From NCBI GenBank assembly GCA_022709525.1, contig JAKLIQ010000001.1, positions 146,679 to 210,678 on the forward strand: DNA of 64,000 bases, read 5' to 3'. The notes under the pieces were generated by a model. The model saw only the letters and a list, made by a program, of their open reading frames with translations. It made no database searches and had not been told where the DNA came from. The number at the start of each line of letters is the position of its first letter. Position 1 is the first letter of the stretch. The position numbers were made by a program, and so were the translations under genes. Positions 1 through 64,000 of this stretch are shown here, one piece after another. The DNA comes from Candidatus Omnitrophota bacterium. Lineage in GTDB: Bacteria; Omnitrophota; Omnitrophia; Omnitrophales; Aquincolibacteriaceae.

Positions 1-134
1 AACAAAGCGTGCCGATCATTTTTGTGATTATCGCCTGTCTTAGCACCATTAGCGTCGTAAAGAGTTTGTTTTTTCTATCTTGGGCAAGGTCAGCAACAAA
101 TAAAGCCTAACAAAGGATTTCGGGATAATTATTT

Positions 135-1457
135 ATGAAAATAGGGCTTATTGCCATGAGTGGTATCCGGGCGTGCGATGCCGAGCTTCTTGAACTTGGT
201 CTTACGCTCCCTGGGTTTGTTGAGCGTAGCAAGGTCATCGCTTCTCTGCCGAGCTTAGGTCTTTTAACTCTCGCCGGAATGACGCCAAAACAGCACAGCT
301 TGCAATACCTTGAAGTGGCTGACCTGAGGCAGCTAAAAGACCTTTCGTCCGGATTTGATCTCATAGCCATATCCAGCTATACGGCCCAGATCGGTGAGGC
401 CTATGAGCTGGCGGATCGTTATCGTGAAATTGGCATCCCTGTTGTTATGGGTGGACTTCATGTGAGTGCGCTTCCGGAGGAAGCGGCACTACATTGTGAT
501 GCGGTTGTAATTGGCGAAGGAGAGCTTTCTTGGCATGATGTGCTGAAAGATCGTGAAAATAAGTCGCTTAAGCAATTCTATGGAAATGATTCCGGTGATT
601 TTGATTTAAGCCAATCACCAGTGCCTGCCTATGAGCTGCTTGATATCCCTAAATACAACCGCCTGACGGTCCAAACTAGCCGGGGATGCCCTTTTCAATG
701 TGAGTTTTGTGCCAGTTCGATTCTTCTTTCGAAGAAATATAAACAGAAGCCCATTAAAAATGTTTTGGCGGAAATTGATAAAATCAAAAGCATCTGGAAA
801 AGGCCATTTATCGAATTGGCAGATGATAATACCTTTGTTGATAAAAATTATTGGAGGGAACTGCTGCCGGAACTTAAAAAACGTCAGGTCAAATGGTTCA
901 CTGAAACGGATATTTCAGTCGCAGATGATGAAGCATTACTCAGGGTCTTGCAAGAAAGCGGATGCGCAGAGGTGCTCATTGGATTGGAAAGTCCTATCCG
1001 TTCGGGACTTGATGGAATTGAGCGGAAGGGTAACTGGAAGTTAAAACGATGGATCAAATACAAAGATGCTGTTCAGAAGATTCAGGCTCATGGCATAAGA
1101 GTGGATGGATGCTTTGTGGTTGGGCTTGACGGACATGGACCGGATATTTTTGAGGAGGTTTACAGCTTTACGAAAGAAACAAATCTTTTTGATGTTCAGA
1201 TCACGATTCCGACCCCGTTCCCGGGGACTCCTTTTTACGATCGTCTTGATAAAGAAGGGAGGCTCCTTGAGAAAAATGCCTGGGAGCGATGCACGCTTTT
1301 TGATATTAACTTTCAACCTACTGGGATGACACCCGAGGAGCTCAGGAAGGGTTTTATTAACCTCGGGATGAAGCTCTACAGTGGTGAGTTTACTGAAAAT
1401 CGCCGCCACCGATTTGACGAAGAGTACAAGAAATATCTCCATAATCGCAGTGCATAA
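135..1457 (+). CDS. B12-binding radical SAM protein
   Basis: N-terminal cobalamin-binding-like region (GIPVVMGGLHVSALPEE...VVIGEGE) followed by a radical SAM cysteine motif (TSRGCPFQCEFCAS). 440 aa. Confidence 0.8.
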   Translation: MKIGLIAMSGIRACDAELLELGLTLPGFVERSKVIASLPSLGLLTLAGMTPKQHSLQYLEVADLRQLKDLSSGFDLIAISSYTAQIGEAYELADRYREIGIPVVMGGLHVSALPEEAALHCDAVVIGEGELSWHDVLKDRENKSLKQFYGNDSGDFDLSQSPVPAYELLDIPKYNRLTVQTSRGCPFQCEFCASSILLSKKYKQKPIKNVLAEIDKIKSIWKRPFIELADDNTFVDKNYWRELLPELKKRQVKWFTETDISVADDEALLRVLQESGCAEVLIGLESPIRSGLDGIERKGNWKLKRWIKYKDAVQKIQAHGIRVDGCFVVGLDGHGPDIFEEVYSFTKETNLFDVQITIPTPFPGTPFYDRLDKEGRLLEKNAWERCTLFDINFQPTGMTPEELRKGFINLGMKLYSGEFTENRRHRFDEEYKKYLHNRSA

Positions 1458-1577
1458 TATCTCATATCCATCCCCTTAGGTTGCAAAAGGTGATCGTCAC
1501 GCGTTTTGTTGAATTAAAAAGCATGTACAAAAATACATATAAAGATATTTACAAAAAGCCATATAGGTGCTACTATT

Positions 1578-1862
1578 ATGCATAAAAGTCAAGAAAGCCG
1601 TTTTGTTTGGGACTTTGAAAAAGAACGGCTCAATATTTTGAAGCATGGCATTGATTTTCATAAAGCTATAGAGGTGTTCAAAGACCCAAATCGAAAGATT
1701 TTTATCGATGAATCTCACAGCACCGCCGAACAAAGGTTTTTCTGTATCGGCAAAGTGGAAGGAAGGATCCTGACGGTTCGATTTACTTATCGAAACGAAA
1801 AGATCAGAATTTTTGGTGCTGGTGAATGGAGAAAAGGAAAACAAAATTATGAAAAAGAATAA
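1578..1862 (+). CDS. brnT: BrnT-family (DUF497) toxin
   Basis: 94 aa. Shows the KHGIDF...IGKVEGRILTVRFTYRNEKIRIFGAGEW pattern typical of BrnT/DUF497 ribonuclease toxins, and overlaps the next small ORF. Confidence 0.7.
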   Translation: MHKSQESRFVWDFEKERLNILKHGIDFHKAIEVFKDPNRKIFIDESHSTAEQRFFCIGKVEGRILTVRFTYRNEKIRIFGAGEWRKGKQNYEKE

Positions 1863-2133
1863 GAACATAATTAGGGAAAAAGATAGCGGTTATAAAGCGG
1901 ACGATCTTTCAGATCCGGATTTTCCTGTCGGCAAATTGACGCGAGTTCCTGATTTCCTTCCACCGCCCGAAGAGCTTTTTCCTCCGAAGAGTAACATGGT
2001 TAAAGTGACGATTGTCTTAAGAAAAGAAAGTGTGGATTTTTTTAAGGAACAGGCGCGCAAGCACCATACAAAATATCAGCGGATGATCCGGCGCGTTATC
2101 GATCATTATGCCGTTCGCTATCAAGGAAAGTAG
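1849..2133 (+). CDS. brnA: BrnA-family antitoxin
   Basis: ATG at 1849 (MKKNKNII...) overlaps the brnT stop. The C-terminal VKVTIVLRKESVDFFKEQARKHHTKYQRMIRRVIDHY is an RHH/CopG-like BrnA region. The ORF track's longer 1813 start is unlikely. Confidence 0.65.
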   Translation: MKKNKNIIREKDSGYKADDLSDPDFPVGKLTRVPDFLPPPEELFPPKSNMVKVTIVLRKESVDFFKEQARKHHTKYQRMIRRVIDHYAVRYQGK

Positions 2134-2145
2134 ATTGGAGTTTTT

Positions 2146-2751
2146 GTGAAACGAATCTGGATCGCAGGGGCGGTGGTGATCGCAGTAGTGGGTATCGCGG
2201 GGATCGCCTCTCTTTTATTTGGGGCGAGGGCATTGGCGACGGTCCCGGCGCCGGTTGAAAATATCCAGTATCCCTTCGAAAAAGGCGGGGGATTGGTCCA
2301 TATCGCGGTCGATGATATCTTTATGGGCGTGGGGATGCTGACCGCGGAACGGAAAAAAGACGATCTCGATACTGTTTTTACCGGCAGTGTTAATTTTGAA
2401 CCCATCTCAAAAACGGCTCAGGGGCGGATCCAGGTGGACCGGATCCGGCTGATCGAGCGGACCCCGGAAGGAAAAGACAGCCGCATTTTTGAGCCCAGCC
2501 GGATCTATGACGAAGCGACCGAGCGGGGGCTTGCCTCGGAGATCCAATTCCCGAAAGGGAATGGAAAATTCCCGTTCGCGTGGGAGAACGGGGAAAATGA
2601 TTATGTTTACTTCGTTTTTAACGATCTCCCGGACGACCTTCTGGAAGCCGACCTTGTGATCACCTACAACGGCAAATTCCCGCATAAGAAACATACGGCC
2701 TACTACGAAGACCGCCTTTCTGTGAAGCGAAAAAGTTACTTTCGTAATTGA
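2146..2751 (+). CDS. hypothetical membrane-anchored protein
   Basis: GTG-start ORF of 201 aa with an N-terminal hydrophobic helix (IWIAGAVVIAVVGIAGIASLLFG). No family recognised. Confidence 0.45.
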   Translation: MKRIWIAGAVVIAVVGIAGIASLLFGARALATVPAPVENIQYPFEKGGGLVHIAVDDIFMGVGMLTAERKKDDLDTVFTGSVNFEPISKTAQGRIQVDRIRLIERTPEGKDSRIFEPSRIYDEATERGLASEIQFPKGNGKFPFAWENGENDYVYFVFNDLPDDLLEADLVITYNGKFPHKKHTAYYEDRLSVKRKSYFRN

Positions 2752-2797
2752 GAATAAATCAAAGGTCGATAGAATAAGAAGCGTTTAGGAGAGTGCT

Positions 2798-3484
2798 ATG
2801 ACTGTGTACGAATACACGATGGGAAAAGAAATGGATCTGAAAGCGGAGCAGGAACGGACGCTTGCGACGCCGAAGCTTCCGGCGAATTTGATCCTGCGCT
2901 TCATGTTCTGGCAAATCGACGCGCTTTACGGAAAAGCGATGTCGCTTCCGAAGGCGATCGTACTCGAGATCCTGGCGCGTTATCCCTATTGGGCTTGGGA
3001 GAACGGCGCCTACCATTATTTGTCAAAGCTCTACAGCGGCACGGGAAAAGTTTCCCAGGAAAAAGTCGAGACGGCGCTCCGCCATATCCAGATGGGCCGC
3101 GAATCGCAGGATAACGAACAGTGGCATATGCTTCTTTGGGCGGATCTTTGCCATCAAAAGGGGATCAAACTCGGGAAGATCCGGCATTTCCTGCTGCCGA
3201 AAGCGATGACGCTCGTTTATTTCTGCATCACGCGCGTGATGTACTGGCTTAATCCCGTCTGGTCTTTCGCGATGAACGCCGCGTTCGAGTCGCACGCCGA
3301 ACATGAATACATGTTTTACGCGAAGGAGCATCCGGAATTTGAGAACGAACCGGCGGATTCGGTATGGTTCAAATATTATCCGAAGCAAAAGTCCTTAGCG
3401 GACCTCATCCGTCGCGTGGGATTGGACGAACGGGATCATATGAATCATTCGCTCGAAGAGGTCGAACGTCTTCAGCGTTCCTGA
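2798..3484 (+). CDS. alternative-oxidase-like diiron carboxylate protein (AOX/PTOX family)
   Basis: Four motifs track the AOX motifs LET(V)A / NERMHL / LEEEA / RADEAHH. They are LEILARYPYW, NEQWHMLLW, FESHAEHEY and ERDHMNH. 228 aa. Confidence 0.55.
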   Translation: MTVYEYTMGKEMDLKAEQERTLATPKLPANLILRFMFWQIDALYGKAMSLPKAIVLEILARYPYWAWENGAYHYLSKLYSGTGKVSQEKVETALRHIQMGRESQDNEQWHMLLWADLCHQKGIKLGKIRHFLLPKAMTLVYFCITRVMYWLNPVWSFAMNAAFESHAEHEYMFYAKEHPEFENEPADSVWFKYYPKQKSLADLIRRVGLDERDHMNHSLEEVERLQRS

Positions 3485-4629
3485 TCGGTATAAGCGCGCG
3501 AGTCCGGGATGGAAAGATCAAGTTCCGGGAAGCGGCGCGCGATGCTTTCGTGAAATAAATAATCCAGTCCTGCGTTATTTTCAGGCGCAAAGCCCATCAC
3601 ATCCCGCCACACGGTTTTATTTTCCATACAAAAATAGATAAAAACATCCCTCCATTTTTTCCGCAGGGCTTCATAAATATGCCGGTAGAGCTTGACCCGC
3701 CCGGGGCGGAAATAGCGCATCTTGCCGTCAAGCCCGCGGACGAATTCAGCTGTCGCAATGCCGGTTTTCGGGAAACGTTCCTCGATCACTTTTTTCAAGG
3801 GCGGCGGGAAACGCAAACTCCCGAGACTGATCCACATCACTTCGTTTTCAGGGACAGTCCTTGTTAATTTTTCGATCAAGGCCGCGTATTTTTCCTTCCA
3901 TCCCGGAAGCAGAAGCAGGGGATCGAAATGAAAGCCGAGCCGATAACCTTTTTTGACGGCCGCCGCCGCGGTTTCGAGACGTTTTGCAAGCGGAGCGCTT
4001 TTAAATTCCTGGGTCCGGATGAATTCCTCCGGATTAAGCGACCAGGAAACGACGATATTCTTTTTCGGGACCTTGGGAAGATGGCGGATCAAGTCCGTTT
4101 TAGTTTTGATCTCGAGGATCATCTTTCGTTTAAGAGCCGTGCGGATCAGATCCCGGTTAAAATGCGTCAACGGGTCAAGCGCGAGACTGTCGGTAAGCTC
4201 CCCGGTTCCCATGCGGAAGAGGCGCCCGGGCTGGTTCGCAAGAAGCGCGTCGATCTCATGCGGGATATTTTCGGTATTCACATAAATCGTGATCAGCGGC
4301 ACATTCAAATAATTTTGCAGGATGCAGTAAGTGCAATCGAGCGGGCAATGAGTTTGGACATTGAGCGTCCAGTAGCGGCAGCAAAGATAATCCGTTCCCG
4401 TGGCGGGGCATGGCTTGAGGAATCCGCTCTTGAAGCGCGTCAGCCAGAGGCTTTTTTTTCCGGAAGCGAGCGGCATTTGTCCGGCGCCGCGAAGGAAAGC
4501 GCCTTTGCTTTTTACGATCGTGACGGGAACGCCTTTCAGGGCTCGCAGGATCCGGCGCGTCAGCGGCGCGTTCCGGGCCGTCTGATCGAGGAAAATATGT
4601 TCAATGCCAAAGTTTTTTTGCCGTGTCAT
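3472..4629 (-). CDS. spore-photoproduct-lyase family radical SAM protein (SplB-like DNA repair lyase)
   Basis: 385 aa with a CPLDCTYC motif (Cx3Cx2C) and overall similarity to SplB-type radical SAM DNA photoproduct lyases. Confidence 0.7.
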   Translation of the reverse strand: MTRQKNFGIEHIFLDQTARNAPLTRRILRALKGVPVTIVKSKGAFLRGAGQMPLASGKKSLWLTRFKSGFLKPCPATGTDYLCCRYWTLNVQTHCPLDCTYCILQNYLNVPLITIYVNTENIPHEIDALLANQPGRLFRMGTGELTDSLALDPLTHFNRDLIRTALKRKMILEIKTKTDLIRHLPKVPKKNIVVSWSLNPEEFIRTQEFKSAPLAKRLETAAAAVKKGYRLGFHFDPLLLLPGWKEKYAALIEKLTRTVPENEVMWISLGSLRFPPPLKKVIEERFPKTGIATAEFVRGLDGKMRYFRPGRVKLYRHIYEALRKKWRDVFIYFCMENKTVWRDVMGFAPENNAGLDYLFHESIARRFPELDLSIPDSRAYTDQER

Positions 4630-4700
4630 GGCCTCATGCTAGCGGCTTCATAAGGCCTTGAGAAGAGAAAAATCTTGGAGTGCATCCCGTCTTAGACTGG

Positions 4701-5004
4701 CATCCAAAAGGCTTCGGGCTTGAGCCCTCGGCAACACTTCGGGAATCCCCGGCGAGGATTCCCTCGTTCGGGTCTCACTTCTCGCTCCCTACTCTGTAGG
4801 TCCATGCCCCCTCGTCGTTCGAACGTGCCTTGGGCTCAACCCTCCGCCTTTTGTTCAGAAGAGTGAAGACGGAAAGTGTGTTTAAGCGACGTAAGGAGGC
4901 CAGAGCGCCAAGGTTTTTTGCGAGGCCGACGCTCCGAGTGCAGCCACGGCTCGGTGGGCCGTGGCAAACGTTCGCAAAAACACACTTTCCGGCGGAACGA
5001 AGGA
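4701..5004 (+). repeat. ~300-nt structured repeat element, copy 1 (candidate ncRNA or hairpin-ended non-autonomous element)
   Basis: About 85 % identical to 23173-23472 in the same orientation. Differences are compensatory in predicted stems. The ORFs predicted inside it look spurious. Confidence 0.6.
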
Positions 5005-5064
5005 TTGGTGCACGAAAGAGGATGCGTCAAAAATCTTGGTAAACCGGGACGGGGACGCTATATA

Positions 5065-5520
5065 ATGAAAGACATTATGAAGATACGGTTTTCACTTGCC
5101 TGGGCCGAGGGGTCCAAGGCGCTTGATAAAAACTTCAAATCGCGGACGATCTGCTCGCTTTTTAAGGAATATCTCGAAAGGATCGCCAAATTCATGCCCT
5201 GCGAAGGCGGCGCCTATCTTCCTAAAGAACGGTCCTGCGTTTGGGTCTGTGAAAGGGAAAAAGGCAGCCGCACCATGAATTCGGAGGATCTGGCGCGCGC
5301 GTTCCAGCAATGCATGAATTCGGGTGTTCAGGAGCTTCAGGTCGTGATCGGGGGCGCGGACGGATTTACGGCAGGAGAACTTGAAAAAATGAATCCCGCG
5401 TTGCGGTGGAGTTTTGGCCCGATGACGCTGCCTCATGAATTAGCCTCGGTCGTGGCAGCCGAACAGATCTACCGGGCTCTCACCATCATCCACCATCAGC
5501 CCTACCACTCGGGGCATTAG
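5065..5520 (+). CDS. rlmH: 23S rRNA (pseudouridine1915-N3)-methyltransferase RlmH
   Basis: 151 aa from the ATG at 5065. SPOUT-family RlmH similarity throughout (QVVIGGADGFTAGELEKMNPALRWSFGPMTLPHELASVVAAEQIYRALTI). Confidence 0.8.
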   Translation: MKDIMKIRFSLAWAEGSKALDKNFKSRTICSLFKEYLERIAKFMPCEGGAYLPKERSCVWVCEREKGSRTMNSEDLARAFQQCMNSGVQELQVVIGGADGFTAGELEKMNPALRWSFGPMTLPHELASVVAAEQIYRALTIIHHQPYHSGH

Positions 5521-5531
5521 GAAGAAAAAAC

Positions 5532-5549
5532 TGGGCAGGGAGGGAATTG
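5532..5549 (-). repeat. partial duplicate of the tRNA-Phe 3' end (T-arm/acceptor, 18 nt)
   Basis: tgggcagggagggaattg is identical to 5692-5709 of tRNA-Phe. It sits ~140 nt downstream of the tRNA in the tRNA's own orientation. Confidence 0.5.
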
Positions 5550-5691
5550 GCGCTTCCGCTTTGCTTCGGTCGGCCACCCGCCCTATAAACATGACATTCA
5601 GTCATGTTTATAAGCAGGACTCCATTCAATTCCCTCCTTAGAAGTATGGAGGGTAGTCCAAGTTTCTTTGGATTAAAAAAGACGGGAAACT

Positions 5692-5764
5692 TGGGCAGGG
5701 AGGGAATTGAACCCCCGACACAGGGATTTTCAGTCCCTTGCTCTACCGACTGAGCTACCTGCCC
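5692..5764 (-). tRNA. tRNA-Phe (GAA)
   Basis: Reverse complement GGGCAGGTAGCTCAGTCGGTAGAGCAAGGGACTGAAAATCCC...GGTTCAATTCCCTCCCTGCCCA folds as a canonical cloverleaf with anticodon GAA. No CCA is encoded. Confidence 0.9.
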
Positions 5765-5872
5765 ATGTTCGAATTTCGGAAGAGGGCGTCATTATATCAA
5801 TCTTTACTAAAATCACAAGTTTGAAACCACATTTCAACCTACGAGGTTGAAATTTGGGTTCTTCATAGTAGA

Positions 5873-6814
5873 ATGCCGTCTATGAAATACGCGATCGGGA
5901 TTGATATCGGCGGCACCAAGATCTCCGTAACGCTCGGCGCTTCGAACGGAAAGATCCTTGTCCGGAAAAGGGTCGTTACCCGTATTGGTTCGCAAAGTAA
6001 AGCGTGTATCCAAGAAATAATCGCTAATATTCACGAGATCTTCCGTGAATTCAAAATTTCCTCGAAAGACATTCTCGGGATCGGGATCGGCGCGCCGGGC
6101 GCCGTTCATTCCAAAAAAGGCGTTCTGCCGCGCTCTCCCAATCTTGCAGGCTGGGCAGGCATTCCCATCGTTCATATTTTTCGTAATAAATTCAAGGTCC
6201 CGGTCTATCTTGCCAATGACGCGAACGCCGCCGCCTTAGGCGAATTGGTTTTTGGCGCCGGGAAAAAGGTGAAAAATCTGATCTACATCACGGTCAGCAC
6301 CGGTATCGGCGGCGGCCTGATCATTGATCGGGAACTTTATGAAGGGGCCGGGTCCGTGGCGGGGGAGATCGGTCATATGAGCATCGTGCCGGAAGGCCGG
6401 AAATGCAAGTGCGGCCGAAGGGGTTGTCTCGAAGCTTACGCCTCAGGCACAGCGATCGCCCATTGGTATAGCGAAGCAAAAAAATGCAAAGTTAAAGGCG
6501 CGAAAGAGGTTGGATTCGCGGCTGACTCGGGCGACAAGACCGCGGTCCAAAGCTACCGGAAAGGCGCTTATTATCTCGGGATCGGTCTTGCCAATCTTAT
6601 GAATGTCTTGAATCCCGAAGCGATCATTATCGGCGGCGGCGTGCTCAAATCTTCACCGCCCGTTTATTGGAAAGAAGTTCTCAAAAGCGCGAAAGATCAC
6701 GCTTGGCCGGAGGCTTTTCGTACAACCGGGATCCTGCAATCGCCGCTGCTCGGTCATTCCGGCGATCTCGGCGCGCTTGCGCTAGTGTTTAAAAACGCGC
6801 CCAGCAGGATTTGA
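5873..6814 (+). CDS. ROK-family sugar kinase (glucokinase / N-acetylglucosamine kinase-like)
   Basis: N-terminal GIDIGGTK ATP-binding motif and the ROK cysteine/zinc motif (HMSIVPEGRKCKCGRRGCLEAYASG). The 3' end runs into the tRNA-Arg gene, so the exact stop and overlap are uncertain. Confidence 0.8.
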   Translation: MPSMKYAIGIDIGGTKISVTLGASNGKILVRKRVVTRIGSQSKACIQEIIANIHEIFREFKISSKDILGIGIGAPGAVHSKKGVLPRSPNLAGWAGIPIVHIFRNKFKVPVYLANDANAAALGELVFGAGKKVKNLIYITVSTGIGGGLIIDRELYEGAGSVAGEIGHMSIVPEGRKCKCGRRGCLEAYASGTAIAHWYSEAKKCKVKGAKEVGFAADSGDKTAVQSYRKGAYYLGIGLANLMNVLNPEAIIIGGGVLKSSPPVYWKEVLKSAKDHAWPEAFRTTGILQSPLLGHSGDLGALALVFKNAPSRI

Positions 6815-6869
6815 ACCTGCAACCCTCAGTTCCGAAGACTGATGCTCTATCCAATTGAGCTATGGGCGC
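6796..6869 (-). tRNA. tRNA-Arg (TCG)
   Basis: Reverse complement GCGCCCATAGCTCAATTGGATAGAGCATCAGTCTTCGGAACTGAGGGTTGCAGGTTCAAATCCTGCTGGGCGC. The anticodon loop is CTTCGGA, giving anticodon UCG. Confidence 0.85.
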
Positions 6870-6928
6870 TCGAAGAAGAGAACTCATCGTATCCCGAAAC
6901 TTCATTCAAGTTCAAGAAGGATTTTAAG

Positions 6929-7783
6929 TTGAATAATCTTTTGAAGCCCTGCGCGATCTTTTTGAGCGGCTCTCTATTTTTAACCGGCTGTACGACGGCG
7001 GCCAAACGCGGTGTGGATACGGAAGCGATCGCCGAACAATCCGCGAATTCTAATGAGCAGACGGTAGGCGAACAGATCCACCGCGAGATCCTCGCGTCCT
7101 TTTATCCTTATACAGACCCGAAAGTCGTGCAATATGTGGACAATGTAGGGCAGTCTCTCGCGGCTCATGCTAAACGCCGCGATCTCAAGTACCGCATCAC
7201 GATCCTCTACAGCGAAAAGATCTACGCGACTTCCGCGCCGGGCGGCTATATCTATGTCACGACCGGTATGTTGAATTTCCTGGAAAACGAAGCGGAGCTT
7301 GCGGCCATACTCGCGCATGAGATCGGCGAACAACAGTATCCCGACCGCCGCTTCACTCAAACGGACGATATGATCGCCGCTGTGGCGCAAACCGGGTCGG
7401 CGGTCGGCCCGATGTTCGGGCCTTTCGGGTCATTGGCAAGTTTAGGGCTTATCCTTTTGCAGGCCTACAATGAAAGCACTTTCAAAACGCCCGGGGAGCG
7501 GCTTTTGGGGAGTGACGCCGCAGCCATGAAATATCTGATGAACGCCGGATACGACCCGCAGGCTTTGATGGACGTGCAGGAGCATTTTTTGAAAGCGGGG
7601 GAGAAAATGACCCCTTACTTTTATGATTATTACCAATCCCGTCCGATCACCGAAGAGCGCATCCTCGCCATCAAAAAAGAATTCGCGAAACTCCCGCTTT
7701 CCGAGAAGAATCTGACCACAGATGCCGTCGAATACCGGGAAATGACGAAGGGGATCCGCGAGATCTATAAGACGGCTCGTTAA
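6929..7783 (+). CDS. M48-like zinc metallopeptidase lipoprotein
   Basis: HExxH motif (LAHEIGEQQY). A TTG start at 6929 is preceded by AAGAAGG and gives an MNNLLKPCAIFLSGSLFLTGC lipobox. The ORF track's upstream start overlaps tRNA-Arg and is unlikely. Confidence 0.6.
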   Translation: MNNLLKPCAIFLSGSLFLTGCTTAAKRGVDTEAIAEQSANSNEQTVGEQIHREILASFYPYTDPKVVQYVDNVGQSLAAHAKRRDLKYRITILYSEKIYATSAPGGYIYVTTGMLNFLENEAELAAILAHEIGEQQYPDRRFTQTDDMIAAVAQTGSAVGPMFGPFGSLASLGLILLQAYNESTFKTPGERLLGSDAAAMKYLMNAGYDPQALMDVQEHFLKAGEKMTPYFYDYYQSRPITEERILAIKKEFAKLPLSEKNLTTDAVEYREMTKGIREIYKTAR

Positions 7784-7860
7784 AAGCCAACGATTGTTCC
7801 TCGGGATTCGTAAAAGCAAGCATTGAACGAGTCCCTAGGGGCGAGTCCCAAGTCCCGCTT

Positions 7861-8274
7861 TTACTTTTTCCGTTCCCAGGCGCCCGAAGAGGATTGGACC
7901 ATATCGCCGGGCTCGGCCTTCTCGCTTTGAACTTCCGCAAAAGCCCGTTCGATCTCCAGGAGCCCCGAAGCGCCCAGCATGTTCTGTTCCGCAAGCGCTT
8001 CATAAAGGACCCGGCGGTCCTTGTTTTCCGCCGTGACCAATGTGCTGGCGGAGGTGTTGTTTTTCAGGTCCGTCACATATCCTTTATTGTTCTCTCCGAC
8101 AAGACCCTCCCGCTTGAGACCTTGAAGCTGATAATACCGCGCCTGACGGTTTTTCAAGGCCTGCTCGATCTGGGGGGTCATAGTTTTGAAATCGTAATCG
8201 GCGGCCGCGCAAAACGGTGTTGCGGCTGAAAGGACCAGCCATAGGGACAAAAACAAAGTGCAAAGACGTCTCAT
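7861..8274 (-). CDS. ydbL: YdbL-like (DUF1318) periplasmic protein
   Basis: Signal peptide from MRRLCTLFL, with a GAAGGAGGG RBS 7 nt upstream. Third gene of a ydbH-ynbE-ydbL-type operon. Confidence 0.6.
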   Translation of the reverse strand: MRRLCTLFLSLWLVLSAATPFCAAADYDFKTMTPQIEQALKNRQARYYQLQGLKREGLVGENNKGYVTDLKNNTSASTLVTAENKDRRVLYEALAEQNMLGASGLLEIERAFAEVQSEKAEPGDMVQSSSGAWERKK

Positions 8275-8312
8275 CGTGAGACCCTCCTTCAAATTTGAAA
8301 TATCATGGCGGT

Positions 8313-8501
8313 TCATTTCACAGCTCCCTGGGCGACCATATCTTCGATATTGGTGGCGGTTTGTTTGAGTCCGCGGATATCAACGACAACATTGGCGTTG
8401 ATCGTAATCGGCCGTTCCGGATCCCCGACGGCTTTAACGGTGCAACCGGTTAAAACGATCGCGGCCAAAAACATTGCAATCGATCTTGTGACCATTTTCA
8501 T
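8313..8501 (-). CDS. ynbE: YnbE-like lipoprotein
   Basis: 62 aa with lipobox LTGC and an RPITINANVVVD core matching E. coli YnbE (EPITINMNVKIE). It lies between the ydbH-like and ydbL-like genes. Confidence 0.7.
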   Translation of the reverse strand: MKMVTRSIAMFLAAIVLTGCTVKAVGDPERPITINANVVVDIRGLKQTATNIEDMVAQGAVK

Positions 8502-8502
8502 G

Positions 8503-9354
8503 TCATTTCACCTCAATAAGCCCCATGATCCGGGCGATCTGCGAGAACGCGTCCTTCCGGTCGGTCCTCAGGTCTGCGTTGAGCGTTAGTTTCAGATTAT
8601 AGTCCGGAATGAAGATCTGGAGGAGTATTTTCATACGGTCGCTTTGTAAAAGGTCGACCTTTAAAGACCCTTTCTGGTATCGGATCAATTGCTCTTTTTG
8701 GGTCATGTCCCGGACCTTTTCTTTTTGAGTTGAGACCGGAAGATAAGGCAGGAAAAGATCGAAGAACTTGGCCTGGATGTTGCCGCCCGGCTGGGGCGAC
8801 TCAATGTCGATATGGAATTCGGGGTCTTTTCCCGCGGCCTGCCGGAACGTCAACGATCCTTTTGTGGCGCCTGTCGCGCCGGTAAGATTCTGCGGGTCAA
8901 GCCACTGCCAATCCTCGAGGTCGGAACTTCCAAAATCCGCCGTGAATTCAAAGTTCGAAGCGCTCGAGGCATCGATCGTAAAAGTTCCGGAGACGCCCGA
9001 GCGTGTGGATTTTTCCGGCCGGAAGCCCTCAAAGATGAAACGGACGGGTTTTTTCTCCAGGAAATAGGAAAGCGGGTCAAGCGATTCGATAAATCTTATT
9101 TCGAGAGGAACGGGGCCCTGGCGCGTTTGGAGTTTCCCAGAAAGTTCCGTGATGCGGGCCCGCAGCTGACGGTTTAAGGTCACTCCCTGGATGCGGATCG
9201 AGCCGGCGAAGAATTCTTGCGAAACTTGATTCAGCCGTCGTTCCAGCAGGCTCCGTTCGATCTCCGGCAGGCGGGGAGTTACCCATAAAACCAGACCTAC
9301 GACGGCCGCCAACATAGATAGCCATATCAAAGGCGAAAGTGCTTTTTTATGCAT
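8503..9354 (-). CDS. short YdbH-like / AsmA-family membrane protein
   Basis: 283 aa with an N-terminal TM helix. Its position at the head of ynbE-ydbL mirrors the enterobacterial ydbH-ynbE-ydbL operon, but it is much shorter than E. coli YdbH. Confidence 0.5.
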   Translation of the reverse strand: MHKKALSPLIWLSMLAAVVGLVLWVTPRLPEIERSLLERRLNQVSQEFFAGSIRIQGVTLNRQLRARITELSGKLQTRQGPVPLEIRFIESLDPLSYFLEKKPVRFIFEGFRPEKSTRSGVSGTFTIDASSASNFEFTADFGSSDLEDWQWLDPQNLTGATGATKGSLTFRQAAGKDPEFHIDIESPQPGGNIQAKFFDLFLPYLPVSTQKEKVRDMTQKEQLIRYQKGSLKVDLLQSDRMKILLQIFIPDYNLKLTLNADLRTDRKDAFSQIARIMGLIEVK

Positions 9355-9437
9355 AGCGTATCCTCAAGAGTATTATGAGGTTCGGGCGCAAAAAAGCAAC
9401 TGTCCAATCCTTTTAAGTAAAAGACAATCCCTTTCTT

Positions 9438-9467
9438 GTAAAAGGGGACTTTCTTGAGTAGAATACC
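9438..9467 (+). promoter_or_regulatory. candidate sigma70 promoter (TTGTAA-17-TAGAAT) followed by a hairpin plus T-run
   Basis: TTGTAA, a 17-nt spacer and TAGAAT. Downstream, the hairpin acccgc...gcgggt followed by ttttt (9470-9505) could be a leader or attenuator ahead of the tRNA cluster. Confidence 0.3.
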
Positions 9468-9556
9468 CGCTCTTCGGTATCCTTTTGCGGGTTTTTGTAC
9501 TTGAAGTCCTGCGGTGTTTTTGTGTCCCAAATGTTTGACTTAAATAGCAGAGGTAT

Positions 9557-9629
9557 GCGCCCTTAGCTCAGTTGGTAGAGCAAGTGACTCTTAATCACTG
9601 GGTCGAAGGTTCGAGTCCTTCAGGGCGCA
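9557..9629 (+). tRNA. tRNA-Lys (CTT)
   Basis: GCGCCCTTAGCTCAGTTGGTAGAGCAAGTGACTCTTAATCACTGGGTCGAAGGTTCGAGTCCTTCAGGGCGCA. Anticodon stem AGTGA/TCACT and loop CTCTTAA. Confidence 0.9.
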
Positions 9630-9649
9630 CTTTTTCTTGTTACGGATCT

Positions 9650-9731
9650 GCGGTCGTGGCGAAATTGGCAGACGCGCAAGACTTAGGATCTTGTCCCGAA
9701 AGGGGTGGGGGTTCAAGTCCCTCCGACCGCA
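9650..9731 (+). tRNA. tRNA-Leu (TAG)
   Basis: Type II tRNA with a long variable arm (GTCCCGAAAGGGGT). Anticodon stem CAAGA/TCTTG and loop CTTAGGA. Confidence 0.9.
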
Positions 9732-9796
9732 CTTGTTCCTAATGAACAAGTACGGCACCGTGAGAGCTTAAGGATAGCTCTCTACGGTGACCGCAC
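9731..9796 (+). repeat. conserved double-hairpin tRNA trailer element, copy A
   Basis: acttgttc-CTAAT-gaacaagt is a perfect 8-bp stem. It is followed by a second hairpin gagagc-ttaaggata-gctctc flanked by acggcaccgt/tacggtgaccgca. A homologous unit follows tRNA-Gly. Confidence 0.55.
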
Positions 9797-9880
9797 TTCG
9801 GGATTGGATTAGGAGGTGCCAGTCGCATCTCGGAGCGTCAAGCTCCGGAAAGCGTAGTCCTTGCGCATTGGGCGCAAGGG

Positions 9881-9899
9881 CAAATCCCTCCGACCGCAC
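9881..9899 (+). repeat. partial duplicate of the tRNA-Leu 3' end (T-arm/acceptor fragment)
   Basis: aaatccctccgaccgcac matches tRNA-Leu 9714-9731 (aagtccctccgaccgcac). It lies ~150 nt downstream with no matching 5' acceptor strand, so it is a fragment and not a gene. Confidence 0.5.
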
Positions 9900-10072
9900 C
9901 GAGTTCGAGAAATCGGTGCAATTGACAAAGATAAGACGCGCTTCTATCCTTGTCCATTATTTGTCTTTCAAATGGTTGACAAGGATTGCCCCAATTTCAA
10001 CTTTGTTGAAATTGATAAGTATTGGGACTAGAATACGGCCTCCCGAAGGCCGCGAAGTTATCACCTAAATAA

Positions 10073-10146
10073 GCGAGTGTAGCATAGTGGTAATGCTCTG
10101 CCTTGCCAAGGCAGCTACGAGGGTTCGATTCCCTCCACTCGCTCCA
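10073..10146 (+). tRNA. tRNA-Gly (GCC)
   Basis: GCGAGTGTAGCATAGTGGTAATGCTCTGCCTTGCCAAGGCAGCTACGAGGGTTCGATTCCCTCCACTCGCTCCA. Anticodon loop TTGCCAA. The 3' CCA is encoded. Confidence 0.9.
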
Positions 10147-10211
10147 CTTGTTCTTTATGAACAAGTACGGCACCGTCGAAGCATAAGGACAGCTTCGTAC
10201 GGTGACCGCAT
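10146..10211 (+). repeat. conserved double-hairpin tRNA trailer element, copy B
   Basis: acttgttc-TTTAT-gaacaagt followed by cgaagc-ataaggaca-gcttcg. The second stem differs from copy A by compensatory changes (gagagc/gctctc versus cgaagc/gcttcg). Confidence 0.55.
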
Positions 10212-10233
10212 CTAAATAGATAAGGCGGTTCAT

Positions 10234-11580
10234 GTGTTGTTTAAAAAAAATAAAGAAGCGTCCCCAGTAACGGCATCTCCCTCCGGTAATGTCGAAACCC
10301 TAGAATCTCCCATCAAGATCAAACTTCAGGACGGCAAACCCTGCGAGAAGATCCTGACGATCGAAGTCGCCCAGGACCGCATCAGCGAGGAATACGAGTC
10401 TTTTTATAAAGCGATCGCGCCACGGGCGAAGGTTCCCGGATTCCGTCCCGGAAAAGTGCCGCGCGATGTATTGATCATGCACTACGAAAAAAATGCCAAC
10501 GACTCGGTACTTGAAACACTTCTTTCAGAGTCCTTGCCGAAAGCTCTGCGCGAAAAAGACCTGAATCCGTTGGCGACGCCCGAGATCCGGGACATTCAAT
10601 TTACCAAAGAAAAACTTGCTTATAAGGCCCACGTCGAGGTTCGCCCCAAGGTCAAACTTTCCCGCATCACGGGTTTAAGTGCGAAGAAGGAAAAAGTCTC
10701 GATCAAGCCGGAAGATGTCGAAAAAGCCCTCAAACAGACCCAGGAAATGCACGCGCAGTACAAAGCAGTCGAGGGCCGGTCGGCCAAGATGGGCGATTTT
10801 ATCATCACCGATTATGTCTGTCTGATCGACGGCCAAGAAGTGGAAAAGCGCAATGACGACTGGATGGAACTGAAGGAAAAGGAATATCTGAAGGGTTTTT
10901 CCGCCCAGCTTGTCGGTGTTTCCGTCGGCGAAGAAAAAGATGTTCAGATCTCTTTCCCTCAGGACATGGCGGACAAGCGCGCCGCGGGAAAAACCGCGGT
11001 TTTCAAGATCAAAGTCAAAGAGATCAAAGAAAAAACACTGCCCGCGCTCGATGATGATTTCGCGAAACAGGCCGGCGATTACAAAAATCTGGACGACCTT
11101 AAACAAAAACTTGCCGCCGATCTTGAAAAACGCGCCGCCGATGAAAAAGAAGCGGCTTTCGAGCGGGAACTTCTCAATGAGCTCGCGAAACACAATAAAA
11201 TCGAGATCCCCGCGGGACTTTTGCAGCGGCGGGCGGAATATTTGACGGAGCAGGCGCGGCAGCGTTTTCTTCAGCAGGGCGGCACGGCCGAAATTTTCGA
11301 TAAAGAAAAAGAAAAAATGCAAAAGGAATTCGAATCCGAAGCGCGCCGCCAGATCCATATCGCTTTTCTTCTCGATGAGATCGCGGATGTCCAGGGGATC
11401 AAGGCGGATGACGCGGATCTTGTAAAAAAATACGAGATGCTTGCCCGGCAATACCGGCAGCCGAAAGAAACCGTCGAGAAATATTATCAGGAACACAAAG
11501 AAGCCAAAGAAACTTTGCTGGATCAAGTCCGAAACGAAAAAGTCATCGAATTCTTGAAGCAGAACGCGAAAACCAAATGA
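10234..11580 (+). CDS. tig: trigger factor
   Basis: PGFRPGKVPRDVLIMHY signature, PPIase middle domain and C-terminal arm. tig followed by clpP is the usual synteny. The N-terminus may be over-extended in the ORF track. Confidence 0.85.
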   Translation: MLFKKNKEASPVTASPSGNVETLESPIKIKLQDGKPCEKILTIEVAQDRISEEYESFYKAIAPRAKVPGFRPGKVPRDVLIMHYEKNANDSVLETLLSESLPKALREKDLNPLATPEIRDIQFTKEKLAYKAHVEVRPKVKLSRITGLSAKKEKVSIKPEDVEKALKQTQEMHAQYKAVEGRSAKMGDFIITDYVCLIDGQEVEKRNDDWMELKEKEYLKGFSAQLVGVSVGEEKDVQISFPQDMADKRAAGKTAVFKIKVKEIKEKTLPALDDDFAKQAGDYKNLDDLKQKLAADLEKRAADEKEAAFERELLNELAKHNKIEIPAGLLQRRAEYLTEQARQRFLQQGGTAEIFDKEKEKMQKEFESEARRQIHIAFLLDEIADVQGIKADDADLVKKYEMLARQYRQPKETVEKYYQEHKEAKETLLDQVRNEKVIEFLKQNAKTK

Positions 11581-11612
11581 ACGCGAAACTTGCGGTTACG
11601 CAAGTTTCAGCT

Positions 11613-11769
11613 GTGAATTTGGCCCAGCACTAATTTTTCTTTTCAGCGTTGAAGCAATGAGGAGTGGCTGGTCGGCGCGGTTCTTTTGGATGGAAATAAG
11701 CTCGAGTGATAAAATTAGTGCTGGGTTGAATTCGCACTTATCACTTACATCGCATGTTCTGTAAGTGAT
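11613..11769 (+). promoter_or_regulatory. inverted-repeat structures upstream of clpP
   Basis: A ~25-bp imperfect inverted repeat, gtgaatttggcccagcactaatttt (11613-11637) and aaaattagtgctgggttgaattcgcac (11711-11737), separated by ~73 nt. A perfect 10-bp hairpin atcacttaca/tgtaagtgat (11740-11769) sits 10 nt before the clpP RBS. Confidence 0.35.
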
Positions 11770-11791
11770 GTGCTCATTAAAGGAGGGTTCC

Positions 11792-12391
11792 ATGAGCTAC
11801 TTAGTCCCGATGGTTATTGAAACAACAGGAAAAGGAGAGCGGGCTTATGATATTTATTCCCGGCTTCTCAAAGAACGTATTGTCTTCGTCGGCACGCCGA
11901 TCGATGACGTGATCGCGAACCTCATCATCGCCCAGATCCTCTTTCTGAACATGGAAGAACCGGGCAAGGACATCAACATTTATATCAATTCGCCGGGCGG
12001 CTCCGTCACGGCAGGCCTTGCGATCTATGACACGATGCGTTTCGTGAAATGCGATGTCGCGACTTTCTGTATCGGGCAAGCGGCCAGCATGGGCGCGGTC
12101 CTTCTGGCAGCCGGCACCAAAGGCAAACGCTACGCACTGCCGAATTCCCGCGTCATGATCCACCAGCCGTGGGGCGGCGCTCAAGGAACAGCTTCCGATA
12201 TCCATATCCAGGCTCAGGAGATCCTGAAGCTCAAGGAGCAGATCAATCAGATCCTCGTTCATCATTCCGGACAGTCGCTTGAACGCATCCAGAAGGATAC
12301 CGACCGCGATTATTTCATGTCCGCCGAAGAAGCAAAAAATTACGGCCTCGTTGACGCCGTGATCACAACCCGCACGGAGGTTTCTAAATGA
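11792..12391 (+). CDS. clpP: ATP-dependent Clp protease proteolytic subunit
   Basis: ATG at 11792 preceded by AAAGGAGGG. ClpP signatures (catalytic Ser in GQAASMGAV, His in MIHQP). The ORF track's upstream start at 11765 is unlikely. Confidence 0.9.
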
Positions 12392-13506
12392 GTCAGCCTA
12401 CGATCCTTTTAACGCCCGGCCCCACGCCCGTTCCTGAAGTCACGCGCAAATTGATGGCGGAGCCCATTTTCCACCATCGCACGCCGCGTTACCGCAAGAT
12501 CTTCGGGGATGTTTCCGAACGGCTCAAAAAAGTTTTCATGACCAAAAATCCGGTCTACACCTTTGCCGGTTCCGGCAGCTTGGCCATGGAGGCGGCGCTT
12601 GTGAATTTCCATTCAACGGGAGATAAAGTTCTCGTGGTCGAGAACGGAAAATTCGCCGAGCGTTTTACGGCGATCGCCAAAGCGTTCGGACTCGCTCCGA
12701 TCAGTCTTAAAGTCCCGTATGGGGAAGCGGTCCAGCCGTCACAGATCGAAGAGGCGCTTAAAAAAGACCCCGATATTAAAGCTGTCTGCCTTCAGCTTTG
12801 CGAAACTTCGACCGCCGTTTTAAACGATGTCAAAACGATCGGGGAGATCGTTTCAAAGACAAACGCCCTCTTGATCGTGGACGCCATTTCAGGCCTCGGA
12901 GCCGACCGGCTTGAGACCGATAACTGGCACGTGGACCTTGTGATCGCCGGTTCGCAAAAAGCGCTTATGCTTCCTCCGGGACTCGCGTTCTTAAGCGTCA
13001 GCGAAAAAGCCAAGGCGCGCATGGCGACCGCTAAATTGCCGCGTTTTTATTACGATCTCAAACATTATGAAAAATCCCTCAAAGACAGCGACACGCCTTG
13101 GACGCCCGCGCTCACGCTCGTGATCGGGCTCCAAAAGTCGCTGGACCTGATCGAGCAGGAGGGGCTCGAGAATGTTTTTAAACGCTGCGCCGCGAACGCC
13201 GCGTTCACCCGCGAATCGCTTCAAAAGCTCGGACTGAAACTTTTTTCCAAAGCTCCTTCATCAACCGTGACCGCCGCCTGTCTGCCGGAAGGCGTTGACG
13301 GCGAAAAGCTTTGTCAGGTCATGCGCGATGAGAAAGGGATCGCCATGGCCGGCGGGCAAGGTGATCAAATGAAAGGTAAGGTCGTTCGCATTTGTCATAT
13401 GGGCGCGATCACCAAAAAAGATATTGAGGCCGGACTCAAGGTTTTGAGCGAGACCCTCAAGGAAATGAAATCTTCGTCGGGTTCCTCCTGCTGCTGTTGT
13501 AAGTAG
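12388..13506 (+). CDS. class V aminotransferase (phosphoserine aminotransferase / AGXT-type, SerC-like)
   Basis: Class V PLP-fold aminotransferase throughout, adjacent to serA. Carries an unusual C-terminal tail [11 protein letters not shown]. Confidence 0.7.
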
Positions 13507-13556
13507 CGGAAGAAGCGGACGTTATCGAGGTCATTTCATCAAGAGGAGATTTAAAA

Positions 13557-16431
<2,875 letters not shown>

Positions 16432-16439
16432 GATTTTCT

Positions 16440-17168
16440 ATGGCTAATCCCATTCCTCAGCACGTTGCGATCATCATGGATGGCAACGGGCGCTGGGCCA
16501 AGCGCCAGGGGCTTTTGCGCGTTCAGGGGCATGAGGTCGGCGTTCAGCGAGTCGAAGAGATCATCAAGGCCGCGCAGGAAAAAGGGATCCGTTATCTGAC
16601 GCTTTACGCTTTTTCGAAAGAGAACTGGCGGCGCCCCAAAGACGAAGTTGAGTTTTTGATGGGGCTTTTGTCCTCCTATCTTGATAAAAAGATCGACGCT
16701 CTGATCAAGAATAACTGCGTTTTCAATGTGATCGGCGAGATCGAAGATCTTCCGTCCGAGCTTCAAAAAAAACTTGTCCGGGCCATGGAAGTCTCCAGGA
16801 GCAATACAGGCCTCGTTGTGACGTTCGCTTTGAGTTATTCCGGCCGCCGCGAGATCCTCCGGGCCTGCCGGAAGATCGCCGAAAAAACCGTTGAGGGCTC
16901 GTTGAAACCCGCTAACATCACCGAAGACGTCTTTTCCGGGAATCTTTATACCGCGGGCATGCCCGATCCGGAGCTTTTGATCCGGACAAGCGGCGAACTC
17001 AGGGTCAGTAATTTTCTTTTATGGCAGATCTCTTACGCCGAACTTTATATCACGCAAAAATTCTGGCCGGAATTCACGCGCGACGAATTTGAAAAAGCGC
17101 TCGAGGATTATAAAAAACGTGAACGGCGTTTCGGGGACACCTGTGCGGTGAGCGGAGGAAAAACATGA
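16440..17168 (+). CDS. uppS: undecaprenyl diphosphate synthase (cis-prenyltransferase)
   Basis: HVAIIMDGNGRWA motif and an ELLIRTSGELRVSNFLLWQ...Y C-terminal region. Confidence 0.9.
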   Translation: MANPIPQHVAIIMDGNGRWAKRQGLLRVQGHEVGVQRVEEIIKAAQEKGIRYLTLYAFSKENWRRPKDEVEFLMGLLSSYLDKKIDALIKNNCVFNVIGEIEDLPSELQKKLVRAMEVSRSNTGLVVTFALSYSGRREILRACRKIAEKTVEGSLKPANITEDVFSGNLYTAGMPDPELLIRTSGELRVSNFLLWQISYAELYITQKFWPEFTRDEFEKALEDYKKRERRFGDTCAVSGGKT

Positions 17169-17962
17169 ACCAGCTCGGAAAAAGACTTTTAACTTCGGCG
17201 GTCCTTATTTCCATCGCGCTCGCGGTGATCTTTTTTCTTCCGCATTGGTGTTTTTTTGTGGTCGTAGAAGTGTTAGTCCTGATGGGGCTCTGGGAATTCT
17301 TTTCCCTCGCGGAGCAGAAAGGCTTGTTGATCCATCGGGCCTTCGGGCTCGTGTTTGGCGCGCTGCTTCCTTTTTCCGCCTATCTCTCGCTCCAGCCGAC
17401 GAACCTGCTCATGGTCTGCGTCGCGCTTTTCATCTTCCTGTTCAATCGCCGATCGCCGGATAAAACGATCACAAGCGTTTCCGTAAGCGTTTTCGGGATC
17501 ATCTATGTCGCGTGGTTCTTCTCCTATCTGATCAAGATCAAGCTTTTACCCGACGGCGCAGCGTGGGTATTTTACACGATTCTTATCGTCAAAAGCGGGG
17601 ATGCGGCTGCGTATTTTGTCGGCAAGAAATTCGGGAAAACCAAGCTACTTGAACATGTCAGTCCTAAAAAATCCATCGAGGGCGCCATTGCTCAGATGAT
17701 CGCGACCATTGCCTTATCGGTCGGTTCGGTCTTTTATCTCCACGTGTCGCCTTTCCACCTTTTTATCCTCGGGACCGCCGTGGGAGCGCTTGCGCTGCTC
17801 GGCGATCTCGCCGAAAGCCTGATCAAGCGCGATGCAGGGGTTAAAGATTCCGGCAATATTCCCGGACTTGGCGGTATTCTGGATGTTCTCGACAGCCTTC
17901 TTTTCACGATCCCCGTCGTTTATTTCTATCTGACCATGATCCTGGGCTTTGAGAGGTTATGA
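17165..17962 (+). CDS. cdsA: phosphatidate cytidylyltransferase
   Basis: Polytopic membrane protein with the CdsA C-terminal signature (SPKKSIEGAIAQM...GDLAESLIKRDAGVKDSGNIPGLGGILD). Sits in uppS-cdsA-dxr-rseP synteny. Confidence 0.8.
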   Translation: MNQLGKRLLTSAVLISIALAVIFFLPHWCFFVVVEVLVLMGLWEFFSLAEQKGLLIHRAFGLVFGALLPFSAYLSLQPTNLLMVCVALFIFLFNRRSPDKTITSVSVSVFGIIYVAWFFSYLIKIKLLPDGAAWVFYTILIVKSGDAAAYFVGKKFGKTKLLEHVSPKKSIEGAIAQMIATIALSVGSVFYLHVSPFHLFILGTAVGALALLGDLAESLIKRDAGVKDSGNIPGLGGILDVLDSLLFTIPVVYFYLTMILGFERL

Positions 17963-19101
17963 AGCAGCTCTCGATCCTCGGTTCCACCGGTTCCGTCGGA
18001 GAAAATGTACTTCGCGTTGTCCGTATCCACTCCGAACGCTTCACGGTCAAAGCGCTCGCCGTCAGAAAAAACGCCGCAAGACTTTATGAGCAGGCCGCGG
18101 AATTCCGCCCCAAGATCGTTTGTATTTACGATCCACAAGTTGCTAAAAAATCCGCCGCTAAATTCAAGCGGCTCGGGATCCGCGTCGTCGCCGGTGACGA
18201 AGGCCTCGCGGAGGTCGCCACGCTCGCCGGGGTCGGAGAAGTTATTTGCGCCATGGTCGGCGCCGCCGGGCTTAAGCCGATCTTTGCCGCCGTAAACGCT
18301 AAGAAGACGGTCGCGATCGCCAACAAAGAACCGCTTGTCATGGCGGGCAAGCTTCTTTTGGAAACCGCGGAAAAAGCCGGCGTGCGCGTTCTTCCGATCG
18401 ACAGCGAACATTCCGCCCTCTGGCAATGCCTTGAAAACCAGGACCCCGCTTTCGTCAAAAAACTGATCATCACATCCTCCGGCGGGCCTTTCCGGAATAA
18501 AAAAGGTTCGCTTGCCAAGATCACGCCCGCGCAGGCGCTCGATCATCCCAAATGGAAAATGGGCCCGAAGATCACGATCGATTCGGCCACTCTTATGAAT
18601 AAAGGGCTCGAGGTGATCGAAGCCGCGAATCTTTTCCGCGTTCCGTCCGGCAAGATCGATGTGGTGGTCCATCCGGAAGCGATCGTGCACGCGCTTGTGG
18701 AATTCGTGGACGGTTCGCATTTCGCTCATTTAGGCGTAACCGACATGCGGCTTCCGATCCAATACGCTTTAAGCTATCCCGAGCGGCTCGAGGATCATTT
18801 GCCGCATTTGGACCTGACCCATCTAGCGGCGCTTCATTTCGAAGAACCCGATCGCAGACGGTTTCCGTGCCTCGATCTCGGTTATACGGCAAGTAAGATC
18901 GGCGGGACGATGCCGGCGGTGCTTAATGCCGCGAATGAAGTCGCGGTGGATGCTTTCCTTGCGGACCGCATTAGTTTTCTTGGGATCCCGAAGATCATTG
19001 AAAAGACCATGAGCGCGCACCGTTTGATTTATAAACCCGTTTTAGCGGATGTCTTTGCTGCCGATGCTTGGGCAAGGGAGACGGCCGGGGAGCTTTCATG
19101 A
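17959..19101 (+). CDS. dxr: 1-deoxy-D-xylulose 5-phosphate reductoisomerase
   Basis: N-terminal ILGSTGSVG NADPH motif and the Dxr catalytic region (ANKEPLVMAG...DSEHSALWQCL). Confidence 0.9.
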   Translation: MKQLSILGSTGSVGENVLRVVRIHSERFTVKALAVRKNAARLYEQAAEFRPKIVCIYDPQVAKKSAAKFKRLGIRVVAGDEGLAEVATLAGVGEVICAMVGAAGLKPIFAAVNAKKTVAIANKEPLVMAGKLLLETAEKAGVRVLPIDSEHSALWQCLENQDPAFVKKLIITSSGGPFRNKKGSLAKITPAQALDHPKWKMGPKITIDSATLMNKGLEVIEAANLFRVPSGKIDVVVHPEAIVHALVEFVDGSHFAHLGVTDMRLPIQYALSYPERLEDHLPHLDLTHLAALHFEEPDRRRFPCLDLGYTASKIGGTMPAVLNAANEVAVDAFLADRISFLGIPKIIEKTMSAHRLIYKPVLADVFAADAWARETAGELS

Positions 19102-20225
19102 ATTCTTTAATCTCTCTTTTACCGGCATTAATTGTTTTTGGCATTCTGATCATTGTTCATGAGTTCGGCCATTTTATCGCCTGCCGTCTGTCGAAAGTCC
19201 GCGTTGAAAAATTCTCGATCGGGTTCGGGCCGGAGCTTTTCCATTGGCAATCCAAGGAGACGCGCTTTTCAATCTCGATCTTTCCGCTCGGAGGTTTCGT
19301 GACTCCCGCAGGCGAAGAGGCCTCCAAAGTCAGTCCCGAAGGCCCGAAGCCAGGCGATTTTTTGGCGGCGCCGGTGCTTTCGAGGATCTTTATCGTGGTC
19401 TCCGGCGTGATCATGAATTATGTGCTCGCATTTCTGGTGTTCTGGACTGTTTTTATGATCGGCCGGCCGATGCCCGGCGCCGTGGTCGGAGGTTTCGTCA
19501 AAGGTTATCCGGCTGAGGCAAGCCGTTTAAAGGCCGGCGACAAGATCCTCATCGTGAACGATCAAGCCGTGACGCATTGGATGGATATATTAAAGGGTTT
19601 CGATGAAACGTCCGGGGCCGTGATCGATCTGACTGTCGAAAGACCGCGCGGGAACGCAAAACCCGAAATTCTTAAAATTCAGATCAAGCCCAAGATCGAA
19701 ACCATGCGGGATCCTTTCGGTAAAGTTGCCGAGGTAAAACGGGTCGGGATCACGCCGGATCCCAAAGTTTTCGTCAAAGAGCGTTACGATATCCTGCCCG
19801 CGCTAAAAAAAGCATGGGATCTTGAAGTTTCCTACACCGTTCTGACGCATAAAGCGCTTTTTTATCTGGTAACGGGGCAGTTGTCGCCTAAGAACCTCAT
19901 GGGGCCTCTCGGCATCATCCAGATGAGCGGCCAGGCCGCGCAGGCGGGGATCGTCGTCTTGTTGCAGCTCTTGGCGATCTTAAGCGTCTCGCTTGCGGTC
20001 ATCAATCTTTTGCCGTTCCCGGCGCTGGACGGAGGCCATCTTGTTTTTCTTTTGATCGAGCTTATTACCCGAAGACGCATTAGTCCTGTTTTGCAGGAAA
20101 GGATTACCACGGGCGGCTTCATTCTCCTCATGGCGCTCATGGTTTTCGTGATCTATAATGATGCCGTGAATCTTTCGATCCTCGACAAACTGAAAAACCT
20201 GTTTCATTTTAATGTAAGACCCTAG
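19098..20225 (+). CDS. rseP: RIP zinc metalloprotease (site-2 protease)
   Basis: HEFGHF motif in TM1, a PDZ-like middle region and a C-terminal LDGG motif. ATG at 19098. Conserved position after dxr. Confidence 0.8.
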   Translation: MNSLISLLPALIVFGILIIVHEFGHFIACRLSKVRVEKFSIGFGPELFHWQSKETRFSISIFPLGGFVTPAGEEASKVSPEGPKPGDFLAAPVLSRIFIVVSGVIMNYVLAFLVFWTVFMIGRPMPGAVVGGFVKGYPAEASRLKAGDKILIVNDQAVTHWMDILKGFDETSGAVIDLTVERPRGNAKPEILKIQIKPKIETMRDPFGKVAEVKRVGITPDPKVFVKERYDILPALKKAWDLEVSYTVLTHKALFYLVTGQLSPKNLMGPLGIIQMSGQAAQAGIVVLLQLLAILSVSLAVINLLPFPALDGGHLVFLLIELITRRRISPVLQERITTGGFILLMALMVFVIYNDAVNLSILDKLKNLFHFNVRP

Positions 20226-20227
20226 TT

Positions 20228-20265
20228 CACACCCGGTGTGTACACCAGTGTACACACCGGGTGTG
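20228..20265. repeat. perfect 38-nt palindromic element (RPE/REP-like), intergenic copy
   Basis: cacacccggtgtgtacac-ca-gtgtacacaccgggtgtg has perfect 18-bp arms. It lies exactly between the rseP stop and the proS start. The same unit recurs at 63151-63194 inside a kinase ORF. Confidence 0.7.
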
Positions 20266-20287
20266 GAGGTGGGTGGAGAGGGAAAAC

Positions 20288-21970
20288 ATGCGTTGGACAC
20301 AGACCCTGATCCCGAGTCTTCGGAATGTTCCCAAAGATGCCGAGGCCATCAGTCACCAGCTCGCCCTCCGGGCCGGGCTCATCCGCCAGCTTTCCTCGGG
20401 TGTTTACAGTTATTTGCCGCTCGGTTTCCGCGTCCTTCAAAAGATCATCGGGATCATCCGCGAGGAGATGAACCGCGCCGGCGCCTGCGAGGTGCTCATG
20501 CCCGCGCTTCATCCCGCCGAGATCTGGAAAAAATCCGGCCGCTACGAAACGCTCGGCGAAGACAAAATTTCCTTTAAGAACCGCTCAGGCCATGAATTTG
20601 TGCTTGGGCCGACGCATGAAGAGATCATCACCGATCTTGTCGGCACCAATATCAAATCTTTTCGCGATCTGCCGCTTAATCTTTATCAGATCCAGACCAA
20701 ATTCCGCGACGAAGCCCGCCCGCGTTTCGGCGTGATCCGCACCAAGGAATTCATCATGAAGGACGCCTACAGTTTTGATATTGACGAAAAAGGGCTCGAT
20801 CTGAATTATCAGAAAATGAACGACGCTTATCACCGGATCTTCACGCGCTGCGGCCTGAAATTCCAGGTCGTGAACGCGGATACGGGCATGATGGGCGGCA
20901 AGATGAGCCAGGAATTCATGGTGATCTGCCCCTACGGGGAAGACCGCGTCGCGAGTTCCGAAGGCGGCTATATCGCAAGCCAGGACATCGCCGGCCGCGG
21001 CGACCCGCATCTGAAGACGCCGGCGCCGAAATCTTCCAAACCGGAAGCTTTCGATACGCCAAACCTCCGCACGATCGAAGAGATCTCGCATAAATATAAA
21101 GTTCTTCCGCATCAAATGATCAAAACCTTGATCTATATGGCGGACGGAAAACCGGTCGCCGCGCTTGTGACAGGTGACAGTGAAGTCAATGAAAGCAAGC
21201 TGCGGAAGTTGACCGGCGCGAAGGAATTACGCCAGGCGGACGGGCCTGAGATCCAAGAGGCGACGGGAGCTCCCGTCGGATTCGCGGGGCCCGTGGGGCT
21301 TAAAATACCCGTTTACGCGGATTGGGATATTCTCGGGATCGCGGACGGCGTGACCGGCGCCAATGAAAAAGACAAACACTTGAAAGGCGTGACCATCGGC
21401 CGCGACTTCAAACCGACCGCAACCGGAGATATCCGTTTTGTCAAAGACGGCGATCTTGCTCCGGACGGAAAAGGTAAACTGACGCTTACGACCAGTATGG
21501 AGATCGGACACATTTTCAAACTCGGGATCCGTTATTCGGAATCGATCGGCGCGTATTTCCTGGATGAAAAAGGCGAACGCAAACCCGCGATCATGGGTTG
21601 CTATGGGATCGGCGTGAACCGCATCCTCGCGGCTGCCATCGAACAGCATCATGACACCAAAGGGATCCAGTGGCCCGAAGCGATCGCGCCTTTTGCCGCG
21701 GAGATCATCACGGTCAACCAAAATGACGAGAAGGTCCGGGCGGCCGCCGAAAAAATTTATGAAGAACTGACAGCCGCTGGCGCGGAAGTCCTTTATGACG
21801 ACCGCGATGAACGGGCCGGCGTGAAATTCAATGATGCGGACCTGGTCGGGATCCCCAAACAGATCGTGATCGGCGAGCGCAATTTGAAAGACGGTAAAGT
21901 TGAAATTAAAGATCGCGCTGCTGGCGCCACAAAAGTCGTTGATCTTGTTTCTGTTATCTCTTCACTTTAG
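20288..21970 (+). CDS. proS: prolyl-tRNA synthetase
   Basis: Class II aaRS motifs, an anticodon-binding domain and C-terminal similarity. ATG at 20288 (MRWTQTLIPSL). The ORF track's upstream start lies within the palindrome. Confidence 0.9.
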   Translation: MRWTQTLIPSLRNVPKDAEAISHQLALRAGLIRQLSSGVYSYLPLGFRVLQKIIGIIREEMNRAGACEVLMPALHPAEIWKKSGRYETLGEDKISFKNRSGHEFVLGPTHEEIITDLVGTNIKSFRDLPLNLYQIQTKFRDEARPRFGVIRTKEFIMKDAYSFDIDEKGLDLNYQKMNDAYHRIFTRCGLKFQVVNADTGMMGGKMSQEFMVICPYGEDRVASSEGGYIASQDIAGRGDPHLKTPAPKSSKPEAFDTPNLRTIEEISHKYKVLPHQMIKTLIYMADGKPVAALVTGDSEVNESKLRKLTGAKELRQADGPEIQEATGAPVGFAGPVGLKIPVYADWDILGIADGVTGANEKDKHLKGVTIGRDFKPTATGDIRFVKDGDLAPDGKGKLTLTTSMEIGHIFKLGIRYSESIGAYFLDEKGERKPAIMGCYGIGVNRILAAAIEQHHDTKGIQWPEAIAPFAAEIITVNQNDEKVRAAAEKIYEELTAAGAEVLYDDRDERAGVKFNDADLVGIPKQIVIGERNLKDGKVEIKDRAAGATKVVDLVSVISSL

Positions 21971-21995
21971 TTTCAGCTACATGCTGGGACTTGTT

Positions 21996-22070
21996 CCTCG
22001 GGACTAGGGACTCGTTCGGTTCTTTGCGGCTTTTTCGAGTCCCGAGACGCTAGTCCCGAGTCTCGTTTTT
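21996..22070 (+). terminator. complex intrinsic terminator after proS
   Basis: Imperfect inverted repeat, cctcgggactagggactcg (21996-22014) against cgagtcccgagacgctagtcccgagtctcg (22036-22065), followed by TTTTT. Confidence 0.5.
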
Positions 22071-23150
22071 ATGATCTGGCCTAAAAAATTCATCCACATC
22101 GATATGGACGCGTTCTTTGCTGCGGTCGAGCAACGCGACCGACCGGAACTTAAAGGGAAGCCCGTGATCGTGGGCGGGAATCCGCAAAGCCGCAGCGTCG
22201 TGAGCACCTGTTCCTATGAAGCGCGCAAATTCGGCATTCATTCCGCGATGCCGACCGCGCAAGCCAAACGGCTTTGCCCGCAGGGCATTTTCCTTTATCC
22301 CGATTTCGAAAAATACAGCGCTGTTTCAAAGACCGTCATGGGCATTCTTCACACCTACACGCCGCTTGTGGAGCAGGTGTCGCTGGATGAGGCCTATCTC
22401 GATGTTTTGGAAAACAAACTCAAACTTGCCGATCCGGTCAAGCTCGCCGGATTGATCAAGCAGCATATTTTTGCCGCGACGCGATTGACCGCCTCGGCCG
22501 GCGTTGCGCCCGCCATGTTCCTTGCGAAGATCGCTTCCGATATGGAAAAACCGGACGGGCTTACCGTGGTTTTTCCCGACAAAATCCTCGATTTCCTCAA
22601 GGACCTTCCGGTGCGGAAGATCCCGGGCGTCGGGCCGCGTACCGAAGAGATCCTTCACGGGATGACGCTTTATACTTGCGGGGACTTGTGGGGCGCCGAT
22701 CCTAAAAACCTCTGCGCGAGGCTCGGAAAATGGGGACTGGAACTTTTCCATAAAGCGCGCGGCGAGGAGCGGCGCGGCGTCGACCCGCATTGGGAACGAA
22801 CCCAGCTCAGCGAAGAAGAAACCTTCGCCAAAGACATCGCGGACATCCCCTGGCTTAAGCGCAAGCTCGCCCAGCTGGCCGAACACGTTTTTTACGGTCT
22901 TCAGCACGAAGGAAGAACGGGACGCACGGTCGTTCTTAAAGTCAAATATCATGATTTCGAACAGATCACGCGCTCCAAAACGCTTGCTGCGCCGCCGCAG
23001 GATTGGCATATCCTTCATGAGATCGCCTGCGACCTTTTAAAAAAGAAAACCCTGGCGGGCCGCAAGCCCATCCGGCTTCTCGGGCTCGGGATCAGCGGGT
23101 TAAGGGATAAGGATGAAGTGCCCGCCGCGATGCAGGGCGAGCTTTTTTAG
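22071..23150 (+). CDS. dinB: DNA polymerase IV (Y-family)
   Basis: N-terminal IHIDMDAFFAAVEQRD catalytic motif and a SLDEAYLD motif, with Y-family palm/fingers similarity. Confidence 0.85.
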   Translation: MIWPKKFIHIDMDAFFAAVEQRDRPELKGKPVIVGGNPQSRSVVSTCSYEARKFGIHSAMPTAQAKRLCPQGIFLYPDFEKYSAVSKTVMGILHTYTPLVEQVSLDEAYLDVLENKLKLADPVKLAGLIKQHIFAATRLTASAGVAPAMFLAKIASDMEKPDGLTVVFPDKILDFLKDLPVRKIPGVGPRTEEILHGMTLYTCGDLWGADPKNLCARLGKWGLELFHKARGEERRGVDPHWERTQLSEEETFAKDIADIPWLKRKLAQLAEHVFYGLQHEGRTGRTVVLKVKYHDFEQITRSKTLAAPPQDWHILHEIACDLLKKKTLAGRKPIRLLGLGISGLRDKDEVPAAMQGELF

Positions 23151-23172
23151 GGTCCATCCCACCTCATACAAT

Positions 23173-23472
23173 CATCCAAAAGGCTCCGGGCTCGAGCCCT
23201 CGTCAACACTTCGGGAATCCCCGGCGTGGATTCCCTCGTTCGGTCTCACTCCTCGCTCCCTGCTACGCAGGACCATGCCCGCTCGTCGTTCGAACGCGCC
23301 TTAGGCTCAACCCTCCGCCTTTTGTTTGAGCGTAGTCGGGAGTGTGTGTTAAACGGCGTAAGGAGGCCCGAGCGCCACGGTTTTCCAGCGAGGGCCGACG
23401 CTCCGAGTGTCGCCATGCCACGGTGGGACATGGCAAACGCCCGTGAAACACACACTCCCCGACGGAACGATA
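23173..23472 (+). repeat. ~300-nt structured repeat element, copy 2
   Basis: Homologous to 4701-5004 in the same orientation. Lies between dinB and leuC. Internal ORFs look spurious. Confidence 0.6.
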
Positions 23473-23554
23473 GATCTATAGAAAATTACTGCCCGAATGG
23501 AATGTGCTCCAGTAGACTTTTGAACTTTTCGAATCCGTTCGAACTCGCTATACT

Positions 23555-24976
23555 ATGGCCCTTATGCCAAAAACACTCTTCGAAAAAATATGGGACGCGC
23601 ATATCGTCAAACAATTCACCGACGGCACCGTCCTTCTTTATATTGACCGCCAGCTGGTCCATGAAGTGACAAGCGCCCAGGCCTTCGAAGGTCTTCGCCT
23701 CGCGGGCCGCAAGGTCCGTCATCCGGAGCTCACGTTCGCCACGATGGACCACAACGTCCCGACCGACCAGGACCGTTTTAATATAAAAGACCTCATCGCC
23801 AAGGCGTCGCTTGAAGCGCTTTCAAAGAATTGCAAGGAATTCGGCGTCACGCTTTATGATCTTCATAGCGACATGCAGGGCGTGGTCCACATCGTAGGGC
23901 CGGAACTCGGGATCACGCTTCCGGGGACGACGATCGTTTGCGGCGACTCGCACACCGCGACGCACGGCGCTTTCGGCGCGCTCGCGTTCGGGATCGGAAC
24001 TTCGGAAGTTGAACATGTGCTCGCGACGCAATGCCTTCATACCAAAAAACCAAAAACCTTCCGAGTGGAATTTACGGGGAAGATCCAGGAACCGGTTTCC
24101 GCCAAAGATATGATCCTGAAATTGATCGGGATGATCGGCACGGCGGGCGCGACCAGCTGTGTGGTCGAATACTGCGGTGAGGCGATCCGCGCTTTATCAA
24201 TGGAATCCCGCATGACCGTCTGCAACATGACGATCGAAGCGGGCGCCCGGGCCGGTATGATCGCGCCGGATGAAACCACGTTTCGTTATATCGCCGAAGG
24301 GAATCGGCCGTTCGCGCCTAAGGGAAAAGATCTCGAAAAAGCCAAAGCCTATTGGAAGACTCTTTTTACCGATCCGGGAGCGGCATTCGATAAAGAACTC
24401 AAGATCGACGCTTCCAAGATCGCGCCGCAAGTGACCTGGGGAACAAGCCCCGGTATGGTCACGGACGTGGACGGCCGCGTGCCGGAACCGGATCAGGTTC
24501 CCGGCTACAGCCGCTCGGATGTCGAACAAGCCTTGAAATATATGGGGCTTAGATCGGGAACGCCCATCACGGATATCAAGATCGATACTGTTTTCATCGG
24601 AAGCTGCACGAACGGCCGGATCGAGGATCTCCGCATCGCGGCTAAATATCTGAAAGGCCAAAAGATCGCAAAAGGCGTCCGCGTGCTCGTGGTCCCGGGT
24701 TCGCAGCAAGTCAAAAAGCAGGCCGAAGCGGAGGGCCTTGATAAGATCTTTCTAGCCGCGGGCTGCGAATGGCGCTACGCGGGATGCAGTATGTGCCTTG
24801 CCATGAATCCGGATCAGTTAAAACCCGGCGAACGCTGCGCGGCGACATCCAACCGAAATTTTGAAGGACGCCAGGGAAAAGGCGGCCGGACGCATTTGGT
24901 CGGCGCCGAAATGGCCGCTGCGGCCGCGATCGCGGGACATTTTGTCGATATCCGGAAATGGAAGGTGAAACCATGA
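23555..24976 (+). CDS. leuC: 3-isopropylmalate dehydratase large subunit
   Basis: Aconitase-family large subunit with Fe-S ligand cysteines (GSCTNGR, CGPC-like CSMC). Confidence 0.9.
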
Positions 24977-25614
24977 AAGCTTTTGAGAATTTCAGGGGTT
25001 TGATCCTGCCGCTGGACCGGGCAAATATCGATACGGATGCCATTATCCCGAAACAATTCCTGAAATCCATTTCGCGGACGGGATTTGAGGACGCGCTTTT
25101 CCATGACTGGCGCTATCTTCCGGACGGGAAGCCCGATCCTCAATTCATTTTAAACCATGAAGAATATCAGAATGCGACGATCCTCTTGGCGCGTAATAAC
25201 TTCGGATGCGGGTCAAGCCGCGAGCACGCCGTTTGGGCGATCTGCCAGTACGGGTTCCGGGTCGTGATCGCTCCCTCGGCGGGAGAGGGCAAGAACCGGA
25301 TCCCGGGGTTTGCCGATATTTTCAGGAATAACAGCGTCAAGAACGGACTTTTAACGATCGAGCTTTCCGAAGAGGAAGTTGAAAAAATATTTCGGGCGGC
25401 CAAGCAAGAACACCGTCTCGAAGCCACGGTCCATTTGACGGATCAGACCGTGATGCTTCATGCATCTCAAGAAATGTCCTTCCATTTTGAGATCGATCCG
25501 GCGGTCAAAGAACGTTTTCTCCTCGGTCTCGACGATATCGGGATCACACTCAAAGAAGAAGCCGCGATCACGGCTTTTGAAAAAAAGCACGACACCCAAT
25601 TCATCAAGCGCTGA
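24973..25614 (+). CDS. leuD: 3-isopropylmalate dehydratase small subunit
   Basis: Aconitase swivel-domain similarity. ATG at 24973 (MKAFENF) overlaps the leuC stop (ATGA). Confidence 0.85.
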
Positions 25615-25776
25615 TTTTCCGCCGCTTTTTTCCAGCCCCCCGAACACCATAAGCCCAATCCCTTCTTTCATTAAGAAAAATCCCTGGTATGCCGAAGATA
25701 GAATGTAATATACTGCGGCAGATCTCATGAGAGCTCTGTTTGCATTCAGAACCTTCAACGGGAAGGGACTCGTCTT

Positions 25777-27126
25777 ATGCAAAAACTTAGCGGCCCAAGG
25801 ATCCAGATCATCCATCGCGGCGGTCAGAGCGTCCTCCAACCGCCGGCCCCCAAAAAAGAAACATCCTTTTTCAGTTTTTTCTCTTCTTCCGGCCCCGATC
25901 ACCGGGCGAAAACCGCCTCTACAGCCCTCAAGGAACCTGTTTTAAAGAAAACGCCCCCGTCGATTCCACAGGCCAACCTTGTCACGGTTGAAAATTGGGT
26001 CGCCATGGAAGAGAAGATCGTTCATGATTACACCGAGCGGAAAGCGGTCCTTCCGTCCAAGCCCGTTTCCCCCGCAACTTCGGCTAAAGGATTGGGATTA
26101 TTCCGGTTTTTAACCTCGCTAAGGTCCGCACTCTCAAAGCAAAACAAGACAGTCCCCGTTAAAGAATCTTTCCGAAAACCTTCTCCTCTTCGGATGCCTC
26201 GCATGCCGCAGATCGATCTTTCGAAGATCAAAAAATGGAGCGGCGCAGAAGAAAAAACCGTCGGGAAACTCATCGAAAAGAAAATAACCCCGGCGGCGCT
26301 CGCAACGTCGTCAACCAAGACGCCTGAACGCCCGGCGCCGGCCGCTTTTGAAGCGTTCAACACGAGGACGACCGTTTCTTTAAATACCGTCAAGCCGTCT
26401 TCCAAAGTTGAACCCAAAGGATCCTTTAAGATCTCATGGACGGCGCTTCTTTTGCCGGGATGGGTTTTGGCGGGGGTTTTGGTTTTTTTGGTGACCCAGG
26501 AATTTTTTAAAAATCAGGAAATGTCCTCACAGCTTGCGCAAGTGACAAGCACAAAAAATTGGCTCGAGCGTTCCTACGCGGATCTGAAACAATCCTCCGT
26601 GGAAAAAAGCGCCGAGATCCAGTGGCTCAATAGCCAGATCCGCGAAATGACCGAAGAATTAAGCGCGGTCAAAGGTCAGAGGGATGCTTATAAAGCCGAC
26701 ATCGCGCGTCTCACGGCGCGTTACGAATCCGAACTTAATCGGTTGCGCGATGACCTTTCCACTAAAGATGCGGTTGTGAGCGGCCTTAAGGCGCAGATCC
26801 GGGCCTTTGAGGGGATCCTTGATAAAGGAGGCATTGCGGCTGTTCCAGGGGCTGTTTCCCAAGTTTTTTCTTCCCAAGCCGAAGGTCCCTCCTCGATGGC
26901 GCGAAGCAGGGTCGTGGAAATCAACGTTCGGCAAGGCTTTTTAGTGATCGATGCAGGCTACGAGCAAGGGATCGATTACGGGGCTTCGGTTGTGATTTCA
27001 AGGGGCGGAAGAGGGCTTACGATGGGCCGCGTCGATCGGGTCTATCCCACCATGTCTACCGTGATCGTTCCGGATAAAAAAATCTTAAATAATATTTTCG
27101 AAGGCGACAGCGTTTCATTTACATAA
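25777..27126 (+). CDS. hypothetical bitopic coiled-coil protein with C-terminal beta-rich domain (possible novel pilus-associated component)
   Basis: Pro/Ser/Lys-rich N-terminal region, one TM helix (WTALLLPGWVLAGVLVFLV), ~90 aa of coiled coil, and a C-terminal domain (VVEINVRQGFLVIDAGYEQGIDYGASVVISRGG...VDRVYPTMSTVIV). Lies immediately upstream of pilMN. The start codon is uncertain. Confidence 0.45.
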   Translation: MQKLSGPRIQIIHRGGQSVLQPPAPKKETSFFSFFSSSGPDHRAKTASTALKEPVLKKTPPSIPQANLVTVENWVAMEEKIVHDYTERKAVLPSKPVSPATSAKGLGLFRFLTSLRSALSKQNKTVPVKESFRKPSPLRMPRMPQIDLSKIKKWSGAEEKTVGKLIEKKITPAALATSSTKTPERPAPAAFEAFNTRTTVSLNTVKPSSKVEPKGSFKISWTALLLPGWVLAGVLVFLVTQEFFKNQEMSSQLAQVTSTKNWLERSYADLKQSSVEKSAEIQWLNSQIREMTEELSAVKGQRDAYKADIARLTARYESELNRLRDDLSTKDAVVSGLKAQIRAFEGILDKGGIAAVPGAVSQVFSSQAEGPSSMARSRVVEINVRQGFLVIDAGYEQGIDYGASVVISRGGRGLTMGRVDRVYPTMSTVIVPDKKILNNIFEGDSVSFT

Positions 27127-27162
27127 TTTACATTTAAAAAAGCGCGGAGACCTCAAAAGATC

Positions 27163-28671
27163 ATGGCAAAAGGAGTAGGCGTTTACATCGGAAACAATGA
27201 AGTGATCGCTGTTTCGACGGCCTATGTCAGCATGACGCCCGTGATCAAAAGTTTCGCGATCGAGCCTATTAACCCCGAAGCCCCTCAAGAGCCCATGATT
27301 GGCAAAGAGGCTCACAAATTTAAAAAATTAAGTCCAGAATCCCGAGCTATTGTTAAAGCCCTGGAAAAAATCAAAGAACCCGGGGCGTATGTCAACGCTG
27401 CTATCAGTCCCTCTCAGGTCGCAACACGTCATTTTATTATGCCGGCCGTCCCCAAAAAGGACGAACCCGGCGCGGTCCGGCATGAAGCCAGCCGCTACAT
27501 TCCGTTCAAGATCTCCGAATCCATCATCGATTACCATGCGCAGATGACCCATCGGAATGTATTCTCCGTGACGGCTTCCGCGGTCCGCGCCGAGGTCCTC
27601 GAAAAATATCTTGAAGACCTTCGCGCCGCTTCAACGAAAGTCCTCATGATCGAACCGGCCTATACCGCGGTCGCGCGCGGATTTGCCGCTCTCAATATGG
27701 CCCGGAAGATGAAAGCCAACGGGTTCGTGATCCTTCAATCCGACGGGAACGTCAATATCACCCTCGCTTCCAAGGGGATCGTTTATCTTTCCCGGGATTT
27801 TATCTTAAGCGGGAAGATCGACGAGGATAAAAACCGTTTTGCCGAGGAGCTTAGGGCTTCGCTTGATTATTTTTATAAGTTGACCGGCGGCGAGGCGATC
27901 GAGCAGATCTTTTTGGCCGGAGCTGGGGATTTTAAAGTGTGGATCGAACATTTGGAGCACGCGTTCAATTATACGATCCGTTTTGATGTCGCGCAGCTAC
28001 CCAGCGCCAAGAATATAACGCCCGAAAATCTCAATATGATCCTAGCCGCTTTTGGAGCGTCGCTCCGGTCTTTGGGGTACAGCTCGCCCCTAGGAGAGAT
28101 CAAATTATTGCCTAAGGATGAGCGCCGGTCGAGCTTGAAGAATTTTTTGATATTCCTTGGGATCGAGTGTCTGGCTATTCTTATTTTATTCGCAGCGGTC
28201 CGGTTTGTGATTTTTCAGCCCTATTTAATGCATTTACAGGCTCGCAGCGAAGCTGTTCTTGGAAATGCGAACCGTGAAAATCCGAACTACGCTTCTTTGT
28301 CTCTCGAAAGTCTTACCGCGGAAAGAGAAAAGCTGGGCGCTCGTGTCCGGCAATTAAAAACTTTTTTTGGAGATAAATATCCAACTTCTGTTTTTCTAAT
28401 GAGTTTGGGACAGGGGTTGCCGCAGTCCATTAAATTAGAATATGTTTCGCTGGAAAAGGAACCCGGAAAAGCGAAGAAGCGCCTGAATATACGAGGGACC
28501 TGTTCTTTGGGGAACGCCGAAAAAGAAACATTGATCGTCAGCAGTTGGGTAAAATCTCTTTCAGCAAGGAAAGTGATGGCCGATAGTTTTAGCGAGATCA
28601 AGCTGGAGGAGATCAAGCGTGAAAAGACCCAGGATCGAGGAATAACCCGCTTCAGGGTAGTCGGGGAATAA
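27163..28671 (+). CDS. type IV pilus assembly PilM-PilN fusion protein
   Basis: N-terminal actin-like PilM region (ASRYIPFKISESIIDYHAQ matches the PilM pattern), then a TM segment and a PilN-like periplasmic coiled-coil domain. 502 aa. Confidence 0.6.
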   Translation: MAKGVGVYIGNNEVIAVSTAYVSMTPVIKSFAIEPINPEAPQEPMIGKEAHKFKKLSPESRAIVKALEKIKEPGAYVNAAISPSQVATRHFIMPAVPKKDEPGAVRHEASRYIPFKISESIIDYHAQMTHRNVFSVTASAVRAEVLEKYLEDLRAASTKVLMIEPAYTAVARGFAALNMARKMKANGFVILQSDGNVNITLASKGIVYLSRDFILSGKIDEDKNRFAEELRASLDYFYKLTGGEAIEQIFLAGAGDFKVWIEHLEHAFNYTIRFDVAQLPSAKNITPENLNMILAAFGASLRSLGYSSPLGEIKLLPKDERRSSLKNFLIFLGIECLAILILFAAVRFVIFQPYLMHLQARSEAVLGNANRENPNYASLSLESLTAEREKLGARVRQLKTFFGDKYPTSVFLMSLGQGLPQSIKLEYVSLEKEPGKAKKRLNIRGTCSLGNAEKETLIVSSWVKSLSARKVMADSFSEIKLEEIKREKTQDRGITRFRVVGE

Positions 28672-28675
28672 GAGA

Positions 28676-29230
28676 ATGATGAACGCGTTTGGAATAAAAT
28701 TCAAAGAGCAACAGCGAGAACAGGCGGTTATGGTCGCGGTGGGGGTAGCTATGTTGATCGCATGTTATGCCCTGATCATACAGCCCGTTTTTAAAAATGT
28801 TACCGCGTTAAGGCAGGAAGTCTTCGATTCCCAAAAAAGGCTGGATCTTTATCAGGAGATCGAGATTTCCAAGGGGAGTTTGAGGGATCTCGAAAGTTCG
28901 CTTGTGACGATGAAAGACCGGTCTCTTTTTCTTGGAAAAATATCGGACCTTGCGAGCCAGAGCCAGTTAAATGTTCAGACTTTGACCCCCAGGACGCAGG
29001 CCGAGGGGGATTACAGCAAGCTGAGCGTTGAATTAGAAGGGAAAGGATCTTTTTTTGCTTTGCTCAAATTCCTAAAAGCGCTGGAAGGAGGAGGCATCAG
29101 TCTTTCGATCAAGAGTATTTCTTTGCTGCGGCAGAGTTCTCTTCGGAAAGAAGAAGAAAAATATCCTCTCCAGATCCAGATCGACATGGGGACCATCTTA
29201 AAATCACAGGCTAAGAAAACCAATGACTAA
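28676..29230 (+). CDS. PilO-like pilus assembly protein
   Basis: N-terminal TM helix, coiled coil and a C-terminal ELEGKGSFFALLKFLKALE motif typical of PilO/GspM-like proteins. Confidence 0.5.
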   Translation: MMNAFGIKFKEQQREQAVMVAVGVAMLIACYALIIQPVFKNVTALRQEVFDSQKRLDLYQEIEISKGSLRDLESSLVTMKDRSLFLGKISDLASQSQLNVQTLTPRTQAEGDYSKLSVELEGKGSFFALLKFLKALEGGGISLSIKSISLLRQSSLRKEEEKYPLQIQIDMGTILKSQAKKTND

Positions 29231-29771
29231 AATCAAAATATGTTTTGCCTCGATCTTTTGGCTCGCATTTTGCTTTTTAACCCCTGCTCTCTACGGGGAA
29301 AGTCCGGCACCTCAAGAGAATCCGATCCCGGGCAGTCCGTCCGAATTTTCCCAGTCAACGGCAGGAGTTGATACAGCTGTTCAAACAGCTCAGCAAGAGA
29401 TCCGCGATCCTTTCGCAACTCCTTCCGGCCAGAACGTCCCCGCGGTCGCCGCTGTTTCTGCGGATATGCCGGAGATCAAAGTAGATCTTCAAGGGATCGG
29501 TTTTGGCAGCAAGGAAGCTTATGCTTTAATCGGCGGCGACATCTTTCATATTGGGGAGGAAAAACGCGGTATTAAATTACTTGAGGTTCGAAGGCATGAG
29601 GTCGATATCTTAGTGAACGGAGGAAAAGTCACGTATCGATTGTTCCCGGGCCAGGAACTTGAAAAGGCCAAAGAGAGGGAACGCAAAAAGAAAGGCGATA
29701 CGGCTCTTTCCGCTCAACAACCGGAGCAGGATCCGTCATCTTTTACGGGAAGGGAGCAGCCATCATTATGA
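29223..29771 (+). CDS. PilP-like lipoprotein/periplasmic pilus assembly protein
   Basis: Signal peptide, an RDPF motif, and small size. Lies between the pilO-like gene and the secretin. Confidence 0.45.
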   Translation: MTKIKICFASIFWLAFCFLTPALYGESPAPQENPIPGSPSEFSQSTAGVDTAVQTAQQEIRDPFATPSGQNVPAVAAVSADMPEIKVDLQGIGFGSKEAYALIGGDIFHIGEEKRGIKLLEVRRHEVDILVNGGKVTYRLFPGQELEKAKERERKKKGDTALSAQQPEQDPSSFTGREQPSL

Positions 29772-31606
29772 AGAAAACCATTCAGCATTTAAAGGTAGCG
29801 ATTTTTTTAACATTAGCGCTTTTTTTATGCGTGCCTTTTACACTTAGAGCGGAAGATTCCGGAAGCCCGTGGGCCCATGGCGAATCGCCGTCGACAACAG
29901 GGGTGACCGATTCCGGGAGTTCCCCGACGTTCGTTCAGACCTCTCCGGATCAGCCACCGCCCGCTTCGGATGATGTCCAAGTTGAAAGGACGGCCGATGG
30001 GAAATATTATCTCGACTTCAAGGCGGCCTCGCTCATCAATGTATTAAACGTGCTTTCGAATCTAAGCGGGATCAATTTTGTTGCCGGCAGAGAAGTCGCG
30101 GATCGTCAGGTTAATATGACGCTTGATAATGTGACCTTGGATGATGTTTTGGACGCCCTCTCCAACAGTTGTAATGTCACTTATGACATGATGCCGGGAA
30201 GGAATATCTATCTTTTCAGGGCTTCGGCGGATTCGGCGGATAAACCCAAGCTCCTCACCAAGGTTTTTAAGCTTTACTATGTTCAAGTCAGCAAAATAAA
30301 GGAAATTGAATCTTCCTCCTCCAGTTCTTCCGGAGGCAGTTCTTCTTCCGGAACAAGCAGCTCGAGCGGCTCAAGCGGTGGGCTCGTGACCTTATCAACC
30401 TCAGATACCGATGATACAGATCTCGAAAATTCCGCAATCGTAAAAGCGATTGAAAAGATCCTTTCAGAGCGTGGAAAAGTTTCGGTCGATGACCGTTCGA
30501 ACAGTTTGATCGTCACCGATACCGAAGATCGTCTCAAAATGATCGAATCTGCGATCACGCAGCTAGATCGTCCGCTCAACCAGGTGCTCATCAACGTGCT
30601 GCTGATCGAGACATTCGAAGATCTGGATCGAGATTTGGGCCTCATTTGGGGAGATACGGACGGATTTTTCGGAACAATCTCGGGAGGGTCTCAAGATACC
30701 AATTTCCCTTTTTTTACAGGCCCGGTAGGGGGTCACTCAGGCACCTCTTTTTGGGATACCGCATACAATATGTTTAAAAATACTGGAAAGCAATTTAATC
30801 CATCTCATGACAGCGGAGCTCTTGCTACTGGCACCAGAGATTTTACGGCTTTCTCGATTACGTTGCAGGCGTTAGAAAGCGCCTCGAAACTTAAGGTTTT
30901 GGCCAAGCCTAAAATCCTTGTCTTAGATAATCATCCAGCGCTTATCAAAATCGCGACCAATGCCGCGATTGGCACAACAACGGTCACAGAAGCCGGAGGC
31001 GCGGGCACAAGTTCCACGAGCATTGAACGCTCTGAGATTGGCACCATTCTCCGTGTGACACCTCTTATCAACACAGGTGACCGTGTGACTATGACCGTCG
31101 AGCCAACTTTCGCAACCGTGGATCAGTCAGCGATCACAGTTGCCGCAACAGAGACAGGAGACCCCACTGTTCGTACCGCCAGGACGACCATGATGATCAA
31201 TGACGGGCAGACGATCGCGTTGGGCGGCTTGCTTTTTAGCAATCAATCCAACGGGAACAGAAAAGTACCTTTCTTTGGGAATCTTCCAGTGGTAGGCAAA
31301 GCGTTGTTTACCAACAATACAAAATCTCTTCAAGATCGCGAGTTGATACTTTTTGTGACGCCTAACATCATCACAAATTCTTCCGTTCTTGAGACGCTCA
31401 GTGTGCCGGAAAAGCGCTTGCAATACGAAGATGAGTCTGCGCCTTGGTGGAAAGTGAAGCAAAAGCAATGGTATAAAGAAATGAAAGAAGGCCCGGAGAA
31501 GGATCTTGATTTTGATAGTTATTTTAATGTTCGCAAAAAACTGATCGATACGACGCTGGATACCCTGGATCAGACCGCGAAGGCGCCGTCCAAAGGGAAG
31601 CCGTAA
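29768..31606 (+). CDS. secretin (PilQ/GspD family)
   Basis: Signal peptide, N-domains, a Ser/Gly-rich linker (SSSSSSSGGSSSSGTSSSSGSSGG), and a C-terminal secretin domain (IALGGLLFSNQSNGNRKVPFFGNLPVVGKALF...LILFVTPNII). Confidence 0.8.
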   Translation: MKKTIQHLKVAIFLTLALFLCVPFTLRAEDSGSPWAHGESPSTTGVTDSGSSPTFVQTSPDQPPPASDDVQVERTADGKYYLDFKAASLINVLNVLSNLSGINFVAGREVADRQVNMTLDNVTLDDVLDALSNSCNVTYDMMPGRNIYLFRASADSADKPKLLTKVFKLYYVQVSKIKEIESSSSSSSGGSSSSGTSSSSGSSGGLVTLSTSDTDDTDLENSAIVKAIEKILSERGKVSVDDRSNSLIVTDTEDRLKMIESAITQLDRPLNQVLINVLLIETFEDLDRDLGLIWGDTDGFFGTISGGSQDTNFPFFTGPVGGHSGTSFWDTAYNMFKNTGKQFNPSHDSGALATGTRDFTAFSITLQALESASKLKVLAKPKILVLDNHPALIKIATNAAIGTTTVTEAGGAGTSSTSIERSEIGTILRVTPLINTGDRVTMTVEPTFATVDQSAITVAATETGDPTVRTARTTMMINDGQTIALGGLLFSNQSNGNRKVPFFGNLPVVGKALFTNNTKSLQDRELILFVTPNIITNSSVLETLSVPEKRLQYEDESAPWWKVKQKQWYKEMKEGPEKDLDFDSYFNVRKKLIDTTLDTLDQTAKAPSKGKP

Positions 31607-31623
31607 GGAAGGATGGGGCGACT

Positions 31624-33318
31624 GTGCGCATCAACGCTCTTTTAGGGGATTTGCTTGTTGAAAAGGGGGCCATCACTCGCACCCAACTGAACCAAGCGTT
31701 GACCCAGCAGAAAAATTCACGCGAACCGCTAGGTCAAGTGCTCATCCAGATGGGGTTATTGGATGAGGCCCAGCTGCGCATGGTCCTTTCCGAACAGTTG
31801 GGCGTTTCCTTTCTTACCGCCAATCAGTTGAAGCCGCGCACAGATCAGCGCCTCAAAGAATGTATCCCGCCGGATTTTGCCCTAGCCAATTTGGTTCTGC
31901 CTTTAGACCGCCAGGGACAAGTACTTAAAGTGGCTGTGGCTAAGGTGCCCGACATCATTTTCCTCGATAATCTTCGCAAAATTACAGGACTTGATATCGT
32001 GACAGTCCTTTCTACAGAGAACGAACTTCGTCGCGCGATCGAAGCTTATTACAGCAGCACGGACCTTCAGGAGTTTGTTTCTTCCTCGGAAGTGGATGAT
32101 ATCAAAGAGGATTATGGCGATCAAAAAGACGAGAACAAGGTCGATCTGGAAGCGACAATCGCGGAAGCCGGAAAAGGGCCGGTCGTCAAACTCGTCAATT
32201 TTATGATCAAAAAAGCCTTGGATGATCGCGCTAGCGATATCCATATCGAGCCATTCGCCGCAAAGATCTCGGTTCGTTACCGCGTGGACGGCAATCTTTA
32301 TGAGCTTCCTCCTCCGCCCAGAGAGCTGCATAATGCCATCGTTTCCCGTATCAAGATCCTATCAAAGATGGATATCGCGGAAAAACGTATCCCGCAGGAC
32401 GGCTCCTTTTCGATCCAGTACAATGATCAGAAGATCGATGTCCGCGTTTCGACGATCCCAATTATCTATGGCGAAAAAGTTGTCATGCGTATCCTTGCAA
32501 AACGCATGGAACTTTTAAACATGCAGACGCTCGGTTTTGAGCCCGAACAATTGGCGCTTTTTGAAAAAGCGCTGATGCGGCCGTACGGGCTTCTTTTGGT
32601 GACCGGTCCCACCGGAAGCGGTAAAAGCACAACGCTTTATGCGGCATTGAATAAACGTCTTTCTCCGGAGATCAATATTCTCACGATCGAAGATCCGGTC
32701 GAGTATCAGCTTCAGGGGGTCAATCAAGTTCAGGTGAAACCGGATATCGGGCTGACGTTTGCGAGCGGTCTTCGGGCATTCCTCCGCCAAGATCCCGACG
32801 TCATTCTCGTGGGAGAAGTTCGCGATCTTGAGACCGCAGAGATCTGTATTCGCGCCTCGCTTACGGGGCATTTGGTGTTAAGCACGCTTCACACTAATGA
32901 CGCGGTAACGGCAGTAACCCGTCTGATCGATATCGGGATCCCTCCTTATTTGGTCGCGGGGAGTCTTGGCCTTGTCGCTGCGCAACGCTTACTCCGCCTC
33001 TTGTGCCCTCATTGCAAGGTCCCCTATAAGCCCGATGCGAAGATTGTCGACGAATACAAGATCAAAGCCGGTACGCTTTATAATGCTAAAGGATGCGAAA
33101 AATGCCGGAATATCGGTTACTGGGGTCGCATGGCGATCTATGAAGTTTTACCGATCGATGAAGACATTCGTCGCCTTATCACCAAGGACGCAGACCTTGA
33201 GAAACTGCGTCAGGTCCAAAAACAAAAACATTACGAAAGCCTTCTCCAGAACGGATTAAGGAAGGTAGAGCAGGGTATTACGACCCTTGACGAGGTTTTA
33301 AGCGTCGCTTATGAATGA
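31624..33318 (+). CDS. type IV pilus / type II secretion assembly ATPase (PilB/GspE family)
   Basis: T2SSE_N-like N-domain, Walker A VTGPTGSGKSTT, Asp/His boxes, and a tetracysteine zinc motif (CPHCK...CEKC). Confidence 0.85.
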   Translation: MRINALLGDLLVEKGAITRTQLNQALTQQKNSREPLGQVLIQMGLLDEAQLRMVLSEQLGVSFLTANQLKPRTDQRLKECIPPDFALANLVLPLDRQGQVLKVAVAKVPDIIFLDNLRKITGLDIVTVLSTENELRRAIEAYYSSTDLQEFVSSSEVDDIKEDYGDQKDENKVDLEATIAEAGKGPVVKLVNFMIKKALDDRASDIHIEPFAAKISVRYRVDGNLYELPPPPRELHNAIVSRIKILSKMDIAEKRIPQDGSFSIQYNDQKIDVRVSTIPIIYGEKVVMRILAKRMELLNMQTLGFEPEQLALFEKALMRPYGLLLVTGPTGSGKSTTLYAALNKRLSPEINILTIEDPVEYQLQGVNQVQVKPDIGLTFASGLRAFLRQDPDVILVGEVRDLETAEICIRASLTGHLVLSTLHTNDAVTAVTRLIDIGIPPYLVAGSLGLVAAQRLLRLLCPHCKVPYKPDAKIVDEYKIKAGTLYNAKGCEKCRNIGYWGRMAIYEVLPIDEDIRRLITKDADLEKLRQVQKQKHYESLLQNGLRKVEQGITTLDEVLSVAYE

Positions 33319-34639
33319 TCCCTCAGTCGAAAAAAGATCCGCCAACCTCGCGAAAGACAGGGAGCTTTCTTTCGAGTGTCATATCCGTCCTCATGATGCT
33401 CCGCATAAATCTCAAGTTCTGATCATTCAGGCGCCTACCGAGGATATGGCGGTCCAACAACTGCTCGCGCAGGGGCATGTGGTCGTATCCGTCCGCGTTT
33501 TGGGATCCCGCCCCTGGAATTTCCGGGAGATGGTTTTAGGCCCCTTCCGGCCCTCCGGGATCAAATCGCCCAGGGTCTCGCTTTCATTTTTTAACCATGT
33601 TTCGATCCGGGAATTGATCTTTTTTGCGATCCAGCTGGCGACGCTCCTTAAAGCTGGGATCGCGCTTCTCCGGGCCCTTGAAATTATCCGTCGCGGGACG
33701 GCCAATCCCTATTTCCAAAAGGTGATCAAAGGGCTTGGCCAGGATGTCAGCGGCGGCGCGCCCTTGAGCGCCGGACTTGAGAAACATCAGAAAGTTTTCC
33801 CTTGGGTTTGGATCAACCTTGTTAAGGTGGGAGAAACGACGGGAAAACTGCCGGAAGTTCTGGAGGAGATCGCGCATTACCAGGAAGCTTCAGAGCGTAT
33901 TAAAAGCAAGGTTATCTCAGCTTTTTTTTATCCCGGCATTTTGACATTGGCCGTTATCGCGGCTTTGACTTTTTTGTTGATCTTTATCGTTCCGAAATTT
34001 GCGGAGATCTTCCAATCCCAAAATATGCCGCTTCCCGCGATCACCCAGGTTGTTATTGGCGCAAGCGATGCCGTTCGTTTTCAATTTCCCTACATCATGA
34101 CCGCTGTCATCTTGATCATTTTTGGCATCCGCTTCCTTAAAAGGACTCCCGCAGGGAAGATCGGCTACGATCATTTCCGCCTTAATGTCCCCATTTTTGG
34201 CGATCTTCTGGTGCAAGTAGGCGTGGTCCGGTTTTCCCGAAGTCTCGCGACGCTTTTAAAAGCCGGCGTTCAGATCCTCCAGGGGCTTGAGATCTCCGGG
34301 AAGCTCGTTGAGAACCGCTTTATTGAAAATAAACTCAAGGAAGTGGCTTTGGCGGTGCGCGGCGGCCAAGGCCTTGGGATCCAGCTTGAATACAAAAAGA
34401 TCTTTCCCGTTTTCATGACCCAGCTCGTCAGCGTCGGCGAGGAAAGCGGTCAACTGGAACGATTTCTCGACCTTATCGCAAATTTCTATGAAAATCGGGT
34501 GGATACTTTTCTCGCGCGTTTGGCGACGCTTTTAGAACCCATCCTTCTTCTTTTTATGGGTGGCGTGATCGGAACGATCGTGGTTTCCATGTTCCTTCCG
34601 ATCATCGAGCTTTCTACGGGCGGCGCGGCGGGGATGTAG
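33311..34639 (+). CDS. pilus / T2SS inner-membrane platform protein (PilC/GspF family)
   Basis: Two repeated GspF-type cytoplasmic domains with three TM segments. Overlaps the ATPase stop. Confidence 0.8.
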   Translation: MNDPSVEKRSANLAKDRELSFECHIRPHDAPHKSQVLIIQAPTEDMAVQQLLAQGHVVVSVRVLGSRPWNFREMVLGPFRPSGIKSPRVSLSFFNHVSIRELIFFAIQLATLLKAGIALLRALEIIRRGTANPYFQKVIKGLGQDVSGGAPLSAGLEKHQKVFPWVWINLVKVGETTGKLPEVLEEIAHYQEASERIKSKVISAFFYPGILTLAVIAALTFLLIFIVPKFAEIFQSQNMPLPAITQVVIGASDAVRFQFPYIMTAVILIIFGIRFLKRTPAGKIGYDHFRLNVPIFGDLLVQVGVVRFSRSLATLLKAGVQILQGLEISGKLVENRFIENKLKEVALAVRGGQGLGIQLEYKKIFPVFMTQLVSVGEESGQLERFLDLIANFYENRVDTFLARLATLLEPILLLFMGGVIGTIVVSMFLPIIELSTGGAAGM

Positions 34640-34644
34640 TGTTC

Positions 34645-34673
34645 TTGATGTCATTATTGAAAAGGGCTATACT
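34645..34673 (+). promoter_or_regulatory. candidate sigma70 promoter for the pilin operon (TTGATG-17-TATACT)
   Basis: -35 TTGATG at 34645-34650, exactly 17 nt of spacer, and -10 TATACT at 34668-34673. This is ~65 nt upstream of the pilin ATG, which has an AAGGAG RBS. Confidence 0.45.
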
Positions 34674-34740
34674 GCGGCTAACATCTTAGGGCGCAGATCA
34701 GGAAAAAAAGAATTTAATCTTTAACGAAGGAGAAAAAAAC

Positions 34741-35226
34741 ATGAAAACTAAAAAGGGTTTTACACTGATCGAGCTTCTCATCGTGGTCATCATCATCGCC
34801 GTTTTAGCGGCTTTAATTCTTCCGCGTTTCTTAAGTCAGCCGGAGCGTGCCAGGGTCGCTGAGGCCCAGCAGCAGCTCGGCGCTCTTCGCCGCGCCCAGA
34901 TTGCGAATATGGACGCAACAGGAGACGACAGTTTTATAGCCGTTACAGCCACTACGACCGGTTCAGGAGGTACTACCGCAGGATCGGGGTGGGGAGTCCT
35001 TGGTTTAGTGGAGCCAGACGCGGCACAGGGGGCGAATTTTACTTATACGTGCACCGCAGGGACCACTCCCACAACCAACTTGTGTACTGCCACGCGTAGC
35101 ACCATTCCTGGGAATACAATTATCCTTCGGGAGGATGGTAATTATTTATGCGGCGGAACGTATTGGCCGGTGGGCGGAGCGGCGCAAACAGATACCAGCA
35201 CGACCGGATGCACTACTCGAGCATAG
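34741..35226 (+). CDS. type IV pilin (prepilin with class III signal peptide), Thr-rich C-terminal region
   Basis: MKTKKG|FTLIELLIVVIIIAVLAALILP is an N-methylation-type leader plus hydrophobic helix. The C-terminal half is Thr/Gly-rich with four Cys. Confidence 0.8.
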   Translation: MKTKKGFTLIELLIVVIIIAVLAALILPRFLSQPERARVAEAQQQLGALRRAQIANMDATGDDSFIAVTATTTGSGGTTAGSGWGVLGLVEPDAAQGANFTYTCTAGTTPTTNLCTATRSTIPGNTIILREDGNYLCGGTYWPVGGAAQTDTSTTGCTTRA

Positions 35227-35289
35227 GTTTTCTTTTTGATAGCGGGTTTCGTTGTTATTTTTCAAAAAATAAAAAGCGAGGGTCGCGGC

Positions 35290-35766
35290 ATGAGATATGA
35301 GGGTAAGGGTTTTACATTGGCCGAGCTTCTCATTGTCATCGTGATTTTGGGTATTTTGGGCGGCATTGCTCTTCCGAAATTTTTCCCGCAAGCTGAAAAA
35401 GGACGCGTCGCGGAAGCCGTAGGGATGTTAAGCGCTATTCGTATGGGAGAGGAAGCCTATAAGCTTGAGAATGGCGTATATCTTGCTATCACCAACAGTG
35501 CCGCCGGCACTGAGTGGAATAAAATCGGAATGGATAGCCCCAATACTAGCACCGCTGACAGCCGTAATTTTGAATACAGTGTAGCGCTAGTTTCGTCCAG
35601 AAGCAGTACGGGACTTCCCGGGTTTGATGCTACTGCTACGCGATGCACTGCGCAGTCATGGTGCAAGAACGATAGCCCATCTGCCGAATATGGCGGCAAG
35701 ACGATCATTCTCAATGAATTAGGCGTTTGGGATTCCGCCGCAACACACCCATTTAAGCCGTCTTAA
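35290..35766 (+). CDS. type IV pilin paralog 2
   Basis: MRYEGKG|FTLAELLIVIVILGILGGIALP. ATG at 35290; the ORF track's upstream start is unlikely. Confidence 0.75.
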   Translation: MRYEGKGFTLAELLIVIVILGILGGIALPKFFPQAEKGRVAEAVGMLSAIRMGEEAYKLENGVYLAITNSAAGTEWNKIGMDSPNTSTADSRNFEYSVALVSSRSSTGLPGFDATATRCTAQSWCKNDSPSAEYGGKTIILNELGVWDSAATHPFKPS

Positions 35767-35796
35767 TCTTACAAGTATTTACCATCCTCAAAAGCC

Positions 35797-36330
35797 ATGG
35801 GGAGTAGCGTTATGTTTCATCAGGGAGGTTCGTTAAGAAAACAGCGCGACATTCCCCGAAGTGCGGGGTTTACGTTAACTGAGGTGATGATTGTAGTTAT
35901 CATCATCGGGGTTCTTGCCACGCTCGCCATCCCTCGTTTTTTTGGCCAAACCGAAAAAGCCAAAGCTGCCGAAGCAATTAACATGTTAAGCGTTATTCGG
36001 CGCGCCCAGCTTCAGTATTATGACGCTCACGATAGAGTATACGTATCGATCCCGGATAACTGCAGCCCATCAGGTGCTGATGTGGCTACCAGTAAAACCG
36101 ATTTTTTAGAAAAACTTGGGATCGAAATTCCCGCCTGCGCTAACGCCCATTGGACTTATAGTACCGCCAACGTTGCCAATAGCGGTGGGACAAATTCCCT
36201 TATTGTCACAGCCACCCGGAAGCCCATTGGGGGTGAAAAAGTCTCAGGCGCCTTGACCATCGATGATAATGGGACGTGGAGCGGAGCAGGGGAATATGCG
36301 AAATCTGCGGAAAAATACTGGCCGTTCTAA
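35797..36330 (+). CDS. type IV pilin paralog 3
   Basis: Leader ...PRSAG|FTLTEVMIVVIIIGVLATLAIP. ATG at 35797 or 35812. Confidence 0.7.
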   Translation: MGSSVMFHQGGSLRKQRDIPRSAGFTLTEVMIVVIIIGVLATLAIPRFFGQTEKAKAAEAINMLSVIRRAQLQYYDAHDRVYVSIPDNCSPSGADVATSKTDFLEKLGIEIPACANAHWTYSTANVANSGGTNSLIVTATRKPIGGEKVSGALTIDDNGTWSGAGEYAKSAEKYWPF

Positions 36331-36473
36331 GATATATCCATCTTCCCAAGCTATTCTTTCCCATCTAAAACAAGATCGCTTCTCATCTTTTGAAAACCGT
36401 CGATTTTTGCTTTTTTTGATCTCGCCTGTTACATTTTATAGTAGGTTTCGTTGAAGACAAAGGCAGGTTTGAC

Positions 36474-36887
36474 ATGAAAAAAGAAATTGGTTTTACGCTT
36501 TTGGAGATCATGGTCAGCATGGTAGTCCTGACCGTTGTGGCCGTAGGAGTGATCGGTACGGTTGCTTTTACAAAGCGGTCTGCGGCCGAAATGCAACAAC
36601 GGCTAAGCGCTATTGATCTCGCGGAAAAAAAGATCGCGGAGATTAAAACCCAAAAGATTGGCGCCATTCCCTTAACGCACGAAACCATTACCACCGCTTT
36701 TTCGGAGTTGTCTAGTGCTGTGATGGCCTATAAGGTCGAAAAGCTTGGCGTACCGTATCTTTTCAACGTCGAAATTGAAATACGTTGGGATTATGGCTGG
36801 CGGGACAAAGCAAATCCATGCGCAACAAATTGGGATTCTTGCGATAAAAAAATGATTTTACGCACAGTTTATTTTAGCCCGTCTTGA
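36474..36887 (+). CDS. minor pilin / pseudopilin
   Basis: MKKEIG|FTLLEIMVSMVVLTVVAV prepilin-type N-terminus. 137 aa. Confidence 0.6.
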   Translation: MKKEIGFTLLEIMVSMVVLTVVAVGVIGTVAFTKRSAAEMQQRLSAIDLAEKKIAEIKTQKIGAIPLTHETITTAFSELSSAVMAYKVEKLGVPYLFNVEIEIRWDYGWRDKANPCATNWDSCDKKMILRTVYFSPS

Positions 36888-36991
36888 AAAGGTATCGCAG
36901 TGAAGTTCGGAGGTTTTAAAAAAGGAGGTTAGCGATTAATTGCCTTGGTCGTTATCCCAATTTCGTTAAATCGGTTCACGGCTTAACTCTC

Positions 36992-37681
36992 TTGGAGCTT
37001 TTGCTCGCCCTTTCAATTCTTTCTTCCGTGCTTATCGCCGGGGGGGTCTTGTCTATTTCCGTTGCCAAAATACTTTATCGCGCAAATGCGCAAACCCGGG
37101 CCTTTGACACGGTTAATTCTGTTATTCGGTTCATGGAAAAGGATATTAAGCAAATGGTGCCTGGCACCGTTGGCGTTTACAATCAATTATGCAGCAACGC
37201 AAGGGGCACTTCCGCGGGTACCTTAACGGGTTATGGCCCCATGTTTGGATGGCGGCTTGCCCTTCTTGATTTTCAAAGCAGTCTGCCGCTTTCAAAAACA
37301 GGATCTAATAATTGTGGTTGGTGGGGATTATCAGAAAGATATGGCTATTGCTATAATGTAATTTCGAGCCGCGCCGGAGGGTTCGACGGATACATTTCTA
37401 ATTATGCAAGCGATGTGGCGGTCGTGCCTTACATCCAGAAGGAAGATTTCAAAACTCCCGTGTCTGATGAGGATTTTTTAGCGTGTCGCGATAATCCGTG
37501 CTATAAAACCCAACACGACTCTCCTGCCACCTTCTGCCCTAATATATGGGACATAGAAACTGATTCTGAAGGAAATCAAACCTTAATTCTCAGAATCGGA
37601 GCGATCGTTACAAAGGACGGGAAAACGTTGGCAAGGGCCGGTGTCCGGAAATATTTTGCCCTGCCGAAGGTGAAAACGTGA
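36992..37681 (+). CDS. minor pilin / pseudopilin (true start upstream of the track ORF)
   Basis: Upstream of the TTG at 36992 the frame stays open back to a stop at 36917 and encodes ...SVHG|LTLLELLLALSIL, a prepilin cleavage motif. There is no in-frame ATG/GTG/TTG upstream; an ATT at 36935 sits 7 nt after AAAGGAGG. Confidence 0.5.
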   Translation: MELLLALSILSSVLIAGGVLSISVAKILYRANAQTRAFDTVNSVIRFMEKDIKQMVPGTVGVYNQLCSNARGTSAGTLTGYGPMFGWRLALLDFQSSLPLSKTGSNNCGWWGLSERYGYCYNVISSRAGGFDGYISNYASDVAVVPYIQKEDFKTPVSDEDFLACRDNPCYKTQHDSPATFCPNIWDIETDSEGNQTLILRIGAIVTKDGKTLARAGVRKYFALPKVKT

Positions 37682-40600
37682 GAAATTTAAAAACAAACGA
37701 ACGCGGCTATGCTTTGCTTGCAACGATTTTGATAGTCATCCTCATTGTCTCAGGGCTTACGGGAGCTTTTCTTAACATGACCCGGCAAGGCCGCAGTATC
37801 CAACGGCTCAAAGACCGTGCCGAAATGAGTTTGTATGCGCAAGCCGTTGTTGAAGCGGTTGAAAGTCTTTTTTACAGTTATGTAATAACTCATGCGACCT
37901 ATCCAAATTTTTCAAGTGAACAAAAAAACGAGGTATGCGATCCATGTGTTTCGACGGATACCGCTGGATTTTTTAGGACAAAAGCGTTGGCGAATATCCA
38001 GTCCTTAACAAGCCATATGCCTTACATAAAAGATCCGGCAAACCTTAATAGCATTCCCGAGGTTCGCGTTCGCCAAATTGGATCTTCAACCGAGCCCGCC
38101 GATGCTGTTCGGGAATATGAGGTGACGGTTGCGATGGTCAACACCCGTTCGGGAGAACGCCTGGCCGTTAAACAAAAACTCGAAGTCCGGGCGGGCACGC
38201 TTTTTGATTTCTCTATTTTTTATGACGACGACCTTGAGATCGCGCCGGGCCCGGAAAGTTCGATCCAGGGGCCGATCTTCACAAACGGGGATGTCTACTT
38301 GATGAGCGGGAGGACCAGTGACTTTGCAACCAATGCCGGGCTTAAGTTTCTGCTTCCCTATACCAATCCGTTAAATCCGCATCCGCAAAATTATATTCTT
38401 AAAAGCCATGGAGATATTTATTTCTATTTCAAGCGAGCCATGGCAGAAAATTATATGTTGAATAGCCAAGAATTTTCAGGCGCTGATGCCTATATCGCCA
38501 ATTTGCCACCCTACTATCTCGAAGCTTTAGGAGTTAGTGATCTCGCTTCGCTTAAGGCGAGGGTGGCTGGCGGCGAAAAACTTCCTGAGGTCACGCCGCC
38601 CTGGAACGTGCATCAATCCGATTGGTGCGATTATTCCAAAATATATGCAGGATGCCAGTTGGAAAAAGATGGAACCGAAAACAGGTTTTTTCCATATTTT
38701 TACTATTTTTCGAATGGGGCTGAGCTCGGAAATTATAACGGAGTCATCCCCGTGACTCGTATCAGTGTTTATGATAGCAGCGGGGCTAGTCCTCTTAACA
38801 TCGGGACAACTCCGACCGGGGTTCTTGTTCAATCCTACTCAAGGTTTGCAGCCGGAACTGTTTATCATGCGCCTCGTATGGGCCCCTACGCCTATCCGTG
38901 GACAGCATACAGAGTGAGCGTTTCTCCGGCTTTTGACGTTACAAATTTTCCAAAACTTTATTCCGGTTGGTCGCCTGAACATCCCGTAGCTACAAGAAAA
39001 AATGTTACGGGAGAGTCTCATCCATTAAAAGAAAAAATGGACAATCCTTTAAAAGACCCGCAGTGGGGCGGCGTTAGCTCTCAGGGAAATATTTTGATTA
39101 TGGACAATGTCGACCCTAAAGCATTACCGATTGGCGTTGCTAATCCGGATCCAAGCAACATCAATCCGAATCATCTTCTCATCGAACCCGTAGAGGAAAG
39201 CGATTCCGTCGAGATCAAAAATTTGAAGTATCAGGGGATCGCGGATATCGATATTCGTTGCGCTAACAGTTTATGCACAGCTCATAGCGTGTGCGTGAAA
39301 GGCGAATATCCATGTTTTTCAAGTAGCGCTGCGCCGGAAGAATTCATTGATTATGGCTGGATCTATGACTACCGGCTCAAAGGACGCTATAGAACCTTAA
39401 CCCTTTTCATGGACAAACTTAGGAAATATTTTCTTGATCGTATTCCCAGAACAGACGCGACGGGAACCGCGCTCGGAAATGAGTATTTTCGCGATGGTAT
39501 AAGTATTTATATTCAAACCCTTCCGATGCTTGATTCTCTGGGCGTTCCTCAAGGCGACGCCGAAGATAACTCTGTGCGCCTTGTGAGGGTCAAAGACTCC
39601 GCGGCCGCCACATATCCCGGAGCGATCCCCTCGGCATTGCAAAGTGGAAAGATCACCGGGATGACTCTTGCGACAAATGGACGGCTTTGGGTTCAAGGAG
39701 ATTTCAATATTTATTATGGTTATAACGAGAGCGGGGCTCCGGGAGGCGTTTGTTCCTATGACGAGATTATTCAACAGACATGCAAAGTGCCGCCGGTTGC
39801 TATTTTTAGTGACAGCTTTGGAATTCTTTCTAAGGAATGGAAAGATGCTTACGGAGCGTCCACTTCTTTGGATTCCCGAAACGTTGGAAACGATCTTAGT
39901 TTAAATACTGCGGTCGTGACAGGTTTTCTGGAATCCCGCCTCGAGCGCAGATACAGCTCTCTTCCTGGCCCGCGTTGGAATACAAACGGGATTGATGCGA
40001 AATATTTAACGGGGCCTGTCAATGGAATTTACTATCTCAAAGTATCGCATCCTGATTTTGATCTAGCCAAAACTTCCATGTCGTATTGGCCTGAATGGGC
40101 TAAGACCGCGGGCGATACCGAAATACCCGTAGTGACATGTGAAGTAGATAAAACCACTTATACCCCGCCACTTACCGCTTCCGTTGCAGGATGCCTGGGC
40201 TATGTCGGAGTTCCCTCCGTAGCGCTGCATTCCTCTTATGTTTTAACGGGCTATTCGCCCAATTGCTGGAATTGTCTAGGCGTTCGAAATCCTAGTTATA
40301 CCGGTGTTCCTACAGGGGAAGGAAGCGCAGTGTCTCATACGGGTGATACTTGCGCTGCGGATGTAGCCAGCGGGGCTCCATTAAGACATTCCGAATATCG
40401 AAATATTGGCGCTTGCCGGGACGGAAGCGATCTAAATGGGGCGGTAATTCCAACAGAGAATCCTTATTACAATTCCCCCTGCAGAATTACAGCGACAAAT
40501 GGGGCGATCCCTGGGGAAATTAATTTTACAGAGATTTACAACGCTTGGCGCCGAGATGATGCAGGCAATCATATCAGTCTGATTACAACCAACGAAAGCT

Positions 40601-41679
40601 ATTTTTCCGGATTGCCGTCCATGAATCCTTATGAAAAACTTGATTCAAAAAGCAATGATGTGGACCCTATCACCAATCAGGCAGACCCTTCTAATGATAT
40701 CTGGGATCAGGACAGGGGAGGTTTTTTGATCTATAAAGTTCCCGGCGCTAGCCCCGGGGAACCGGGAGGGCAATTAAAAGCGGCGGGAAAATACAGGTTT
40801 TTCCTTTTTTGTCCTTATGGAATATGCAGCAACGCGTACCCTGAATTAAAAGCAAAAAACGGCTGGTTTGTTAGTTGTTCAGGCGCCGATTCGGCGCCCT
40901 CGAGCGGCGCCTGTTCTTTTGAAGGAAGAAACGATGTCTTTAAACCCGAGTATAAAAATTTTCTGGAACCGCTTTATGAAAGATTGCAAATGGCCGATCA
41001 ACACGGAAATCCTCTTTACTGGTATAGAAACTATAGCTCGTCCAGCCCAGGGTATCGTTACAGAGATTTTCTGGTTATAAAATTGGTCAATCCCTATCCG
41101 GCGGCAAGCATTGACCCGGGATCAAGCAGTCAAGTCATAGGCCAATATTATTTCAAAAATCGAACTTGCCATCCCGCACTCGGAACCTCCTGTTCTTCCG
41201 GCGCCAACAAGATCTATCTCCGCGCATGCGACATTTCATCATCGGGGCTCGGAGGATATCTTAATGCTATCGAACAGGTAAATTATCCGCCCAATCTTCA
41301 TTACAGCTACCCCTATTACGAACGCCTATATGATGTGAAATACAGTGGAGGATATGAAAACTTGATCAACTTTCAAGAAAATTGGCGGGATTTGAGCGAT
41401 CCTAGTGAGGATATTCGACGTAGAGTCTTTTTTTCAGGAGTCACGACGGCCCCGTGGTTTTCGGAAGAATTAAAAAAATCAGACGGAGCGCCGGCATATT
41501 ATGGAACCGATTATTACAGGGCTCCGGAACGAACCTATGACTACAACGAAACCCTAAGAGATGATCCTCCGCCCGGAACTCCCAAGCTATTTTCTGTGGC
41601 TCAAAAGACGGGCCAGAAGGAATTAGACCCTGATAATCTTGATTATGTTGATTCTACTACCTCGTCCGGGGGTTCTTGA
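37678..41679 (+). CDS. giant PilX_N-anchored, Cys-rich extracellular protein (putative pilus-associated adhesin, 1333 aa)
   Basis: N-terminus NERGYALLATILIVILIVSGLTGAFLNMT resembles the PilX N-terminal (pseudopilin-like) anchor. The remaining ~1250 aa are rich in Cys, Tyr, Trp, Asn, Gly and Pro with no recognised domain. It lies among the pseudopilins and is AT-richer than the flanking genes. Confidence 0.5.
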   Translation: MRNLKTNERGYALLATILIVILIVSGLTGAFLNMTRQGRSIQRLKDRAEMSLYAQAVVEAVESLFYSYVITHATYPNFSSEQKNEVCDPCVSTDTAGFFRTKALANIQSLTSHMPYIKDPANLNSIPEVRVRQIGSSTEPADAVREYEVTVAMVNTRSGERLAVKQKLEVRAGTLFDFSIFYDDDLEIAPGPESSIQGPIFTNGDVYLMSGRTSDFATNAGLKFLLPYTNPLNPHPQNYILKSHGDIYFYFKRAMAENYMLNSQEFSGADAYIANLPPYYLEALGVSDLASLKARVAGGEKLPEVTPPWNVHQSDWCDYSKIYAGCQLEKDGTENRFFPYFYYFSNGAELGNYNGVIPVTRISVYDSSGASPLNIGTTPTGVLVQSYSRFAAGTVYHAPRMGPYAYPWTAYRVSVSPAFDVTNFPKLYSGWSPEHPVATRKNVTGESHPLKEKMDNPLKDPQWGGVSSQGNILIMDNVDPKALPIGVANPDPSNINPNHLLIEPVEESDSVEIKNLKYQGIADIDIRCANSLCTAHSVCVKGEYPCFSSSAAPEEFIDYGWIYDYRLKGRYRTLTLFMDKLRKYFLDRIPRTDATGTALGNEYFRDGISIYIQTLPMLDSLGVPQGDAEDNSVRLVRVKDSAAATYPGAIPSALQSGKITGMTLATNGRLWVQGDFNIYYGYNESGAPGGVCSYDEIIQQTCKVPPVAIFSDSFGILSKEWKDAYGASTSLDSRNVGNDLSLNTAVVTGFLESRLERRYSSLPGPRWNTNGIDAKYLTGPVNGIYYLKVSHPDFDLAKTSMSYWPEWAKTAGDTEIPVVTCEVDKTTYTPPLTASVAGCLGYVGVPSVALHSSYVLTGYSPNCWNCLGVRNPSYTGVPTGEGSAVSHTGDTCAADVASGAPLRHSEYRNIGACRDGSDLNGAVIPTENPYYNSPCRITATNGAIPGEINFTEIYNAWRRDDAGNHISLITTNESYFSGLPSMNPYEKLDSKSNDVDPITNQADPSNDIWDQDRGGFLIYKVPGASPGEPGGQLKAAGKYRFFLFCPYGICSNAYPELKAKNGWFVSCSGADSAPSSGACSFEGRNDVFKPEYKNFLEPLYERLQMADQHGNPLYWYRNYSSSSPGYRYRDFLVIKLVNPYPAASIDPGSSSQVIGQYYFKNRTCHPALGTSCSSGANKIYLRACDISSSGLGGYLNAIEQVNYPPNLHYSYPYYERLYDVKYSGGYENLINFQENWRDLSDPSEDIRRRVFFSGVTTAPWFSEELKKSDGAPAYYGTDYYRAPERTYDYNETLRDDPPPGTPKLFSVAQKTGQKELDPDNLDYVDSTTSSGGS

Positions 41680-42230
41680 TGGGGAAACGGGGCATAACAT
41701 TACTTGAGACCATCGTAACGTTGGTAATTATGGCGATTGGCGCCTCGATCGTTGTTCCTAAGATTCAACAAACCGCCGAAAACAAACGCGCTGACAGCGC
41801 GATTCAAAGCCTTCGGACGATTTCTCATTGTATGCGCCTCTATGCGCTGGAAAAAAATCTTGAAGTTTTTCAAAATACCTCCTCTGGCAGCTTATCAGCG
41901 CTTGAAAAGCTATCAACCATGCAAGGAGGGAGTGGTTGTTTTGACTATAATGCGCTTGAGCCAACCTATGATTTTTTTGCGAACAAAGATGCGAATAGCG
42001 ATGAATGGATCTCCTGGTATGGAACGGATTGGGGTAATTGGGTATCGCTTGTCGCGTGTGACAAAAAAAGCAAACGTGTAATTTTTTTGAGATTTGCGGG
42101 TGACCCTACGCGGGGTCTTTATTATGGAAGCGCCATTTTTGATTTTAAGGACACAGCGTGCCCGGATCCAAATTCAAACATTGCGCTTCCGTCAGATTTT
42201 AAAAATCTTGTCCGTAATATCCCAGAATGA
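41676..42230 (+). CDS. pseudopilin (GspG/H-like)
   Basis: MMGKRG|ITLLETIVTLVIMAIGASIVVP prepilin N-terminus. Overlaps the stop of the giant gene. Confidence 0.6.
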   Translation: MMGKRGITLLETIVTLVIMAIGASIVVPKIQQTAENKRADSAIQSLRTISHCMRLYALEKNLEVFQNTSSGSLSALEKLSTMQGGSGCFDYNALEPTYDFFANKDANSDEWISWYGTDWGNWVSLVACDKKSKRVIFLRFAGDPTRGLYYGSAIFDFKDTACPDPNSNIALPSDFKNLVRNIPE

Positions 42231-42342
42231 ATAAATCTCATTCATTATTTCAGAATCAAAGGCATAGAGGCCTTAGGAAGTGTAACATGACTTTAGCACT
42301 GCCCTCTCACTTTAAACTTTGTTTTATGTGTAGACAAAGTTT

Positions 42343-43095
42343 ATGAAACAGCGCGTCTTAATTTTTGAGAAAAATGGAGGGGGGTGGGCGTCTTTTTTGA
42401 GCGGTTATTTCAGCGATGCGCCGGTCTCGGTAATGACGGCCGACGATCCTGCGCAAACGGGCCCGCTTTTTGATAAATTCGTTCCGAAGGTTCTTTTTAG
42501 CCAGCATTTCTTTTTAGCAAAAAATTTTTTACAAAAGATCCGGGTCCGGAAAGACACGGATCCCCAATTCCGCTTTTATCTTTTGGGCGAAGCCCCCGCT
42601 TTCAAGAAAGACCCTCTTCTTGACGGCGCCTTTCCGGACGATCCGGCGTCGATCGATTTTAATAAAAAGTTCATCGAATCGTTGCCCATGCCGGAGAAGG
42701 TCCGGATCCTGGTTGTCGACGACGAAGAGGAGATCGGGACGATGGTCCGGGATTATTTTGAGGGGCGCCAGGCCCCTACCTTCGAGATCGCATGCGCCCC
42801 GAACGGGAAAGAAGCGCTTGCGGTGATCGCGAAGCGGAAACCCGATGTGATCATTCTCGATATCAAGATGCCCGTGATGGACGGCCGGGAATTCTACGCG
42901 AAGCTCAAGGCCTCCAAGCTCGAGATCCCGGTGGTCGTCTTCTTTGATTCTATTTCAGGAGAGGAGCTTTCCGAGATGCGCCGATCAGGCAATCCCGCCG
43001 TGCTCGAGAAAGGGTACAAAGGCAGCTCGCTTTCGGCGATGATGTTTTTGGTGAAGAAATTAGTTTACTTCACCAGACTCGAGACGACAGACTAG
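42343..43095 (+). CDS. response regulator with C-terminal receiver domain and degenerate N-terminal receiver-like domain
   Basis: C-terminal REC with RILVVDDEEEIG...DVIILDIKMPVMDG...LEKG. The ~110-aa N-terminal region looks like a degenerate receiver (VLIFEKNGG...). No output domain. Confidence 0.65.
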   Translation: MKQRVLIFEKNGGGWASFLSGYFSDAPVSVMTADDPAQTGPLFDKFVPKVLFSQHFFLAKNFLQKIRVRKDTDPQFRFYLLGEAPAFKKDPLLDGAFPDDPASIDFNKKFIESLPMPEKVRILVVDDEEEIGTMVRDYFEGRQAPTFEIACAPNGKEALAVIAKRKPDVIILDIKMPVMDGREFYAKLKASKLEIPVVVFFDSISGEELSEMRRSGNPAVLEKGYKGSSLSAMMFLVKKLVYFTRLETTD

Positions 43096-43182
43096 AGACA
43101 AGAGCATAGGTAGTTGGCAGCAAAGAAGTATATGGTAGGTGGTATGTAGTATGTGGCAAATCAAGAAAGAAGCGGTAAAGTC

Positions 43183-43542
43183 ATGACAAAGATCACAAGC
43201 TTTAAGGATTTAAAAATTTGGAATTTGGGAGTAGAAATCGTTTTGGTCGTCTATGGGCTGACAAAAAGATTTCCAAAGGAGGAGATCTATGGCCTGACAA
43301 GCCAGATCCGAAGGGCCTCGGTTTCTATCCCCGCGAATATTGCCGAAGGGTTTCGACGATTTTCTTCCAAGGAACATAAACAATATCTTCATATCGCGAT
43401 GGGGTCTCTTGCGGAACTTGAAACCGAACTTTTTATAGCGTACAGACTGGAATATTTTACGGAAAATGAATTTGAGACTATTTCTTCCAAAATTGACTCC
43501 TTGGGGCGGATGCTAACAGCTGTCCTTCAAAAATTCAGATAG
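43183..43542 (+). CDS. four-helix-bundle protein (23S rRNA intervening-sequence protein family)
   Basis: FKDLKIWNLGVEI...YGLTSQIRRASVSIPANIAEGF...LHIAMGSLAELETELFIA is the typical four-helix-bundle protein pattern. It is flanked by imperfect inverted repeats. Confidence 0.7.
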   Translation: MTKITSFKDLKIWNLGVEIVLVVYGLTKRFPKEEIYGLTSQIRRASVSIPANIAEGFRRFSSKEHKQYLHIAMGSLAELETELFIAYRLEYFTENEFETISSKIDSLGRMLTAVLQKFR

Positions 43543-43548
43543 GATGCG

Positions 43549-45477
43549 ATGAATTTTTTAAAAAAACGAAACCACATACTACTTACTACATACTATCTAC
43601 TATTTTTTTTCGTCACATGTTCCCTTGCTGCCGAACCGCTTTCCTCCGACGATGAAGCTTTGCTCGACGAGATCCAGGAAAAGGCCTGCCGTTTTTTTCA
43701 AGACCACGTTAATCCCTACAACGGGCTTGTCCGGGACAGCGCGCCCAACAAGCCCAACGCCGCCAGCAACGCTCCGGCAACTATCGCGGGCGTCGGGTTC
43801 GCGCTTTCGGCTTATCCGGTCGCCGTCGAAAGGGGATGGATGAGCCGCGCGACGGCGCACGCCCTGACGGTCCGGACGTTGGAGTTTTTCCTCAACCAGG
43901 CGGCGCAGCATAAAGGTTTTTTCTATCATTTCCTTAATTTTGAAAGCGGGGAGCGGGCCGGCCGCTCGGAGCTTTCGCCGATCGATACAGCGCTTTTTTT
44001 GGCCGGCGCGCTTTTTGCCGCAGAGTATTTTGAGGACGCCAAGATCCACGGCCTTGTGCGCCGGATCTATGAACGGATCGATTTTCCCTGGATGATGAAT
44101 CACGGCAAGGCCTTCGCCCTTGCCTGGCATCCCGAAACCGGTTTCAGCAAGCACCGCTGGGACCATTTTGACGAGTCGCTTCTTTTGTATGTCCTCGCGA
44201 TCGGCTCGCCGGGCCTGCCGATCCCGGCCGAAAGCTGGCGGGAGATCTCGCGGCCGGTGGGAAGTTACCGTGATTACCGGCTGATCCAGATGCCGCCGCT
44301 TTTTACGCACCAGTACCCGCATGTCTGGCTTGACCTCCGCGATCAAAACGACGGTTTTGCGGATTATTTCTCCAATTCCGTGAATGCCTCGCTCGCCAAC
44401 CGAGCTTTTTGCATCGATCAGGCGTCCAAGTTCGCCGGTTACGGCCCGAACCACTGGGGGCTTTCGGCTTCGGAGGGCCCCGCAGGATACCGCGCCTACG
44501 GAGCGCCGCCGGGTTGGACGGTTCTTCATGACGGCACCATCACGCCGACGGCCTGCGGCAGCTCGATCGTTTTTACACCCAAGGAATCCATCGCCTGCCT
44601 CAGGGATCTACGCCAGAATTACAGCGACACCCTGTGGGGGCCTTACGGTTTTTCGGATGCTATCAACATGACCAAGGGGTGGGTGAGCCCCAAAGTGCTG
44701 GCGATCGATCAGGGGCCGCTTCTGCTCATGATCGAAAATTACCGGTCGGGCTTGATCTGGAAACACATGAAGCAGAGCACGCCTATCCAGGCGGCCCTCA
44801 AAAAGATCGGGTTCCGGAAAGGAACTATGGAACTTCCCTGGCCGCCGCCCCCCGAATATCGCGCGCCCTATGTTCCTCAAGGCCTTCAGATCGACGGATT
44901 CCTTAAAGATTGGCCCGCCTCAGGCGCGATCAAGCTGGATCCGGAACACAACAGGGAATTCGGTGTTTTTGACGGCCCCGAAGATCTTTCGGCGTCCATT
45001 CGATTTGCCTGGGACAAGGAATACCTCTATTTCGTGGCGAAGGTAACCGACGACGATGTGATCGTTAAAAGGACAGGCAAGAATATCTGGCGCGACGACA
45101 TCTTCGAGCTTTACATTGATCCGGAAGGGGAAGGCCTTTACTGGAACGATCCGGGGGATTATCAGATAGGGTTCCGCCCCGGGCTCGGCGAAAAGGAGAT
45201 CGCCGCATGGTCGTGGTTTCAGGGCGGCGAGGACCCGCTTCAGACCGGACAAGCGATCGCGAAAAGCTATGTGGACGGCAAGGGATATATTATCGAAGGG
45301 GCTATCCGGTGGGAATATCTCGGGATCGAGCCGGCGCCCGGCGGCGAGGTCCGGCTTAGTCCCGCAATTCATGAGATCGACCGTAAAGGCGGGGACGGAA
45401 AACTTGTTTGGTTCTTCCGCAACGAGGAAAAATATAAACGTTTTGTCCTGGGAAAAGTTATCCTGTCGCAAGAATAA
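43549..45477 (+). CDS. secreted glucoamylase-like (six-hairpin glycoside hydrolase, DUF3131-like) protein with C-terminal CBM9-like domain
   Basis: Signal peptide, then an alpha/alpha-toroid-like region, then a C-terminal family-9-type carbohydrate-binding domain (FAWDKEYLYFVAKVTDDDV...WRDDIFELYIDPEG...YQIGF). The family assignment is tentative. Confidence 0.5.
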   Translation: MNFLKKRNHILLTTYYLLFFFVTCSLAAEPLSSDDEALLDEIQEKACRFFQDHVNPYNGLVRDSAPNKPNAASNAPATIAGVGFALSAYPVAVERGWMSRATAHALTVRTLEFFLNQAAQHKGFFYHFLNFESGERAGRSELSPIDTALFLAGALFAAEYFEDAKIHGLVRRIYERIDFPWMMNHGKAFALAWHPETGFSKHRWDHFDESLLLYVLAIGSPGLPIPAESWREISRPVGSYRDYRLIQMPPLFTHQYPHVWLDLRDQNDGFADYFSNSVNASLANRAFCIDQASKFAGYGPNHWGLSASEGPAGYRAYGAPPGWTVLHDGTITPTACGSSIVFTPKESIACLRDLRQNYSDTLWGPYGFSDAINMTKGWVSPKVLAIDQGPLLLMIENYRSGLIWKHMKQSTPIQAALKKIGFRKGTMELPWPPPPEYRAPYVPQGLQIDGFLKDWPASGAIKLDPEHNREFGVFDGPEDLSASIRFAWDKEYLYFVAKVTDDDVIVKRTGKNIWRDDIFELYIDPEGEGLYWNDPGDYQIGFRPGLGEKEIAAWSWFQGGEDPLQTGQAIAKSYVDGKGYIIEGAIRWEYLGIEPAPGGEVRLSPAIHEIDRKGGDGKLVWFFRNEEKYKRFVLGKVILSQE

Positions 45478-45700
45478 GGAAAACGGGGATCAGGAGAATT
45501 CTAATCACCAAGCATCAAGAGACAATAACCAAAGATTTGGGATATTGATCATTGAGTATTGTTTGGTCATTGTATCTTGCTTGCCTGCCGGTAGGCAGGG
45601 TTATTGATAATTTAGCTCGGTGTTTTTATCCCGTTTGCAATAAGGACCTTGGGATTTCAAAAAACGTCGAATAGTTAGTTCCGGAAAAAGGAGCTTTCCG

Positions 45701-46342
45701 ATGAAACGATTTCGAAAAAATGGTTCCGCGAAAGAAAAAGCCGTTCGTCCTCTTGATGTCGGGCGGATCGTGCGGCGGCTGCGCGAAGAAAGAAATTTAA
45801 GCGGCGTGGAGTTTTGCCGCCGCGGGAAAGGGATCGATCCCAAGACGCTCGTGGCGCTCGAAAAGGGAAGGATCCGCAACCCCTCCATGGCCACCCTTGC
45901 GGCTCTGGCGAAGGGATTTGGGATCACCGTAAGCGATCTTTTCCGCCAGGCGGAACTGGAACAGCGCAATTATTTTTCACTGGGTTCGCAAAAGGGGGTC
46001 TGCAAGATCGACCTGCCTTCCCAAGGGATCCAGCTGATCTCCTTTACGCCGCTGACGGAAGAGCTTTTCTGCGGGAAGATGATCCTGGAGGGGCAGAAGC
46101 GCTTTGATGAAAAATTGCTTGCCGGAGGAGGCGGGGCCTTTTTCGTCATGACCCTGATCGGCCAGTTCGAAGGAGCGGTGGAGGGCCGGAAGGCCCTGCT
46201 CAAAGAAGGGGACAATCTTTACTTCTATGGCGGCATGAAATTCCACCTCGCGAATGCTCTCCAGCGGAATTCCACGCTCCTTGTCGTTGCAGTGCCCTCC
46301 TTCCTGAAAGCGCGGCAGGTCTTCCGTAAACGCGAAACTTAG
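45701..46342 (+). CDS. XRE-family HTH regulator with C-terminal cupin domain
   Basis: HTH region (VRRLREERNLSGVEFCRR...LVALEKGRIRNPSMATLAALAKGFGITVSDLF) plus a cupin-like C-terminus. Confidence 0.7.
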   Translation: MKRFRKNGSAKEKAVRPLDVGRIVRRLREERNLSGVEFCRRGKGIDPKTLVALEKGRIRNPSMATLAALAKGFGITVSDLFRQAELEQRNYFSLGSQKGVCKIDLPSQGIQLISFTPLTEELFCGKMILEGQKRFDEKLLAGGGGAFFVMTLIGQFEGAVEGRKALLKEGDNLYFYGGMKFHLANALQRNSTLLVVAVPSFLKARQVFRKRET

Positions 46343-46463
46343 GCCCCGCCGCCTCCTTCCGGGGACCCTTTTCTCCCGTTAACTCCAGGACCGTTTTTGC
46401 CGATAAAAGAAGAGCTTTAGATTTTGTTATAAATCGTGGTAAAATGCTGCCAATTCGAAACTT

Positions 46464-48398
46464 ATGAAAAGAACCCTTGCCTTTATTTTTGCGTTTGGGA
46501 CAGCGGTCGGTTTGTGTTTGCCGGCATCTCCGCTCTATGGCGCGGAGACTCGCGCTTCCGTTCCGGGCATCGCCTCTGTTTCAGAAGACCAATCCATTTC
46601 TAATATCCAGCCCGGTATTCAGCCGGTTTCTATGACCTCCGCCGTTCCCGCCGAAGAGCCCATCGCCGTCCGCAAAGACGCGCCGGAAGCGAGGATCGAG
46701 ATCCGCGATGAAACCATGATGCAGGAGCTGAACAAGCAGGCCAAAGAAGTGGAAAAAGCCAAAACGAAGGCCCTTGACGATGCCGTGCGCCTGCAGGTCG
46801 AAGCTTTACGGGAAGAACGCGCCAGGGAGATGCCCTATCTGGACCGTATTTATATCCGCACTTCCATCACGCCTTTGAAAGTTCAGCAAAAAGACGAGTT
46901 CCTGAACAGCGGCCCCAAAAACTTAAAAGACCTTATCGTTCGCGCGAAGTCGGTCCACACGCAGGCCAAAGCGGCTCATGAAAATATCTCGCTTTATAAC
47001 CGCCGCGTTCTTCTAGCGTTCCGAAAACTTTTCCCCGAGGCCTCCATCAATTTCAATAACCGGAAAGGCCAATTGAGCGGCTCTCCTTTCACCGGCGATG
47101 ACTGGCATATCACGTTGCGTCAGCCGATCTTTAACGGCGGGATCCTTTGGAACACGTTCCTGCAGGAAAAGGCGAGCCTTGAAGCGGCAAAGAAACAATT
47201 CGACAAAACCCTTTCGGAACTTGTGTTCGACCTTTCCCGCGCCTATTTTGAGTATCAAAGGGCCCTTCAAACCGCCGACGAACATCAGGTCCTTGTCGAT
47301 AAGATGAAACGTTTCGCGGAAATGTCAGATGAGAAATTCAAAGAGAACCTGATCTCCGAGATCGAGCACCTGAACGTCCAGTCGCTTTACAGCCAGATGA
47401 ATTTTGATCTGGAATCCGCCAATCAGGAGCTTGAGATCGCGCGGCTCGAGATGCAGCGCTACCTCGATCTTTCCGTGAATGACCAGGTCCAGCTTTCCAA
47501 GATCTACAACCTGGACGATGTGGTCGAGAACCAGGCGAGTTCCGTGACGGGCGCGGCCGGCGCTTCCAAAACCCCGCCCGATGTTTTTAAAGGAGAAGAA
47601 AAATCCCCGGAACTTTCAAAGCTGGTCGATCTTTCTTATAAAAACCGTCCGGAACTTCAAGTCGAGGCCGCAAAACTCCAGGCCCAGCGGCTTGGTGAGC
47701 GGATCCGTTGGGGTGAATTTCTTCCCAAGGCCTATTTAACGTACCAATTTGGGGCGTTAGGCGAAGCTTATTATGGCTCCGGCGTGGATTCGATTTATGC
47801 TTCCGCGACGCCGGGCTCCGTTACTTCTTATACGGATGAACCCCGTCTTAAAAAAGAATGGCAGTTGATGCTTGAACTGAATTGGAATGTTGCCGGCAAC
47901 AAAGTGAGTTACACGTTCAGTCGCGATAAAAAAGCCCCGTCGATCACGCAGTATCTTTATGGAGACGGAACGCAGCTTCGCAAGAACGCCCTCAATGTCG
48001 GTATTTTAGACGGCCTGGACGCTTTTGTGAACGTGAAGCAAGCCGAGGTTGATAAGCTTAATCAGGTGGTCGAGCTCGAAAAAGCCGAAAAACAGGTACT
48101 TCAGGACGTCAAGCAGGCTTATTACGATTATCAGAAAGCCACGATCCAGGTTAATTCCACGGTCAAGCGGTTCGAATACCGTAAACGGTTGCGTGACTTC
48201 GCCGAATACCGGCTCAGTAAAAAAGAAGTCGAGCTTTCTGAATATCTTCAGGCCGAATCCGATCTGACGCGCGAGAAAGCGGAGCTCCATAAAGCGCTTA
48301 AAGATTATTTTTCAGCCAAAGCGTCGCTCAACCACGCCGTGGGCATCCAGGATTTTTTGAATTTGGGGACCCCGAAAGAACCTCAAAGTCAGGCGTAG
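46464..48398 (+). CDS. TolC-family outer membrane efflux protein
   Basis: Signal peptide, then two repeated coiled-coil/beta-barrel OEP repeats. Heads an MFP-RND-RND locus. Confidence 0.75.
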   Translation: MKRTLAFIFAFGTAVGLCLPASPLYGAETRASVPGIASVSEDQSISNIQPGIQPVSMTSAVPAEEPIAVRKDAPEARIEIRDETMMQELNKQAKEVEKAKTKALDDAVRLQVEALREERAREMPYLDRIYIRTSITPLKVQQKDEFLNSGPKNLKDLIVRAKSVHTQAKAAHENISLYNRRVLLAFRKLFPEASINFNNRKGQLSGSPFTGDDWHITLRQPIFNGGILWNTFLQEKASLEAAKKQFDKTLSELVFDLSRAYFEYQRALQTADEHQVLVDKMKRFAEMSDEKFKENLISEIEHLNVQSLYSQMNFDLESANQELEIARLEMQRYLDLSVNDQVQLSKIYNLDDVVENQASSVTGAAGASKTPPDVFKGEEKSPELSKLVDLSYKNRPELQVEAAKLQAQRLGERIRWGEFLPKAYLTYQFGALGEAYYGSGVDSIYASATPGSVTSYTDEPRLKKEWQLMLELNWNVAGNKVSYTFSRDKKAPSITQYLYGDGTQLRKNALNVGILDGLDAFVNVKQAEVDKLNQVVELEKAEKQVLQDVKQAYYDYQKATIQVNSTVKRFEYRKRLRDFAEYRLSKKEVELSEYLQAESDLTREKAELHKALKDYFSAKASLNHAVGIQDFLNLGTPKEPQSQA

Positions 48399-48449
48399 TC
48401 CTTTTTGAAATAATATCATTCGGAAGACCATAAGGGAGTTTGACTCAAG

Positions 48450-49871
48450 ATGAATATGCGAGACGAAGAAGACCGGGAAAGCGGGAAAACTCCGTTCAGG
48501 ATCAGAGCGCCGCATGACTCGCGGGTCAAGATGCCGTCCCCCATCCAGGATGGCGGCCCCGGGCCTTCCTTTTTCCACGGGAAAATGAAATTCATCATTA
48601 TCGCCGTTGTTTTGATCGGCCTTCTTTTTGGCGGAAAATACATTCTCAATCTTTTTAAAGGGTCCAAACCCTCTTTAAGCGAGACGATCAAGCAACAGCA
48701 GGAAGCCGCCAAGGACGCGCCGGTGGCCGTGAAGGGCTTCAAGGTCGGCCGTTTCAATTATGAAGATTCCATGAACGTTCTCGGGACGATCAAAGGGTCG
48801 GTCGAACTCAAACTAAGCTTTGAGATCCCGGGCGTGATCAGTTCCATCAACTACAAGGAAGGGGAACGCTACGAAGAGGGCGCCCTCCTTGTTTCCTTGA
48901 AGCAGGACGATATTCTCTTGCGCCTGAAACGCGCCCAGGCGGCTTTTAATAAAGCGGAGTCCCAGGCAAAAGTGACGGAAGCCGAGGTCGCGGAGAACGA
49001 AAAGCTGCTCAAAATGGGAGCGATCCCGCCTTCGACGCTTGAAAAGAAAAAGCTGGAAATGGATGCCGCCAAATACGAGGCCGAGGCGCAACGCCTTGAA
49101 ATGAAGGCGAACGAATCCATGCTTGAAAAGTCCAATCTTTACGCGCCGTCTTTAGGTATGCTGGGCGATGTCAACGTTGAAGAAGGGGAGAATATCAGCC
49201 AGAGCACGCTGATCGGGACCCACATCAACACCGAGTACGTCTACGCGGAATTCGGGATCGTGGAACGCGACGTCCAGAAGATCACGCTGGGGCAGAAGGC
49301 CAAGGTTTTCGTGGACGCCTATCCGGACAAGACCTTTGAGGGCGTGATCGAGAATATCGCGCCGCAGATCACAGGCACAAGCCGTACTTCGACCGCCAAG
49401 GTTCGTATCGAAAATCCCGAAGGACTGCTCATGCCCGGCATGTTCGCCCGCGTCAGGGTCATGCTTTATAGTAAAAAAGACGCGATCGTGGTGCCGACGG
49501 ACGCGGTCCAGGGCGGTGAAGGCGAAAAATTCGTTTATGTGGTCAAGTTGCCGGAAAGCGAGACACCCAAGGTCGAGCCCCGCATGGAAGGCGCCATGGG
49601 CGGGGGGCTGGGAGCGATGGCCGCGGCTTTGAAAAAGGACCAAGGCAAGGGCGATAAGAAATCCGGCAAACTCGCCGATGAGATCGACACCAAAAAGATC
49701 GAAGAAGGCACAGTCGAAAAACGTCCCGTGACCGTGGGCTATACGCGCACCGATTATTCCCAGATCGACGCGGGCCTCACCGAAGGAGAGATTGTGGTCA
49801 TGACGGGGTTCGAGAGATTGGAGGATGGAAAGAAGATCCGTTTGATCGAAACCCAAGAAGCCGAGCTCTAG
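48450..49871 (+). CDS. RND efflux periplasmic adaptor (membrane fusion protein)
   Basis: TM anchor, coiled-coil hairpin, lipoyl/beta-barrel domains and the HlyD_D23 pattern. The start may be internal (MKFIIIAVV at ~48585). Confidence 0.75.
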   Translation: MNMRDEEDRESGKTPFRIRAPHDSRVKMPSPIQDGGPGPSFFHGKMKFIIIAVVLIGLLFGGKYILNLFKGSKPSLSETIKQQQEAAKDAPVAVKGFKVGRFNYEDSMNVLGTIKGSVELKLSFEIPGVISSINYKEGERYEEGALLVSLKQDDILLRLKRAQAAFNKAESQAKVTEAEVAENEKLLKMGAIPPSTLEKKKLEMDAAKYEAEAQRLEMKANESMLEKSNLYAPSLGMLGDVNVEEGENISQSTLIGTHINTEYVYAEFGIVERDVQKITLGQKAKVFVDAYPDKTFEGVIENIAPQITGTSRTSTAKVRIENPEGLLMPGMFARVRVMLYSKKDAIVVPTDAVQGGEGEKFVYVVKLPESETPKVEPRMEGAMGGGLGAMAAALKKDQGKGDKKSGKLADEIDTKKIEEGTVEKRPVTVGYTRTDYSQIDAGLTEGEIVVMTGFERLEDGKKIRLIETQEAEL

Positions 49872-49874
49872 ACT

Positions 49875-52800
49875 ATGAGTCTTCCCGAATTTTCGATCAA
49901 GAAAAAAGTCACGATCTACATGTTCACGCTCGGGCTGGTCCTCCTGGGCGTTCTTTCTTTTAAGCGCCTCCCGCAGGACCTTTTTCCGCCGATCACATTC
50001 CCGCAGGTCACGATCGTGACCGACTACTCCAATGCCGCCCCCGAAGAGATCGAAACGCTCATTACGCGCGTGATCGAAGAGGCGATCGGTTCCGTGGCGG
50101 GCTTAAAACGCATCGAATCGGTTTCCCGCGAGGGCCGCAGCACCATCATGGCGTCCTTTAACTGGGGCCAGGATATCGATTTCGCCGCTCTCGCCATCCG
50201 CGAAAAAGTGGACCTCATCAAAGAAAGGCTTCCTAAAGAAGCCGATGACCCGGTCGTATTGAAATTCGACCCGCTTTCCCGTCCGATCCTCTTGCTTTCC
50301 GTGACCGCGCCGGAACTTCCGCCGGTCCGCATGAAGCTCCTCACCGAAAAAATGATCAAAGACCGCCTTGAAAAAGTGGAAGGGGTCGCCTCCGTTACTC
50401 TCTCGGGCGGCGTCAACCGCGAGATTTTAGTTGAGATCGACCAGCCGCGTCTTCAGGCCAACCATCTTTCGCTTCTCGAGGTCGTGGATTCGCTCGATGA
50501 AGCCAACATTTCTTATCCCGCGGGCAGCATCAAAAAAGGCCTTTACGAGTATCTGATCCGCACGGTGGGCGATTTCCGCTCGCCGGCCGAAATTGGTTAT
50601 GCGGTGGTAGGGGTCGATACGGTCGAAAAACTCCGGCGTGAAGAAACGAGTTTTGTCGAACGCGATACGAGCGAAGGCCCGCGTGAGACGATCGAGAAAC
50701 TCCGCGGCGAGGTCGAAAAACAGATGCTTGAAAAACGCCTGGTGACTGTCCGGGACATCGGCAAAGTCGTCGACGGCCTCGCGGAGACGACCAGCATTTC
50801 GCGCTATAACGGCGCCTCCAACATCTCGGTGGCCATTCAAAAACAATCGAATGCCAATACCATCCAGGTGGTGGACCTGCTGCGGAAGGAATTAAAGTTC
50901 CTGGAAGAAGATCTCCTGTCGCGCGGCCTTCAGGTCAAGATCATCTACGACCATTCAGTCTTTATCCGCAACACGATCCAGAACCTGGCGCATGAGGCCA
51001 TGCAGGGCGGTGTTCTGGCCCTCATCACGCTTTATATCTACTTGCGCGCTTTCGCGATGTCAGTCCTCGTGATCGTTTCGCTGCCGCTGACGATCCTGGG
51101 CGTTTTTTTCCTGATGGGTCTGGCGCATGTGACCGTCAACATCATGTCCCTGGGCGGCCTTGCGATCGCGATCGGCATGATCACCGATACCAGCATCGTG
51201 GTGTTGGAGAATATTTTCCGCAAACGCCAGGAAGGCGCGGACCCGGAACAAGGCGCCATCGACGGCGCCACGGAAGTCGTTTGGCCGGTCATTTCCTCAA
51301 ACCTGACCACGATCGCCGTGTTCTTTCCCTTGATCGTTTTTGTCCCGGGCGTCGCCGGCCAGATCTTCAAGGACCTCGCTTGGGCGATCATCTTTTCGCA
51401 GATCATTTCAACCTTCATCCCGCTGACGCTCGTGGCCATGCTTTCTACCTATGTGGGCATCAAGCAGCAAGAGTATAAACCTCTGAGTCTTACCGGGGAT
51501 CTTGATAAAAAGATCATGGAGATGCCGACCAAAGAGGCGCAGAACAGCTTTATGCTGGGGATCCTATTCACCGCGTTTTTGGCGCTTGCATCCACTTTCT
51601 TGCTCATTCCAACGATCGACCGTGAAGTTCTCCCTAAGGTCGATCAAGGGCAGTTCTACGTTAAAGTTGATATGCCGCTCGGGACCCGCTTGGGCGTGAC
51701 GGACGATATTTGTAAACGGCTCGAAGAGATGCTGCGTTCCGAAAAAGCCGTCCAGGATATTTCCGTTGCGATCGGAAGTGAAAAGACAAGCCGCGGCGAG
51801 ATCAAGATCGAAACTCTGCGCCCCTCCCAGGCGCTGATCCTTGTCACACTGGATAAGAAGAGAAAACAGCCCTCTTCGAAGATCGTGGCGGGCTTAACGA
51901 AAAAACTTGAAGCGCTGAACCTTGAAAGGGACGAAGCCAAAGTCGAGTTCGTCCTCCAGGAAAGCGAATTTTCGGTCGGAGCGGGAGGCCTCAAGCCGGT
52001 CCTGATCGAAGTCAAAGGGTACGATTTTACGATCATGGAGGACCTTGTGAAGCGTTTGAGAGAACGCTTGGCGCTGATCCCCGGCATCATCAATGTCCAG
52101 GATGATATCGGCGAAAAAACACCCGAGACCAAGCTCGAGATCAATAAAAAACGGGCGGCGCTTTACGGAATTTCCGCTTTGGATATTTCGCTGACGGCCA
52201 AGGCGGCCATTGAAGGCGTGGTCGCGACCCAATACAGGGAGGGCGGCCGCGAGATCGACGTGCGGGTCCGGTTGAGCGAAAAAGACAAGGAGAATATTTC
52301 GAACCTCGGGACGCTTTTGCTTTACTCCAAAGTCCTGGATGTGCATGTGCCTTTAAAAGAGCTTGCGGGCGTGGAGCGCGGCCGGGGCCCCAGCGAGATC
52401 AAGCGCATGGACCAGGAGCGCACCGTGACCATTTCCGCCGAGATCGACAAGACCCGGCAAGATAAGGATGTGCTAAAAGATGTTCAGAAATTCCTCTCGG
52501 GGCTCCGGATCCCCGACGATATCCCGCAGGATTTCCAGGTCCGTCTTTCCGGCAAGGCGAAAGAGATCCGCGAGAATTTTGGCGGTGTCATCTTCGCATT
52601 CGTGCTCGCCATCATGCTTGTTTATATGATCATGGCCGCGCAATTCGAATCTTTCCTCCAGCCCTTGATCATCATGGTGACCGTGCCGCTTTCTTTCGGC
52701 GGCGCGTTGATCGCGCTTAAGATCACCGGCACGACCTTCAACGTGATCTCGCTTCTCGGCCTTGTGCTTCTGGGTGGCGTGGTCGTCGGCAACGGGATCG

Positions 52801-53144
52801 TGCTGATGGAATATATCAACCAGCTCCGTTCGGAGGGGAAGGAAATGGTCGCCGCGGTCTGGGAAGCGGTGCGCACCCGAACGCGCCCCGTATTGATGTC
52901 ATCGACCACCACCATCATGGGTATGTTCCCGATCGCCCTCGGCCTCGGGGAAGGCGCCGGGCTTCTGTCGCCTCTGGCCGTGACGGCGATGGGCGGCCTT
53001 TTTTCCTCCACGGTACTTACCTTGATCGTGCTTCCGTGTTTTTATATCGTCGTCAACCGGTTCTTGGAGAAATATCTCGGTTATGAAGAAGAGACCCAGG
53101 AACAAGAAGAAGAGCAAGAAGACACCGAAACGCCTCCGGCCTGA
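49875..53144 (+). CDS. RND efflux transporter permease (AcrB/HAE1-like)
   Basis: 1089 aa with 12 TM segments and two large periplasmic loops, and AcrB-family similarity throughout. Confidence 0.9.
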   Translation: MSLPEFSIKKKVTIYMFTLGLVLLGVLSFKRLPQDLFPPITFPQVTIVTDYSNAAPEEIETLITRVIEEAIGSVAGLKRIESVSREGRSTIMASFNWGQDIDFAALAIREKVDLIKERLPKEADDPVVLKFDPLSRPILLLSVTAPELPPVRMKLLTEKMIKDRLEKVEGVASVTLSGGVNREILVEIDQPRLQANHLSLLEVVDSLDEANISYPAGSIKKGLYEYLIRTVGDFRSPAEIGYAVVGVDTVEKLRREETSFVERDTSEGPRETIEKLRGEVEKQMLEKRLVTVRDIGKVVDGLAETTSISRYNGASNISVAIQKQSNANTIQVVDLLRKELKFLEEDLLSRGLQVKIIYDHSVFIRNTIQNLAHEAMQGGVLALITLYIYLRAFAMSVLVIVSLPLTILGVFFLMGLAHVTVNIMSLGGLAIAIGMITDTSIVVLENIFRKRQEGADPEQGAIDGATEVVWPVISSNLTTIAVFFPLIVFVPGVAGQIFKDLAWAIIFSQIISTFIPLTLVAMLSTYVGIKQQEYKPLSLTGDLDKKIMEMPTKEAQNSFMLGILFTAFLALASTFLLIPTIDREVLPKVDQGQFYVKVDMPLGTRLGVTDDICKRLEEMLRSEKAVQDISVAIGSEKTSRGEIKIETLRPSQALILVTLDKKRKQPSSKIVAGLTKKLEALNLERDEAKVEFVLQESEFSVGAGGLKPVLIEVKGYDFTIMEDLVKRLRERLALIPGIINVQDDIGEKTPETKLEINKKRAALYGISALDISLTAKAAIEGVVATQYREGGREIDVRVRLSEKDKENISNLGTLLLYSKVLDVHVPLKELAGVERGRGPSEIKRMDQERTVTISAEIDKTRQDKDVLKDVQKFLSGLRIPDDIPQDFQVRLSGKAKEIRENFGGVIFAFVLAIMLVYMIMAAQFESFLQPLIIMVTVPLSFGGALIALKITGTTFNVISLLGLVLLGGVVVGNGIVLMEYINQLRSEGKEMVAAVWEAVRTRTRPVLMSSTTTIMGMFPIALGLGEGAGLLSPLAVTAMGGLFSSTVLTLIVLPCFYIVVNRFLEKYLGYEEETQEQEEEQEDTETPPA

Positions 53145-53146
53145 TC

Positions 53147-56100
53147 ATGGGACTCCCTAGTTTCGCACTCAAACGTCCGGTCATGACCGCCATTCTTTTC
53201 GCCGCGGTCATCGTGATCGGCATTATCTCTCTTATGCGCCTGAAGGTCGAACTTTACCAGGGCCAGAGCCAGGGCATTATTTCCATCGTGGTGCGCGCCC
53301 GCGGCGGCCTTCCTTCCCAGGATGTCGAAAAGATGATCACCAAACCCATCGAAGAAGCGATCGGGACCGTGAGCCGCATGAAGAACCTCTACTCGAGCTC
53401 CCGCGAAGCCGAGTCCCGCGTGACGATGGAATTCGAGCCGGGGACGAACATGAAATTTGCCGCGCTGGAGGTCCGCGAGAAGTTCGCGCGCGTCAAACCG
53501 CTTCTTCCCAAAGAGATCGAAAAACCCGTGATCGCCAATTATGACGACGCGCAGGCCGCCATCATGGTGTTTGCGGTGACCTCGGAGAGCATGTCCCCGG
53601 AGGATATCCGCGAGCTCGTGGATATCAAACTGAAACCGGTCTTAAGCCGCGTGGACGGCGTCGCGAGCGTCGAGGTTTATGGCGGCCGCGAGCGGAAGAT
53701 CCTTGTGGAGCTCGACCGGGACAAGATGGTGTCTTACAACATCGCGATCGAACGCGTGATGGACGTGCTGGGCCAAAGCAACGTGAACCTTCTGGCCGGG
53801 AACGTGGAGACCGGGAAATTCGCGTTCGCGGTCCGCAGCATGGGTTCCTTCCTCACGGTCGACGAGGTAGGGGATATCGGCATGAAAGCCACCCGGCAGG
53901 GTTCCATCATCGCACTTAAAGAGATCGGGACTGTGAAAGATTCCTATCTCGAGGCGACCGACCAGGCGCGGCTGAATCTGGAGCAGAACGTGACGGTCTA
54001 TGTGAAAAAAGCGAGCATGGCCAACACGCTTGAGGTCGCCGATGATCTTAACAAAGTGCTTGATGCCTTCGAAGTCGATCACAAGGGCGAGCTGAAGATC
54101 GTGATCGTCAACGACCGGGCGGATACGATCAGCCGGGCGATCGGGGACGTCAAAGGCGCGCTTTTTGTCGGGTTGATCCTGACAATGGGCGTGATCTATG
54201 CGTTTATCCGGAAAAGAATCCTTTCGGCGATCATTCTCGTGGTCATTCCGTGCTCCCTGGTCGCCACGTTCATCTTTATGGCGGCCTGCAATATCAGCAT
54301 CAATGTCATGACCTTAAGCGGGCTTTCCCTGGCGACCGGCATTCTGGTCGATACGGCCGTCGTGATCATGGAGAATATTTCCTCCAAAAAAGAACACGGC
54401 CTCGGGGACACGCTTGCCATCCGCGAGGGAAGCGAGGAGGTGTGGCTCCCGCTTTTGGCTTCCATGGTCACCACGCTCGTGGTATTCCTGCCGATCGTGC
54501 TCTCGGATAAAACGATCCAGTTGACGTACGGCGGGTTCGCTTTCACGATCGCCGTGTCCCTGATCTGCTCCTTTTTCTCCGCCCTTATGCTGATCCCCAT
54601 GCTGATCCGGCAATTCGCCCGTTCCGAGCTTAATGATAAACGCGAGCATTCCTCGGGAAAATTCATCGAACGGATCAAAAACCGCTATGCCCGCGCGATC
54701 CTGTGGACGCTCCGCCGCCGGTGGCGCGTTCTTTTGATAACGACAGTTCTTTGCTGCTTTTCGATCTGGATGCTCAGCCGCACGCCGATCGACTGGCCGT
54801 CATCGTTTGAGGAGAACGAATTCGCGGTCGTGACCTTCCCCTTGGCCGGCGCGCGCTTGGAGTCCAACGATGAAGCCATGGCTAAGATCGAGGAGATCCT
54901 CTCCAAGATCCCCGACATCACGCTTTTTTCGACGACGGTCTCCAAGGATGACCTCCGGCTTTTTGTGCGCCTGAAACCGTCCCGCCAGCGGCAGTATTCC
55001 AAGGACGAGATCATGAAGATTATCGACGAGCAGGGGAACGCGGCCATCAAAGAGATCCATAGCGACTATAGTCTGATCGTCGACGAGGGCGCCGGTTCTT
55101 CCGAGCAGAAAAAACTTGTCGTGAATATCTACGGGCAGGACGGCGATGAACTTGAAAAACTCGCCAAGGAATTTGCCAACAAGATGTCCAAAGTGGACGG
55201 TTTAAGCAACCTGGTCATGACCGACCTTCGCAAGCGGCCCGAATACTCGCTTGTGGTGGATAAAGGCAAAGCGGCCATGTACGGATTGAGCGTCAAGACG
55301 GTTGCCGACAGCATGCATGCCCAGGTCCGCGGCATGCGTCCCACGAAATTCCACGAACTTTCCAAAGGAGAAGAGATCGAGACCATCACGCGCCTCCAGG
55401 CGATCTACCGCCAGAAACTTGAGGATCTCGGCCAGATCTACGTCCAGACCCAGGAGGCGAAGCAGGTGCCTTTAAGCGAGATCGCGAATTTTTACCCTTC
55501 GACAGGCCCGCAGACGATCGACCGGAAAGACAAACACCGTTATGTTTTCGTTAAAGGAGACACCAAAAAGCCGATCGAAAAGATCGCGGCTGACGTTAAG
55601 GATGCTCTCAAGGACGTAAAACTCCCCGACGATTATTACTGGCGCTTCGGCGGCGGTTTTGAAGAACTGATGAAAAGCAAAACCGAGCTTGGTTTTGCGG
55701 TGATCCTTACGGTCTTTTTAGTCTACATGGTCATGGCATGCCTTTATCAAAGTTATCTTTACCCCTTGTTGATCATGGCGACCGTTCCGATGGCGGCGAC
55801 GGGTATTTGGCTGGCTTTAGGATGGTCCGCCTTTTTTATAAAACCCCTTACATTTCTCGGTGTTCCGGCGAATTGGGTTGCATGGATCCCGGCCCCCAAA
55901 CCGTTGAGCACGCAAGTCTTTATCGGCATTATCTTATTAGCGGGCTATGTCGTGAACGCCGCCATCATTTTAGTCGATCACCTGACCCACCTTGATCCCC
56001 AAAAACCCATGGAGCAACGGCTGGTGGAAGCGGCCCTGGACCGTTTGAGGCCGATCATGATGACGGTCACTTCCACGGTGCTCGGGTTCTTGCCAATGGC

Positions 56101-56317
56101 GCTTAGTTTCGGGCAGGCGAGCGACCTCTGGTCGCCGCTCGCAATTACGGTGATCGGCGGCTTGATCAGTTCGACTTTGTTAACGCTCTTTGTCCTGCCG
56201 TGTCTTATCATGGCGGCCGAGGACGTTAAGGCCTGGATGAAAGGCGATTCCGGGGTTCCAACGCCGCATTTTTTTCAGCGTTTATTCATAAAACCCAAAG
56301 GGCCGCTTTCTATATGA
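53147..56317 (+). CDS. RND efflux transporter permease, second paralog
   Basis: 1056 aa with AcrB-family topology. Tandem with the preceding RND gene. Confidence 0.9.
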   Translation: MGLPSFALKRPVMTAILFAAVIVIGIISLMRLKVELYQGQSQGIISIVVRARGGLPSQDVEKMITKPIEEAIGTVSRMKNLYSSSREAESRVTMEFEPGTNMKFAALEVREKFARVKPLLPKEIEKPVIANYDDAQAAIMVFAVTSESMSPEDIRELVDIKLKPVLSRVDGVASVEVYGGRERKILVELDRDKMVSYNIAIERVMDVLGQSNVNLLAGNVETGKFAFAVRSMGSFLTVDEVGDIGMKATRQGSIIALKEIGTVKDSYLEATDQARLNLEQNVTVYVKKASMANTLEVADDLNKVLDAFEVDHKGELKIVIVNDRADTISRAIGDVKGALFVGLILTMGVIYAFIRKRILSAIILVVIPCSLVATFIFMAACNISINVMTLSGLSLATGILVDTAVVIMENISSKKEHGLGDTLAIREGSEEVWLPLLASMVTTLVVFLPIVLSDKTIQLTYGGFAFTIAVSLICSFFSALMLIPMLIRQFARSELNDKREHSSGKFIERIKNRYARAILWTLRRRWRVLLITTVLCCFSIWMLSRTPIDWPSSFEENEFAVVTFPLAGARLESNDEAMAKIEEILSKIPDITLFSTTVSKDDLRLFVRLKPSRQRQYSKDEIMKIIDEQGNAAIKEIHSDYSLIVDEGAGSSEQKKLVVNIYGQDGDELEKLAKEFANKMSKVDGLSNLVMTDLRKRPEYSLVVDKGKAAMYGLSVKTVADSMHAQVRGMRPTKFHELSKGEEIETITRLQAIYRQKLEDLGQIYVQTQEAKQVPLSEIANFYPSTGPQTIDRKDKHRYVFVKGDTKKPIEKIAADVKDALKDVKLPDDYYWRFGGGFEELMKSKTELGFAVILTVFLVYMVMACLYQSYLYPLLIMATVPMAATGIWLALGWSAFFIKPLTFLGVPANWVAWIPAPKPLSTQVFIGIILLAGYVVNAAIILVDHLTHLDPQKPMEQRLVEAALDRLRPIMMTVTSTVLGFLPMALSFGQASDLWSPLAITVIGGLISSTLLTLFVLPCLIMAAEDVKAWMKGDSGVPTPHFFQRLFIKPKGPLSI

Positions 56318-56377
56318 AACGGCATCGTAACGCCCACGTGAACGGAACAGCGAACTTTCAATCATAAGGAGAAAAAA

Positions 56378-56980
56378 ATGGATATCCACGCCAACAACGT
56401 ACAGGTCAAGGCGCCGGCGGGTCAACGCCCTTATAAGCGCCAGGTAAAGAACATCATCATCCACCGCCCGATGCAGCGGGAATTTTCCTTCATGCTCATC
56501 GCTCTTTTCATGGTGGCTGCAGGAGCCGTGGCCTGGGTCATTCACCAGACGATCCGCGACGCGGCCTTCGGAGGAGCGCTCTATTTCGGGAAAGTGAATC
56601 CCTTTGAGGTCCTTTCCGATGTGAGTTACCGCATCATCATCCGGGTCACGCTGGTCCTGATCCTCACGCTCATTATCATCGGGGCCTACGGCGTGGTTTT
56701 CCTTCACCGGGTCGCCGGTCCTGTCTACCGTTTCCGTCAAACGCTTTTGAAAGTGAACCGCGGGGAGCTGCCCCACGATATCAAGATCCGCGAAGGGGAC
56801 TTCTTTCATGACATGGCGCATGATATCAATATCATTTTAAGGCGTCTGCGCGTTGAACATGAAAAGCTCGCGGAATTACGGTCAAAACTTACCGACCTGC
56901 AGCGCAATGCCGCTTCCGAAGAGGCCCGGCAACGCGCGGAAGAAATGAAAACGGTCCTTGATTCCTTTTCCAAGATCTGA
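56378..56980 (+). CDS. small membrane protein with HAMP-like domain and coiled coil
   Basis: Two TM helices, then a HAMP-like segment (VAGPVYRFRQTLLKVNRGELPHDIKIREGDFFHDMAHDINII), then coiled coil. No output domain. Confidence 0.45.
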   Translation: MDIHANNVQVKAPAGQRPYKRQVKNIIIHRPMQREFSFMLIALFMVAAGAVAWVIHQTIRDAAFGGALYFGKVNPFEVLSDVSYRIIIRVTLVLILTLIIIGAYGVVFLHRVAGPVYRFRQTLLKVNRGELPHDIKIREGDFFHDMAHDINIILRRLRVEHEKLAELRSKLTDLQRNAASEEARQRAEEMKTVLDSFSKI

Positions 56981-57111
56981 GATTTTGTTTACGTAACTCC
57001 TTCTTTCTTATCGGGTTACAAGGTCCGCTTTTTTGTTTTTTTAAAAAAGCCGCGACTTATTTTCATGACTCTTAAAAATTTTTAATAAAGATAAATTTTT
57101 TATAGGAACCC

Positions 57112-57140
57112 TTGTCTTTATCTTTTTAAAAGTGTATAAT
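57112..57140 (+). promoter_or_regulatory. near-consensus sigma70 promoter (TTGTCT-17-TATAAT with TG extension)
   Basis: TTGTCT at 57112-57117, a 17-nt spacer, and gTGtATAAT at 57132-57140, within an AT-rich region ~55 nt upstream of the ATG at 57194. Confidence 0.5.
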
Positions 57141-57193
57141 TCGAAGTGACCCTCGCCAATCAGTATCATTTCACGGAAAGGAGCAACAAAAAA

Positions 57194-57796
57194 ATGAAGA
57201 AGTTCAACATCGGTTTGACGTTAGCGCTCGTTGCGTTGATGGTTGTTGGCTTTGGAGTCGCGGCTTATGCGGCTTCCGCAAACGAGTTAGTGATCGCAGA
57301 TTTTGACACCGGGGATAAGCCGAACAATATCGGCGGCGATTTCGGTGGATGGGACAAGGACCCGAATGATGAATCACAAGGGTGCCAGATGTCCTTCGAT
57401 ACGGATGATAGCCAAGGAGACGCAGCCGGCTATTCGATCCGCCTCGATTATGATGTGGATTCTCCGAACCCCGCGTATAACGGTTTCTGGATGAAGCTGA
57501 ACGGCGAGGATGCAACCCCTTACAACACCCTGAATTTCTACGTCAAGGGTGATGCCAAGGCCGGCTACACCAAGCGCTTCAAGATCGAGCTCAAGGACAT
57601 GACGAACAAGCCTTCCGCTTATATCGTGAGCGGCGTCACGGATCAGTGGCAGAAGATCTCGATCCCGTTCGAGAAGTTCCGTCGTATTGAGAACTGGAAC
57701 GCCTTGAACGAGTTCGTCATCGTTTTCGACGATATCAACTCCAGCCCGAAGACCGGCAGCATTTTGATCGACCAGGTGACGTTCTCCAAGCAATAA
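57194..57796 (+). CDS. secreted protein with carbohydrate-binding-module-like (CenC/CBM4_9-like) beta-sandwich domain
   Basis: Signal peptide (MKKFNIGLTLALVALMVVGFGVAAYAASA), a Gly/Asp-rich region, and a pattern reminiscent of CBM/galactose-binding-like domains. The functional assignment is tentative. Confidence 0.4.
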   Translation: MKKFNIGLTLALVALMVVGFGVAAYAASANELVIADFDTGDKPNNIGGDFGGWDKDPNDESQGCQMSFDTDDSQGDAAGYSIRLDYDVDSPNPAYNGFWMKLNGEDATPYNTLNFYVKGDAKAGYTKRFKIELKDMTNKPSAYIVSGVTDQWQKISIPFEKFRRIENWNALNEFVIVFDDINSSPKTGSILIDQVTFSKQ

Positions 57797-57829
57797 GCAA
57801 CGCGTTACCGGGAAAGTCGTTAGTTCCAA

Positions 57830-57865
57830 CAGCCCCGCTTCAAAAAAGCGGGGCTGTTGTTTTTT
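57830..57865 (+). terminator. intrinsic terminator
   Basis: cagccccgctt-caaaaaa-gcggggctg is a hairpin followed by ttgttttttt. Confidence 0.7.
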
Positions 57866-57974
57866 AGGGCCAGACCGTCCTCCGCAGGGGAGCGCGTCCG
57901 GCCCTTTTTCTTCCCCAGAGTTAAAAGATCCCTCATTCCGGCCGATAATCCTTAGGAAAGGGCGAAGACCGTCT

Positions 57975-59561
57975 ATGGACTATCCGGAAGGGGAATTTGT
58001 CATTTCGACGAGCCGCGTCCTGCCCGCCAAGCGCTGGCAGGTCCTGCGTCTTTTTACCAAGGTCGAAGACTATCCGGGCTATCTTCCGGAGATCAAGGAA
58101 TGCCGCGTCCTCTCCCGGAGCCGCACTGAAGCCGTGACCCTCTGGAAGGTCGAGATGGGAAAAGTGCCCATCTCCTGGCAGGAAAAGGACACCCTCGACA
58201 TCCACCAAAGCAATATCGACCTGCGCCGCGCCGCGATCCGCTTCAAGGCGATCGACGGCGATCTGGAAAAATTCGAGGGGTACTGGGCTTTCCAGGAACA
58301 TAAGCTGGGCGGCACGGAGGTTTTCTTCAAAGCGGCGATCAAGATCGGGATCCCGATCCTTGAGCAGGCGATGGGCGGCTTCTTGTCCGAAAAGATCCTG
58401 CATTATTTCGAGCGGCTGCTGACGGTTTTTGAGGAGATCCTTACCGCGCAGAATTACGAACAGCGGGGCGCGCGTCATGTCCACCCGGTGGGCGGGTTCG
58501 GCGTGATCGGCCACCCCTATAATTACCAGCATCTGATCCATTATTTCCAGTCCTCTAAAAAGGACATGCACCTTCCGTCCCCGGAATTCCTGACGAAACT
58601 TTTTGAGCTGACACCCTCCTATGTCTCCTACGACATCAACGAGTTCCACGCCAGGAGCGGCAAATCAACCTACGGTTCTTTTATCGCCTGCAACATCATC
58701 CCGGAAATGCTTACGGCGGATATCAGCAAGGTGATCGACAAAGTGGTTGAATCCTGCAAGGTCGCCGAAAAACTCGGCCTCGGCATTGTGGCCCTCGGCG
58801 GTTTTACCTCGATCGCGGGCGAACGGGGCGGCGACGAATTCTTAAAACGTATCCATGTCCCGGTCACGACGGGCAATACGCTGACGGCCGCACTGGCCGT
58901 CGAAGGAGTCCTTAAGGCGGCCGAACTCCGGGAGTTGGATCTTTCGAAAGCCAAAGTCGCCGTGATCGGCGGGGCGGGGGATATCGGAAGTGCCTGTGTG
59001 AGGGCCCTCGCCGAAAAAACCGCGGAGATCATCGTCACAAGCCGAAGCGACGAAAATCTGGCGCGGGTCCGGAAAATGCTGGAGGGCTACCCGGCCAAAT
59101 TCTCCGGGATGAAGGACAACAACGAAGCGGTCCGGGACGCGGATATCGTGATCGCCGCGGCAAGCGTGGCGCATTCGATCGTGGATATCGCCAATTTTAA
59201 ATCCGGCGCCATCATTTGTGATATCGGTTACCCCAAAAATATCGCTTATAGCGACACCGACCGCCGGGACATCCTGATTTTCGCCGGCGGGATCTGTTCG
59301 CTCCCTCAGGAATTCAATGCCGGTTTTGACATCGGCCTTCCGTCCCCGAAGGTGCTTTACGGCTGTTTTTCGGAGGCGATCGTGCTCGCCCTTGAAGAAC
59401 GTTATGAGAATTTTTCGTGGGGCAAGGGGCATATCACCAAAGAGAAAATGGCCGAGATCCTTAAGCTGGCGCGCAAGCACGGATTCGAGCTCGCGCCTTT
59501 TTTCTGGGGCCGCCGCTTGGTAACAGATGAAGAAGTGCGGGGAATTAGAATCAAGACATGA
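57975..59561 (+). CDS. SRPBCC (START/Bet v1-like) domain fused to acyl-ACP reductase (AAR-like, fatty-aldehyde-forming) domain
   Basis: N-terminal ~150 aa have a polyketide-cyclase/SRPBCC pattern. C-terminal ~370 aa align with the cyanobacterial acyl-ACP reductase motif by motif: GFGVIGHPYNYQHL, IVALGGFTSIAGERG, TGNTLTAALAV...KVAVIGGAGDIGSACVRAL, ICDIGYPKNI and ENFSWGKGHITKEKMAEILKLARKHGFE. Confidence 0.6.
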   Translation: MDYPEGEFVISTSRVLPAKRWQVLRLFTKVEDYPGYLPEIKECRVLSRSRTEAVTLWKVEMGKVPISWQEKDTLDIHQSNIDLRRAAIRFKAIDGDLEKFEGYWAFQEHKLGGTEVFFKAAIKIGIPILEQAMGGFLSEKILHYFERLLTVFEEILTAQNYEQRGARHVHPVGGFGVIGHPYNYQHLIHYFQSSKKDMHLPSPEFLTKLFELTPSYVSYDINEFHARSGKSTYGSFIACNIIPEMLTADISKVIDKVVESCKVAEKLGLGIVALGGFTSIAGERGGDEFLKRIHVPVTTGNTLTAALAVEGVLKAAELRELDLSKAKVAVIGGAGDIGSACVRALAEKTAEIIVTSRSDENLARVRKMLEGYPAKFSGMKDNNEAVRDADIVIAAASVAHSIVDIANFKSGAIICDIGYPKNIAYSDTDRRDILIFAGGICSLPQEFNAGFDIGLPSPKVLYGCFSEAIVLALEERYENFSWGKGHITKEKMAEILKLARKHGFELAPFFWGRRLVTDEEVRGIRIKT

Positions 59562-59664
59562 GACGAGAGACCGCAGACCACAGACTAGAAACTTCGGGGT
59601 TCCGATGGCGCTTTTCTTTTTGCTCCAGTCTCAAGTCCCCAGTCTTCGGTCCTCGTAGGTTCCT

Positions 59665-61968
59665 ATGACGACACTGATCCGCGCGTTTGAGTTCAACGGA
59701 TACGCCGTTCCCGTGCTGGCGGTCGGGATCCTGATGCTTCTGATCGGGATCTTTATTTTTCTCCAGAACAAGCGCTCCCGCGTCAATTTTTCGTTCTTCC
59801 TGATCGGCTTTTGCGGTTTTCTCTGGTTCCTCGGGATCGCCGGTACTTACGCGGCCAGCACGCCCGAAACCGCGCTTTTCATGTACCGGACCGTAACATT
59901 CCTGGGCGTCGCGCTGATCGCGCCCTGCACCCATTATTTTTCCGCGACATGGCTCGGCCTTTTCAAGAAACAAAAGCTTGCGATCCGCACGGGGCTTTTC
60001 TTCGGCGCGGCTTTTTACATCGTCGGGCTTTTTTCCCCACGAAGTTTCACGGGCGTCTACCATTATTTTTGGGGTTATTACCCGATGTACGGCCCGCTCA
60101 ACCGTTATTTCCTGGGGCTTTTTTTTCTGGTCCTTGCATGCGCATTCTTTAATTTCTTCAGCGCTCTCCTGAAAGAGCCTAAGGGGGTCCGGCGGACGCA
60201 GATCGGCCTTATCACGCTCGGTTTTCTCGTGGCGTTCCTGGGATCGTTCGATTATCTTCCGAAGTTCGTTTATTACCCCGTCCTACCGCTCGGTTTTCTG
60301 GCTGTTTTTTTCTGGATCCTTGTGGTCGCCTACGCGATCATCCGCTACAAAGCGATGGATATCGAAACGGTCATCCACAAAACCCTCATGTGGCTGGCCA
60401 CGACCGTCGTGGCGGTCATTCCGTTCGCGGCATTCATCTACTGGACCCAGCGCCTCCGCGATCCTTTGTCGGCTTGGGGCGCGACCGTCTATTACCTCGC
60501 CGTCGCGGTGGCTTTTTATTTCTATTTTCAGGCCATTCAGCCCCGTCTGGACTATCTTTTCCAGCGTCAGAGACGGAACCTTTTCGCGGTCATGGAGAAA
60601 TTTTCCCAGGAACTTGTCCACCTGAAAAGCCTCCGCGACCTGTTGCAGGGGTTCGCGCGCATGCTCCGCCGCCAGCTTTTTGTCCGCCGTCTTTCGGTTT
60701 TTTTGCTGGATGAAAAAAACAACGAATACATTCCCGCCATCGCCAAAGGGTTGCGCAGCCTTAAGCCTTTCCCTCAAAATCACCCGTTTTTAGCCTGGCT
60801 TGAGGAAAAAGATAGAGTCGTCATGAGCCACCTCGTCGGCGCGGACCCCGAGGTCGAAACCTTCAGGGCCGAGATCGAGCAGTTCTTCCGCCAGACGCAG
60901 GGATCCGTGGCCGTGCCGCTTGTCCTGGGCGGTAAGATGATCGGCGTGGTGAGTCTCGGCCGGAAAACCAACCTGAAGCCCTACCGCTCGGCCGAGATCC
61001 AGTTCCTGGCGCAACTCAAGATCCCGGTCACGATCGCCTTCTCGAATTCCATGCGGTATGAGAATATCAGCGAACTTTATACGCAAGTCCGCAAAATGAG
61101 CGAGGAACTCAAGCGGTGGAATGTGGAGCTGGAAAAGCGCGTCGTGGACCGGACGCGGGAACTCGTCAAGACACAGGAGCAGTTGACGCAGGCCGAGAAG
61201 CTCGCGACCTTGGGCACGCTCGCCGGCGGCGTGGCGCATGAGATCAATAACCCGCTCACCGCGGTCCTCACGAACGCCCAGATCCTCAAGATGACGGCCA
61301 CCGGGGATGTCAAAGAATCGCTCGATCTGATCGAGGAGGGCGCGAAGCGGTGCCAGGGGATCGTGCAGAAGCTCATGAAATACGCGCGCAAGACGGCAGA
61401 GGAAACGCCGCATAAGGATGTCGATCTGCGCGAGGTGATCCTGGGGACTTGCGCGCTTTTAAGCTTCCAGTTCCAGCAGGAAAATATCGAGGTCGAGTTG
61501 AAGCTCGCGGAAGTGCCGCCCGTCCAGGGGATCGCGGGTGAGCTTGAGCAAGTACTGATGAATCTTCTTGTGAACGCCCGTGATGCGATACAAGAGGGAA
61601 AGGTAAAAGGCAAGCCCAATTCTCTATTAAAAGATTCAAAGGTCAATTGGACTAGCCCTGGCAACCTTCGAGGAGAAGAAAATAGATGCCAGGGCAAGAT
61701 CACGGTTGAAACGCGCAAAACCCCGGCCGCGGTCGAACTTTCCGTCACTGATAACGGGATCGGGATCTCCAAAGAGCATCAGAAAAAGATCTTTGACCCC
61801 TTCTTCACCACCAAAGATGTCGGTTCAGGGACCGGCTTGGGTCTCGCCGTCAGTTTCGGTATTCTCAAGCGTCACAACGCCACGATCAGCGTTGCTTCGG
61901 CCCCCGGCAAGGGCGCGGCGTTCACCGTCAGCTTCCCATTGAGCCACACTCACAAAACCAAACCATGA
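59665..61968 (+). CDS. sensor histidine kinase (multi-TM N-terminal sensor, GAF-like, HisKA, HATPase_c) with ~30-aa insertion in the ATP-lid region
   Basis: About 7 TM helices. H-box (AHEINNPLTAV), N-box (LVNARDA), G1 (DNGIGI) and G2 (GTGLGLAV). Between the N-box and G1 there is an extra segment (KVKGKPNSLLKDSKVNWTSPGNLRGEENRCQ), AT-rich at the DNA level, containing a 9-bp inverted repeat. Confidence 0.8.
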   Translation: MTTLIRAFEFNGYAVPVLAVGILMLLIGIFIFLQNKRSRVNFSFFLIGFCGFLWFLGIAGTYAASTPETALFMYRTVTFLGVALIAPCTHYFSATWLGLFKKQKLAIRTGLFFGAAFYIVGLFSPRSFTGVYHYFWGYYPMYGPLNRYFLGLFFLVLACAFFNFFSALLKEPKGVRRTQIGLITLGFLVAFLGSFDYLPKFVYYPVLPLGFLAVFFWILVVAYAIIRYKAMDIETVIHKTLMWLATTVVAVIPFAAFIYWTQRLRDPLSAWGATVYYLAVAVAFYFYFQAIQPRLDYLFQRQRRNLFAVMEKFSQELVHLKSLRDLLQGFARMLRRQLFVRRLSVFLLDEKNNEYIPAIAKGLRSLKPFPQNHPFLAWLEEKDRVVMSHLVGADPEVETFRAEIEQFFRQTQGSVAVPLVLGGKMIGVVSLGRKTNLKPYRSAEIQFLAQLKIPVTIAFSNSMRYENISELYTQVRKMSEELKRWNVELEKRVVDRTRELVKTQEQLTQAEKLATLGTLAGGVAHEINNPLTAVLTNAQILKMTATGDVKESLDLIEEGAKRCQGIVQKLMKYARKTAEETPHKDVDLREVILGTCALLSFQFQQENIEVELKLAEVPPVQGIAGELEQVLMNLLVNARDAIQEGKVKGKPNSLLKDSKVNWTSPGNLRGEENRCQGKITVETRKTPAAVELSVTDNGIGISKEHQKKIFDPFFTTKDVGSGTGLGLAVSFGILKRHNATISVASAPGKGAAFTVSFPLSHTHKTKP

Positions 61969-63422
61969 ACCCCTATAATTTTTCTGTTCTCTGCTTTGGA
62001 TTTTGTTCCCTTCTTTTAGGGTTTTTTGTGTGGTGGAAGCGGCAAGACAGGATCGGAAAATTATATTTCATATTGTCCTTATGTTATGCGGGCTGGGCCT
62101 TACCGTTTTCCATTAAAATAAGCGATAACATTTCCTACTATGCGGCGCTTCATGCGGCCAGGATCGCAAATTGCGCCGCAGCATTTATTCCCGCTGCCTG
62201 GTTCCATTTTTGCGTGGTTTATACCGAAAAAGAAAAAATTCTGCATAAACTGATCCGGATCTTTTATCTCATACCTTTTCTCATCCTCGCTGTTTCTTAT
62301 ACGCCCTGGTTTGTACCAAGCCTAAGGCCGATCCTTAGCTTTAGACATTATGCGACACCCGGCATTTTTTATTATCTGATGACGTTTAATTATTTCTTGA
62401 TCACTCCTCTGGGTTTTTGGCTTCTGGTAAGAAGAATCAGAGAAGTATCGGGGAACGAAAAAGGGCAGATCCTGGGGCTTTTTTGGGCGGCTTTCGCCGG
62501 CTATTTAGGAGGAGCGACGACTTTTTTGCCGATCTACGGAATAGCGTTTCCTCAAGAGGGTATGTTCCTTCTTCCGCTCTATCCCTTCGCGCTGGCTTAT
62601 TTCATGACCAAGCAAAAACTTTTTGATGTCGAGGAGTTCGCCCAAGCGGCGCACCGGGACAAGCTCACGGCGATCGGGGTCCTGGCGGCCAGTATCAATC
62701 ATGAGGTCAAAAACCCCTTATTCATTATCAAAGGCCTTGCGGAAAGCTGCCTGGAGCGTCAGAGAGAAGGAGTTTTTCCGACCAAAGAAAAAGCCCTTGA
62801 TGGCGCCAATGAAGCGTTCAAACGGACCATGGAACAGGCCGATCGGGCCATGGATATTATTAAGCGCCTGTCACTTTTTGCGAAAGCGGGGATCGAAAGC
62901 GAGATCAAACTCGAACCGGTTAAAGTTTCGGCGGTTTTAGAAGACATCCTTCCGCTCCTCCGCTATGAGCTTGCCGCTCATGGCATTACCCTTATCCGGG
63001 ACCTCCCTCCCAACCTCCCCGAAGTCCAGGCCGACCGGAGATACCTTGAAGAGATCTTTTTTAATTTGATCTTCAACGCCTGTCAGGCGTTAAAAGACGC
63101 AAACAAACCAGGCGAGATCATTATTAGGGCAGTCGCGAGCAACGCACCCCGTACACACCCGGTGTGTACATTGGTGGACACACCGGGTGTGTACAAGGGT
63201 TCGGTCGTTATTGAAATCTCTGACAACGGCCCAGGGATCCCGGGAGATAAGCTTAAAGACGTCTTCCGTCCTTTCTATACCACCAAAGCCGAAGGCACCG
63301 GTCTGGGCCTCTACATCACCCAGCAGCTGGTCGAAAAGATCAAAGGACGTATTTCCGTTAGTTCCGAGGCCGGTAAAAATACAACCTTTACAGTTTCGCT
63401 TCCTTCGAGCCCCAAGACATGA
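61965..63422 (+). CDS. sensor histidine kinase paralog 2 (7TM sensor, HisKA, HATPase_c) carrying an in-frame palindromic element
   Basis: ATGA overlap with the upstream kinase. H-box (INHEVKNPLFII), N-box (IFNACQA), G1 (DNGPGI) and G2 (GTGLGLYI). The palindromic repeat at 63151-63194 encodes RTHPVCTLVDTPGVY in the ATP-lid region. The 5' part is AT-rich. Confidence 0.8.
   Translation: MNPYNFSVLCFGFCSLLLGFFVWWKRQDRIGKLYFILSLCYAGWALPFSIKISDNISYYAALHAARIANCAAAFIPAAWFHFCVVYTEKEKILHKLIRIFYLIPFLILAVSYTPWFVPSLRPILSFRHYATPGIFYYLMTFNYFLITPLGFWLLVRRIREVSGNEKGQILGLFWAAFAGYLGGATTFLPIYGIAFPQEGMFLLPLYPFALAYFMTKQKLFDVEEFAQAAHRDKLTAIGVLAASINHEVKNPLFIIKGLAESCLERQREGVFPTKEKALDGANEAFKRTMEQADRAMDIIKRLSLFAKAGIESEIKLEPVKVSAVLEDILPLLRYELAAHGITLIRDLPPNLPEVQADRRYLEEIFFNLIFNACQALKDANKPGEIIIRAVASNAPRTHPVCTLVDTPGVYKGSVVIEISDNGPGIPGDKLKDVFRPFYTTKAEGTGLGLYITQQLVEKIKGRISVSSEAGKNTTFTVSLPSSPKT
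63151..63194. repeat. palindromic element (RPE-like), intragenic in-frame copy
   Basis: gtacacacccggtgtgtaca-ttggtg-gacacaccgggtgtgtac. It shares the 17-nt core cacacccggtgtgtaca and its reverse complement with the intergenic copy at 20228-20265. Confidence 0.65.
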
Positions 63423-64000
63423 ATCCGTATAATTTTTGTCTGCTCTGTTTTGGATTTTGTACAATTTTTATTGGTGTGCTAATTTTTTTGAAGAGGAATG
63501 ATCAAGTCGGCAAATCTTATCTTGTTTTCTCTTTATTTTGTTCAGGTTGGGCTTTAGCAATAGCCATTAATTTTAACGAAAACGCTTCTAATAATTTAGT
63601 GCTTTTTTCAGCAAGACTGGGCAACATTTTTTCGCTTTTTATACCCGTCTCATGGTATTGCTTTATTTTGACCCTTGTTGGTAGACAGGATGCCGTCAAG
63701 CAACGGGTTAAAAAGTCGTATCGTTTTATTTTTATTGCTGCTCTCTTTGGTTTTACACCTTGGTTTATTCCACGCACTGAGTGGATCGTGGGTTTTCGTT
63801 GCATGAAACCAGGGCCAATTTACCATTTGTCTCCATTGTTATTTTTTTCTTTAGTACCTCTAGCTTTTATTGAGCTTTTTAAAAAAATCAGAACAGCTGA
63901 AAAACAAGAACAAAAACAGCTAATAGGGTTTGCTATAGCCACTGGTGTTGGATTTTTAGGAGGCGCTCTTACCTATTTTCCTGTCTACGGCATTCCCTTA
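63419..64000 (+). CDS. sensor histidine kinase paralog 3 (N-terminal 7TM region only; runs off the window)
   Basis: ATG at 63419 overlaps the upstream stop (ATGA). The N-terminus MNPYNFCLLCFGFCTIFIGVLIFLKRNDQVGKSY is clearly paralogous to MNPYNFSVLCFGFCSLLLGFFVWWKRQDRIGKLY of paralog 2. Markedly AT-rich. Absent from the ORF track because there is no stop within the window. Confidence 0.7.
   Translation, partial: MNPYNFCLLCFGFCTIFIGVLIFLKRNDQVGKSYLVFSLFCSGWALAIAINFNENASNNLVLFSARLGNIFSLFIPVSWYCFILTLVGRQDAVKQRVKKSYRFIFIAALFGFTPWFIPRTEWIVGFRCMKPGPIYHLSPLLFFSLVPLAFIELFKKIRTAEKQEQKQLIGFAIATGVGFLGGALTYFPVYGIPL

Follow-up and report, generated by a model that had tools for sequence, protein, structure and literature searches.

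A giant pilin-like protein in the GspK/PilX position of an Omnitrophota filament operon is a probable tip-capping minor pilin

The HpsA or PilX_EPS proteins of cyanobacteria (NCBIfam NF038301, InterPro IPR049774), known from the hps locus of Nostoc punctiforme, have been described as combining a pilin fold, an expanded beta-solenoid and further undefined domains, and these solenoid pilins have been proposed to replace PilY1 (bioRxiv 10.64898/2026.02.12.705559). ComZ of Thermus thermophilus is likewise a pilin with an inserted beta-solenoid; it has been argued to sit at the tip, and is not predicted to be cleaved (PMC6561018). Type IVa pilus clusters are common in Omnitrophota (PMC10066038). 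Here we describe a gene of an uncultured member of that phylum whose product is most likely a distant, enlarged relative of HpsA and the solenoid-bearing PilX pilins, extending a known kind of protein. We consider it probable that this protein is the tip-capping minor pilin, in the GspK/PilX position, of a type IV filament machine.

The window, the whole stretch of 64,000 nucleotides that was analysed, carries at 37678-41679 one uninterrupted open reading frame of 1333 codons, referred to here as the giant; it and all features described below lie on the plus strand. Its GTG start overlaps the stop of the upstream gene (GTGA) and is preceded by AAGGTG. Two homologues of similar length align with it end to end, P0002 (1317 aa, 65-68% identical) and P0003 (1330 aa, 40% identical), and no sign was found of the frameshift between two genes that the earlier note had named as a threat to its reading. 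Against the 65%-identical homologue dN/dS was ∼0.13. In comparisons of the two closest homologues dN was below dS in every region, and dN/dS was below 0.2 in each except the 24-codon C-terminal tail (0.40) and one region for which dS could not be computed; as dS is saturated between these homologues, the ratio shows constraint and is silent on positive selection in the second insertion described below. The gene is real and has been under purifying selection over its whole length.

The gene belongs to a complete operon for a type IV filament. The filament machine is encoded upstream at 27163-34639. It comprises a PilM-N fusion (GspL-like), a GspM/PilO-like protein, a 182-aa unknown protein, a secretin, an ATPase with an MshEN domain and a platform protein (Pfam PilM_2, T2SSM, Secretin, Secretin_N, T2SSE, MshEN and T2SSF). 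Three tandem major-pilin-like genes follow at 34741-36330 (34741-35226, 35236-35766 and 35797-36330; N_methyl, GspG and Myxococcus PilA N-terminal matches), then a GspI/PilV-like minor pilin of 137 aa (36474-36887; G/FTLLE; Pfam N_methyl, NCBIfam GspI E=8e-7) and a GspJ/PilW-like minor pilin (36935-37681; G/LTLLELLLAL; NCBIfam GspJ E=1e-3, prepilin N-terminal domain above cut-off), the latter with a probable ATT start after the Shine-Dalgarno sequence AAAGGAGG. Immediately downstream, the start of a gene for a GspH/FimU-like pseudopilin of 184 aa (41676-42230; G/ITLLE; Pfam N_methyl, NCBIfam GspG and GspH N-terminal matches) overlaps the stop of the giant. The order is thus GspI-like, GspJ-like, giant, GspH-like, and the giant therefore occupies the GspK/PilX slot, directly after the GspJ-like gene, and not the PilY1 slot in which the earlier note had placed it. 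Neither a separate small PilX-like gene nor a PilY1 gene is present at the locus.

The order GspI-like, GspJ-like, giant recurs in five other loci from Omnitrophota or unnamed MAGs (L002, L003, L004, L006 and L009), with two tandem cassettes of this kind in L002 and L009; a GspJ-like gene lies upstream of the giant in L001 and L007, and a pseudopilin downstream of it in L003, L004 and L006. A crude motif scan of the 64 kb found no prepilin-peptidase motif, and BLASTP found no PilT paralogue in the window. Other recognised neighbours are a response regulator, a 23S-IVP protein and a glucoamylase-like hydrolase, and further downstream lie genes read by eye as efflux-pump components.

The giant begins MRNLKTNERG/YALLATILIVILIVSGLTGAF. 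As read from the sequence, its first ten residues (37678-37707) form a short basic leader ending in Gly at -1, and by hydropathy residues 11-32 (37708-37773) form an alpha1N helix with Tyr at +1 and Ala, not Glu, at +5. This helix alone exceeds a Kyte-Doolittle value of 1.6 and is the sole hydrophobic segment of the protein; neither a second transmembrane segment nor internal repeats were found. As to a prepilin-peptidase cleavage consensus, a putative site lies after Gly10, but residues +1 to +5 (YALLA) are atypical for substrates of that enzyme. A leader, Gly-1, a hydrophobic helix and a residue other than Glu at +5 were found together in 33 of the 39 family members by a motif search that itself requires Gly at -1. 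Family leaders are mostly 6-16 aa long, with four longer outliers of up to 65, and none of the 33 scorable members has Glu at +5, a position taken by Leu, Phe or Ala. At the locus the giant is the sole pilin-like gene without Glu5; the six other pilins all have it. Such a Glu5-less, class III signal-like N-terminus is, as far as sequence can tell, the signature of tip-capping pseudopilins. It is of pilin type and not of Sec type, which bears out the earlier remark that a Sec signal peptide is lacking. The likeness to PilX_N proposed at the same time holds in pattern only, as the Pfam PilX_N profile had no match even with residues 1-120 alone.

AF2 models and an alignment to P0050 suggest that residues 1-172 (37678-38193) form a pilin-like domain, an alpha1 helix followed by a beta-sheet. 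These residues align to the N-terminus of P0050, whose own residues 5-68 match NCBIfam GspK. The model of the window protein, which lacks residues 1-133, has strands at 144-154 and 161-174 (pLDDT ∼80-90), and that of the homologue P0006 has, at high pLDDT, one helix at 6-69 and a sheet at 126-172.

With curated profiles, Pfam searches of the whole giant and of seven overlapping pieces at E<=10 returned nothing, PilX_N included, which agrees with the earlier failure to recognise any domain, and N_methyl and TIGR02532 were without a match. NCBIfam GspK (NF037980) aligned to residues 8-62 with E=0.06 and 12.9 bits against a cut-off of 130, so that the giant reaches the threshold of neither this profile nor Pfam PilX_N (PF14341). 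NCBIfam HpsA (NF038301) aligned to residues 179-206 only, with 17.8 bits and E 5e-4, and its cut-off of 400 was not reached. Pfam on all 39 family members gave one stray EF-hand, and PDB sequence searches with the giant and both family profiles gave nothing meaningful.

The family becomes visible only through exhaustive searching. A word-indexed protein search returned the giant itself and one homologue, even with the 39-sequence alignment as query, whereas an exhaustive HMMER search returned 344 relatives, of which 33 reached E<=1e-30; about 33 representatives are 900-1330 aa long. Named database copies of this 900-1330-residue family are called 'hypothetical protein' or, generically, 'type II secretion system protein'. 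In a genome scan that used 11 sequences as query alignment, matches covering most of the giant came from Omnitrophota or unnamed MAGs; shorter relatives (550-850 aa) occur in Zixibacteria, Ignavibacteriales and other phyla. The HpsA profile matches all 60 short relatives tested (best E 6e-50), three of which also match Pfam PilX_N and three the N-terminal region of GspK, and among the 39 giant-family members HpsA matches 25 and GspK six (down to 2e-6). When the giant family was compared with the 60 short relatives by hhalign, the probability was 100% and E was 5e-62, with 625 aligned columns spanning residues 7-1330. The HpsA link of the giant itself is, on these alignments, a transitive one made through its relatives. 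The description of the protein as having an unknown fold is accordingly superseded for a core of ∼700 residues, which belongs to a described superfamily (NF038301 HpsA; PilX_EPS; ComZ).

Over the full length of this conserved core the giant can be aligned with a 697-aa relative, and two insertions are left over; as delimited by alignment, the core consists of residues 7-262, 458-753 and 1219-1330. Beyond the pilin-like domain it continues with residues 173-262 (38194-38463; identity, HpsA match and model), which carry the motif FDFSIFYDDDLEIAPGP...GPIFTNGD, are the best-conserved block of the giant (91% identity to P0002) and are modelled with short strands that suggest solenoid-like rungs. 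Insertion 1, residues 263-457 (38464-39048; hhalign mapping and family consensus), is largely unaligned to the short HpsA-like relatives and common to the Omnitrophota giant family; its pLDDT is mostly moderate to high, with two stretches below 50. The middle of the core, residues 458-753 (39049-39936; hhalign mapping), contains HLLIEP, DYRL, ATNGRLWVQGDFN and PPVAIFSDSFGILS, conserved Cys pairs at 528/533 and 692/702, and columns that are invariant in the family consensus (R566, G668, G674 and G749), and was modelled with pLDDT mostly 85-97.

Insertion 2, residues 754-1218 (39937-41331), is a hypervariable module, as judged from its lack of alignment to short relatives, family identity, dN and pLDDT. 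Its 465 residues hold 14 of the 24 Cys of the giant, including conserved pairs at 866/892 and 1164/1172; in the giant as a whole, disulfide bonds may form. Between residues 801 and 1200 the giant shares 3-13% identity with the family, with gaps of 42-80%, dN in the insertion (0.42) is the highest of all regions, and pLDDT is below 50 at residues 827-1121 and 1133-1207, leaving ∼370 residues without a usable model. The exhaustive HMMER search found no homologues of insertion 2 beyond P0002 and P0003. The C-terminal part of the core, residues 1219-1316 (41332-41625; YSGGYENLINFQENW...PPPGTPKLFSVAQK; identity, hhalign and models), is 87% identical to P0002 over residues 1219-1305 and aligns to the C-termini of HpsA-like relatives. 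The terminal strand is confident in the P0006 model and has pLDDT ∼70-85 in that of the window protein; by analogy with ComZ and cyanobacterial PilX, we propose that this final beta-strand returns to the pilin sheet, as expected of a ComZ-like pilin, whose beta-solenoid lies between the last strand of the sheet and the one before it.

The AF2 model of full-length P0006 (pLDDT 78.7, pTM 0.81) consists of a 64-residue N-terminal helix, a three-strand sheet and then many short strands. In Foldseek searches its sole PDB match at E<=1e-3 was ComZ (6qvi, E 5e-4, low TM-score). ComZ was also top-ranked for the window model, but there the match was not significant (E 0.37) and the TM-score again low. 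PilY1 structures were absent among the PDB matches of both models, and a PilY1 propeller with its calcium site or a known enzyme family, either of which would have spoken against novelty, was detected neither by Pfam nor by PDB fold search. A viral fold library gave no significant match; the non-significant ones include a few proteins with names suggestive of a beta-helix (DUF3494, pectate lyase, tail fibre).

Composition sets the giant apart from the 23 other proteins of the window: Tyr makes up 6.9% (vs. 2.7%) and Cys 1.8% (vs. 0.8%), and Asn, Pro and Ser are likewise enriched. The richness in Tyr, Asn, Pro and Cys noticed earlier is thus confirmed, while the count of more than 30 Cys given with it has to be corrected to 24. 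The GC content of the giant is 46.7% (window, 51.5%), and the neighbouring minor-pilin genes are just as GC-poor (44.9, 47.0 and 44.1%). Low GC is common to the minor-pilin block at ∼36.4-42.2 kb, contrary to the claim that the giant is AT-richer than its neighbours, and horizontal transfer as read from GC was therefore rejected.

The reading of the giant as a tip cap draws on its being the only Glu5-less pilin-like gene beside six Glu5 pilins and a full machine, on its end-to-end hhalign homology to short HpsA-like relatives, on the recurrence of the I-J-giant order across loci, and on an intact reading frame under purifying selection along its whole length. We infer a tip location, processing and an adhesin role. 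The one hydrophobic helix, at the N-terminus, would anchor the giant in the inner membrane, and a prepilin peptidase whose gene would lie elsewhere in the genome may trim the protein after Gly10. As it lacks Glu5, no subunit could be added above it, so that it would have to be the first, most distal subunit. Together with the products of the two genes immediately before its own, the GspI-like and GspJ-like pilins, it may nucleate a priming complex, which the GspH-like pilin encoded just downstream would join to the major-pilin fibre. Its passenger would stand in for a separate PilY1-type adhesin and would consist of the ∼700-residue HpsA-like core, for which a solenoid-like form resembling that of ComZ and cyanobacterial PilX is predicted, and of two lineage-specific insertions added to this core. 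The face that binds a ligand, a surface or a host is likely to be insertion 2, hypervariable and Cys-bearing. The idea, already put forward in the earlier note, of a pilin-type helix carrying a very large passenger on a filament tip gains support from the Glu5-less N-terminus, the I-J-giant-H order, the homology to HpsA and solenoid PilX, and the ComZ fold match. Several observations weigh against the tip-cap reading: the giant reaches no curated family threshold and its HpsA link is transitive; the ComZ match of the window model is not significant and TM-scores are low for both models; the 64 kb hold no prepilin-peptidase motif and no PilT paralogue, and YALLA is atypical; and a passenger of ∼140 kDa must pass the secretin.

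An alternative that we regard as unlikely keeps the tip role and places it in a type II secretion-like periplasmic pseudopilus, where the giant would be a piston head or substrate-contact surface and not an external adhesin. The PilM-N fusion resembles GspL, the next gene matches Pfam T2SSM, the NCBI name of the giant is 'type II secretion system protein', PilT is missing from the window, and a possible cargo gene lies a few kb downstream (PF10091, glucoamylase-like, with CBM9 and a signal peptide read by eye). Three major-pilin-like genes at the locus argue for a pilus instead, GspC was not recognised, and such Omnitrophota clusters have been classed as type IVa pili (PMC10066038). Moreover, the relatives of described function, ComZ and cyanobacterial PilX/HpsA, work with pili, and the hypervariability of the module is more in keeping with an exposed surface than with one in the periplasm.

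It is still less probable that the giant is an HpsA equivalent which, with the adjacent pseudopilins, drives or guides extracellular polysaccharide export via the filament machine. Its homology to HpsA-like proteins, the requirement of HpsA-D for hormogonium polysaccharide secretion (PMC6495340) and a weak HpsC match of the upstream GspJ-like pilin (E 0.057) are consistent with such a function; however, 17.8 bits compare with an HpsA equivalog cut-off of 400, no glycosyltransferase genes of the hpsE-G type were recognised beside the operon (partly read by eye), and the export role of HpsA is not mechanistically established and has been reread as that of a slime-track adhesin (bioRxiv 10.64898/2026.02.12.705559).

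We think it very unlikely that the giant is an uncleaved, signal-anchored periplasmic or surface protein encoded beside pilin genes and not built into the filament. Although its N-terminus fails N_methyl and TIGR02532, residues +1 to +5 are atypical and no peptidase was seen in the window, Gly-1 (itself required by the motif search), a short basic leader and the absence of Glu5 are strictly conserved across the family, the giant is translationally coupled to pilin genes on both sides, and the I-J-giant order is conserved; the homologue model, with its pilin-like helix and sheet, and the fold match to ComZ also speak for a pilin. Despite its large size and position among minor pilin genes, a PilY1-type adhesin or a two-gene fusion or misassembly is effectively refuted by the want of a PilY1/PilC propeller in Pfam and fold searches, the pilin-type N-terminus without a Sec signal peptide, the continuous reading frame, the same-length homologues and dN/dS below 0.2 nearly throughout.

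Omnitrophota are ultra-small and thought to be host-dependent. Building on the tip-capping minor pilin, we tentatively raise the possibility, which we hold with some doubt, that Omnitrophota merged a PilX cap and a PilY1-type adhesin into one giant tip pilin, that insertion 2 is a fast-diversifying, disulfide-bearing module for host or prey recognition, and that the unannotated HpsA-like superfamily is a widespread set of exchangeable pilus-tip receptors. If so, the tandem I-J-giant cassettes (L002 and L009) could give alternative tips on one machine, and exchangeable tip receptors would reach well past cyanobacteria and Thermus, into Omnitrophota, Zixibacteria, Ignavibacteriales, Calditrichaeota and Opitutaceae. 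Were the variable insertion a binding surface, it would be a concrete candidate for surface or host recognition by uncultured nanobacteria. The analysis also offers a rational annotation for a 900-1330-residue protein family of Omnitrophota and unnamed MAGs, with the core as delimited above as the basis for a Pfam-type model, and suggests that the 'pilin plus solenoid' design of tip subunit, as in Thermus ComZ and proposed for cyanobacterial PilX/HpsA, is also found in Omnitrophota and several other phyla, largely of the FCB group.

Among known systems, the GspK and PilX minor pilins share with the giant the placement after GspI-like and GspJ-like genes, a short leader, Gly-1, a hydrophobic helix and the lack of Glu5, together with the weak N-terminal GspK match. 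GspK of type II secretion, however, has ∼320 residues and carries its inserted domain, which is alpha-helical, between beta3 and beta4, and PilX of the type IVa pilus has ∼170-200 and works with a separate PilY1, whereas the passenger of the giant exceeds 1100 residues and is beta-rich, its locus has no PilY1 gene and Pfam PilX_N goes undetected. PilY1/PilC resembles the giant in its likely functional niche, that of a large, tip-associated, variable adhesin among minor pilin genes; yet PilY1 is not a pilin, and has a Sec signal peptide and a C-terminal beta-propeller, neither found in the giant. ComZ (PDB 6QVI) is the sole solved structure retrieved by either model; it differs in having ∼500-550 residues and no Cys-rich hypervariable module, shows no detectable sequence similarity to the giant alongside the low TM-scores, and binds DNA for competence, whereas nothing in the giant points to DNA binding. 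HpsA differs in several respects: the giant falls far below its equivalog cut-off, comes from another phylum (Omnitrophota), has no adjacent hps-type glycosyltransferase genes, carries its own insertions (263-457 and 754-1218) and four family-conserved Cys pairs, and stands in the order I-J-giant-H in place of hpsA-B-C-D. The HpsA profile, which covers residues 179-206 in the giant, matches the C-terminal block in relatives. HpsA and the giant share a very large size, a pilin-type Glu5-less N-terminus, a gene that adjoins pseudopilin genes, a DLEIxPGP...GPxxxNGD block near the N-terminus and a YSGGxEN...PPPGTP block at the C-terminus.

The giant gene (37678-41679, + strand) is a single unbroken ORF of 1333 codons. 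It begins with a GTG that shares bases with the TGA of the gene before it (GTGA) and sits behind the Shine-Dalgarno sequence AAGGTG; at the other end, its stop and the start of the following gene (41676) overlap. End-to-end alignment with two homologues, P0002 (1317 aa, 65-68% identity) and P0003 (1330 aa, 40%), revealed no frameshift. Against P0002, dN/dS was ~0.13 overall and <0.2 in all six computable regions of at least 87 codons, the C-terminal core block being excluded because its dS was not computable; the 24-codon C-terminal tail gave 0.40. The gene is real. Tyrosine makes up 6.9% of the protein vs. 2.7% in 23 other window proteins, and Asn, Pro, Ser and Cys are likewise enriched. An earlier note was thus right about Tyr, Asn, Pro and Cys, although its count of more than 30 cysteines drops to 24, the majority in close pairs. 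It had also called the gene AT-richer than its neighbors, which holds relative to the window (46.7% vs. 51.5% GC) but not to the three flanking minor-pilin genes (44-47%); low GC therefore marks a block at ~36.4-42.2 kb and not the giant alone.

The sole hydrophobic segment of the giant lies at its N-terminus, MRNLKTNERG/YALLATILIVILIVSGLTGAF (slash, predicted cleavage position). Among the 39 members of the giant family, 33 have N-termini fitting a search motif that itself demands Gly at -1; in these, most leaders span 6-16 residues, Phe occupies +1 in 24, and Glu at +5 occurs in none. The giant carries a pilin-type N-terminus that lacks Glu5, and would be processed after Gly10.

The giant belongs to a complete type IV filament operon. 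This encodes a GspL-like protein in which a PilM domain is joined to a membrane/periplasmic part (27163-28671), a T2SSM/PilO-like protein (28676-29230), a 182-aa protein without family match (29223-29771), a secretin (29768-31606), an ATPase with an MshEN N-terminal domain (31624-33318), a platform protein (33311-34639), three major-pilin-like proteins (starts at 34741, 35236 and 35797), GspI/PilV-like (36474-36887) and GspJ/PilW-like (36992-37681 by mechanical call) pilins, the giant, and a GspH/FimU-like pilin (41676-42230). The tandem major-pilin-like genes (34741-36330; 161, 176 and 177 aa) have N-termini like those of GspG and Myxococcus PilA. MshEN has been discussed in the literature as a c-di-GMP-binding module, and its presence in the ATPase suggests that a second messenger regulates filament assembly. 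Immediately 3′ of the pilin block lies a response-regulator gene (42343-43095), and directly 5′ of the PilM-like gene is a 449-aa protein (25777-27126) with a Pro/Ser-rich N-terminal half, one membrane segment by eye and a weak intermediate-filament match (E 2e-4).

All six small pilins of the locus have Glu5, and no separate small PilX gene or PilY1 gene was found there. As the only Glu5-less pilin-like gene of the locus, the giant fills the GspK/PilX slot, and not the PilY1 position to which it had previously been assigned. The order GspI-like, GspJ-like (G/LTLLEL), giant (G/FAL..., without Glu5) is repeated across Omnitrophota loci, in three of which a GspH-like gene lies 3′ of the giant; the context I-J-giant-H is conserved. 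Two GspI-like/GspJ-like/giant cassettes stand in tandem in L002, a locus of a related MAG without phylum label (3458-12974), and in L009, from Omnitrophota (155-4851 and 11075-14909), an arrangement by which one machine might use alternative tip complexes.

The mechanical call starts the GspJ-like gene at TTG 36992, the first in-frame ATG/GTG/TTG. This codon lies within the mature pilin; starting there cuts away both the leader and the cleavage site, Gly-1/Leu+1 in SVHG/LTLLELLLAL. Since a strong AAAGGAGG at 36920-36927 precedes an in-frame ATT by 7 nt, the gene probably starts at ATT 36935, judging from the sequence. With this extension GspJ was the best NCBIfam match and the prepilin N-terminal domain scored above cut-off; the homologue in locus L001 has an ordinary ATG and a 20-residue leader.

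Pfam gave no match to the giant, even with overlapping pieces at E<=10, and PilX_N, which its N-terminus had been said to resemble, went undetected. NCBIfam gave two weak local matches, of residues 179-206 to HpsA (E 5e-4) and of residues 8-62 to GspK (E 0.06). A word-indexed search recovered only the giant, named 'type II secretion system protein [Candidatus Omnitrophota bacterium]' at NCBI, and P0002. When residues 100-1299 served as query in an exhaustive HMMER search, 344 representatives reached E<=1e-3 and 33 of them E<=1e-30, the 32 besides P0002 being 368-1330 aa long (mostly 900-1330); the same three conserved blocks occurred in many shorter proteins, of 550-850 aa. All 60 of these short relatives tested matched HpsA (best E 6e-50), with Pfam PilX_N in 3 and the GspK N-terminal region in 3; in the giant family, HpsA matched 25/39 and GspK 6/39. 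Profile-profile comparison joined the two groups (probability 100%, E 5e-62) over giant residues 7-1330, defining a core (7-262, 458-753 and 1219-1330) and two insertions (263-457 and 754-1218). The giant is homologous to HpsA-like proteins. Among species-representative genomes, strong, near-full-query matches came from Omnitrophota or MAGs without phylum label (L002-L009), and weaker, mostly partial ones from Zixibacteria, Ignavibacteriales, other FCB-group bacteria, Calditrichaeota and an Opitutaceae MAG. EF-hand matches (E ~1e-3) recalling the PilY1 calcium site occur in one of the 39 family proteins; the window giant has none. The best-supported assignment is to a distant Omnitrophota member of the HpsA-like/solenoid-PilX superfamily.

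A model of residues 134-1333 from the 39-sequence alignment (mean pLDDT 64) was mostly confident at 134-763, with short low-confidence stretches, and at 1208-1323; pLDDT fell below 50 at 827-1121 and 1133-1207, inside the second insertion. Long strands at 144-154 and 161-174 open the confident part, and many predicted strands of 3-5 residues follow, as expected for solenoid rungs. P0006, a full-length family member of 1044 aa, modeled better (pLDDT 78.7, pTM 0.81), with a single helix (6-69), a three-stranded sheet (126-172), a beta-rich body and a terminal strand of very high confidence. The only PDB match to the P0006 model at E<=1e-3 (Foldseek) was ComZ of Thermus thermophilus (6qvi, E 5e-4), which also ranked first, non-significantly, for the giant (E 0.37). 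As TM-scores were low in both models, this match is supporting evidence and not proof. The last strand of the giant (about residues 1303-1316) may return to the pilin sheet.

The second insertion is the most variable part of the giant. Residues 801-1200 show 3-13% identity to the family with 42-80% gaps, dN against P0002 is 0.42 vs. 0.04-0.24 in other regions of at least 87 codons, and exhaustive HMMER searching found no homologues beyond the two closest relatives. It is still constrained (dN/dS 0.17). These properties are consistent with a binding surface that is exposed and evolves fast. The family conserves four Cys pairs (528/533, 692/702, 866/892 and 1164/1172), the remaining cysteines being common to only 1-3 other members; disulfide bonding is plausible.

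Taken together, the giant is best explained as the minor pilin that caps the filament of this operon, presumably located at the tip and possibly acting as an adhesin. The machine could instead be a secretion-type pseudopilus, as argued by the GspL-like fusion and T2SSM match, the lack of a PilT-like retraction ATPase anywhere in the 64 kb, and a nearby glucoamylase-like (PF10091) + CBM9 hydrolase with a signal peptide judged by eye, a possible substrate if the machine is T2SS-like. The inner-membrane part (27163-29771), with its 502-aa PilM-domain fusion, T2SSM-like and 182-aa proteins, resembles a T2SS/T4P hybrid. GC rises to ~56% at 43153-45477, where a 23S rRNA intervening-sequence/bAvd-like four-helix protein precedes the hydrolase. 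The giant could also share the polysaccharide-export role proposed for HpsA, or be an uncleaved membrane anchor never incorporated into the filament. A PilY1-type adhesin and a fusion of genes are effectively excluded.

The proposed tip-capping minor pilin is of a kind already known, the giant being an unannotated, distant, enlarged member that scores under every curated family threshold; the cited literature does not discuss the pilin + solenoid architecture in Omnitrophota. Type IVa pilus clusters have been reported from nearly all Omnitrophota classes and have been discussed as a host-dependent lifestyle trait (PMC10066038). ComZ has a GspK-like pilin domain with a ~380-residue beta-solenoid inserted before the last strand, and on steric grounds only the pilus tip is argued to accommodate it (PMC6561018). 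A 2026 preprint describes the same architecture in all cyanobacterial PilX homologues, including PilX_EPS, an expanded subfamily homologous to HpsA, and proposes that the solenoid plugs the tip and serves as adhesin in place of PilY1 (bioRxiv 10.64898/2026.02.12.705559); HpsA-D had previously been tied to hormogonium polysaccharide secretion (PMC6495340).

Follow-up and report, generated by a model that had tools for sequence, protein, structure and literature searches.

The stretch of DNA analysed here (the window, 64 kb from Candidatus Omnitrophota) carries on its forward strand an uninterrupted open reading frame of 528 aa (57975-59561, ATG start, ORF list), which encodes an N-terminal SRPBCC domain (aa 8-162, 57996-58460, + strand) followed by a complete AAR fold, that of a thioester reductase (aa 173-523, 58491-59543, + strand) with N-terminal, Rossmann and C-terminal sub-domains. 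Public data contain an identical 528-aa protein (P0001), and some 120 homologues of full length (48-85% identity) have the same start and the same architecture, which excludes a frameshift or an assembly artefact. An earlier note on this DNA had described the two domains as fused and the context as non-cyanobacterial, and both statements hold. The AF2 model of the protein (pLDDT 89, pTM 0.85) is consistent with a defined two-domain arrangement. A second ORF of 528 aa (13557-15143), considered as a possible paralogue, is unrelated and encodes a D-3-phosphoglycerate dehydrogenase.

Upstream of the fusion gene and on the same strand lies an efflux module (46464-56317, assigned by Pfam and synteny) composed of an OEP (46464-48398), an MFP (48450-49871) and two RND genes (49875-53144 and 53147-56317), which is linked to the fusion only in nearer relatives. 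It is followed by a 200-aa membrane protein, «small1» (56378-56980, +), with no Pfam match and a weak match to an MCP model, present in 9 loci and, in near relatives, conserved in the space that separates the RND pump from the CBM-like gene. The latter gene (57146-57796, +) encodes a CBM11-like secreted or membrane-anchored protein of 216 aa (PF03425, 24 bits, below cutoff) that precedes the fusion in 14 loci and, being 64-78% identical across loci, is more conserved than the fusion itself. A sequence scan places a terminator-like hairpin after it (57827-57859, +; 14-bp stem with 9 G-C pairs, T tail), and a promoter-like site, TTAAAA-17-GATAAT (57921-57949, +), precedes the fusion ATG, as a weak match to the consensus (9 of 12 positions).

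Two histidine kinases follow on the + strand. The first (59665-61968, 767 aa; HisKA_7TM, GAF, HisKA and HATPase_c by Pfam) begins 103 nt after the fusion gene ends, and no terminator-like site turned up when the gap between them (59562-59664) was scanned; the second (61965-63422, 485 aa; HisKA_7TM, HisKA and HATPase_c by Pfam) overlaps the first by 4 nt. Judged from these signals and spacings, the fusion looks like the first gene of a transcription unit that continues into both HisKA_7TM kinases.

The reductase domain and its relation to AAR, PigE and TAD

The acyl-ACP reductase model TIGR04058 aligns aa 175-505 with profile positions 2-335 of 339 (E=3e-49), the AAR structure PDB 6jzq matches the reductase domain with E=1e-34, and in Foldseek comparisons of the AF2 model 6jzy_A superimposes with a TM of 0.84 (30% identity over 356 columns). 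The dinucleotide-binding loop GGAGDIG (aa 332-338, 58968-58988, +) corresponds to 162-GATGDIG-168 of SeAAR, within the NADPH-loop motif defined for AAR (PMC7089970), and 119/119 fusions keep its residues G, G, D, I and G. Cys464 (codon 59364-59366, +; motif YGCFSEA) is the equivalent of the SeAAR nucleophile Cys294, whose catalytic role is described (PMC7089970, PMC9743570); in the alignment it is kept in 119/119 fusions, in 121 of the 122 stand-alone relatives and also in PigE. Glu467, at the position of SeAAR Glu297, does not vary across the 278 domains aligned from the whole family, and Tyr419 (equivalent to SeAAR Tyr247) is a Y in 112 of the 119 fusions and an F in the other 7. Two of the three basic residues of the 2'-phosphate pocket are retained, Arg357 in 118/119 fusions and Lys/Arg484 (K484) in 119/119, and R193 is replaced by N or S, so that the cofactor preference of the fusion reductase is uncertain.

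Full-length homology, the shared fold and the invariant active-site Cys, at the start of a C-terminal-domain helix, place the domain in the AAR/PigE/TAD superfamily (COG5322-type). It groups with AAR and PigE and with no other Rossmann family, the check that the earlier note had proposed for its assignment to AAR. With cyanobacterial AAR (EC 1.2.1.80; SeAAR, PDB 6JZQ/6JZU/6JZY) it shares the three-sub-domain fold, the catalytic Cys and the GxxGxxG loop as well as the conserved residues listed above, and the chemistry of AAR (thioester to aldehyde by a ping-pong mechanism; PMC7089970) is likely the same in the fusion. AAR, however, has no N-terminal SRPBCC domain, and the fusion further differs from it by its kinase linkage and its Omnitrophota host.

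The model of the PigE N-terminal reductase domain scores level with that of AAR (168.9 bits, E=2e-49; PDB 4ppm, E=5e-30). PigE and TamH (named in PMC8341465) are AAR-like thioester reductases fused to an aminotransferase, and PigE, which has the catalytic Cys in common with the fusion, is a precedent for a reductase fused to an aldehyde-receiving domain (PMC8341465). The partner domain of PigE is a C-terminal PLP aminotransferase, whereas that of the fusion is N-terminal with a non-enzymatic-looking lipid-binding fold, and in the neighbour-joining (NJ) tree PigE is placed on the opposite side. In prodigiosin biosynthesis PigE acts after the ThDP enzyme PigD, which recalls the ThDP enzymes adjoining the split relatives described below. 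The next-best structural match after AAR is the CarI TAD of PKS/NRPS lines (PDB 9E4S and others), in which an invariant Cys occupies the equivalent position and the substrates are carrier-protein thioesters (bioRxiv 10.1101/2024.10.28.620694); it differs by its low identity (17-18%), the use of NAD instead of NADP and its location inside NRPS modules. For this related domain the proposed chemistry is amidation, not reduction.

The earlier note had called the C-terminal domain a homologue of the AAR of the alkane pathway: homology, fold and catalytic motifs stand, and membership of that pathway does not. The fusion scores 168 bits against the TIGR04058 equivalog cutoff of 449.7 bits, far enough below it that the substrate, and even the product, could differ. 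All fusions form a clade without SeAAR and PigE in 99/100 NJ bootstraps; the deep order of fusions, SRPBCC-partnered stand-alone reductases and SeAAR is recovered in only 25/100 and 3/100 bootstraps. SeAAR (123 bits) is more distant from the fusion than at least 150 non-cyanobacterial cluster representatives, which score 152 bits or more.

The residues by which SeAAR docks to ADO, R73, R79, K80 and R118, are defined (PMC7089970, PMC9743570). In the window, the region aligned with the docking helix that carries the first three (58719-58742, +) reads D249 ... D255-K256. The R73 equivalent is thus D here (D75/S22/N12/K5 across the 119 fusions) and the variable R79 equivalent is also D (E35/R19/Q17/K13 being the main residues among the fusions); K80 is retained as K in 119/119, and the segment bearing R118 is deleted in 119/119. 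With three of its four residues gone, the ADO-docking interface is lost. As the earlier note had stated, no ADO is found nearby: the tested ORFs of at least 150 aa in the window gave no ADO-family match, and the diiron protein at 2798-3484 is AOX-like (PF01786, 32.2 bits against a 22.7-bit cutoff) and not ADO-like. The Pfam listings of the related loci L001-L004 and L024-L034 contain no ADO either. A true alkane-pathway AAR, with its ADO encoded elsewhere in the genome, would agree with AAR being the best PDB and fold match and with database records that name some homologues «long-chain acyl-ACP reductase», but the equivalog score, the clade excluding SeAAR, the lost R73 and R118, the R79 position (not conserved, and acidic in the window) and the ADO searches make it highly improbable. 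ADO also needs O2, and Omnitrophota are reported mainly from anoxic habitats. By sequence criteria, the fusion is a member of the AAR superfamily and not an AAR orthologue.

The SRPBCC domain and its separately encoded counterparts

The N-terminal domain, which the earlier note had read as SRPBCC/START-like, matches PF03364 (Polyketide_cyc) over aa 17-139 (E=7e-16, 59 bits against a 23.4-bit Pfam cutoff) and has a helix-grip AF2 fold of the Coq10/RatA/Polyketide_cyc type. Its DSSP secondary structure is beta-alpha-alpha-beta6-alpha, closed by a long C-terminal helix of 36 residues (aa 127-162) that runs into the reductase. The best structural match of the AF2 model in Foldseek is TTHA0849 (PDB 2d4r, TM 0.88). 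Ten residues are invariant among 55 family members (R25, W57, W68, F90, G95, D96, G102, W104, G125 and P127), a pattern by which the SRPBCC half is judged to be under purifying selection; four of them (G95, D96, G102, W104) lie in the motif IDGDLEKFEGYW (aa 93-104, 58251-58286, +). The conserved aromatic residues W21, W57, W68, F90, W104 and F145 would fit a hydrophobic cavity.

The domain thus resembles the PF03364 proteins of the Coq10/RatA/TTHA0849 type in its Pfam match, its superposition on TTHA0849 and a weak match to the RatA model, and differs from them in being fused to, or operonic with, an AAR-like reductase and in having its own invariants (R25, W57, W68, D96, W104). The identity of a RatA/PasT toxin (NF007999 equivalog) was rejected, the score being 25.1 bits where the cutoff is 258 bits. 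For Coq10 the supposed function is to chaperone ubiquinone, a hydrophobic molecule, and the role proposed below for the SRPBCC domain is of the same kind.

SRPBCC proteins are not carriers alone and can also be enzymes (aromatase/cyclases) or receptors (PYL). The domain might accordingly be read as a cyclase or dehydratase acting on a carrier-bound beta-keto chain (ARO/CYC-like), or as a PYR/PYL-like switch gating the reductase: Foldseek returns the aromatase/cyclases WhiE-ORFVI, ZhuI and TcmN (TM 0.7-0.8) and PYL receptors, the polar residues R25 and D96 are invariant amid an otherwise aromatic set, and a few loci have genes for a thiolase or a REC-ketosynthase. Identity to ARO/CYC is however only 12-17%, the structure matched best is that of TTHA0849 (a hypothetical protein in its PDB entry), the matched sequence model is the Coq10/RatA-type PF03364, and ketosynthases are present in only 2/21 loci and no KS-CLF pair or ACP in the window, so that a catalytic or regulatory SRPBCC domain is considered distinctly unlikely. 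A type II PKS aromatase/cyclase proper (TcmN, ZhuI, WhiE-ORFVI) was rejected on the same identity values and the lack of ketosynthase and ACP in the window.

Hundreds of sequences share the fusion, all their named sources being Candidatus Omnitrophota, and the same SRPBCC subtype is also fused to reductases that are only 30-36% identical. In L005 a tblastn match shows the fusion to be present. Some fusions add PilZ and HTH domains. Next to the closest stand-alone reductases, a separate SRPBCC gene is either the immediate neighbour or one gene removed in 5/5 sampled loci (L027, L028, L030, L031, L032), and tblastn against window positions 57996-58454 shows these partners to be homologues of the fused domain (E=1e-15 to 4e-20); those of L028 and L030 carry EGDxxxLEGxW, to be compared with IDGDLEKFEGYW of the fusion. 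Such split loci usually also carry an acetolactate-synthase-like (AHAS-like) ThDP enzyme, and two of them (L032, L027) a fatty acyl-AMP ligase (FAAL) and an ACP, which from their gene content are taken as a dedicated substrate supply in these relatives. At L027, a Desulfobacterales locus, an OEP-MFP-RND set flanks the split module. On this comparative evidence, the fusion is one version of a more ancient partnership between SRPBCC and reductase, which elsewhere takes the form of two adjacent genes. No paper was found that joins «acyl-ACP reductase» with SRPBCC, with Omnitrophota, or with polyketide cyclase and fusion, and COG5322 is named in three papers.

Kinases and other partners of the fusion

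The most consistent partner of the fusion is the kinases, which are absent from the earlier note. Among 19 informative Omnitrophota-type loci, HisKA_7TM is encoded by the first downstream gene in 11, by the second (after a gene for an 885-aa protein) in 7 and by the third in 1. In divergent fusion loci it lies within two genes in 4/5 (L026, L033, L034, L025), the L024 locus being truncated. Gaps between genes in these fusion-kinase loci are often -11 to +6 nt, and two to four kinase paralogues follow the fusion gene. Kinases beside fusions of about 30-33% identity align end to end with kinase 1 (L033, E=6e-59; L026, E=1e-52), and HisKA_7TM(-GAF) kinases follow the fusion in essentially every informative locus, down to about 30% identity. 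Synteny within one phylum can be inherited and not functional, but the kinase link holds in deep branches too. Since the pairing of enzyme and kinase is kept to about 30% identity, a lipid product is probably sensed or controlled by the kinases. By Pfam, their sensor region is 7TM only with no periplasmic domain, and linked regulators include single-domain REC proteins, a REC-nucleotide cyclase (L033) and REC-ketosynthase fusions (L001, L020). Only two papers that mention HisKA_7TM were found, and no description of a ligand for it.

Other partners are more restricted. [quoted passage not shown] PlsC-type acyltransferases are encoded directly upstream of the fusion in L012 and L024, and RND/MMPL-like pumps and FadL channels recur in related loci. 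These genes would be in keeping with a structural role, along the lines of the fatty alcohol or wax synthesis suggested in the earlier note, the aldehyde being converted to fatty alcohol and on to wax-ester-like or ether envelope lipids exported by the neighbouring RND pump, and HxxxDG is typical of CAT, condensation and WS/DGAT acyltransferases. Homology searches of the window nevertheless found no homologue of the 885-aa protein, PlsC-type acyltransferase or FadL; wax synthase, aldehyde/alcohol dehydrogenase, ThDP enzyme, GMC oxidoreductase, FAAL and ACP were likewise not found there, nor were homologues of the thiolase, REC-KS, c9 and c11. As these partners are lineage-specific where the kinase link is general, and no Omnitrophota lipid data were found in the literature, a Black Sea lipid paper that names the phylum included, the structural reading is held to be unlikely.

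Proposed role and significance

The favoured account, held with slightly better than even confidence, is that the fusion reduces a thioester to an aldehyde, that its own SRPBCC domain receives this hydrophobic product, and that the protein has some form of coupling to a membrane sensor kinase. The reductase domain would be a Cys-dependent, NAD(P)H-dependent enzyme of the AAR/PigE superfamily releasing a free hydrophobic aldehyde from acyl-ACP or acyl-CoA: as in the ping-pong mechanism of AAR, the acyl group would pass to Cys464 and then accept hydride from the nucleotide bound at GGAGDIG. Characterised relatives hand the product off through an exit tunnel, from AAR to ADO, from PigE to its aminotransferase domain and from GluTR to GSAM (PMC7089970, PMC9743570, PMC8341465). 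The SRPBCC cavity may similarly take up the insoluble aldehyde, shield it and pass it on; less likely, the domain would bring the acyl chain to the reductase. In the split forms, the acetolactate-synthase-like ThDP carboligase would make an acyloin. Later enzymes in some Omnitrophota might be the SDR and HxxxDG-motif protein, or the PlsC-type acyltransferase, none of them linked in the window.

A more specific physiological role, compatible with the chemistry of this favoured account, is that of a signal synthase and receptor: the lipid aldehyde of the fusion, or the acyloin in the relatives with a ThDP carboligase, would be an autoinducer or interaction signal sensed by the 7TM(-GAF) kinases. 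The alpha-hydroxyketone quorum-sensing systems CqsA/CqsS and LqsA/LqsS have a lipid-derived signal synthase beside a polytopic membrane histidine kinase. The likeness is by analogy only, since in those systems the signal is made by a PLP-dependent acyl-CoA transferase that has no relationship to AAR, and the fusion is AAR-like. The near-invariant enzyme-kinase adjacency, with genes often overlapping, the 7TM-only sensors, the linked REC-only, REC-nucleotide cyclase and REC-ketosynthase regulators, the PilZ and HTH domains of some fusions, and the alpha-hydroxyketone that the AHAS-like carboligase of split relatives would form with an aldehyde acceptor all point in this direction. Against it, HisKA_7TM kinases have no known ligand and these match only generic kinase-core models, with nothing CqsS-like; the paralogues number two to four, not a single cognate receptor; the adjacency would be explained just as well if the kinases regulated the operon; and the window has no carboligase. 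A signalling role is on balance rated as rather doubtful. The extended proposal, that the SRPBCC-reductase and the 7TM(-GAF) kinases form an unrecognised lipid-signal synthase/receptor system in Omnitrophota and in metagenomic lineages with divergent fusions, is speculative and unlikely. In such a system the SRPBCC domain would ferry a membrane-partitioning aldehyde, its detection by the 7TM kinases would take place inside the membrane, and the outputs would be the REC-only, REC-cyclase and REC-ketosynthase proteins; if true, it could serve cell-cell or predator/host sensing in ultra-small Omnitrophota.

The public names «long-chain acyl-ACP reductase» and «SRPBCC family protein» both miss what these fusions are, and a tempting mis-annotation is corrected here. 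On the favoured reading of the fusion as a reductase with its own acceptor domain, a pattern known from AAR, PigE and GluTR, in which makers of reactive, insoluble aldehydes have a dedicated receiver, would be extended to an SRPBCC domain, fused or alongside. AAR is reported to aggregate readily and long-chain aldehydes to be insoluble (PMC9743570); if the reading is true, an aldehyde-removing SRPBCC partner could aid product hand-off in engineered AAR pathways. The stable pairing with HisKA_7TM provides a candidate ligand class and an experimental handle for that kinase sensor domain, and the fusion offers a first testable lead to specialised lipid or signal chemistry in Omnitrophota.

Domain composition and affiliation of the fusion protein

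The open reading frame at 57975-59561 (forward strand) starts with ATG and encodes 528 amino acids. An earlier note had described it as an SRPBCC domain fused to a homolog of the cyanobacterial fatty acyl-ACP reductase (AAR). The fusion was confirmed as one gene: a check for a frameshift between the domains found the reading frame unbroken, public records already contain the same 528-aa protein, and its start and length agree with those of about 120 full-length homologues (48-85% identity). The SRPBCC domain was likewise recovered, at aa 17-139, by Pfam PF03364 (Polyketide_cyc, Coq10/RatA-type SRPBCC; 59 bits for a cutoff of 23.4, E=7e-16). The C-terminal part aligns over aa 175-505 with positions 2-335 of TIGR04058 (acyl-ACP reductase, 339 positions), and matches the solved structure of Synechococcus AAR (SeAAR) with E=1e-34. 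The AlphaFold2 model, for which 55 family members were used, was confident (pLDDT 89, pTM 0.85); the predicted fold superimposes on AAR 6jzy_A in its C-terminal part (TM 0.84, 30% identity) and on the helix-grip protein TTHA0849 in its N-terminal part (TM 0.88). Ten residues specific to the fused SRPBCC half are invariant (R25, W57, W68, F90, G95, D96, G102, W104, G125 and P127), which argues that it is functional rather than a relic.

The call of an AAR homolog holds at the level of the superfamily, but the fusion reductase is not an AAR orthologue. It scores 168 bits with TIGR04058, for which the cutoff is 449.7, and equally high (168.9 bits) with the N-terminal thioester-reductase domain of PigE. 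A phylogeny of AAR homologs (neighbour-joining on aligned domains) grouped all Omnitrophota fusions in a clade without SeAAR and PigE in 99 of 100 bootstraps, the deeper order being weakly supported. An exhaustive search using the reductase domain as query retrieved 1,762 cluster representatives at E<=1e-10, in majority stand-alone proteins of 350-380 aa; every score was at least 152 bits among the 150 representatives listed, and SeAAR reached about 123. Curated models do not cover the fusion protein, which is named “SRPBCC family protein” at NCBI, and in the literature searched no paper connects homologues of AAR to SRPBCC domains or to Omnitrophota.

In the reductase-domain alignment, the nearest neighbours of SeAAR by distance belong to the SRPBCC-partnered P0126 cluster. 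Together with the gap that most stand-alone relatives show at the R118 ADO-docking segment, this hints that cyanobacterial AAR may have exchanged an SRPBCC partner for the aldehyde-deformylating oxygenase (ADO), with weak bootstrap support for the deep order. Another set of AAR-like proteins of about 690-830 aa (P0194, P0196, P0236, P0247, P0250, P0254, P0259, P0261 and P0267) differs in its N-terminal extension (about 300-350 aa), which is not SRPBCC and matched no Pfam family in the two proteins scanned (P0194 and P0259).

Catalytic and ADO-docking residues

Residue roles in AAR were taken from a structure paper and a review (PMC7089970, PMC9743570) and scored over 119 fusions. The acyl-enzyme nucleophile (SeAAR C294) corresponds to C464 and is kept in 119/119. 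The dinucleotide loop (SeAAR 162-GATGDIG-168) reads GGAGDIG at aa 332-338, with G, G, D, I and G invariant among the fusions, and the family-wide conserved E297 (fusion E467) is invariant in all 278 aligned domains. Y247, which contacts the acyl tunnel and NADPH, aligns with Y419 (112 Y, 7 F). In the 2'-phosphate pocket, R189 is kept as R357 (118/119) and R314 is replaced by K484 (K in 105, R in 14); R193 is lost, the position (N361) being N or S across the fusions. Among the ADO-docking positions, R73 aligns with D249 (mostly D), R79 with D255 (variable or acidic) and K80 with K256 (K in 119/119), while R118 is deleted in every fusion, and 108 of 122 stand-alone relatives likewise lack this last segment. 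On this scoring, the residues needed to reduce a thioester to an aldehyde are in place, whereas the ADO interface is absent.

The absence of a nearby ADO was verified, no tested ORF of the window matching the ADO family. The protein at 2798-3484 is indeed an alternative-oxidase-like di-iron protein (PF01786, 32 bits); most reports of its phylum are from anoxic habitats. About 1.3 kb upstream of this ORF there is a gene for a B12-binding radical SAM protein (135-1457). Elsewhere in the window, a T2SS/T4P-like cluster (27163-42230) comprises PilM-like, T2SSM, secretin, T2SSE ATPase, T2SSF and several N-methyl pseudopilin genes, and includes a 1333-aa ORF (37678-41679) that has no Pfam match.

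Genomic neighbourhood of the fusion

The gene order in the window is HTH regulator, OEP, MFP, two RND subunits, a 200-aa membrane protein, a CBM11-like protein, the fusion, a 7TM-GAF histidine kinase and a 7TM histidine kinase. The fusion is preceded by a strong terminator-like hairpin (57827-57859) and a weak promoter-like site (57921-57949), and no terminator-like site was found in the 103-nt gap between fusion and kinase. Among 19 informative Omnitrophota-type loci, the HisKA_7TM kinase is the first gene downstream of the fusion in 11, the second (behind an 885-aa gene) in 7 and the third in 1, with gaps often of -11 to +6 nt. The linkage is kept in four of five loci with divergent fusions (L026, L033, L034 and L025; the remaining locus, L024, is truncated and gives no information), and the kinases of L033 and L026 align end to end with the first kinase of the window. 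This association of the fusion with sensor kinases is unexpected and very stable.

The conserved 200-aa membrane protein (56378-56980), located between the RND pump and the CBM11-like gene, has no Pfam match and resembles a chemoreceptor model only weakly. In loci whose fusions are only about 40-50% identical, the CBM11-like protein (216 aa, 57146-57796) keeps 64-78% identity; the constraint on it is therefore much stronger.

The remaining partners are specific to particular lineages: the RND pump, FadL channels, thiolase, PlsC-type acyltransferases (L012, L024), REC-ketosynthase fusions (L001, L020) and GMC oxidoreductase (L025, L027). When these were looked for in the window, the pump alone was found. 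The REC-ketosynthases (L001:19556-21235 and L020:18018-19265), in which a beta-ketoacyl synthase (ketoacyl-synt N and C domains) is fused to a receiver, lie downstream of kinases and represent an unusual two-component output.

In 8 of 21 loci (L001:11654-14314; also L003, L006, L007, L011, L012, L020 and L022), the gene after the fusion encodes an 885-aa protein, whose family appears restricted to Omnitrophota. The N-terminal domain is an SDR resembling carbonyl/thioester reductases (Gox2253, 34% identity; cinnamoyl-CoA reductase); the C-terminal 490 aa or so constitute an orphan domain, for which no relative could be detected and in which an H-x3-D-G-V-P motif is invariant. These two domains keep alive, for the lineages concerned, the suggestion of a role in fatty alcohol or wax synthesis, but it does not extend to the window, from which the gene is absent.

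The SRPBCC-reductase partnership and a possible pathway

All named sources of the fusion are Candidatus Omnitrophota. The same SRPBCC subtype also occurs in fusions whose reductase domain shares only 30-36% identity with that of the window, some of these proteins having additional N-terminal HTH_17 and PilZ domains. P0145 (L025:1083-3251) and P0180 have the four-domain order HTH_17, PilZ, SRPBCC and AAR-like reductase, so that the module gains a DNA-binding domain and a c-di-GMP receptor; genes for a GMC oxidoreductase and a 7TM kinase come after the one in L025.

Five loci of the closest stand-alone reductase relatives (38-44% identity) were sampled. The SRPBCC gene is immediately upstream in L028 (6-nt gap), L030 (2-nt gap), L031 and L032 (4-nt overlap in each), and one gene away in L027 (Desulfobacterales); the separately encoded SRPBCC proteins and the fused domain are homologues (E=1e-15 to 4e-20). 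The partnership thus predates the fusion. L028 appears to be an Omnitrophota relative whose module has stayed split, judging by its 7TM kinases and by a CBM11-like neighbour 64% identical to that of the window; it also has a FadL channel, and a predicted 8,849-aa ORF begins just downstream of the split module and kinases (L028:14303 onward). L031 has histidine kinases, L032 a fatty acyl-AMP ligase (FAAL) and an ACP, and L027 a GMC oxidoreductase, an AMP-binding enzyme, an ACP and an OEP-MFP-RND pump.

AHAS-like ThDP enzymes consistently adjoin the split pair (L028:9123-10901, L030:8113-9873, L031:4725-6536 and L032:4772-6547). They are acetolactate-synthase-like proteins of about 590 aa, mutually 33-41% identical, and score 357-392 bits, well under the AHAS equivalog cutoffs. 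Together with the FAAL and ACP of L032, they suggest a putative pathway from fatty aldehyde to acyloin. Acyloins are the chemical class of the CAI-1 and LAI-1 signals.

In all characterised relatives the aldehyde leaves through an exit tunnel and is taken over by a partner, which is ADO for AAR, its own aminotransferase domain for PigE, and GSAM for GluTR (PMC8341465). By analogy, the simplest reading is that the SRPBCC protein would be the aldehyde receiver in the clade of the fusion. The acyl group would be transferred from a carrier thioester to Cys464 and reduced there by NAD(P)H to the aldehyde, which would be captured by the SRPBCC cavity and delivered to lineage-specific enzymes or to the membrane. 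More speculatively, the AHAS-like enzyme of the split relatives would make an acyloin. The fusion has the full AAR-type active site alongside a conserved SRPBCC domain, and a kinase is its invariant neighbour; the partnership between SRPBCC and reductase is ancient, and the product of the fusion may, speculatively, be the ligand of the 7TM kinases.
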